Below, piece after piece: positions 1 to 20,000 of a DNA stretch of 20,000 nt. Position numbers and translations under genes: made by a program. The stretch is from the IMG/VR virus record IMGVR_UViG_3300030103_005378. The stretch is one strand, 5' to 3'. Below the pieces are notes generated by a model. The model was not told the origin of the DNA and searched no databases. It worked only from the letters and a program-made list of their open reading frames with translations. The DNA comes from an uncultured virus (IMG/VR IMGVR_UViG_3300030103_005378) (lineage: Duplodnaviria > Heunggongvirae > Uroviricota > Caudoviricetes). Within the stretch, counting starts at the first letter, position 1. Every line of letters begins with the position of its first letter.

Positions 1-2
1 AA

Positions 3-293
3 GAATTAGCTCAAAAATCACTTACAACTCGATTCACTGAGGATCAATTGAAAGTAGCAAAAATTAATTTAGATGAAATAATCAACCCAGTTCGTGATGA
101 AGATAAAGGTAATGATTTATGGAGTGTATTTAATGTAATACAGGAAAAAATTATTACAGGTGATTTTTCATACCTATCAGGTGCTAGATCACGTAAAGCA
201 CGAGAAGTTAAAAACTTTAAACAAGACATGGATATCAACAAGAAATTATTTGCAATGGCAAATGAGTTGGTACCACAAGAAATCGCTTCATAA
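3..293 (+). CDS. DUF932/DUF945-family phage protein, C-terminal part (starts before window)
   Basis: Frame open from base 3 (ELAQKSLTTRF...); R-x-ED-x-GNDLWSVFNVIQE and R-x-VKNF-x-x-D-x-x-INKKLF motifs recalled from DUF932. Confidence 0.75.
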   Translation, partial: ELAQKSLTTRFTEDQLKVAKINLDEIINPVRDEDKGNDLWSVFNVIQEKIITGDFSYLSGARSRKAREVKNFKQDMDINKKLFAMANELVPQEIAS

Positions 294-304
294 CCGATTC
301 TTTT

Positions 305-341
305 CCACCAAGGGGCTCAAAACGAGCCCTAGGTGGTTTTT
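305..341 (+). terminator. Intrinsic terminator
   Basis: CCACC..GGGCTC-AAAAC-GAGCCC..GGTGG followed by TTTTT, just after stop at 293. Confidence 0.8.
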
Positions 342-346
342 AATTT

Positions 347-388
347 AGGAATAAAGGTTATAAAATATTTTTTGTATATTACAATTAT
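347..388 (+). promoter_or_regulatory. Repeated early promoter element 1
   Basis: AGGAA at 347, TTTGTATATTACAATTATA with G at 374. Confidence 0.75.
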
Positions 389-401
389 AAAAATAAAGGT
401 T

Positions 402-506
402 ATGAAAGAAGTATTTATAAAAATCAAATATAAGTTAAAAAAACTAAGCCCAACTGGGAGAGAAATGTTTATAGAAGATTTACTAGATTTCATCAAAAAT
501 TATTAA
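402..506 (+). CDS. Small hypothetical protein (34 aa, MKEVFIKIKY...)
   Basis: Hand-translated; follows promoter element and AAAGGTTATG start context. Confidence 0.6.
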   Translation: MKEVFIKIKYKLKKLSPTGREMFIEDLLDFIKNY

Positions 507-516
507 AATAAAAGTT

Positions 517-840
517 ATGAGTGAATTTAATCAATTATGTGTACTACAAGGCACAATCATGCCAGATGGCGGGGCTAAAGAATTAGAAAATTTCTTTAAA
601 GAACAAATGGATGTTACCGTTAAATTTGAAACACAAGTAAAAACATTACCTGACACACCAGAGTGTACTGAAACAGGTGGTAGAAATGATATATTTTTCT
701 ATATTGCAGATGATGATGTAGGTAAATTTGCAGTACCACGTTTACAAATGGGTATCCGTTGGTGGGAAGATGTTTTAGGAAACGGAGCTAGTAATTTATA
801 CACAGAAGAATTTCTAGAAAAATATAAAAAAGGTTGGTAA
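517..840 (+). CDS. Hypothetical phage protein
   Basis: 107-aa ORF, AAAAGTTATG start, globular-looking sequence (TGGRND, GIRWWEDV). Confidence 0.85.
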   Translation: MSEFNQLCVLQGTIMPDGGAKELENFFKEQMDVTVKFETQVKTLPDTPECTETGGRNDIFFYIADDDVGKFAVPRLQMGIRWWEDVLGNGASNLYTEEFLEKYKKGW

Positions 841-841
841 G

Positions 842-940
842 ATGAAAAGAAATGCAACAAATGTAATTGACTGGATTGAACATTGGGACAATTTTGATTA
901 TGGATTATATTTAGCAATATTAAAAGCAAAACAACAATGA
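842..940 (+). CDS. Small hypothetical protein (32 aa, MKRNATNVIDW...)
   Basis: Hand-translated; fills gap, ATGA overlap with next ORF. Confidence 0.55.
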   Translation: MKRNATNVIDWIEHWDNFDYGLYLAILKAKQQ

Positions 941-1047
941 AACACACATATAAACAAATAGACAAAGATGGTACAGTTGAATGTACCAAATGTGGATTAA
1001 GAAACTCAGAACCTACTAAAGAGGATTCAATAAAATGTGAAAAATGA
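937..1047 (+). CDS. Small putative Zn-binding protein (36 aa, H..CTKC..C)
   Basis: Hand-translated MKHTYKQIDKDGTVECTKCGLRNSEPTKEDSIKCEK; ATGA overlaps at both ends. Confidence 0.55.
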   Translation: MKHTYKQIDKDGTVECTKCGLRNSEPTKEDSIKCEK

Positions 1048-1256
1048 AAGAATTAAAACGACGATTAAAATATTTCGCAGAAACACTTAAAGACCATAAA
1101 GAATATGTTGATTATAATTCTACAGGTCATTTAGAACAATCATTAATTAGAACAAAAGAACAAACAATGAATGAAATAGGTGATATGCTTCTAGAAATTT
1201 TAGAATTAGATAATATAACTTTCCAATCTTGGTTAACTCAGGAAGAGGATGAATAA
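1044..1256 (+). CDS. Hypothetical protein
   Basis: 70-aa ORF, coupled to upstream ORF. Confidence 0.75.
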   Translation: MKELKRRLKYFAETLKDHKEYVDYNSTGHLEQSLIRTKEQTMNEIGDMLLEILELDNITFQSWLTQEEDE

Positions 1257-1281
1257 AATTATTTTCGTATATTACAGTATA
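1240..1281 (+). promoter_or_regulatory. Repeated early promoter element 2
   Basis: AGGAA 1240; TTCGTATATTACAGTATA, G at 1267. Confidence 0.8.
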
Positions 1282-1295
1282 TTTAAAGAAAAGTT

Positions 1296-1466
1296 ATGAA
1301 AAGAGAAAAAGGTTATAAGAGAAAAATTGTATTTCACTCAAATCGCTTACACGAAGCATTAAACGCAGCACCGTCTGAGTATAATAGTGAAAATATAAAA
1401 AAATCACTAGAAAGTTTAAATTATTTTGTAGAACGTCAATTAGAAGTAAATAAAAGTTATGAATAA
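1296..1466 (+). CDS. Small hypothetical protein (56 aa, MKREKGYKRK...)
   Basis: Hand-translated; AAAAGTTATG start directly after promoter element. Confidence 0.65.
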   Translation: MKREKGYKRKIVFHSNRLHEALNAAPSEYNSENIKKSLESLNYFVERQLEVNKSYE

Positions 1467-1638
1467 AGAAGCAGAAACAATAACATTCAAAATGGAATTT
1501 GGAATGAGAGAAGAAATGTCATCACTTATTCTATTGTTACGAGATGGTAACTATGAAGGACAAAATTTCGCATCAGAAAGATTAATGCAAATAGCAGATC
1601 AAATTGATGAATTTAATAAAGAACAAGATGATGAGTAA
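1459..1638 (+). CDS. Small hypothetical protein (59 aa, MNKEAETITF...)
   Basis: Hand-translated; AAAAGTTATG start, 8-nt overlaps with neighbours. Confidence 0.65.
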   Translation: MNKEAETITFKMEFGMREEMSSLILLLRDGNYEGQNFASERLMQIADQIDEFNKEQDDE

Positions 1639-1825
1639 AAATATTGAATTAGAAGTTAAATTAAGAGAGGATTGGAATAAATGGCAATCCAAAGCACACC
1701 CCGAAGATAGAATGTCGTTTATTGAATACGCTGAAGATTTAGGGGTATATAAAGGGCATAAAATTGAAATAAACTATTTAGATGACTTTGATCAGATTAA
1801 ATTCTTAATGTTCACTAAGGAATAA
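1631..1825 (+). CDS. Hypothetical protein
   Basis: ORF track 1604..1825; start moved to ATG 1631 (or 1628) overlapping upstream stop. Confidence 0.7.
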   Translation: MSKNIELEVKLREDWNKWQSKAHPEDRMSFIEYAEDLGVYKGHKIEINYLDDFDQIKFLMFTKE

Positions 1826-1827
1826 GT

Positions 1828-2058
1828 ATGCAACTAAAATTAGAATTCCCAGAAGATCCAGAAGTACATTATAGAATTGAGGCTAATGTAGTAAAAGTTA
1901 GTTTCTATCCTGATTCTTGTGAAATTAAAGAGGAAAGATTAAGTCATGTTACTAAAGGATTTTCAAATTCAACCCCAGGTGAAAGTGCATACTGGGTAGA
2001 TGAAGAAAAAGCACTAGAATATTTAAGAAAGATAAAACATTATATTAAAGAGGAATAA
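1828..2058 (+). CDS. Hypothetical protein
   Basis: 76-aa ORF in operon. Confidence 0.75.
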   Translation: MQLKLEFPEDPEVHYRIEANVVKVSFYPDSCEIKEERLSHVTKGFSNSTPGESAYWVDEEKALEYLRKIKHYIKEE

Positions 2059-2092
2059 GGTTATTAAACTTAATTTCGTATATTATATTAAA
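2051..2092 (+). promoter_or_regulatory. Repeated early promoter element 3
   Basis: AGGAA 2051; TTCGTATATTATATTAAA, G at 2078. Confidence 0.8.
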
Positions 2093-2103
2093 TAAAAAAG
2101 GTT

Positions 2104-2349
2104 ATGACAAAGGAATTTAGTAAAGAATTAGCAAGAATACAAAGAGATAGCTTTGTAGAAAGACAAATACAATTATATGCTGATTATCTCCCAAAGCGAT
2201 TCAAAGAAATACAAGAAGAATCAGAAAAATTAGATTGGAGAGATAGAAACACATATGAAGCAGGTTGTTTTAAAAATCTATTAGAAACAGCAATTGAACA
2301 AATTACAGCAGTAAATAAAAATCTTGAGGAAAGAAGAAATGAACAATAA
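2104..2349 (+). CDS. Hypothetical protein
   Basis: 81-aa ORF after promoter element. Confidence 0.8.
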   Translation: MTKEFSKELARIQRDSFVERQIQLYADYLPKRFKEIQEESEKLDWRDRNTYEAGCFKNLLETAIEQITAVNKNLEERRNEQ

Positions 2350-2470
2350 AATAAAATTAACAGAAGCACTTCCACACATTAAGCACATTGCTAAATGTTA
2401 CGGGTTGAAATTAAATTTATTATCTGATTTTAAAATAGCTAGAGTGATTTGGGCTAGAAGTTTAAATTAG
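2339..2470 (+). CDS. Small hypothetical protein (43 aa, MNNKIKLTEAL...)
   Basis: Hand-translated; fills gap up to next promoter element. Confidence 0.55.
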   Translation: MNNKIKLTEALPHIKHIAKCYGLKLNLLSDFKIARVIWARSLN

Positions 2471-2511
2471 GGAATAGAAGATATAACTATATTTTCGTAT
2501 ATTTCAGTATA
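2470..2511 (+). promoter_or_regulatory. Repeated early promoter element 4
   Basis: GGGAA 2470; TTCGTATATTTCAGTATA, G at 2497. Confidence 0.8.
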
Positions 2512-2527
2512 AATAAAGAAAAAAATT

Positions 2528-2941
2528 ATGAAAGCAAAGGATTTATTTAAAACAATAATAGAAAATGAAATAGATATTTCATTTGAAATAGCTCAACATT
2601 GGTACACATATCAAAACCTTAGTGCAAAGAAGGGATATGAAAAGATAGCTAAAATACAATTCCTAGATTGTGTTAAGGTAGAAATAGAAAAAAGTCTATT
2701 CATACAAAAGGATTGGTATTTAGAATGGCTAGAGGGACAATTTGAGAATGATCTCCCAAATGTAAGTAGTGGTAGTACCATGACAGCATTATTAGATGTG
2801 GATAATGTATTTAACCAATTTGAACCATCAATCATGGAGGTTGATGAAGAACTAGTTAATGAATTGTATGGTGAAATAATCAACTACCAGCACAAATTAA
2901 TAGGTAATTTGAGAGTTGAGAGAGGAATAGATTTATATTAA
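2528..2941 (+). CDS. Hypothetical acidic protein
   Basis: 137-aa ORF after promoter element. Confidence 0.85.
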   Translation: MKAKDLFKTIIENEIDISFEIAQHWYTYQNLSAKKGYEKIAKIQFLDCVKVEIEKSLFIQKDWYLEWLEGQFENDLPNVSSGSTMTALLDVDNVFNQFEPSIMEVDEELVNELYGEIINYQHKLIGNLRVERGIDLY

Positions 2942-2964
2942 TCTTTTTCGTATATTACATCAAA
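2923..2964 (+). promoter_or_regulatory. Repeated early promoter element 5
   Basis: AGGAA 2923; TTCGTATATTACATCAAA, G at 2950. Confidence 0.75.
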
Positions 2965-2976
2965 ATTAAAAAGGTT

Positions 2977-3282
2977 ATGACAATTAAGGAAATTAAAGAA
3001 CAGTTACAATTTAAAAAAGTAGTATTCAACGTTAAAGGACATAAAGATTATCAAGAAGGACCTGATGGTAAATATGGTGATTACCCAACTAAGTTTAGAA
3101 CACATGGTAGTGAAGGGAAACGTGGAACGGGTGCAATATTTAAAGGTTTTTCAGATGGAATGAATGTAACTAAGTTTGGTCCTACTTGTGTTACGTTATA
3201 CACTTATGATATGTTAGGTAAAAAAACAGTAGGCAAAATAAAATATGCTGATGTAACAATACTAGAAGGTGAAACAGATTAA
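2977..3282 (+). CDS. Hypothetical protein
   Basis: 101-aa ORF, AAAAGGTTATG start. Confidence 0.85.
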   Translation: MTIKEIKEQLQFKKVVFNVKGHKDYQEGPDGKYGDYPTKFRTHGSEGKRGTGAIFKGFSDGMNVTKFGPTCVTLYTYDMLGKKTVGKIKYADVTILEGETD

Positions 3283-3382
3283 AGTAACACAGAAAGAAAT
3301 TAATGACGCAACGCGTCCAAGTATTCAAAAGAATAAAAAGAAGTATACTAGAAAAAAGAAACATAAAAATGGAGAAGAATAA
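3269..3382 (+). CDS. ArfA-like basic peptide (37 aa)
   Basis: GTG start; MKQIKVTQKEINDATRPSIQKNKKKYTRKKKHKNGEE resembles the ArfA core RxxxxKNKK..YxRKxKH. Confidence 0.55.
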   Translation: MKQIKVTQKEINDATRPSIQKNKKKYTRKKKHKNGEE

Positions 3383-3671
3383 TTTATATATAACTGATTT
3401 GTGTGTGGGACATAGATCAATCTATTATCAAACACCTGAAGTACCTGATAGGGCTATTGGGGATGATATTAAAGAATTACTAGAAGATAAGTATGTTCAC
3501 AACGTTAGTATGAGATTTATTTACGTTGATTGTGATGGAATAGAATGTAAGGGTGAAGTTACAGTTAATGGAATAGATGATTATGAAGATTTTGAAATGT
3601 ATGATGAGGATTTTCATGAAAAAACACAATTAACAGAAGAAAATATAATTGATTTATTTGAATTTGATTAA
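3369..3671 (+). CDS. Hypothetical acidic protein
   Basis: ORF track 3303..3671; likely start ATG 3369 (MEKNNL). Confidence 0.75.
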   Translation: MEKNNLYITDLCVGHRSIYYQTPEVPDRAIGDDIKELLEDKYVHNVSMRFIYVDCDGIECKGEVTVNGIDDYEDFEMYDEDFHEKTQLTEENIIDLFEFD

Positions 3672-3712
3672 GGAATATTTTTCTAGAAAAAAAGTTCGTA
3701 TATTATAGTATA
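3671..3712 (+). promoter_or_regulatory. Repeated early promoter element 6
   Basis: AGGAA 3671; TTCGTATATTATAGTATA, G at 3698; 37 nt identical to element 8. Confidence 0.85.
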
Positions 3713-3729
3713 TTTAAAAAAAGAAAGTT

Positions 3730-4260
3730 ATGTTAAGTGAAAAAGTATTTAAAAGCGGTTATGATGTTACAAGTAAATCAAAACTAGCAGGTGGTGAAAA
3801 AAATGATTGTTTTGTTAGGGCTTGTTCTAATGCATTTGATGTTAGTTATGAAGCAGCACATGAATTTGTAGCGGAACGATTTAATAGAAAAAACGGTAAA
3901 GGAACTAAAATGTGTAATCTTAGAATGAAAGATTTACAAAATGAAGTTATTGAATTCCAACCTGAAGGACAATTAAGTTTATTTAGTGATAATGGTGGAA
4001 AACGAATTAAAGTAAAACACATTGGTGATACACCTAAAACAGGTGGACGATTAATTAATAAGGACTATACACATAAAAAAGTAGCATATACAGTTAAAAC
4101 ATTTATGCAACGATTTAGAAAAGGAACTTATATATTGCTAGTTAATAAACATGCCTTAGTATGTAAAGGTGGTGTAATATTTGATAATGGTGATATGCAG
4201 TTTGGTGGTTATAGACGACCTGTTGAATCAGCATTTAAAATAGAGGAAGAGCTTAATTAA
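3730..4260 (+). CDS. Phage protein with NDCxVRA...H...D motifs (possible papain/C39-like fold)
   Basis: 176 aa; NDCFVRAC and YILLVNKHALVCKGGVIFD motifs; function inferred only. Confidence 0.7.
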   Translation: MLSEKVFKSGYDVTSKSKLAGGEKNDCFVRACSNAFDVSYEAAHEFVAERFNRKNGKGTKMCNLRMKDLQNEVIEFQPEGQLSLFSDNGGKRIKVKHIGDTPKTGGRLINKDYTHKKVAYTVKTFMQRFRKGTYILLVNKHALVCKGGVIFDNGDMQFGGYRRPVESAFKIEEELN

Positions 4261-4285
4261 AAGCTCTTTTGTATATTATAGTATA
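4244..4285 (+). promoter_or_regulatory. Repeated early promoter element 7 with internal hairpin
   Basis: AGGAA 4244; G at 4271; AAGAGCTT/AAGCTCTT inverted repeat in spacer. Confidence 0.8.
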
Positions 4286-4310
4286 AATAGAGAAAAAAAG
4301 GAAAAAAGTT

Positions 4311-4649
4311 ATGAAAATTAGAAGTAAAACATTATTAGTAACAGTTGTTAATGAAATTAAAATTGGAAAAAACGATGCAATAGAAGCAACTGTAGAGCAT
4401 CAAATAATTGCCTATGATAAAAAAGATGGATCAGTTGGGATAGATACGGAATTTATTGATATCTATGATGTTAAATTTTTAGGAATGCCCATTGATACAG
4501 GATATGAAGCATATAGAGGATTTAAAAAGCAAATGCTAGAATTAGGAGTTAATGTTGAAGAGTTAGTAGATGAAGCTGTTAAAGGAATTGTTTCTAAAAA
4601 GGAAGAATTTGATGTTAAAAAAATGTTTATAAATTCAAATAGTAAATAA
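4311..4649 (+). CDS. Hypothetical protein
   Basis: 112-aa ORF, AAAAGTTATG start. Confidence 0.85.
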   Translation: MKIRSKTLLVTVVNEIKIGKNDAIEATVEHQIIAYDKKDGSVGIDTEFIDIYDVKFLGMPIDTGYEAYRGFKKQMLELGVNVEELVDEAVKGIVSKKEEFDVKKMFINSNSK

Positions 4650-4657
4650 AGAAAGTT

Positions 4658-4963
4658 ATGAGTAAATATCAAGAGTTATTACAAAACCCATTTTATATGA
4701 ATGGTAAAACAGTTAAGGAAAATGCTAAAGAAGTAATATTCTATGTAGTGAGTTGTATGTGTGATAATAAATACACACTACGATTCAGAAAGAATGATAA
4801 TGATGAGTTTAAAATGAGTGGGATGGGATTTGCTTTAAGTAATTTCCAATTCGAGTTTAAACCATTTGAAATAGAATGGATAGCAGATGAAGGTGATTGG
4901 ATTGGAGTAAAAAACATGATTAACACGGGAACTATTAAGGTTGAAAAAGTAATAAGCAGATAA
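4658..4963 (+). CDS. Hypothetical protein
   Basis: 101-aa ORF, AAAGTTATG start. Confidence 0.85.
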   Translation: MSKYQELLQNPFYMNGKTVKENAKEVIFYVVSCMCDNKYTLRFRKNDNDEFKMSGMGFALSNFQFEFKPFEIEWIADEGDWIGVKNMINTGTIKVEKVISR

Positions 4964-4973
4964 AAATAAAAAT

Positions 4974-5681
4974 ATGATAGCTTACGTATTTGATGTAGAT
5001 GGAACTTTAACACCTAGTAGATTACCAATTGATAAAGAATTTGAAAAGTTTTTTAGTGAGTGGATGAAAGGAAAAAAGGTGTTTTTTGTAACAGGTTCCA
5101 ACAGTGATAAAACTATTGAACAAGTAGGATTAAATATATGGAAAAATGTAACAGCCTCACTCCAATCATGTGGTAATCAAATATTTGTTAATGGGGATGA
5201 AATTTACAAAAATGAATGGAAACCTAATTCACAACTGATTAAACTATTAGAAGGGTTTCTAGTTAGTTCTAGTTATGAAAAAAGAACTTCAAACCACATT
5301 GAAGAAAGAGTAGGATTATTAAATTTTTCTGTTATTGGAAGGGATTGTACCCAAGAAGAAAGAGAAGCTTATTATGAATGGGATAAAAATTCTAATGAAA
5401 GAATTCAAATGGTTGAAAAAATCATGAACACATTCCCAGAACTAGAAGTTTCAGTTGGGGGACAAATTTCAATAGACATATATCCCAAAGGAGCTAGTAA
5501 AGGCCAAGCTAAAGATTGGATATTAAATTACCTAAATGAAGATGTTAATATTCACTTCTACGGTGATAAAACTGAAATTGGAGGTAATGATTATGACTTA
5601 GCTAAAGTATTAAAGGGAGATAAACATAAAGTATTTCAAGTTAATGATTGGAAAGAAACATATAAACTCTTAAAAAAGTAG
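4974..5681 (+). CDS. HAD-IIB hydrolase, eukaryote-type phosphomannomutase-like
   Basis: FDVDGTLT (motif I), VTGS, ERxGLLNFS, GGQISIDI and YGDKTEIGGND match PMM1/PMM2/Sec53 family motifs. Confidence 0.9.
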   Translation: MIAYVFDVDGTLTPSRLPIDKEFEKFFSEWMKGKKVFFVTGSNSDKTIEQVGLNIWKNVTASLQSCGNQIFVNGDEIYKNEWKPNSQLIKLLEGFLVSSSYEKRTSNHIEERVGLLNFSVIGRDCTQEEREAYYEWDKNSNERIQMVEKIMNTFPELEVSVGGQISIDIYPKGASKGQAKDWILNYLNEDVNIHFYGDKTEIGGNDYDLAKVLKGDKHKVFQVNDWKETYKLLKK

Positions 5682-5721
5682 GAATATTTTTCTAGAAAAA
5701 AAGTTCGTATATTATACTATA
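5680..5721 (+). promoter_or_regulatory. Repeated early promoter element 8
   Basis: AGGAA 5680; G at 5707; duplicate of element 6. Confidence 0.85.
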
Positions 5722-5737
5722 TTTAGAGAGAGAAATT

Positions 5738-5989
5738 ATGACAAAAAAAGAAATACATAGAGAAATTAGAAGTAGATTCTACGAAGTAGTAAACGAAAAA
5801 TTTCCACAATACGATATTGATAGTGATGGATATGGTAGAATGCAATTAGTAAATGGAAGAAATATAATAGAATATCACATGTCAAGACACACATTATGTG
5901 GATATAGTGACAATTCAAAACAATGTCATGATGATGAGCTAGAAATGGAGGAGCTACTAAATGAAATAGTTGGACAATACGAGATCTAG
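5738..5989 (+). CDS. Hypothetical protein
   Basis: 83-aa ORF after promoter element. Confidence 0.8.
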   Translation: MTKKEIHREIRSRFYEVVNEKFPQYDIDSDGYGRMQLVNGRNIIEYHMSRHTLCGYSDNSKQCHDDELEMEELLNEIVGQYEI

Positions 5990-6033
5990 CTTTTTACTAT
6001 ACACTACCCAGCAAACGAATACGTATATACTAG

Positions 6034-6075
6034 GGGAATAGTTTAATTTACTAGAAGTTCGTATATTACATGTAT
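6034..6075 (+). promoter_or_regulatory. Repeated early promoter element 9
   Basis: GGGAA 6034; TTCGTATATTACATGTATG, G at 6061. Confidence 0.8.
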
Positions 6076-6214
6076 GAAAAAAGAGATAAAAAAGAAATTA
6101 TGGCCTTACTACATTAAGGAAAAACTAAATATAAGTTTTGAAAGTTATTATCAAAGGAATAAAGATAAGGTAATGATAAGTTCGTTTAATAGGAAGTTAA
6201 TTTGGAAAAAATAG
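6074..6214 (+). CDS. Small basic protein (46 aa, MKKEIKKKLW...), possibly leaderless
   Basis: Hand-translated; the only ORF of reasonable length between elements 9 and 10. Confidence 0.55.
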   Translation: MKKEIKKKLWPYYIKEKLNISFESYYQRNKDKVMISSFNRKLIWKK

Positions 6215-6217
6215 ATA

Positions 6218-6259
6218 AGGAATAGTTTAATTAACTAGAAGTTCGTATATTATAGTATA
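6218..6259 (+). promoter_or_regulatory. Repeated early promoter element 10
   Basis: AGGAA 6218; TTCGTATATTATAGTATA, G at 6245. Confidence 0.85.
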
Positions 6260-6275
6260 AATAAAGAGAAAAATT

Positions 6276-6533
6276 ATGAAGATTACAGATATTTTAGATG
6301 CAAAATTAAATTTAGGGATGGATCACATGGATTTAGAACATGACCAAAAATGTATTATAGAGGAGTTAAAACAATTACATAGGGAAATGGAGGAAGATGC
6401 AGAACCAGAGGGTGGACATATATGTGATCAATATGCAGATGCTATTCATAAAAAAGAACGTGAATTAGAAAAAATTACTAGAAAGATGCAGGTAATAAGT
6501 GATAAAATTGATGAATTAGAAAATTTAATATAA
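6276..6533 (+). CDS. Hypothetical coiled-coil protein
   Basis: 85-aa ORF, helical hairpin pattern around AEPEGG. Confidence 0.8.
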   Translation: MKITDILDAKLNLGMDHMDLEHDQKCIIEELKQLHREMEEDAEPEGGHICDQYADAIHKKERELEKITRKMQVISDKIDELENLI

Positions 6534-6667
6534 TGGAAATGTTATTACTTAGGATATTAATGTATTTCATGGTTTTTTCTCTTGGTTTAGTAATAGTTTT
6601 AGGTATTATAGGAGTAGGAGTGTACATAGAAAATTTTATTAGTGATATAAAAAGGAAAAATAAATAA
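6533..6667 (+). CDS. Small membrane protein (44 aa)
   Basis: Hand-translated MEMLLLRILMYFMVFSLGLVIVLGIIGVGVYIENF...; TAATG coupling. Confidence 0.6.
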   Translation: MEMLLLRILMYFMVFSLGLVIVLGIIGVGVYIENFISDIKRKNK

Positions 6668-6668
6668 A

Positions 6669-7043
6669 ATGGAACATAGAATAAACATAAACGGAGAGTG
6701 GTACGTGAAGGAAAATACCCAGAAAAAAGAAACATACAAATTAGGTGATACATTTAGTTTAAACTTTGATTATGAGGGAATGCTGAATTGTGGGTTATTA
6801 GCAGGGGTAACTACGAGTGTAAATAATTTAGAGAAATTACTAGATAGTTTTGAGGACGTGAATTACCATAGGGAAGCAGCACCATTATATGACTTGATTG
6901 AACACATTAAGTATCAAAACGAGTATGGATCAAATGAGGTAACAAGAGAAAACATAGATGAATCGTTACGTGCATTTAAAAAGGAATGTGAGGATACACT
7001 GAAAAACATAATTGGTTCAACATTGAGAATTGATGAAGAATAA
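6669..7043 (+). CDS. Hypothetical protein
   Basis: 124-aa ORF in operon. Confidence 0.8.
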   Translation: MEHRININGEWYVKENTQKKETYKLGDTFSLNFDYEGMLNCGLLAGVTTSVNNLEKLLDSFEDVNYHREAAPLYDLIEHIKYQNEYGSNEVTRENIDESLRAFKKECEDTLKNIIGSTLRIDEE

Positions 7044-7049
7044 ACAAAA

Positions 7050-7396
7050 TAAAACGTGGATTACCAATGATTATTACCAAAACATCTATTACAATGATTA
7101 TTACCAAAAATCGTTGATTACCACGGAAAGTGAATTACCAATGTGTGGAATGAATGATAAGGTGTGGAAAACGATTATTACCAAAGAAAATGATTATTAC
7201 AAGAATATTATATAGTGTGTGGAAAGTGTATTACAATGTGTTGGGGATAGTTTTAACACTACCCTAACCCATCCATTGCCCAGACACGTCCTTTTAACGT
7301 ACTTCCAAAAGTATATACAAAACCACGTGAAACACACGGTAAAACGTGGATTACCACAAGGTTTATTACAATGTTTATTACAATGTTTATTACCAG
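7050..7396. repeat. ATTAC(C/A) iteron-like repeat array
   Basis: About 13 ATTAC copies; 17-bp direct repeat TAAAACGTGGATTACCA at 7050 and 7340; 12-bp tandem GTTTATTACAAT at 7361-7396. Confidence 0.8.
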
Positions 7397-7438
7397 AGGA
7401 AGAGGATTATTAAAAGGTAATTCGTATGTTACCGTATA
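7397..7438 (+). promoter_or_regulatory. Repeated early promoter element 11
   Basis: AGGAA 7397; TTCGTATGTTACCGTATA, G at 7424. Confidence 0.7.
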
Positions 7439-7452
7439 TTTAAAAAAAGGTT

Positions 7453-7611
7453 ATGAAAGAAAATGATATTTTAAAAGATTATATTAAATCACTAGGTTTA
7501 ACTTACAACATTAAAGAATCTATATCGATACTGAAACAAGAGGTTGCCACGTATGGTTATGTACCTATTGAATATTTAAATCAGGAAGATAGATGTTCAT
7601 GGATGAATTAA
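7453..7611 (+). CDS. Small hypothetical protein (52 aa, MKENDILKDY...)
   Basis: Hand-translated; AAAAGGTTATG start after promoter element. Confidence 0.65.
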   Translation: MKENDILKDYIKSLGLTYNIKESISILKQEVATYGYVPIEYLNQEDRCSWMN

Positions 7612-7731
7612 AATAGTTTATTACCCTACTAGAACGGGGATTACAATGTTTGCTAGCGGGTTACTGAGTAATGCAAGAGGTAACGGGATGGTTTTCAGGT
7701 TTGTACCCAACCAAACAAACCTATATTACCC

Positions 7732-7773
7732 AGGAAGTTTATTATAAAAAGATTATTCGTATATTATAGTATA
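7732..7773 (+). promoter_or_regulatory. Repeated early promoter element 12
   Basis: AGGAA 7732; TTCGTATATTATAGTATA, G at 7759. Confidence 0.85.
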
Positions 7774-7786
7774 TTAAAAAGATATT

Positions 7787-7972
7787 ATGAAAAGAGTTGA
7801 AATAAAAGGTACTGACAATAGAGATATTTACACTACAGATGTTATACTAGAAAACAACACAGTGGTAGAAATAAATCCTATTAACTTATTTGAAAATGTA
7901 ATATTAAATAGGGATGAAAGTAAAGAATTGGAATTAATGTTTAATAAATTGGTTAAAAAATTAAAGGAATAG
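7787..7972 (+). CDS. Hypothetical protein
   Basis: 61-aa ORF after promoter element. Confidence 0.75.
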   Translation: MKRVEIKGTDNRDIYTTDVILENNTVVEINPINLFENVILNRDESKELELMFNKLVKKLKE

Positions 7973-8006
7973 TTTAATTTACTAGAAATTTGTATATTGT
8001 ATTATA
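7965..8006 (+). promoter_or_regulatory. Repeated early promoter element 13
   Basis: AGGAA 7965; TTTGTATATTGTATTATA, G at 7992. Confidence 0.8.
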
Positions 8007-8025
8007 ATTAAAAAGATAAAATAAA

Positions 8026-8379
8026 ATGGGAAGAAAATTTAGAGTTATTGAAGATGTATGTACAGGAATTGTTGATTACAGAATTGATGAAGAAATGTTT
8101 GTAGGTGATGAATGGAAAGATTGTTTTAGTGATGTATTTTATAAAGGAGATGTTTATGAAGTAATGAATGATCATATTATGAATGAATTTAAATCTGATG
8201 AAGATGGTGAAATGATTGAACCTGAATTAATGTGTATTAAAGGAAAAAATAAAATTAGTATGGAAGAAGTATTAGATATGAATACTAGTGAAGATGATTT
8301 ATATTATAGTACTATAGGAATGGAATATAGTAATTTTTATTGGGAAGGTTTTAAAGAATTTGTTGAAGAGATAAAATAA
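8026..8379 (+). CDS. Acidic hypothetical protein (DNA-mimic candidate)
   Basis: 117 aa, about 31 D/E vs 12 K/R by hand count. Confidence 0.8.
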   Translation: MGRKFRVIEDVCTGIVDYRIDEEMFVGDEWKDCFSDVFYKGDVYEVMNDHIMNEFKSDEDGEMIEPELMCIKGKNKISMEEVLDMNTSEDDLYYSTIGMEYSNFYWEGFKEFVEEIK

Positions 8380-8421
8380 AGGAATATTTATTTTAATAGA
8401 AATTTTATATATTATATTATA
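8380..8421 (+). promoter_or_regulatory. Repeated early promoter element 14 (G to A variant)
   Basis: AGGAA 8380; TTTATATATTATATTATA at the same spacing (8407). Confidence 0.65.
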
Positions 8422-8468
8422 TTTAAAAAGTTAAATTATTAAAAATTAAAAGTTAAAAAAGGTAAATT

Positions 8469-8882
8469 ATGGGTAAATTAAGTAGAATTGAGTTAGATGT
8501 TGTTAGTAATGAAGTTTATAGTAAAGTTGTAGAGGAAGTTAATGATAAATGTTTAAAAATTGTTAATGAAAATGTTGATTTTAGTTTATTAGAGGAATTA
8601 AGAGAAGTAGAATTAAAAAAGGAAAAATTAGAAAATGAATTAAATGATTTTGTTAATAAGGTTAATGATGAATTTAATATTAGAATTACTTATAATAGTG
8701 TAGGAAGATATGGTTATAAGGAAAATAAAAATTTGTTTAATATTGTAGGAAGTGTTGATTATAATTGTAAAAGAAATATTGAAAAAGAATTAATATTAAA
8801 TGGTATTGATAAAGGAATTGATATTAAAGAATTAATTAATAATATGGTTAAGGATTTTGTAAGTAAAGAATTTAAGAGTTAA
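8469..8882 (+). CDS. Hypothetical coiled-coil protein; gene contains a single C
   Basis: 137-aa ORF; only C is at 8689. Confidence 0.85.
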   Translation: MGKLSRIELDVVSNEVYSKVVEEVNDKCLKIVNENVDFSLLEELREVELKKEKLENELNDFVNKVNDEFNIRITYNSVGRYGYKENKNLFNIVGSVDYNCKRNIEKELILNGIDKGIDIKELINNMVKDFVSKEFKS

Positions 8883-8904
8883 TTTTTAATTATATATAGT
8901 AATG

Positions 8905-8933
8905 GAAGTCCTGTTAAAGGACTTCTGTTATTT
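8905..8933 (+). terminator. Terminator-like hairpin overlapping promoter element 15
   Basis: GAAGTCCT-GTTAA-AGGACTTC followed by TGTTATTT. Confidence 0.65.
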
Positions 8934-8959
8934 AATAAAAATTTGTATATTGTAGTATA
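8918..8959 (+). promoter_or_regulatory. Repeated early promoter element 15
   Basis: AGGAC 8918; TTTGTATATTGTAGTATA, G at 8945. Confidence 0.8.
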
Positions 8960-8975
8960 ATTAAAAAGATAAAAT

Positions 8976-9560
8976 ATGTTTAAGGAAAGTAGTAAAGTAA
9001 AAGAGTTAAAAAGTATTAGGAAAGGTTTATTAAAAGAAAGTAATGATTTTAAAAATGAATTATTAAATAAAATATTTAAAGATTTAAATTTAAGTTTTTA
9101 TGTTAGTTATAATGATTTATATAGTGTTAAAGGAGGTGAGTGTAGAAGGTTAAAAGGATGGATTAGTAATTATAATGATGATGTATATAATAGTTTAAGT
9201 GATAAAAATAGATTAATTAGTGATAATGAAAAATTTAATAAAGTAAAAGATTATTTAAATAGTAAGGATTTTGGTAAATATGAAGTTGAAATTTGTAAAT
9301 TAAGTGATTATAGTTGGTATTGGTATAGGAATTTCTTTTTAAAATATGAAGAAAATTGGGGTAAGAATTGGTTTGATTATAAAAATGAAATGTTAGAAAA
9401 GGAAACTACTTTAATTATTAAAATTAAATGGAAAGGAGTTAATATGAATAGAGTATTAAATGAGGAAGATGGAGGATTTAGAAAAGTAGGTAAATATTGT
9501 AGTGTAACTAGGAAGTGGGTATTAACTGGTGAAATTGAAGATTTAAAAAGAGTTGTTTAA
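8976..9560 (+). CDS. Hypothetical protein; C-depleted gene
   Basis: 194-aa ORF with 5 C in 585 nt. Confidence 0.85.
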   Translation: MFKESSKVKELKSIRKGLLKESNDFKNELLNKIFKDLNLSFYVSYNDLYSVKGGECRRLKGWISNYNDDVYNSLSDKNRLISDNEKFNKVKDYLNSKDFGKYEVEICKLSDYSWYWYRNFFLKYEENWGKNWFDYKNEMLEKETTLIIKIKWKGVNMNRVLNEEDGGFRKVGKYCSVTRKWVLTGEIEDLKRVV

Positions 9561-9583
9561 ATAAAATAAAATAAATATTGTAC

Positions 9584-9625
9584 AGGACCCCCTTATATAG
9601 GGGGTTTTTTGTATATTATAGTATA
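9584..9625 (+). promoter_or_regulatory. Repeated early promoter element 16
   Basis: AGGAC 9584; TTTGTATATTATAGTATA, G at 9611. Confidence 0.8.
9587..9610 (+). terminator. Intrinsic terminator inside promoter element 16 spacer
   Basis: ACCCCCT-TATAT-AGGGGGT then TTTTT. Confidence 0.8.
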
Positions 9626-9639
9626 ATTAAAAAGGTAAT

Positions 9640-9825
9640 ATGTTAGATAAAGAAAAGGTAAATAAAATTTATAATGACTTGTTAGAATTATATAATAGTG
9701 GTGAACTAGAAGAAAGGTTAATTTTAAAAAGTGATGTTAAATTAAGAAGTTTTTTAATTGATTTATGTGGTAGTATTGGTGATGATTATAGTGTTTTTGT
9801 TGATAGAAGTTGTTTTGAGGAATAA
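9640..9825 (+). CDS. Hypothetical protein; C-depleted gene
   Basis: 61-aa ORF with 2 C. Confidence 0.75.
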   Translation: MLDKEKVNKIYNDLLELYNSGELEERLILKSDVKLRSFLIDLCGSIGDDYSVFVDRSCFEE

Positions 9826-9859
9826 GATAATTAATAAGTAATTTGTATATTATATTATA
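9818..9859 (+). promoter_or_regulatory. Repeated early promoter element 17
   Basis: AGGAA 9818; G at 9845. Confidence 0.8.
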
Positions 9860-9872
9860 ATTAAAAAGAGAT

Positions 9873-10334
9873 ATGAAATTTAAAAAAGAATATTTAAAAT
9901 TGGGTATTGTTGAAAGATTAAAAAAATTAAGGGTAATATATTATGGAGAACCATTATTAGGAAGTGGTGGTTATGATTATGGTGAAGAAGATTATTTGGA
10001 TATTAAGGGTGAGGATGATTTAGAATATAGAGTGTATAGTGAGGATGAGGGTGATTTTGATGATATATATTTTGATGAGTGGTTTAGTGATTGTGATGGG
10101 TTTGAAATTGAAGATAATGGTGATGGAGGTGATTATGGATATTATAAATTGGTAGTGGATAAAGAAAATAAAAGTATTAAAGTAATGGCAGTTCCTTGTG
10201 TATTCACTAATGCAGGATGTAGTAGTAAGAGAATATGGGGGTTTGATTGGAAAAGTGGTGAGTTGGTTAGAGAAATAAGTAATGAAGAGGTAAAAGAAAT
10301 GTTAAATAAAGATAAAAGAGCTTTTTGTGGGTAA
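9873..10334 (+). CDS. Hypothetical protein with highly acidic/aromatic core
   Basis: 153 aa; DYGEEDY...DEGDFDDIYFDEWFSDCDGFEIEDNGDGGDYGYY. Confidence 0.85.
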   Translation: MKFKKEYLKLGIVERLKKLRVIYYGEPLLGSGGYDYGEEDYLDIKGEDDLEYRVYSEDEGDFDDIYFDEWFSDCDGFEIEDNGDGGDYGYYKLVVDKENKSIKVMAVPCVFTNAGCSSKRIWGFDWKSGELVREISNEEVKEMLNKDKRAFCG

Positions 10335-10375
10335 GGAATGTTTTAATTAATATTTATTTTGTATATTATAGTATA
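10334..10375 (+). promoter_or_regulatory. Repeated early promoter element 18
   Basis: AGGAA 10334; G at 10361. Confidence 0.8.
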
Positions 10376-10391
10376 ATTAAAAAAAAAACAT

Positions 10392-10574
10392 ATGAATAAA
10401 TTAAGGTTTGTTACGGACGATATTAAAGAGTTAAAAGAATTTAAAGTTAAATTAAACGAATTGGTAGAGGATCATCATCACGGAATACATTTAATTGATG
10501 ATATATTTCACTATATAGGGCAAATAAATAAAACTTTAGATTATGTTATAATGCAGGACGAAGCAAATAAATAA
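10392..10574 (+). CDS. Hypothetical protein
   Basis: 60-aa ORF after promoter element. Confidence 0.75.
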   Translation: MNKLRFVTDDIKELKEFKVKLNELVEDHHHGIHLIDDIFHYIGQINKTLDYVIMQDEANK

Positions 10575-10596
10575 ATAATTCGTATATTATAGTATA
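10555..10596 (+). promoter_or_regulatory. Repeated early promoter element 19
   Basis: AGGAC 10555; TTCGTATATTATAGTATA, G at 10582. Confidence 0.8.
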
Positions 10597-10612
10597 ATTA
10601 AAAAATGATAAA

Positions 10613-10798
10613 ATGAATAAAATTAAATTAGAGAAGGACGCGGGATTAAGATTCCCAGCTGAGGAAGGTTTTTATGGGATAATCGTTAGTGCACGTCCTC
10701 CAATGCATGTTTGGGGAGATAAAATTTATACATTGGAAGTGTATGATAAAAATGATAAATACGTTGGTAAATGGAGTGGGAAACATGATGATTTTTAA
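10613..10798 (+). CDS. Hypothetical protein
   Basis: 61-aa ORF after promoter element. Confidence 0.75.
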   Translation: MNKIKLEKDAGLRFPAEEGFYGIIVSARPPMHVWGDKIYTLEVYDKNDKYVGKWSGKHDDF

Positions 10799-10805
10799 AT
10801 CATTA

Positions 10806-10847
10806 TGGAATTTTAAAATTAATAAATAATTTGTATATTATAGTATA
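10806..10847 (+). promoter_or_regulatory. Repeated early promoter element 20
   Basis: TGGAA 10806; G at 10833. Confidence 0.8.
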
Positions 10848-10871
10848 ATTAAAAATAAATAAAAAAAAGTT

Positions 10872-11201
10872 ATGAAAAAAGTAAGTGTAAAATTAGGACG
10901 ACCTGTTAATGTGAATAGTAAAAGACAAATTAGGTTGAGAGAATTGGAAGAAAAAAGAAAAAATGGTGAGTTGAAAAGAGGACGACCTGTTAATGAAAAT
11001 AGTGTTAGACAAAAGGAACTTGAAAGAAAAAAGTTTAATAGAGAAAATGGAATTGAGTTAAGAGGTAGAAAAGTGAATCCTTTAAGTGTAAGACAAATTA
11101 GGTTAAAGGAATTAGAAGAAAAAAGAAAAAATGGAACTTTAAAATTAGGACGACCTAAAAAAGTAAAGGTTGAAGATAGTAATGAAGTTGTAAATAAATA
11201 A
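10872..11201 (+). CDS. Basic repeat protein with AT-hook-like GRP motifs (putative DNA-binding)
   Basis: 28-aa period; GR(P/K) at residues 9, 37, 65, 93. Confidence 0.85.
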   Translation: MKKVSVKLGRPVNVNSKRQIRLRELEEKRKNGELKRGRPVNENSVRQKELERKKFNRENGIELRGRKVNPLSVRQIRLKELEEKRKNGTLKLGRPKKVKVEDSNEVVNK

Positions 11202-11257
11202 ATTAAGTTAGATAGTAAGGTTAGTTCAATAATGAAAAATGGTTTTTTGTTTGTAAA

Positions 11258-11299
11258 AGGACTAACCTTATTAATACTAAGTTTGTATATTGTAGTATA
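11258..11299 (+). promoter_or_regulatory. Repeated early promoter element 21
   Basis: AGGAC 11258; TTTGTATATTGTAGTATA, G at 11285. Confidence 0.8.
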
Positions 11300-11315
11300 A
11301 TTAAAAAAAGATAGT

Positions 11316-11483
11316 ATGTTAGAAACAATGTTAAGAGGTTATTATTATAAGTCCTACAATTTAGTATTTGTAGATGATATTATTGGTTATGTATCTCAGG
11401 AATGGTGGTATACAAATGGTAAGAAGTATTTGGAGGATGAAGGATTTAGAAAAGAAGTAAGTGATTTAATAAATAAAGTATAA
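11316..11483 (+). CDS. Small hypothetical protein (55 aa, MLETMLRGYYY...)
   Basis: Hand-translated; follows promoter element. Confidence 0.65.
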   Translation: MLETMLRGYYYKSYNLVFVDDIIGYVSQEWWYTNGKKYLEDEGFRKEVSDLINKV

Positions 11484-11501
11484 ATAAAAAAAAGAAAAAA
11501 G

Positions 11502-11726
11502 ATGATAACAATAACAATAGTTTTTATGTCATTCATAGTGAATTGCCATCTGTTAGTTTATATAAGACAAGAACAAAAAAAATACCACAACATTATTTTT
11601 AAAGTCCAAGAGGATCAGTGGGATGAAATAATACAAATAGGACGAACTGTCAGAGCTATAGATAAGAAAATAGAAGACAGTACTATTAATAAAACAGAAC
11701 TTCGGTTTAAAAAGTTTCATAGATAA
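11502..11726 (+). CDS. Hypothetical membrane-anchored protein
   Basis: 74 aa, hydrophobic N-terminus. Confidence 0.7.
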   Translation: MITITIVFMSFIVNCHLLVYIRQEQKKYHNIIFKVQEDQWDEIIQIGRTVRAIDKKIEDSTINKTELRFKKFHR

Positions 11727-11729
11727 ATA

Positions 11730-11771
11730 GGGAATACCAGTTTAAATAGGTAGTTTGTATATTGTAGTATA
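11730..11771 (+). promoter_or_regulatory. Repeated early promoter element 22
   Basis: GGGAA 11730; G at 11757; near-duplicate of element 23. Confidence 0.8.
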
Positions 11772-11787
11772 ATTTTAAAGGGTAAAT

Positions 11788-12084
11788 ATGAAAGATTTTA
11801 GTGGTTATAGTGATGACGATTTGTTAAATGAGTTAGATCATTTGAATTTAGAAATTAGTTGTGAGTTGGGTACTGAAAGAGGAACAACACTTGAGAAATT
11901 ATTTTGGTTAGTAACGAAAGAACTTGAAAGAAGAGGAATAGACCCTATTACAGGTGAAGAAATTATTGTTGGTACTGATGTACTTGATGATGACTATGAA
12001 GAAGATGTTGAGGTTGAGGAGAAAGGTAATTTTGGGTTTGGTAGAGAGGAGGGTAGGTTTGATGAGTATGATTTACCTATTTAA
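11788..12084 (+). CDS. Very acidic hypothetical protein (DNA-mimic candidate)
   Basis: 98 aa, about 30 D/E vs 9 K/R by hand count. Confidence 0.8.
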   Translation: MKDFSGYSDDDLLNELDHLNLEISCELGTERGTTLEKLFWLVTKELERRGIDPITGEEIIVGTDVLDDDYEEDVEVEEKGNFGFGREEGRFDEYDLPI

Positions 12085-12125
12085 TGAATACCAGTTTAGA
12101 TAGATAGTTCGTATATTGTAGTATA
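12084..12125 (+). promoter_or_regulatory. Repeated early promoter element 23
   Basis: ATGAA 12084 (variant); TTCGTATATTGTAGTATA, G at 12111. Confidence 0.75.
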
Positions 12126-12140
12126 ATTAAAAAAAGAAAT

Positions 12141-12344
12141 ATGTTTGAAAAAGAAATGTTGTTGGGATTGAGTAAAGAGATGAAACTAGGATTGTTGGAT
12201 GATGCTAATAAAACTGGTGAGTATACAATCGTAATGCAAATGATGAAGATACTATTGGATGCACCTATAAGTGAGGGTGGTATTAGTAGTGATGAGATAC
12301 AAGAAGTACTTGGTATGAAAAAACAGTACGGTAGGTTTAAATAA
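12141..12344 (+). CDS. Hypothetical protein
   Basis: 67-aa ORF after promoter element. Confidence 0.75.
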   Translation: MFEKEMLLGLSKEMKLGLLDDANKTGEYTIVMQMMKILLDAPISEGGISSDEIQEVLGMKKQYGRFK

Positions 12345-12355
12345 GAAATTGGTAT

Positions 12356-12536
12356 TACTCACCTCGGCGAGAGGAATGACCAAGAAATGGTTGGGTTGCT
12401 TAAAATAGAGGGGAGCAGCGAGGTGAGTATAGATATTTGGTTTAAGGGTTTTAGCCATCAAAATAAAACCCATATCTTTTTTAATTATACAATCGCCAAC
12501 GGCTCTACACCAACCCATGTGTAGGGCTTTAGGTGA
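12356..12536 (+). ncRNA. Candidate structured RNA (three-way junction, terminator-like hairpin, third hairpin)
   Basis: Perfect 11-bp stem 12356-12366/12419-12429 enclosing two small stems; GGGTTTTA/TAAAACCC stem plus T6; GCTCTACAC/GTGTAGGGC stem; no family recognised. Confidence 0.45.
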
Positions 12537-12553
12537 CCAAAAAACAAAAGTAT

Positions 12554-12805
12554 ATGACAAAGAGAGGTACAATAGCAATCATGCAAAAATTAGAGGCGCA
12601 ATCATGGGTAGCACAAGATGAGTGGAAAGAGTTATATGGTACAGATAGCAAGCATTATCGCCACCTAGAAACACGTTGGAAAACATTGTACATGGTACTC
12701 AAAGCGTGCGGATACGATCCAAATTACGATCTACGTAACCAGATGCTCAGCCAAGATATCAAGGGTAGAGGGTTAGCGAGTGCTGGTTCGTATATTGTGG
12801 TATGA
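12554..12805 (+). CDS. Hypothetical protein
   Basis: ORF track 12533..12805; ATG 12554 with A-rich leader preferred. Confidence 0.7.
   Translation: MTKRGTIAIMQKLEAQSWVAQDEWKELYGTDSKHYRHLETRWKTLYMVLKACGYDPNYDLRNQMLSQDIKGRGLASAGSYIVV
12763..12804 (+). promoter_or_regulatory. Repeated early promoter element 24 (degenerate upstream box)
   Basis: TTCGTATATTGTGGTATG, G at 12790; GGT instead of GGA at 12764. Confidence 0.65.
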
Positions 12806-13083
12806 TTAAAATGAGATTTATGGAAAATGTAATGGTGTTAAGGGAAAAAGTAATGGTTAATAATGTAGATGTCAAAAAGTTTGTTCTGTCTAGATACCCA
12901 AATCTTGATATTGCTCAAGTATGGAACAATTGGAACTGTGATACATTTAAGGTGTGGTATAATGATGTAAGTAAATATACAGGTAAGAAAAGAGTGTACA
13001 CACTTACAGTTAGATTAATGGCTGATGGTAGTTTGGTAATTGGTAAGTATGTAAATAATAAGTGGATAACTAAAACTAAGTAA
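12802..13083 (+). CDS. Hypothetical protein
   Basis: 93-aa ORF; start may be 12802 or 12811. Confidence 0.75.
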   Translation: MIKMRFMENVMVLREKVMVNNVDVKKFVLSRYPNLDIAQVWNNWNCDTFKVWYNDVSKYTGKKRVYTLTVRLMADGSLVIGKYVNNKWITKTK

Positions 13084-13084
13084 T

Positions 13085-13174
13085 ATGGTAGTTGGTATAG
13101 CAATATGGGTTGTGTTTATAATGTGTTTTAGTTGTATACTTGGTTATATTTTTTTTAAAAATTTAAATAAATAA
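13085..13174 (+). CDS. Small membrane peptide (29 aa)
   Basis: Hand-translated MVVGIAIWVVFIMCFSCILGYIFFKNLNK; TAATATG junction. Confidence 0.5.
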   Translation: MVVGIAIWVVFIMCFSCILGYIFFKNLNK

Positions 13175-13245
13175 TATGGAAAAGGATAAATATAAATATT
13201 TTAGTTTAATATTAGGTTATATGATTAAAAATTTAAATAAGTAAT

Positions 13246-13380
13246 ATGAAAGTAAAGGTAAAAAAGCATTGGGATATAGACGATAGTTGGTACATAATAC
13301 CAACAATAATAGTAGATTTAAAATGGCAATTTGTTGTATTTAGGTTTTTAAAATTTAGTTTGAATATAGATTGGTGTTAA
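13246..13380 (+). CDS. Small hypothetical protein (44 aa, MKVKVKKHWD...)
   Basis: Hand-translated; TAATATG junction, ends at hairpin. Confidence 0.5.
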   Translation: MKVKVKKHWDIDDSWYIIPTIIVDLKWQFVVFRFLKFSLNIDWC

Positions 13381-13399
13381 GGGGGTAGTACCCCTTTAT
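13379..13399 (+). terminator. Terminator-like hairpin closing the early region
   Basis: AAGGGG-GTAGTA-CCCCTT then TAT. Confidence 0.55.
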
Positions 13400-13678
13400 G
13401 CCGTACCGCGTGCGGCGGTATATATATGGTATATATATGGTAATACTATGGTAATACCGTACCACGCGCGCGGTTGTCAATACGCGGGTATGTGGTGGAA
13501 AAAGCCGGATTAGACACACTCATAAATCGTAAACGATCTACCAATATCGACTAGTATATACGAATATCCCCACGATGTAAACATAATTTTCAAAATGGGT
13601 AATTTTTTGTTTTCCCACGTATCCCAAATCTTTTTTTCATAAAAATTTTTTTTCATCGAACAAAGTATATACAGACAT
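13400..13678. other. GC-rich non-coding boundary element (candidate genome end/packaging site or origin)
   Basis: Two CCGTACC-CG-GCG-CGGT units flanking four 11-bp GGTA repeats; GTATATAC twice; base composition switches here. Confidence 0.5.
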
Positions 13679-13687
13679 ATATTTATA
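13679..13687 (+). promoter_or_regulatory. ATATTTATA motif, putative late promoter
   Basis: Same 9-mer 6-10 nt before ATGs at 13694, 14233, 19273. Confidence 0.45.
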
Positions 13688-13693
13688 ATTGAT

Positions 13694-14152
13694 ATGGGAA
13701 AAGAATTTTACTTAAAGGTATTAGCAATATTATTAATCGGAATATCTCCGTTTATAATGTTAATTACCTACGGGGAATTAAATTCAATCTCTCAGTATTG
13801 GACCACCCCATTACAACCACTTTTTATCATTTCAAACACAATAACAGCATATCTGCTATTTGAGATAAAAAATTGGAAAAAAGCAAGTATATTCCTAATG
13901 TTATTAACATCATTTTCAGTAGTTGATTTTGGAATATTACATAATATATTTGCGGGATTATTTTTCTTCTTCTCACTACAGGCGTTATGGGAGACTCAAC
14001 GTTTAGGGGGATATATAATAGTTTATGGGATAGCAATGATATTACTTCCTTTTAATTTATTTTGGAGTGAAGTTATCGCTGTTTCAACATTATGTTCTTA
14101 TCATCTCCACTTGTTAATATACAAAAAGAATCTCTTAAAAAAGAAACCATAG
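13694..14152 (+). CDS. Multi-pass membrane protein
   Basis: 152 aa, 5-6 hydrophobic segments, SISxYW and HNIFA motifs. Confidence 0.85.
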   Translation: MGKEFYLKVLAILLIGISPFIMLITYGELNSISQYWTTPLQPLFIISNTITAYLLFEIKNWKKASIFLMLLTSFSVVDFGILHNIFAGLFFFFSLQALWETQRLGGYIIVYGIAMILLPFNLFWSEVIAVSTLCSYHLHLLIYKKNLLKKKP

Positions 14153-14213
14153 ATAATGTATATATTTATATGCCTTGCATTATACCCAGCTTAAAACCTA
14201 CTTGTTCACCCAC

Positions 14214-14222
14214 ATATTTATA
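14214..14222 (+). promoter_or_regulatory. ATATTTATA motif, putative late promoter
   Basis: 10 nt upstream of ATG 14233; another copy at 14162. Confidence 0.45.
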
Positions 14223-14232
14223 ATAAAATTAC

Positions 14233-14520
14233 ATGGCAAATTATACATTTCATAATCCTTCAGGTTCATCATATTTTACCTTTGAGACCGTAAGGAATTA
14301 TAATGGTTTTTATGACTCTAGTTCGGGTAAATACGCATCGGGTTCATTTGATGGTTTTGTTAATTCTAATCCTGATCATGTGGTTCAATCTGATTATATA
14401 TGGAGTCAAGTTATACCTCCCGGTACGTCATCTTTTAACTTTAATAATGCGGTTGATGTTCCTGTTTGTGGGGTAAAATTTAGGGGAACTGGTGAATTTA
14501 CTGTAATTATAACAACTTAA
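14233..14520 (+). CDS. Hypothetical beta-rich protein, possibly virion-associated
   Basis: 95 aa, S/G/F/N/T-rich. Confidence 0.8.
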   Translation: MANYTFHNPSGSSYFTFETVRNYNGFYDSSSGKYASGSFDGFVNSNPDHVVQSDYIWSQVIPPGTSSFNFNNAVDVPVCGVKFRGTGEFTVIITT

Positions 14521-14532
14521 TAATATATACGT

Positions 14533-15348
14533 ATGGCTATTTATACATTAACACCTGCGCAACTTAAGGGAGCAGGAATTTGTAATTCATTTGAACTACC
14601 TTCTTCTGGGAGTAGTCCTTCATATAATAATCAATATTCTTTTGAATTTAGAGAATATCCTTCTGAACCTTATTTTTCAACACCTGATCAATCTATTTTT
14701 GATTTAACTTCTTTATTTACTATATCTGCATGGGTTAGACCTCATGAGTTACAACCACCGGCAGATGAAGTTATAATAGATAAATCAAGTGGTAATCTTG
14801 GTGCAAATTCGGGTAATGGATGGGGACTATATCATGATAATAATGTACCTGGTTTAATGAGTTTTGATTTAAAAAACAGTAATACTAGATTTAGATTACA
14901 AGCATCCAATATTCCTTCAACTGATATTTGGTATCATGTATTAGTTACATATGAATCTCAAGTAGCAAAAATGTATATTAATGGGGTTGAGGAAGATAGT
15001 TTAACAACTTCTTTTGCATCATTAGGAACTAATTCTCAAGAGGTTATAATAGGAGCAACAACACCATCTGGAACTGCTAATTATTCTGGTTCTTTACAAA
15101 ATATTTCTATATGGAATGTTGCTATGAATCAAAGTGAAATAGATGAAATATATAATTTAGGAACCCCAACTGATTTAAATAATCATTCTCAAGTTGCAAA
15201 TGGTATAGCATGGTGGCAAATGGGAGGTAATGGTTTAAGTGGGTCATTTTCTGGGAATTGGACTGAATTGAATTGTTTTGATAATGCAAGTTACATTATG
15301 ACCTCAGCTAATGTATTAGAAACAGATAGAATAGAAGAAACTCCATAA
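14533..15348 (+). CDS. LamG/concanavalin-A-like jelly-roll domain protein
   Basis: FTISAWV, WYHVLVTY, MYINGV, IIGA and GSLQNISIWNVA are typical of Laminin_G_3. Confidence 0.9.
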   Translation: MAIYTLTPAQLKGAGICNSFELPSSGSSPSYNNQYSFEFREYPSEPYFSTPDQSIFDLTSLFTISAWVRPHELQPPADEVIIDKSSGNLGANSGNGWGLYHDNNVPGLMSFDLKNSNTRFRLQASNIPSTDIWYHVLVTYESQVAKMYINGVEEDSLTTSFASLGTNSQEVIIGATTPSGTANYSGSLQNISIWNVAMNQSEIDEIYNLGTPTDLNNHSQVANGIAWWQMGGNGLSGSFSGNWTELNCFDNASYIMTSANVLETDRIEETP

Positions 15349-15353
15349 TAATA

Positions 15354-15390
15354 TTTGGAGATTATAAAGATATTTCGTATACTAAGGTAT
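15354..15390 (+). promoter_or_regulatory. Bacteroidota sigma70-type promoter
   Basis: TTTG(15354)-N20-TATACTAA, preceded by TTCG as in the early elements. Confidence 0.55.
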
Positions 15391-15410
15391 AAATTTAAAA
15401 AATAAAAGTT

Positions 15411-15590
15411 ATGTTAGAATTAATTAAAATGAATAAAAAAAGAGTAGGAGATTTAATTATTGGAGCAATTGCAATAGGATTATTTGTTTCTTACTTTTTT
15501 ACAGGGTTTATTGTTCTCCCATTTATATCAGGTTGTTTTGTAGGAGAAAGATTTATTAACCCATTAATTTTCAAAAACGATGGAGAATAA
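15411..15590 (+). CDS. Small membrane protein (59 aa)
   Basis: Hand-translated MLELIKMNKKRVGDLIIGAIAIGLFVSYFFTGFIVLPF...; AAAAGTTATG start. Confidence 0.65.
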   Translation: MLELIKMNKKRVGDLIIGAIAIGLFVSYFFTGFIVLPFISGCFVGERFINPLIFKNDGE

Positions 15591-15819
15591 AGAATTCAAA
15601 TCAAGAAAATTAACCACAGCAGACGGAACTATAATGTATATGTTTAATGGGAAACTACACAATTGGGAAGGACCAGCACTAATCCCAGAAGGTAATATGA
15701 GAAAACGTGAATATTATTTAAATGGTATTAAAATGTCAGAACCAGAGTATAAAGATGCTTTAAGAAGACGTGAAGGATTACCATGGTATAAAGGTTCTAG
15801 TGCTAATGCAAGATTTTAA
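15580..15819 (+). CDS. Phage protein with LHxxxGPA...YYLNG motif
   Basis: GKLHNWEGPALI...REYYLNG motif recalled as common in phage hypotheticals. Confidence 0.8.
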   Translation: MENKEFKSRKLTTADGTIMYMFNGKLHNWEGPALIPEGNMRKREYYLNGIKMSEPEYKDALRRREGLPWYKGSSANARF

Positions 15820-15821
15820 TA

Positions 15822-16274
15822 ATGAAAAGAATTACAAATGAAGAAGCTAAAAAATTTGTACCTTACGATCGCACTCGCACTTCACTTCCCCCTTCACATT
15901 TTACGGTTAAAGTTGAAAAAAATGGTTGGGAAAAAATAGAATACTATACTTATAGATTAAGACAAAGCATAGATGGAGGGAATGGAGATCAATCAGTATA
16001 TGTTCTAGAAAATCCCTCAATGCCAGGTATATTAAAAATAGGATATACTAAGGGTGACCCAAATGATAGAGCCGATAAGTTAAGTAAAGCAACAGGTGTT
16101 CCAACCCCATATAAAGTAGTATTTTCTTATAATTGTTTTAATGGTGAAAGAATTGAACGGGCTACTCATAAAAAATTACAAAAATATCGTATAAATAATG
16201 ATAGGGAATTTTTTAAGATTGATATAGAAAAAACAAAAAGTGTTATTAAAGAAATAGGTTTACAATATGATTAA
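15822..16274 (+). CDS. GIY-YIG nuclease-family protein, T5orf172 domain
   Basis: VYVLENPSMPGILKIGYT, R..L..ATGVPTPY and E...H..L..R....REFF motifs. Confidence 0.88.
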   Translation: MKRITNEEAKKFVPYDRTRTSLPPSHFTVKVEKNGWEKIEYYTYRLRQSIDGGNGDQSVYVLENPSMPGILKIGYTKGDPNDRADKLSKATGVPTPYKVVFSYNCFNGERIERATHKKLQKYRINNDREFFKIDIEKTKSVIKEIGLQYD

Positions 16275-16515
16275 TATTTATCAAAAAACATACCAAATGG
16301 AATTACATGATTTACAAGATAAGTTATTAAATTTACAAAATACATTAACAAATATACACCTTATTAGAGATGAAATTTGGAGATACCACCCTGGTAATGA
16401 AAATTTTATTAATCCTATTAAAGAATATGACGAAATTATCTCTCAAATAGATAAAATAGAAAGAGAAATTAGTAGTGTAGAATTGGATATAATTCGTTTA
16501 AGATCTGTTAATTAA
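16267..16515 (+). CDS. Hypothetical coiled-coil protein
   Basis: 82-aa ORF; start may be ATG 16297 after ATATTTAT at 16274. Confidence 0.75.
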   Translation: MINIYQKTYQMELHDLQDKLLNLQNTLTNIHLIRDEIWRYHPGNENFINPIKEYDEIISQIDKIEREISSVELDIIRLRSVN

Positions 16516-16537
16516 TACGTTTATTTAATCATAAAAT

Positions 16538-16996
16538 ATGAATATAAACGAAATATTTGGTTTATTTGGATTTAACAAAGATAACGACAATTCTGTAAAA
16601 AAATTACAAGAAGAAGTAGATAGTTTTAAAGAATCTCCACATTTTAAGTTTGGGATGTTTTATAAAATGTTGGTAAATGGTCAAAATTTTCAACAACAAC
16701 TTATGGGATTTTTTACCAATTCAAACCTAGACAATGATTTTAATACTGGGCTGGATGAAATAGGAGACTATATGTTATATTCCAGGGCATATTATTGGGT
16801 TCAGGAAATAGATTTTGGTAATGAGGATTGGATAAGTGCTATAGATTACTATTGTGATGAAGAAATAGTTGAATGTATCAAACTTTCTATTGAACATTTT
16901 GAAGAAATTGAAGAATACGAAAAATGTGGGTTATTAAAAAAAGTACAAGATTTAACAGAAAAACATCTTTTTCTAAAAAATTTAAAGAAAACTTGA
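16538..16996 (+). CDS. Hypothetical protein with C-terminal UVR-like ExYExC motif
   Basis: 152 aa; FEEIEEYEKCGLLKK. Confidence 0.8.
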   Translation: MNINEIFGLFGFNKDNDNSVKKLQEEVDSFKESPHFKFGMFYKMLVNGQNFQQQLMGFFTNSNLDNDFNTGLDEIGDYMLYSRAYYWVQEIDFGNEDWISAIDYYCDEEIVECIKLSIEHFEEIEEYEKCGLLKKVQDLTEKHLFLKNLKKT

Positions 16997-17023
16997 TTTT
17001 CTAAAATATCCTTATTACCTTTA
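16992..17023 (+). promoter_or_regulatory. Bacteroidota sigma70-type promoter
   Basis: CTTG-N20-TACCTTTA, close to the TTTG-N19-21-TAnnTTTG consensus. Confidence 0.6.
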
Positions 17024-17097
17024 ATTTATATTTGATTATTTAAACATAAAAATTTAAAATGTTTAATATAAAAATAAAAAAAATAATTAAATAAAAT

Positions 17098-17265
17098 ATG
17101 AAAAATAAAAAATTATTATTGAGACGCATGCAAACTTTAGAGGGTATGCTTAAAAAGATTAGATTATCTCTTAGTGAAAACAATGTTTCTAAAGCAAGAG
17201 AACTTTTAAATGAAACACTTGAATTAAGGCAGGATATGGAATCAATAGTAGAAAGAGAAAATTAA
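17098..17265 (+). CDS. Small hypothetical protein (55 aa, MKNKKLLLRR...)
   Basis: Hand-translated; A-rich leader, helical pattern. Confidence 0.7.
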   Translation: MKNKKLLLRRMQTLEGMLKKIRLSLSENNVSKARELLNETLELRQDMESIVEREN

Positions 17266-17280
17266 ATTAAAATAAAAGTT

Positions 17281-18075
17281 ATGAAATTAAAACCAGAACA
17301 CATCCAAGCAAATTGGGGAATATTTTTAACCAATATTGAACAACATATTTCTTCCCCTAGAAAAGAAAAACTATTAGATTTTTATAAAAAATATGAAGAT
17401 CGTATAATGTTAATGCCTGCTGCTCATAAAAAAGAATACCATAATGCTTTTCCAGGAGGGTATGTAGATCATGTAAATCGTGTTGTTGCAGCATCATTTA
17501 GAATTTATGATGTATGGTGTGAATTTGAAATGGATAGATCTACATTTACTATTGAAGAATTAGTATTCTCTGCTATTAATCATGATTTAGGTAAAATGGG
17601 TGATGAAGAAAATGAATCATATATCCCTCAGACTGATAAATGGAGACGTGATAAGTTAGGTGAAGATTATATGTTTAATAAAAAAGTACCATTTGCATCT
17701 GTTCCTGATAGAGGATTATTTTTACTCCAATCACATGGTATACAATATTCATTTAATGAAATGTTAGCTATCCAGACACATGATGGTTTATATGATGAAG
17801 CGAATAAAAAATATTTATTTGCATTCATGCCAGAACAAAAACCACGTACATCCTTACCTTTTATAATTCATCAAGCTGATTTAATGGCAGCTCGTGTTGA
17901 GTTTGAACGTGAATGGTTACCAAAATTAAATGGGGAACAAGGGTCCGTGGAGAAGCTAAAGGAAAATTATACATTAGGAACAACACCAAACTCATCTAAA
18001 AAATTGTCCACTAAAACAAAAGCTTTAGGTTCGATGAAAAGTGATGGTTTGAAAAATATGTTAGACAACTTATGA
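17281..18075 (+). CDS. HD-domain metal-dependent phosphohydrolase (YhaM-like HD domain)
   Basis: YHNAFPGGYVDH, AINHDLGK, THDG and HQAD motifs. Confidence 0.9.
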   Translation: MKLKPEHIQANWGIFLTNIEQHISSPRKEKLLDFYKKYEDRIMLMPAAHKKEYHNAFPGGYVDHVNRVVAASFRIYDVWCEFEMDRSTFTIEELVFSAINHDLGKMGDEENESYIPQTDKWRRDKLGEDYMFNKKVPFASVPDRGLFLLQSHGIQYSFNEMLAIQTHDGLYDEANKKYLFAFMPEQKPRTSLPFIIHQADLMAARVEFEREWLPKLNGEQGSVEKLKENYTLGTTPNSSKKLSTKTKALGSMKSDGLKNMLDNL

Positions 18076-18359
18076 TACCTTTAATAATAACAGTTTGTGT
18101 ACTTTCAGTTGTAATTGTAATTTTAGGATGGACAACTTACAATTTGATGAAAAAACAAGAAAAATCAGAAGATATTCTTTTAGGTTACATGGAATATTTA
18201 GATAAGTTTTCTAGAGTAATTGAAATATCTAATAAAAAATTAAAAGAAGTAGATAATAAGAGAATATTTGAAAAAGATGATGATGTAGGGGTTATATTTG
18301 ATTCAATTTTAAAAATACAAGATATTTTAAATGAATTTACAGTAAAAAAGATAAAATAA
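18072..18359 (+). CDS. Membrane-anchored hypothetical protein
   Basis: N-terminal TM helix; ATGA coupling. Confidence 0.8.
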   Translation: MIPLIITVCVLSVVIVILGWTTYNLMKKQEKSEDILLGYMEYLDKFSRVIEISNKKLKEVDNKRIFEKDDDVGVIFDSILKIQDILNEFTVKKIK

Positions 18360-18362
18360 ATT

Positions 18363-19238
18363 ATGGCCCCGCGAAAAGCAAAAAGTAAAAATTACTTTAC
18401 TAAGGATACAGAGAATGCTATTATGTTATATAATAGTACTTCTTGTCCTCACCAAAGAAGTAAAATATATGAAAAAGAAATACATTACCCTTTCTTTAAA
18501 CTTACCCAAAACATTATCCACACATTTAAATTTTACCATACAGAAGTAGAAAATTTAGAACATTTACAACATGAAATTGAAGTATTTCTTTTAGAAAAAA
18601 TGAAACTATTTCACCCTGTAAAAAGTGCAGATAATAAGATAAGAAAAATAATACATAAAGAATTTAATGAACCATATAGTGGAAGTTTTATTGATTACAT
18701 GCCTGAAAATGAAATAAAATGCTCCCCACAAGAGATACAAGAATATGTTAATACTCTTAATGTATCCCCTGAATGTTATAATAAATTAATAAAAATAACC
18801 CCAGCTAAGGCATATTCATATTTTGGAACTATTGTAAAAAGGTGGTGTATTTTATATAATGAAAAAAATTATAAAAAGAAGGTTTCTTCTGTTCCTGTTG
18901 GTGAATTAGAAAAAGATGACACCCATTCTTATTCTTTAGAATTATCTCCTAATGATAAATTATCTTATTTTATAGATGAATATGTTAAATATATCTCGGA
19001 TAATATCTTTACTTTATATCCTAAAAATATTGACGCACAAATAGCGGATTCAATATTAGAATTATTTAGAAAAAGAGATTCTATAGATGTATTCAATAAG
19101 AAAGCTTTATACATTTATATACATGAAATGTTACCTAATGTTAAAACCCCTAAAATAACTAAAATAGCTAATAATCTATATGCTATTTTTAAAAAACATT
19201 ATATTTTCTATATAGAAAACGGGTATATTAATTTCTAA
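18363..19238 (+). CDS. Probable phage sigma factor (T4 gp55-like late sigma)
   Basis: N-terminal NYFT motif; region-2-like KAYSYFGTIVKR; lies just upstream of likely structural genes; recognised from motif memory only. Confidence 0.6.
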   Translation: MAPRKAKSKNYFTKDTENAIMLYNSTSCPHQRSKIYEKEIHYPFFKLTQNIIHTFKFYHTEVENLEHLQHEIEVFLLEKMKLFHPVKSADNKIRKIIHKEFNEPYSGSFIDYMPENEIKCSPQEIQEYVNTLNVSPECYNKLIKITPAKAYSYFGTIVKRWCILYNEKNYKKKVSSVPVGELEKDDTHSYSLELSPNDKLSYFIDEYVKYISDNIFTLYPKNIDAQIADSILELFRKRDSIDVFNKKALYIYIHEMLPNVKTPKITKIANNLYAIFKKHYIFYIENGYINF

Positions 19239-19253
19239 TTCTTTTATAGTTTC

Positions 19254-19266
19254 ATATTTATAAATA
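19254..19266 (+). promoter_or_regulatory. ATATTTATA(AATA) putative late promoter
   Basis: 10 nt before ATG 19273; also contains T4-type TATAAATA. Confidence 0.5.
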
Positions 19267-19272
19267 AATGAC

Positions 19273-19611
19273 ATGGGAAACCTAGAATCAAATGTTTTTG
19301 GGAAGAAAAAATTTTCTGATATTCTAAAAGAAATTTATGACAACCAAAAAAGAAAAGAAACACAAATTTCAGCTTTAATAGGAGAATTAAAACCTTTAAT
19401 TAATGATTTAGGAGATGCTACTTTAGTAGTACCTCTTATTAAAGAATATATGGAACTTGGAATTAAAAATGATGAGCAATTAGTTAAAATGGCTACTATT
19501 GTTCAACGTACTCTTGCTTCTAATAAATCCGAAGAAGAAGGTTTTGGTATGACCGAAGAAGAAAAAGCTCAACTTTTTAAAGAAATAGAAAAATTTAAAC
19601 CTAAAAAATAA
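19273..19611 (+). CDS. Helical phage protein of unknown function
   Basis: 112 aa; GDATLVVPLIKEY...KNDEQLVK. Confidence 0.85.
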   Translation: MGNLESNVFGKKKFSDILKEIYDNQKRKETQISALIGELKPLINDLGDATLVVPLIKEYMELGIKNDEQLVKMATIVQRTLASNKSEEEGFGMTEEEKAQLFKEIEKFKPKK

Positions 19612-20000
19612 TGTCACATAAATTTGGATTAGGTAATATGGTTAATAATTCCTTAGGTGGAAGTATGGGGAATACCGGGGGTTTTTCTTCACCTAAAACT
19701 AATCTAATATTAAAAGTAAAAGACATTATTTTAGATGAAAACCATCCTAAATTTAACCCTAACTTAGGTTTCTCACAGATAGGTACTATATTTGGGGTCG
19801 AAAAAACATTACAAAATTCTGCTACCCCTAGAACCTATATAGCAAAACCTTCAAACCCAAATAGTAAAAATTTTCCAATTCCTGGAGAAAATGTAAAATG
19901 TTTTTCTAATTCTGCTCCTAATTCTCCAACCCCTGTTTGGGTATATGAATCTACCCCAATAAGTGATTATGGAGTATTATCCCCCCATTCAAATCAATCA
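19611..20000 (+). CDS. Probable baseplate hub/spike (gp5/VgrG-like OB-fold) protein, N-terminal part
   Basis: Hand-translated open frame from TAATG: VKDIILDENHP..IGTI..AKP..NFPIPGENV; PxxGExV is typical of gp5/gpV OB folds. Confidence 0.55.
   Translation, partial: MSHKFGLGNMVNNSLGGSMGNTGGFSSPKTNLILKVKDIILDENHPKFNPNLGFSQIGTIFGVEKTLQNSATPRTYIAKPSNPNSKNFPIPGENVKCFSNSAPNSPTPVWVYESTPISDYGVLSPHSNQS

What the first reader, a model, noticed from the sequence alone, without database searches (positions are those of the whole stretch)
7787..12084. Nucleotide constraint reshapes the proteome: alanine-free proteins and 2.5 kb without GpC
Seen: proteins at 7787, 8026, 8469, 8976, 9640, 10872, 11316 and 11788 contain no Ala; those at 8469, 8976 and 9640 also lack Pro, Gln and His. 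I find no GpC dinucleotide between 7675 and 10187 and no CpG between 7760 and about 10412. Flanking genes (7787, 10872, 11788) keep C in AC/CC/TC contexts yet still avoid GC. Inference: selection against specific motifs (e.g. GCGC, GGCC, AGCT, TGCA, GCNGC), not just uniform C loss, which favours a DNA-targeting defence over CTP supply.
Basis: partly seen in the sequence, partly recalled or inferred. Interest (0 to 1): 0.75.

Follow-up and report, generated by a model that had tools for sequence, protein, structure and literature searches.

The report
Phage early genes written without cytosine
A marine phage carries a row of small early-type genes spelled almost entirely with A, G and T, so their proteins use only about 15 amino acids; selection has kept this for a very long time, probably so the messages can be made and survive when cytidine is under attack.

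Summary
On the + (sense) strand, window 7886-10188 has 29 C in 2,303 nt (1.3%). It contains the longest GpC-free (2,515 nt) and CpG-free (2,656 nt) intervals of the 156-kb phage genome, and 8 proteins lack Ala.

The motif reading does not hold. Every class of C-containing codon is purged 4- to 35-fold, synonymous ones most. Surviving C sits mainly after A (Thr ACN, NAC codons), and GpC, TpC and CpC fall alike. The rest of the genome carries hundreds of AGCT, TGCA and GATC sites.

The trait is gene-by-gene and selected. In a tree of the 194-aa gene, T>C occurs 7 times against 102 A>G. Between two relatives, C<->T : A<->G is 4:49 in the block and 2844:3041 elsewhere. A C-normal gene with the same promoter sits inside the block.

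Two families (137 aa, 194 aa) are C-free throughout: 77 of 85 and 89 of 102 homologs lack the C-dependent residues, and so do most remote homologs.

The phage encodes a DpdA3-type 7-deazaguanine pathway, but seven other DpdA3-encoding genomes have at most one C-poor gene.

Best reading (0.42): three-letter messages immune to a cytidine-directed process, either ddhCTP or CTP shortage from the host, or the phage's own shut-off. I found no description in print.

The parts
7886..10188 (+). Core cytosine-free block: 29 C in 2,303 nt on the sense strand
10189..12250 (+). C-poor flank (6.1% C), a mosaic of C-poor and C-normal cassettes
7787..7972 (+). 61-aa ORF; all 12 of its C lie before 7886; no Ala
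7990..8016 (+). class-B promoter-like box TTGTATATTGTATTATAATTAAAAAGA
8026..8379 (+). 117-aa acidic ORFan (2.3% C, pI 4.1)
8405..8431 (+). class-B box (TTA variant) followed by a longer A/T-only leader
8469..8882 (+). 137-aa gene with 1 C here and 0 C in relatives; family C-free throughout; predicted long helical hairpin plus small alpha/beta part
8905..8925 (+). hairpin GAAGTCC-loop-GGACTTC after the stop codon; holds 4 of the block's C
8943..8969 (+). class-B box (the consensus copy)
8976..9560 (+). 194-aa basic protein (pI 9.2) with 5 C, 4 of them Thr ACT; family with motif NDLY..KGGEVRRLKG, C-free throughout
9584..9608 (+). intrinsic-terminator-like hairpin CCCCC/GGGGG plus a T run; holds 6 C
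9609..9635 (+). class-B box
9640..9825 (+). 61-aa ORFan (2 C)
9843..9869 (+). class-B box
9873..10334 (+). 153-aa acidic ORFan (1.9% C; D+E 23.5%)
10359..10385 (+). class-B box
10392..10574 (+). 60-aa ORFan (8.2% C)
10580..10606 (+). class-B box (TCG variant)
10613..10798 (+). 61-aa gene that keeps about 9% C in three genomes (dN/dS 0.08-0.11): internal control against regional hypermutation
10831..10857 (+). class-B box
10872..11201 (+). 109-aa very basic repeat protein (pI 11.0; GRP/RGRP motifs), 4.8% C, no Ala
11283..11309 (+). class-B box
11316..11483 (+). 55-aa ORFan (4.2% C)
11755..11781 (+). class-B box
11788..12084 (+). 98-aa very acidic ORFan (D+E 30.6%; 5.7% C; no Ala)
12109..12135 (+). 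class-B box (TCG variant)
12141..12344 (+). 67-aa ORFan (6.9% C); last cassette before composition returns to normal

Best explanation
The region is an array of about a dozen one-gene cassettes. Each has its own 27-bp conserved promoter-like box 12-20 nt before the ATG, and some have a hairpin terminator. This is the layout of phage early genes. Early timing is inferred from layout, not shown.

Purifying selection acts gene by gene against cytosine on the sense strand. The mRNAs are three-letter (A, G, U) messages and the proteins use about 15 amino acids. C is the only base a gene can drop: ATG and the three stop codons lack it, and 24 sense codons remain (standard genetic code).

The proposed purpose is that these messages can be synthesised without CTP and offer no cytidine to any enzyme. 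First-line take-over or counter-defence proteins are then still made when cytidine is the point of attack. The attack could come from the host, as a viperin-type chain terminator (ddhCTP) or CTP depletion. It could also be the phage's own C-directed shut-off of host expression.

How C-free a gene becomes is a balance between this pressure and constraint on the protein.

Shown: the C loss, its strand and gene specificity, selection, and deep conservation. Inferred: early timing, that the target is RNA or its synthesis, and the identity of the agent.
For: 1. All C-codon classes are purged, synonymous ones most. C remains in terminator stems after stop codons. Both fit a per-C cost within the message.

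2. Selection rather than drift.
- In a tree of 22 distinct 194-aa genes (26 sequences of equal length; 506 inferred changes), T>C occurs 7 times against A>G 102 times, and 3 against 35 at synonymous sites. Binomial P = 6e-18.
- Between this genome and a relative, C<->T: A<->G mismatches are 4:49 in the block and 2844:3041 elsewhere. Fisher P = 2e-10.

3. The trait is gene-specific.
- A 61-aa gene with the same promoter box inside the block keeps about 9% C in 3 of 3 genomes, including the synonymous codons GAC and TTC, with dN/dS about 0.1.
- C content of neighbouring cassettes ranges from 0 to 9%.

4. The trait travels with the gene.
- All 40 of 40 metagenomic homologs of the 194-aa gene have 0-8 C. 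This includes 36%-identical 139-aa forms whose neighbours have 15-21% C.
- 89 of 102 homologs have no A/P/H/Q.
- 77 of 85 homologs of the 137-aa protein have none of A/P/H/Q/T.
- The 17 remote homologs of at least 100 aa from a profile search hold 10 A, 2 P, 2 H, 3 Q and 18 T in 2,195 residues.

5. Distribution is patchy among related phages, as is usual for accessory anti-defence genes.

6. The products are small, mostly acidic ORFans. dN/dS is about 0.8-1.9 for the three largest core genes (117, 137 and 194 aa) and 0.35 for the 61-aa core gene.

7. Leads only, from unchecked notes of this scan: C-free early genes in archaeal viruses, and a C-free sigma-factor gene family in Bacteroidota.
Against: - No cytidine-directed activity was identified. 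The host is unknown.
- Whether the polymerase that reads these promoters is sensitive to ddhCTP is unknown. My recollection that host RNA polymerases are less sensitive than T7-type enzymes comes from no call. No T7-type RNA polymerase was found, but that search's control rang nowhere, so it is uninformative.
- The 137-aa and 194-aa proteins have no recognisable fold or family that would tie them to CTP, viperin or RNA cleavage.
- Early timing is inferred from layout only.
- The phage's G-modification pathway offers a DNA-side alternative that predicts the same strand.
- If the weapon were the phage's own, the C-normal later genes would need separate protection.
Confidence: 0.42

Rival explanations
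1. The template strand is kept free of modified guanine. The virion DNA has its G replaced by a 7-deazaguanine derivative. A sense strand without C gives a template strand without any modified base, so the host polymerase can read the incoming DNA quickly and accurately before phage factors exist.
For: - The genome encodes a DpdA homolog whose only phage relatives are the DpdA3 group (immuto, CP220 group, phiST group), plus FolE2, QueC, QueD and QueE.
- In the closest cultured relative (TerL 57% identical), all dG is replaced by fdPreQ1 (PMC10516641, passages read).
- Bulky 7-substituents on 7-deazaG nearly abolish transcription by E. coli and B. subtilis RNA polymerase in vitro (PMC4838386, passages read).
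- It explains the strand specificity. Only C can be dropped from a gene, so only the template strand can be made G-free.
Against: - Seven other DpdA3-encoding genomes have at most one gene with under 5% sense-strand C: phiST 0, CP220 0, immuto 1, G005 0, G006 1 (3.5% C), G007 0, G003 0 (that contig is cut inside the block). This genome has 8 and its relative G001 has 12.
- Immuto's roughly 15 early-type cassettes have about 10% C, yet its DNA is fully modified.
- The cited in vitro inhibition was assigned to promoter recognition, with no elongation block seen, and unsubstituted 7-deazaG was tolerated.
- The trait follows two gene families into a distant phage of different composition.
Confidence: 0.2
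2. The displaced non-template DNA strand is protected from a single-strand cytosine deaminase, or from a nuclease acting at C, while the first genes are being heavily transcribed.
For: It predicts the same strand and gene specificity as the best explanation, and it predicts that promoters lose C. The TCG form of the promoter box becomes TTG or TTA in all 5 core cassettes.
Against: - No such defence was identified.
- The C-rich terminator stems and the C-normal 61-aa gene would be exposed too.
- TCG promoter boxes are tolerated before C-poor genes in the relative G001.
Confidence: 0.08
3. Escape from Rho-dependent termination, since Rho loads on C-rich RNA. A related version is unstructured messages for fast translation.
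For: - C-free RNA offers no YC dinucleotides (established knowledge of Rho; recalled, not from a call).
- Predicted folding is weaker: -0.116 kcal/mol/nt for the 5 genes under 3% C, against -0.167 for 66 genes at 8% C or more.
Against: - Removing the last few C per gene adds little against Rho or structure, yet synonymous C is purged 12- to 35-fold.
- The folding difference is only about 30%.
- The rest of the genome already has G above C.
Confidence: 0.08
4. Mutational origin: strand-specific C-to-T hypermutation of heavily transcribed DNA, either APOBEC-like or transcription-associated deamination.
For: The lost C is replaced mainly by T: T is 36.0% in the core against 28.8% upstream, and G rises slightly.
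Against: - It would need roughly a 100-fold or greater C-specific rate. That is my estimate, from non-selected C of about 0.2% against T 34% and the deficit of T>C events.
- The C-normal gene inside the block keeps synonymous C across genomes that differ by dS of about 0.2.
- Ile falls instead of rising, and Ser is kept at 6.5% through AGT codons.
- The ORFs stay open, with chance 4e-12 for 194 codons in this composition.
- The trait follows the gene into other genomic contexts.
Confidence: 0.04
5. One reading: avoidance of GC-containing recognition motifs of a DNA-targeting defence, such as restriction.
For: - A strand without C cannot hold any site that contains both G and C.
- Among surviving C, GpC is 2.5- to 3-fold below the genome norm.
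Against: - TpC and CpC fall alike.
- Hundreds of such motifs lie in the rest of the genome.
- There is no evidence of a fixed leading end.
- G modification already protects the relative's DNA.
Confidence: 0.03

Closest known systems
Target-free messages of mRNA-interferase systems (ACA-less mRNAs immune to MazF; GCU-free mqsR/mqsA). Recalled, not from a call.
   Same: A transcript escapes an RNA-directed activity by lacking its target, at the cost of codon and amino-acid choice.
   Different: Here a whole nucleotide is missing rather than a 3-nt word, and five amino acids are lost. The trait is conserved across entire protein families of phages. No nuclease is known.
Restriction-site avoidance, and the site-free first-step-transfer DNA of phage T5. 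Recalled, not from a call.
   Same: Early phage DNA is purged of sequence features that a defence could hit before counter-measures are made.
   Different: Here the purge is strand-specific, motif-independent and gene-by-gene. No fixed leading end was found.
Purine loading (Szybalski's rule) and transcription-linked strand asymmetry
   Same: The sense strand is richer in G than in C. The whole genome shows a mild form, with GC skew about 0.1-0.3.
   Different: Skew here reaches 0.94. It is confined to particular genes, is maintained by selection against T>C changes, and removes amino acids.
[quoted passage not shown]
   Same: This phage has the DpdA3-like enzyme and the preQ0 pathway, and it is syntenic with immuto. 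Immuto has one C-free gene, gp143, at the same place.
   Different: No QueF or DpdN was found here. The C-free trait is absent or minimal in the other DpdA3 phages examined.
Prokaryotic viperins making ddhCTP. Recalled; the search listing shows only that such work exists.
   Same: This is a known antiviral activity whose point of attack is C incorporation into RNA. A C-free template region would be immune.
   Different: No link to this phage or its host was shown. No paper in the library connects viral C content with ddhCTP.
G-less and C-less cassettes used for in vitro transcription. The term was seen only in the listing.
   Same: Transcription units that can be completed with three NTPs.
   Different: Those are laboratory constructs. 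Here the units are natural, protein-coding and conserved.

Membership tests
Restriction-site / palindrome avoidance | Specific short motifs under-represented against a Markov expectation across the DNA exposed to the enzyme | tested here: not met
   Outside the block: AGCT 617 (O/E 0.89), TGCA 402 (0.77), GATC 310 (0.77), GCGC 34 (1.22), GGCC 48 (1.44).
Restriction-site / palindrome avoidance | Depletion specific to the motif context, not to a single base | tested here: not met
   All C-codon classes fall 4- to 35-fold. GpC, TpC and CpC shares fall alike, to 0.36-0.5 of reference.
T5-type first-step-transfer / leading-end early region | Lies at a fixed physical genome end | tested here: inconclusive
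   The contigs of this phage and of G001 are circular permutations of each other, with overlapping or repeat-bearing ends. Read-level termini were not available.
APOBEC-like / transcription-associated C-to-T hypermutation | Excess of C>T changes and decay of coding capacity | tested here: not met
   C>T 2 of 506 inferred events. C<->T 4 against A<->G 49 between genomes. ORFs are intact in 40 of 40 loci. A C-normal gene persists inside the block.
Purine loading / Szybalski strand asymmetry | Moderate, genome-wide excess of purines on the sense strand | tested here: met
   GC skew is about 0.1-0.3 over most of the genome. The block exceeds this by far (0.94), so the rule does not account for it.
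DpdA3 7-deazaguanine DNA modification system | DpdA3-family transglycosylase plus the preQ0 synthesis genes (FolE, QueD, QueE, QueC) | tested here: met
   DpdA homolog 36% identical to immuto DpdA3, with phage homologs only in the DpdA3 set. FolE2 by Pfam (E 8e-71). QueC, QueD and QueE 66-75% identical to immuto's.
DpdA3 7-deazaguanine DNA modification system | Modified base actually present in virion DNA | not testable with these tools
   Needs nucleoside LC-MS. Shown only for the relative immuto (PMC10516641).
Viperin (ddhCTP) evasion | Host encodes a viperin, and the polymerase reading these genes is stopped by ddhCTP | not testable with these tools
   The host is unknown.
Toxin-immune (target-free) mRNA | A ribonuclease whose recognition requires the missing element | not tested
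   No nuclease candidate was identified. Block proteins have no family or fold match.

The most novel reading that the evidence does not exclude
Three-letter genes are a general counter-strategy. Viruses, and perhaps some cells, keep a few key genes free of cytosine so that they can still be expressed when the cell poisons or withdraws CTP (viperin ddhCTP, CTP depletion) or attacks cytidine in RNA. The always-C-free 137-aa and 194-aa families would then be the counter-measure itself. On this reading, the C content of early viral genes would report which hosts use cytidine-directed immunity.
Probability: 0.25. Interest if true: 0.9.

Novelty: categorically new. Interest (0 to 1): 0.8.

Why it matters
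Natural protein-coding genes that do without one of the four bases, and whole protein families written in a 15-amino-acid alphabet, are not in the literature I could search.

They show that selection on the nucleic acid can override amino-acid choice for very long times. They give natural examples of folded proteins without Ala, Pro, His, Gln and mostly without Thr. They also point to a cytidine-directed step at the start of infection that is not yet identified.

If that step is host immunity such as ddhCTP or CTP withdrawal, sequence composition alone would mark the phage's first-line counter-defence genes. The question then becomes directly testable by recoding.

The category "categorically new" refers to the phenomenon. 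The mechanism may prove to be an extreme form of target avoidance.

Tried and rejected
- **Protein function.** PHROGs and Pfam on 15 block proteins gave nothing beyond two sub-threshold hits. The ESM Atlas gave no usable lead.
- **Structure, 194-aa protein.** AlphaFold model pLDDT 69. Best Foldseek E was 0.23. Best VIA-align Z was 7.0, to part of the FtsK motor, which is within the stated noise level.
- **Structure, 137-aa protein.** Model pLDDT 84, with no match in PDB or BFVD.
- **DNA similarity.** blastn of 7000-13000 against named phages found no match. tblastn of block proteins against immuto found nothing significant.
- **RNA families.** Rfam found none in the window.
- **Phage RNA polymerase.** Pfam on 12 large ORFs and a PF00940 search of the genome found none. 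The control genomes of the latter also rang nowhere, so absence is not shown.
- **Codon or tRNA idea.** The phage carries tRNA-Ala and tRNA-Gln. I rejected this as the main cause because synonymous C is purged most.
- **GpC-specific avoidance.** NGC and G|C-junction deficits looked specific. The larger pool showed that TpC and CpC fall equally, so I dropped it.
- **RNA evidence.** Two metatranscriptome runs hold short contigs over 28 of 30 bins of 6000-13000. These are contigs only, with no silent control stretch, so they show neither expression level nor timing.
- **137-aa protein in G003-G007.** 0 of 5 records matched, with no positive control in that call.
- **Collection-wide scan.** A scan of viral contigs for long C-free runs could not be run, so how widespread the trait is outside this lineage remains open.
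- **Loci L011 and L012.** They share only the 235-aa protein of 4974-5681 and show no C-free block within 10 kb.

Full report
**What the window is.** The window is the minus strand of positions 51437-71436 of a single 156,273-bp virus contig of about 30% G+C. 223 of 229 called ORFs lie on one strand. PHROGs on 121 ORFs of at least 130 aa show a myovirus: two sheath genes, tube, baseplate wedge, portal, capsid and TerL. They also show a T4-like replication set, GroEL/ES, PhoH and a QueC/D/E cluster.

[quoted passage not shown] Two IMG/VR records, G001 (155,669 bp) and G002 (57,384 bp), are close relatives at about 86% nucleotide identity over the aligned two-thirds. They are circular permutations of this contig.

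**Checking the observation.**
- The eight named proteins have no Ala.
- Those at 8469, 8976 and 9640 also lack Pro, Gln and His.
- GpC is absent from 7673 to 10188 and CpG from 7758 to 10414. These are the longest such gaps in the genome.

The larger fact is that the + strand of 7886-10188 holds 29 C in 2,303 nt, or 1.26%. Flanking values are 10.0% upstream, 6.1% in 10189-12250 and 12.4% downstream. GC skew reaches 0.94. C-free runs reach 409 nt. No other 1-kb bin of the genome comes close.

**Anatomy.** Each gene from 8026 to 12344, except the doubtful ORF at 11502-11726 (12% C, no box of its own), is preceded at 12-20 nt by a contiguous conserved box, T[T/C]GTATATT.TA.TATAATTAAAAAG.
- A mismatch scan with one copy found 21 related boxes in the genome, all on this strand, between 66.7 and 97.6 kb of the oriented genome.
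- Upstream, at window 1265-6243, a variant ending in TATAAAT or TATATTT drives genes with 7-10% C.
- Tail sheath and tube genes carry a different upstream word, ATATTTATAA. The box therefore marks a separate, presumably early, class. This is inference from layout.
- Two hairpins directly after stop codons (8905-8925 and 9584-9608, the latter with a T run) hold 10 of the 29 C.
- Immuto has the same architecture with its own box, TATATTTAGGTATCAATAATTAAAAC, about 15 times. It has one nearly C-free gene, gp143 (1.4% C), at the syntenic place.

**Is it motif avoidance?** No.
- Relative to the rest of the genome, the core genes have lost every class of C-containing codon. Per 1000 codons: Ala 4.5 vs 48.6, Thr 13.6 vs 59.3, Pro 4.5 vs 40.1, His 1.5 vs 15.4, Gln 0 vs 35.4, Ser-TCN 1.5 vs 52.3, Leu-CTN 1.5 vs 27.2, Arg-CGN 0 vs 8.8, NNC 6.0 vs 74.7.
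- Ser is kept at 6.5% by AGT codons.
- The GpC void follows from which C survive. Of the 29 C, 17 follow A and 17 precede T, mostly Thr ACT.
- NGC codons and G|C junctions at first looked specially depleted. In 178 distinct C-poor ORFs of relatives, however, G, T and C before C all fall to 0.36-0.5 of their reference share, while A rises from 37.5% to 62-73%.
- The CpG void is expected given genome-wide CpG O/E of 0.37.
- Outside the block the genome carries hundreds of AGCT, TGCA and GATC sites at near-expected numbers.

**Selection or mutation?** Selection.
- G001 and G002 have the same block, with partly different cassettes, almost all C-poor.
- All 40 metagenomic loci that encode a homolog of the 194-aa protein have 0-8 C in that gene. 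This includes 139-aa forms only 36% identical that sit among genes with 15-21% C. The preceding 137-aa gene has 0 C in every relative I read.
- I built a tree from the 26 sequences of exactly 585 nt: 23 of the 40 loci plus the three genomes, 22 distinct. Parsimony gives 506 changes. T>C occurs 7 times against A>G 102, synonymous 3 against 35, C>T 2 and G>A 114. Gains of C are 7 on internal and 9 on terminal branches (binomial P = 6e-18).
- Between this genome and G001, C<->T against A<->G is 4:49 in the core and 2844:3041 elsewhere.
- To hide that many T>C events by reversion would need a C-specific rate about 100-fold or more above normal (my estimate).
- The 61-aa gene at 10613-10798 argues against that. 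It has the same box and lies inside the block, yet it keeps about 9% C in all three genomes. This includes the synonymous codons GAC and TTC, at dS about 0.2 and dN/dS about 0.1.
- The ORFs are real. In this composition a random codon is a stop with P = 0.127, so 194 open codons have P = 4e-12.
- For the three largest core genes (117, 137 and 194 aa), dN/dS is 0.8-1.9 with low dS of about 0.05, even when sites are counted in an A/G/T-only alphabet. For the 61-aa core gene at 9640 it is 0.35 with dS about 0.22. The counts are small, 2-4 synonymous changes per gene, so I read this only as weak protein constraint or recent exchange.

**Protein families written without C.**
- 194-aa family: 102 homologs at 65-100% identity contain 3 Ala, 1 Pro, 1 His, 14 Gln and 343 Thr in 19,577 residues. 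89 of 102 have no A/P/H/Q.
- 137-aa family: 85 homologs contain 1 A, 1 P, 3 H, 4 Q and 11 T in 11,554 residues. 77 of 85 have none of the five.
- A profile search of 1.8 billion cluster representatives used an alignment of 57 of the 102 homologs and found 25 proteins. The 17 remote ones of at least 100 aa share a motif NDLY..KGGEVRRLKG. Together they hold 10 A, 2 P, 2 H, 3 Q and 18 T in 2,195 residues, and two of them (P0210, P0213) account for most of these.
- The 153-aa family (11 homologs) is less strict: 13 A, 15 P and 12 H.
- No family, fold or language-model neighbour gives a function.

**The DNA-modification lead.**
- The genome encodes a DpdA homolog. It is 36% identical to immuto's DpdA3, and its only homologs among named phages are immuto, the CP220 group, phiST and relatives, and weaker Bacillus-type phage hits (31 records). 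It also encodes FolE2, QueC, QueD, QueE, a phosphoribosyltransferase and a hydrolase, but no QueF or DpdN.
- In immuto all dG is replaced by fdPreQ1, and DpdA3 phages are fully modified (PMC10516641, passages read).
- Bulky 7-substituted 7-deazaG blocks bacterial transcription in vitro. The authors assign this to promoter recognition, saw no elongation block, and found plain 7-deazaG tolerated (PMC4838386, passages read).
- A sense strand without C is a template strand without modified G, which is attractive.
- The trait does not follow the pathway, though. Genes with under 5% sense C number 0 in phiST, 0 in CP220, 1 in immuto (160,000 of 160,410 nt read), 0 in G005, 1 in G006, 0 in G007 and 0 in G003. 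G003 is 75% complete and its contig begins inside the box region, so it is uninformative. This genome has 8 and G001 has 12.

**Most likely mechanism.** The data call for a cost attached to each C of the message (or each G of its template) in particular genes. That cost is weighed against protein constraint, and it persists wherever those genes go.
- I commit to cytidine-independent messages: transcripts that need no CTP and expose no C. They would encode first-line take-over or counter-defence proteins and face a cytidine-directed process. That process could be host ddhCTP or CTP withdrawal, or the phage's own C-directed shut-off.
- The agent is inferred. Nothing here identifies it.
- The modified-G-free template is second.
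- The remaining rivals are deaminase protection of the displaced strand, Rho or structure avoidance (predicted folding only about 30% weaker), hypermutation, and motif avoidance, in that order.
- Unchecked notes of this scan report C-free early genes in archaeal viruses, a C-free strand in a cyanophage, and a C-free sigma-factor family in Bacteroidota. I treat these as leads that favour a general cytidine-directed cause over a lineage-specific DNA modification.

**Literature.** Searches for cytosine-free, C-poor and C-less genes and for ddhCTP with viral C content returned no paper describing natural C-free phage genes (listings only). The supplements of PMC10516641 were not opened. They may list which DpdA subgroup and pathway genes related uncultured phages carry.

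Noticed in passing
window 1265-6243 versus 7990-12135: There are two sub-classes of one promoter-like box. The upstream class ends in TATAAAT or TATATTT and drives genes with 7-10% C. The downstream class ends in TATAATTAAAAAG and drives the C-poor cassettes. Sheath and tube genes elsewhere carry a different word, ATATTTATAA.
   Followed up: partly
window 7040-7790: A mostly non-coding, comparatively C-rich stretch just before the block is 94-95% identical in G001 and G002, above the genome average of about 86%. Rfam finds nothing there. It could hold a regulatory RNA or binding sites at the border of the two promoter classes.
   Followed up: partly
window 10872-11201: A 109-aa protein with pI 11.0 is built of repeats that carry GRP/RGRP motifs, resembling AT-hooks (a resemblance recalled, not tested). 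Its four Pro codons are among the few CCN codons kept.
   Followed up: no
window 9873-10334 and 11788-12084: Strongly acidic small proteins (D+E 23.5% and 30.6%, pI 4.5 and 4.1). This composition recalls DNA-mimic anti-restriction proteins, but that was not tested.
   Followed up: no
G000:C1 about 79489-80716 (L004:19489-19565, L005:307-716): A phage tRNA cluster: Ala(tgc), Gln(ttg), Asp(gtc), Glu(ttc), Leu(taa). Ala and Gln are two of the amino acids that the C-free genes avoid.
   Followed up: partly
G001:C1:98029-98577 (L021): An isolated 182-aa gene with 2.9% C and its own box, absent from this genome, sits among C-normal genes. C-poor cassettes therefore come and go singly.
   Followed up: partly
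L082 and L083 (metagenome loci): A distant phage of more C-rich composition carries the same box and the same C-free gene pair (137 aa with 0 C, 139 aa with 1 C). They lie next to genes with 15-21% C.
   Followed up: partly
contig ends of G000 (first and last about 100 nt): Both ends fall in a short tandem-repeat region: 73 nt are identical between the ends, in several registers. This is probably where a circular assembly was broken.
   Followed up: partly
G000:C1 106444-109416 (L006:6444-7376 and 7641-9416): The family-B DNA polymerase is split into two ORFs separated by a small ORF.
   Followed up: no
window 6000-13000, runs X15 and X16: Marine metatranscriptome assemblies contain many short contigs, 88-99% like this region, from several strains. 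Some joints skip whole cassettes, consistent with cassette shuffling among strains.
   Followed up: partly

Follow-up and report, generated by a model that had tools for sequence, protein, structure and literature searches.

What could keep one base off one strand throughout a run of phage genes? The question arises from an uncultured virus (IMG/VR IMGVR_UViG_3300030103_005378) with a block of consecutive small genes whose coding strand is nearly devoid of cytosine. We analyzed a 20,000-nt stretch of its 156,273-bp genome, called the window here, and numbered positions from its first letter. A sequence-only reading had estimated about 20 C in the 1876 nt from 8313 to 10188, half of them in or beside two hairpins. 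The exact base count is A 797, T 680, G 379 and C 20, the C lying at 8689, 8910, 8911, 8922, 8925, 9335, 9406, 9409, 9508, 9526, 9583, 9588-9592, 9678, 9706, 9951 and 9952. Ten of the 20 do fall in or beside the hairpins at 8905-8925 and 9584-9608, both past stop codons, and the leftover C otherwise occupies a few conserved codons. Two uninterrupted C-free runs, 8313-8688 (376 nt) and 8926-9334 (409 nt), are as described. That reading recognized the extreme depletion but set its limits too narrowly: it spans 8000-10340, and partial depletion (4-9% C) continues to about 13400. Genes past 13.7 kb have the normal content that had been claimed, at 12-15% C.

The block consists of five consecutive + strand genes (8026-10334) with 0.2-2.3% C and one promoter-like element each, and G outnumbers C 20:1 over its 2.3 kb. 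The first C-poor unit begins with a class-b promoter-like element, TTTGTATAttgtatTATAATTAAAAAG (7989-8015), whose conserved position ahead of genes suggests promoter function, followed by a gene for a 117-residue protein of no family (8026-8379; 8 C, 2.3%; pI 4.15). A degenerate element without G or C, aaattttatatattatattatatttaaaaag (8400-8431), resembles class b and is probably the promoter of the 137-residue gene (8469-8882), which belongs to a conserved family and has the single C (0.2%) counted earlier. Behind this gene lies a hairpin, GAAGTCC/GGACTTC, with a T-rich tail (8905-8934); it holds four C of the block and is a putative terminator, one that a consensus terminator scan did not return. 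Another class-b element from the motif list (8942-8968) precedes the 194-residue gene (8976-9560; pI 9.15), where our recount agrees on five C (0.9%), four in ACT Thr codons and one in TTC. This unit ends in an intrinsic-terminator-like hairpin, AGGACCCCC…GGGGGTTTT, with a T run (9584-9608; 10 pairs, 5 of them GC; six C of the block), whose tail overlaps the next class-b element (9608-9634). The last two genes encode a 61-residue protein lacking Pro, Thr, Ala, His and Gln (9640-9825; 2 C, 1.1%) and, after a further class-b element from the motif list (9842-9868), a very acidic 153-residue protein (9873-10334; 9 C, 1.9%; 36 Asp plus Glu, pI 4.46). On the same strand the class-b cluster continues from 10358 to 13400, with promoters at 10358, 10579, 10830, 11282, 11754, 12108 and 12787 and genes at 4-9% C, some of them normal. 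Rfam identified no known RNA family in the window.

Similar C-free runs are not scattered over the genome: the 12 longest all lie in one region, window 7886-13266. The longest, 409 nt, compares with 73 nt for the longest G-free run anywhere, and at the local level of 9.5% C it has a chance probability of about 2e-18. Only 2 of the 157 one-kb bins of the genome contain less than 3% C, and both are the block. The depletion is not an assembly artefact, as 7805-8596 and 9533-9829 recur unchanged in contigs of an independent DNA run (X5), from a study other than the possible source, and the same block is present on several independent IMG/VR contigs.

The effect of the missing base on coding is severe. 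As the sequence-only reading had noted, Ser, Leu and Arg in the block are encoded almost exclusively by AGT (42 of 43), TTR (55 of 56) and AGR (26 of 26). Ser itself is about as frequent as elsewhere in the genome (6.5% vs 7.05%), where 74% of its codons are TCN. By our own arithmetic from codon counts, the block has 4 NNC codons against about 45 expected. Gln is absent from all 662 residues (3.5% elsewhere), Pro, Thr, Ala, His and Gln together make up 2.4% of residues against 19.75% elsewhere, and Cys, Trp, Val and Tyr are enriched; the block proteins are thus nearly confined to 15 amino acids. The phage carries tRNAs for Ala, Gln, Asp, Glu and Leu, and a model based on tRNA supply is ruled out, because NNC codons are missing although the same tRNAs read them as read NNT. 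The cause lies at the level of nucleotides, not of protein or tRNA.

Four of the five proteins are acidic (pI 4.2-5.0). None of the five matched Pfam, and PHROGs gave no significant-domain match, with one whole-protein E-value of 0.0086. AlphaFold2 models of the 137- and 194-residue proteins (pLDDT 83.6 and 74.1) found no Foldseek match in the PDB at E ≤ 0.001; the ESM Atlas returned only scores of at most 0.75 or TM below 0.5, and no usable match for the 153-residue protein. Neither a fold likeness of these two models nor a family match linked the block to acidic DNA mimics of the Ocr/ArdA type.

The depletion is strand-specific and tracks one promoter class. The promoter core had been said to switch at the block, and it does, with TTTGTATA at 7989, 8942, 9608, 9842 and 10358 as against mostly TTCGTATA upstream. 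Across class-b promoters (…TATAATTAAAA), 20 of 100 units have less than 3% C downstream, compared to 0 of 69 in the sister subclass, class a. On the + strand, 29 of 41 matches to TTYGTATA fall between window positions -4445 and 15374, most of them directly before a small gene. The layout is that of a T4-type early cluster, with many small, singly promoted genes between the replication and structural modules, and we infer that the block units are early genes. A sigma-70 scan for host-type promoters gave 52 hits against 43.4 ± 6.2 expected, which is not an enrichment. TTG…TAnnTTTG is the Bacteroidetes-type promoter pattern, and its 10 matches lie within the 5-14 found in shuffled sequence. Contigs of relatives from RNA libraries cover block genes at 9249-9848 (X16) and 8502-8852 (X18), though such contigs do not prove transcription, strand or ends.

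Is the trait kept in related phages? It was retained in the relative L026, whose orthologue of the 137-residue protein shares 36% identity and is encoded with 0 C in 414 nt, while its orthologue of the 194-residue protein is 41% identical with 1 C in 417 nt. Orthologues of the 117-residue protein have 90% (L028) and 73% (L042) amino acid identity. Among 85 metagenomic homologue clusters of the 137-residue family, 77 lack Pro, Thr, Ala, His and Gln entirely (20 of 11,554 residues overall); in the 102 clusters of the 194-residue family these five account for 362 of 19,577 residues, 343 of them Thr. Both families retain exact length and invariant columns. Close relatives differ by 4-8% in the block, with C involved in 9 of 117, 5 of 60 and 11 of 143 mismatches, as compared with 26-38% of mismatches in the flanks of the same relatives. 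At this locus L011, L013 and L028 have C-free genes from several unrelated families, which ties the trait to the locus or promoter class and not to a single protein. The C-rich hairpins and terminator C runs persist in all relatives. Selection, rather than mutation, appears to maintain the C-free state.

The phage is a marine T4-like myovirus, probably of Bacteroidota hosts. It encodes a T4-type large terminase and T4-like capsid, portal, gp32 and sheath proteins. The genome is syntenic with that of the cultured relative immuto (vB_FspM_immuto_2-6A), and an overlap of about 87-117 nt between the two contig ends indicates that the assembly is circular. At the level of its genes, the phage carries a 7-deazaguanine system of the DpdA3 type. 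QueC, QueD, QueE and DpdA are 75%, 69%, 66% and 36% identical to the immuto proteins, Pfam detects FolE2 (GTP cyclohydrolase), and all 18 DpdA matches in a phage collection are immuto and CP220-group DpdA3 records. QueF and DpdN were not found in the genome, so the predicted derivative would differ from the fdPreQ1 of immuto. The modification locus is separate, about 50 kb from the block, and QueC occurs in 3 of 5 records of relatives, fragments that say nothing on whether modification genes and block go together.

The reading we favor, with a probability of roughly 40%, is selection for units that can be transcribed with no CTP and no G in the template. The block would be a set of short, separately promoted units in which natural selection has kept the sense strand C-free and hence the template G-free. 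RNA polymerase would copy an entire reading frame from ATP, GTP and UTP, reading no template G, and the first C:G positions that it met would be those of the hairpin past the stop codon. The selected property would act at transcription elongation. Every C:G position would be slightly costly during the first reading of the infecting genome, and zero C would be reached in those genes that need the most reliable production. We infer the nature of this cost per C, for which two agents are candidates that cannot be told apart on present data.

The first agent would be the phage's own DNA chemistry. If the DpdA3-type system of this clade replaces every G with a 7-deazaguanine derivative, a G-free template would be alone in the injected genome in carrying no modification, and the units would act as 'boot genes'. 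DpdA3 fully modifies the genomes of immuto, phiST and CP220 (PMC10516641), and full replacement in immuto is described as blocking enzymes with G-containing sites. The presence of the modification genes, their DpdA3 kinship and the C-poor immuto gp143, a syntenic gene with 5 C in 357 nt, speak for this agent, as does the in vitro block of bacterial RNA polymerases by bulky 7-substituted 7-deazaguanine in the template (PMC4838386). Several observations count against it. Windows with 158 consecutive non-C letters on either strand number 0 in CP220, where G is fully replaced, and 1 in immuto, and neighboring genes with the same promoter family stand at 6-12% C. QueF and DpdN are missing from the genome, and in the in vitro work the absence of shortened transcripts places the inhibition at initiation, not elongation (PMC4838386).

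The second agent would be a host attack on the incorporation of C, by chain-terminating ddhCTP from prokaryotic viperins or by CTP depletion. A cost per C explains why C is at zero and not merely low, which we count for this agent. Against it, no link connects the host to a viperin or a CTP-depleting system, and the remaining phage genes would stay vulnerable. The sequence-only reading had listed resistance to CTP-directed defense or to C-requiring RNases among its alternatives, and these fit the results better than its main idea and overlap the reading favored here; simple strand-biased deamination, which it also listed, is disfavored.

Protection could instead come after transcription, which we consider unlikely. 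On this account, messages without C escape endoribonucleases with C-containing motifs, or RNA cytidine deaminases, that are switched on in infection, and the genes would encode countermeasures that have to be translated even so. That the trait tracks transcription units and that leftover C mostly lies past stop codons would suit such a role, as would the proteins themselves, small, mostly acidic, fast-evolving orphans typical of anti-defense genes; zero C would confer blanket immunity against any C-containing motif. Known motifs of this kind are ACA and UAC for MazF-type enzymes and GCU for MqsR. Avoiding a motif does not require zero C, however, an ACA is still present in the first gene (8062), and Pfam, PHROGs and Foldseek revealed no RNase or antitoxin homology.

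Quite improbable, in our judgment, is a benefit at the level of DNA, in which heavy transcription would leave the coding strand single-stranded and a host single-strand cytosine deaminase, or spontaneous deamination followed by uracil excision, would damage the exposed non-template strand at each C, so that C is selected against. The strand specificity and the link to a promoter class are as expected under this account. T also rises where C falls, and C-to-T paths predict the observed gain in Cys, Trp, Val and Tyr. Often the promoter has lost its C as well, at a position outside the RNA of the unit: TTTG is found in 14 of 20 C-free units and 5 of 52 units with at least 6% C, a comparison between promoter units that are phylogenetically non-independent. 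This loss, a point against the favored reading, could reflect a cause at the level of DNA. On the other side, no deaminase link is known, the level of C shows no gradient with distance from the promoter, and the C-rich hairpins are kept in all relatives.

It is very unlikely that mutation bias explains the block by itself, with an extreme local C-to-T rate erasing C, to no benefit, from the non-template strand of very highly transcribed units. The direction of such a bias is that of the genome as a whole, whose coding strands have G above C and A above T, and the amino acid shifts match C-to-T paths. In addition, dN/dS in the block is near 1 (about 0.5-2.9), values that are inflated with T/C synonymous changes barred and serve only qualitatively; the proteins are thus under no strong constraint, and a mutational origin is that much harder to dismiss. 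But at most about 3 non-conserved C stand among 680 T sites, and by our estimate from NNC/NNT use the C-to-T rate would have to be about 200 times that of T-to-C, against about 5 genome-wide. Ser has been kept through switches from TCN to AGT that take two changes, neither of them C-to-T, and Gln is wholly lost although C-to-T turns Gln codons into stops. The conserved terminator C runs and the invariant columns and exact length of the 137- and 194-residue families likewise speak against mutation alone.

The sequence-only reading had preferred a purge of restriction targets from first-injected DNA, by analogy with the first-step-transfer DNA of T5, and this we now regard as highly improbable. 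Its logic is correct in that a C-free strand cannot carry palindromes containing G:C, and the block has 9 GC-containing 4-mer palindromes as opposed to 53 and 38 in equal-sized flanks. The drop is nonetheless what composition predicts: composition-preserving shuffles give 9.0, GC-containing 6-mers number 6 vs 4.2, and AT-only palindromes are not avoided either (224 vs 208 4-mers, 72 vs 62 6-mers). An asymmetry confined to one strand is not needed for this purpose, the depletion follows a promoter class, and with a circular assembly and a T4-type terminase no fixed first-entering end is evident. Purging G-containing sites would also be redundant, since a predicted G-replacing modification system is already present. 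No better placed is the idea that messages without G-C pairs stay open for SD-less initiation or in the cold, for predicted folding is indeed weaker in the block (-0.107 to -0.130 kcal/mol per nt vs -0.144 to -0.205 in 12 genes outside 8000-10340; -0.130 in the partly depleted gene 10872-11201), but whole genes are depleted and not starts alone, removing G would weaken structure more as G-U pairs would go too, and low structure does not call for zero C.

A C-free early gene block may be undescribed in print. Phrase searches of the literature for cytosine-free phage genes or mRNA gave no description among the papers listed, one of them yielding only an unrelated base-editor preprint; the texts consulted describe no link between 7-deazaguanine modification and base-free gene blocks, and no title or abstract opening in the ddhCTP literature indicates a paper on C-free phage genes. 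If selection for transcription without CTP and template G is real, it reveals a phage-host conflict fought at single nucleotides during transcription, and the C-poor block may illustrate how the first messages are produced by a phage that is under attack. It would also provide a sequence signature for the phage genes that are needed first, likely in counter-defense, and either link or cleanly separate complete base replacement in phage DNA and nucleotide-analogue immunity. We raise, as a speculative and rather doubtful extension, that boot genes are a general viral strategy in which the first-needed genes can be transcribed with one nucleotide missing. Such genes would stay expressible under a transcription block imposed by the host (ddhCTP or CTP depletion) or by the base that the phage itself substitutes in the template, and working proteins built from 15 kinds of amino acid would be their by-product. 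Natural, conserved proteins that are predicted to fold (AlphaFold2 pLDDT 74-84) while lacking Pro, Thr, Ala, His and Gln bear on reduced-alphabet protein design and on ideas about the early genetic code. With immuto gp143 and Flavobacterium LMO8, a cultured pair puts experiments within reach.

How does the block compare with known systems? The pre-early, first-step-transfer region of T5 enters the cell first, lies inside the terminal repeat and has few restriction sites. The block is likewise short, with small early-type genes and many restriction sites missing, but it differs in showing no palindrome avoidance beyond composition and no evident fixed genome end, and none of its five proteins has T5 pre-early homology in Pfam or PHROGs. 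Transcription-linked asymmetry of coding strands is familiar as Szybalski's rule, purine loading or GC skew. The block leans the same way, its coding strand being richer in G than in C and in A than in T, yet the effect is larger and sharper: C-free runs reach 409 nt, five amino acids are lost and the trait is tied to one promoter subclass. To our knowledge, ordinary skew never removes a base. Like immuto, the genome has QueC, QueD, QueE, a GTP cyclohydrolase and a DpdA with solely DpdA3 matches in the phage collection, whereas CP220, a DpdA3 phage with full G replacement, has no such block. The G-less cassette is a man-made, non-coding laboratory template that lacks G and needs only three NTPs. 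A block unit could similarly be transcribed with one NTP absent, the missing letter being met only at its end; unlike the cassette, these units are natural, lack C, encode conserved proteins and appear to be maintained by evolution.

On the + strand of the window (A 8181, T 6255, G 3657 and C 1907), cytosine nearly vanishes between 8313 and 10188. This segment of 1876 nt contains 20 C, 10 of which are confined to two GC-rich hairpins downstream of stop codons, at 8905-8925 and at 9584-9608 (the latter scored as intrinsic-terminator-like), and the runs 8313-8688 and 8926-9334 contain none, just as the sequence-only reading had counted by hand. At the local C frequency, the latter run of 409 nt has a probability of about 2e-18. 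In reverse complement, the window corresponds to 51437-71436 of a phage genome of 156,273 bp recovered as a single contig, and similar runs are not scattered through it: the 12 longest all fall within window 7886-13266. Genome-wide, the longest G-free run is 73 nt, and C falls below 3% in just 2 of 157 one-kb bins. Partial depletion (4-9% C) extends beyond the five consecutive near C-free genes, here called the block, to about 13400. The window and the genome sequence show a single-base mismatch at window 6002 (C and T, respectively).

The block genes lie at 8026-8379 (8 C), 8469-8882 (137 aa, 1 C), 8976-9560 (194 aa, 5 C), 9640-9825 (2 C) and 9873-10334 (153 aa, 9 C). Pro, Thr, Ala, His and Gln make up 16 of their 662 residues (2.4%), compared to 19.75% in the remaining proteins of the genome. 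Four of the five proteins have an acidic pI, between 4.15 and 4.99, and the pI of the remaining, basic one is 9.15. A confident AF2 model of the 137-aa protein (pLDDT 83.6) has a long helical hairpin and a small alpha/beta part; neither this model nor that of the 194-aa protein (pLDDT 74.1) matched a PDB fold at E<=0.001, and atlas structure searches with the block proteins gave no lead. For the four genes in window 8026-9825, a standard count against the related loci L028 and L042, which have no orthologue of the 153-aa gene, puts dN/dS at about 0.5-2.9. Such values suggest that the block proteins evolve fast, although they are partly inflated because synonymous T/C changes are barred. Host-takeover or counter-defence roles would fit their fast evolution and orphan status. 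Further downstream, a 109-aa gene (10872-11201) that varies among relatives has internal direct repeats, 10914-10988 matching about 11090-11156 in cross-alignments.

The depletion is a property of real DNA and not an artefact. The block recurs in several independent IMG/VR contigs, the stretch or portions of it are present in marine metagenomes of 12 studies, and contigs from one DNA run, of a study other than the possible source, are identical over 7805-8596 and 9533-9829. In three related loci (L028, L038 and L042), block DNA is 92-96% identical, and only 9 of 117, 5 of 60 and 11 of 143 mismatches involve C, compared to 26-38% in the flanks; in L028, T/C transitions account for 4 of the 117 and A/G transitions for 49. 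A far more distant locus (L026, with about 70% DNA identity in the core genes) keeps the architecture of promoter, C-free gene and C-rich hairpin, with orthologues of the 137-aa and 194-aa proteins that are 36% and 41% identical and whose genes, of 414 and 417 nt, contain no C and a single C, respectively. Unrelated C-free genes stand at promoters of the same subclass, class b, in other relatives: two in L011 (2 C each) and one of 96 aa in L013 (0 C). In a collection of 5.8 billion proteins, 85 cluster representatives fall in the 137-aa family and 102 in the 194-aa family. Of the former, 77 lack all of Pro, Thr, Ala, His and Gln, and all 85 together contain 20 such residues among 11,554; in the latter, 343 of the 362 such residues (among 19,577) are Thr at a few conserved positions. 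Both families maintain their length and have invariant columns. Because C is exactly zero in several genes and lineages, we suggest that every single C is costly, rather than that a motif is avoided.

Block genes are also covered by contigs of three RNA libraries from two studies, derived from relatives 88-99% identical. These are compatible with transcription of the block; strand, ends and level are not readable from contigs, and DNA carry-over is possible. Immunity of C-poor transcripts to RNases that require C is an unlikely explanation of the depletion.

A conserved element, TTYGTATA-N6-TATAAT followed by a short A-rich leader, precedes each block gene. Between window -4445 and 15374, which holds 29 of the 41 core matches on the + strand, there are about 29 such promoter-like elements (TTYGTATA-N6-TATAWW), one per small gene and in two subclasses. 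Upstream of about 7800 the elements are of class a, in which TATAAAT/TATATTT succeeds the spacer and the core is mostly TTCG; class b (TATAATTAAAA) occupies 7989-12787, coinciding with the C-poor zone. The switch of promoter core described in the sequence-only reading is correct. The element fits neither the sigma-70 consensus (52 sites versus 43.4 ± 6.2 in shuffles) nor a Bacteroidetes-type consensus (10 versus 5-14). From the T4-like layout, the block genes may be early. Counting promoter-gene units in the genome and 20 related loci, which were picked by the class b motif, although the subclasses are compared inside the same loci, we found less than 3% C in the 300 nt downstream in 20 of 100 class b units and 0 of 69 class a units (medians 6.0% and 10.3%), and no gradient of C with distance from the promoter. 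The promoter's own C has become T in 14 of 20 units below 3% C versus 5 of 52 with >=6% C, many of them orthologous and hence not independent, and this leans towards a DNA-level cause. Protection of an exposed coding strand from deamination seems improbable to us, slightly more so than RNase immunity.

Codon choice places the depletion at the nucleotide level. Ser is held at 6.5% in the block versus 7.05% elsewhere, yet its codons move from 74% TCN to AGT in 42 of 43 cases; every Leu and Arg codon is TTR or AGR save one CTA, in agreement with the sequence-only reading; and of the NNC codons whose tRNA also serves NNT, 4 occur, compared to about 45 expected by our arithmetic from genome usage. 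Neither tRNA supply nor protein preference can thus be the cause, since the same-tRNA codons are lost too. Could C-to-T mutation alone have erased the cytosines? Enrichment of Cys, Trp, Val and Tyr matches C-to-T paths and the dN/dS range agrees, inflated though it is, but TCN to AGT takes two changes, neither of them C-to-T, and Gln is wholly gone (0/662) even though C-to-T turns its codons into stops. Moreover, the C runs in the hairpins are conserved, at most about 3 non-conserved C stand among 680 T sites, and by our estimate the C-to-T rate would have to be about 200 times the reverse, compared to about 5 from genome-wide NNC/NNT use. Pure C-to-T pressure as the sole cause is hard to reconcile with these observations, and we regard it as quite improbable. 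The proposed purging of restriction targets fares worse still and is highly improbable: GC-containing palindromes equal compositional expectation (9 versus 9.0), AT-only palindromes are if anything enriched, and avoidance would be redundant given likely full modification of G. Selection for unstructured mRNA is just as doubtful.

Pfam matches among 109 larger proteins indicate a T4-like myovirus (Gp23 capsid, T4 portal, T4-type large terminase, gp32, two sheath genes, family B DNA polymerase, RNR) that also encodes GroEL, and a type IX secretion domain (CHU_C) suggests that the host belongs to Bacteroidota. All but three of the 161 larger ORFs share a strand (158/161). An overlap of about 87-117 nt between the contig ends, its register ambiguous by 30 nt, indicates a circular assembly and suggests a short tandem repeat at the junction. 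Five tRNA genes, Ala(UGC), Gln(UUG), Asp(GUC), Glu(UUC) and Leu(UAA), lie at genome positions 79489-80716 (L004 19489-19565; L005 307-716); the C-free genes shun two of these amino acids, Ala and Gln. There are four Laminin_G_3 (concanavalin-like) paralogues, one at window 14533-15348, which matches PHROG virion structural proteins, and the others at genome positions 145460-147713. Phage vB_FspM_immuto_2-6A (immuto), which infects Flavobacterium, is syntenic across replication genes, 7-deazaguanine cluster, GroEL, glycosyltransferases, DUF932, the small-gene run, T5orf172, phosphohydrolase and then baseplate. The T5orf172/MUG113 gene (GIY-YIG-like, homing-endonuclease-type) is at window 15822-16274, with immuto gp123 at the syntenic place.

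We tentatively favor, at a probability of about 0.4, a cost for each C at elongation, which either of two agents could impose. ATP, GTP and UTP suffice to copy each whole frame, template G is never read, and the first C:G positions that the polymerase meets are in the hairpin after the stop codon. One candidate agent is a host attack on C incorporation by ddhCTP or CTP depletion; prokaryotic viperins make ddhCTP chain terminators. The other would be the phage's own modified DNA, which would leave the G-free template strand as the injected genome's sole unmodified template. The phage encodes QueC, QueD, QueE, FolE2 and one DpdA, for which all 18 phage-collection matches are the DpdA3 proteins of immuto and of the group of Campylobacter phage CP220. 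The 7-deazaguanine cluster (genome 109647-117840, - strand; L006 9641-17840) adjoins the family B DNA polymerase and runs MazG-like PRA-PH hydrolase, FolE2 (FolE in immuto), phosphoribosyltransferase, QueE, QueD and QueC; the DpdA3-like gene lies some 3 kb off. Neither QueF nor DpdN had a homologue in the genome, and the DNA base is therefore probably derived from preQ0/CDG and differs from immuto's fdPreQ1.

Literature phrase searches, with thin coverage of subscription journals, found no description of cytosine-free phage genes, and we consider the feature itself newly described here. In favor of modified DNA as an agent, RNA polymerase of E. coli and B. subtilis is reported to be blocked by templates that carry bulkier 7-substituted 7-deazaguanines, although the same study saw no shortened transcripts, hence inhibition at initiation (PMC4838386). 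Also against this agent, 6-12% C is tolerated by neighboring units that share the promoter family, and windows of 158 non-C letters on either strand are absent from CP220 and occur once in immuto. The depletion does reach immuto: gp143, at the syntenic place, has 5 C in 357 nt and is the one such gene there, and the four longest C-free runs (158, 117, 99 and 90 nt) in the first 100 kb of the record fall at its place. According to PMC10516641, DpdA3 replaces G completely in CP220 (dADG), phiST (dDG) and immuto (fdPreQ1), and the DNA of immuto withstands enzymes that recognize G-containing sites. The clade of the block has a cultured member in which, on that account, complete replacement of G has been measured.
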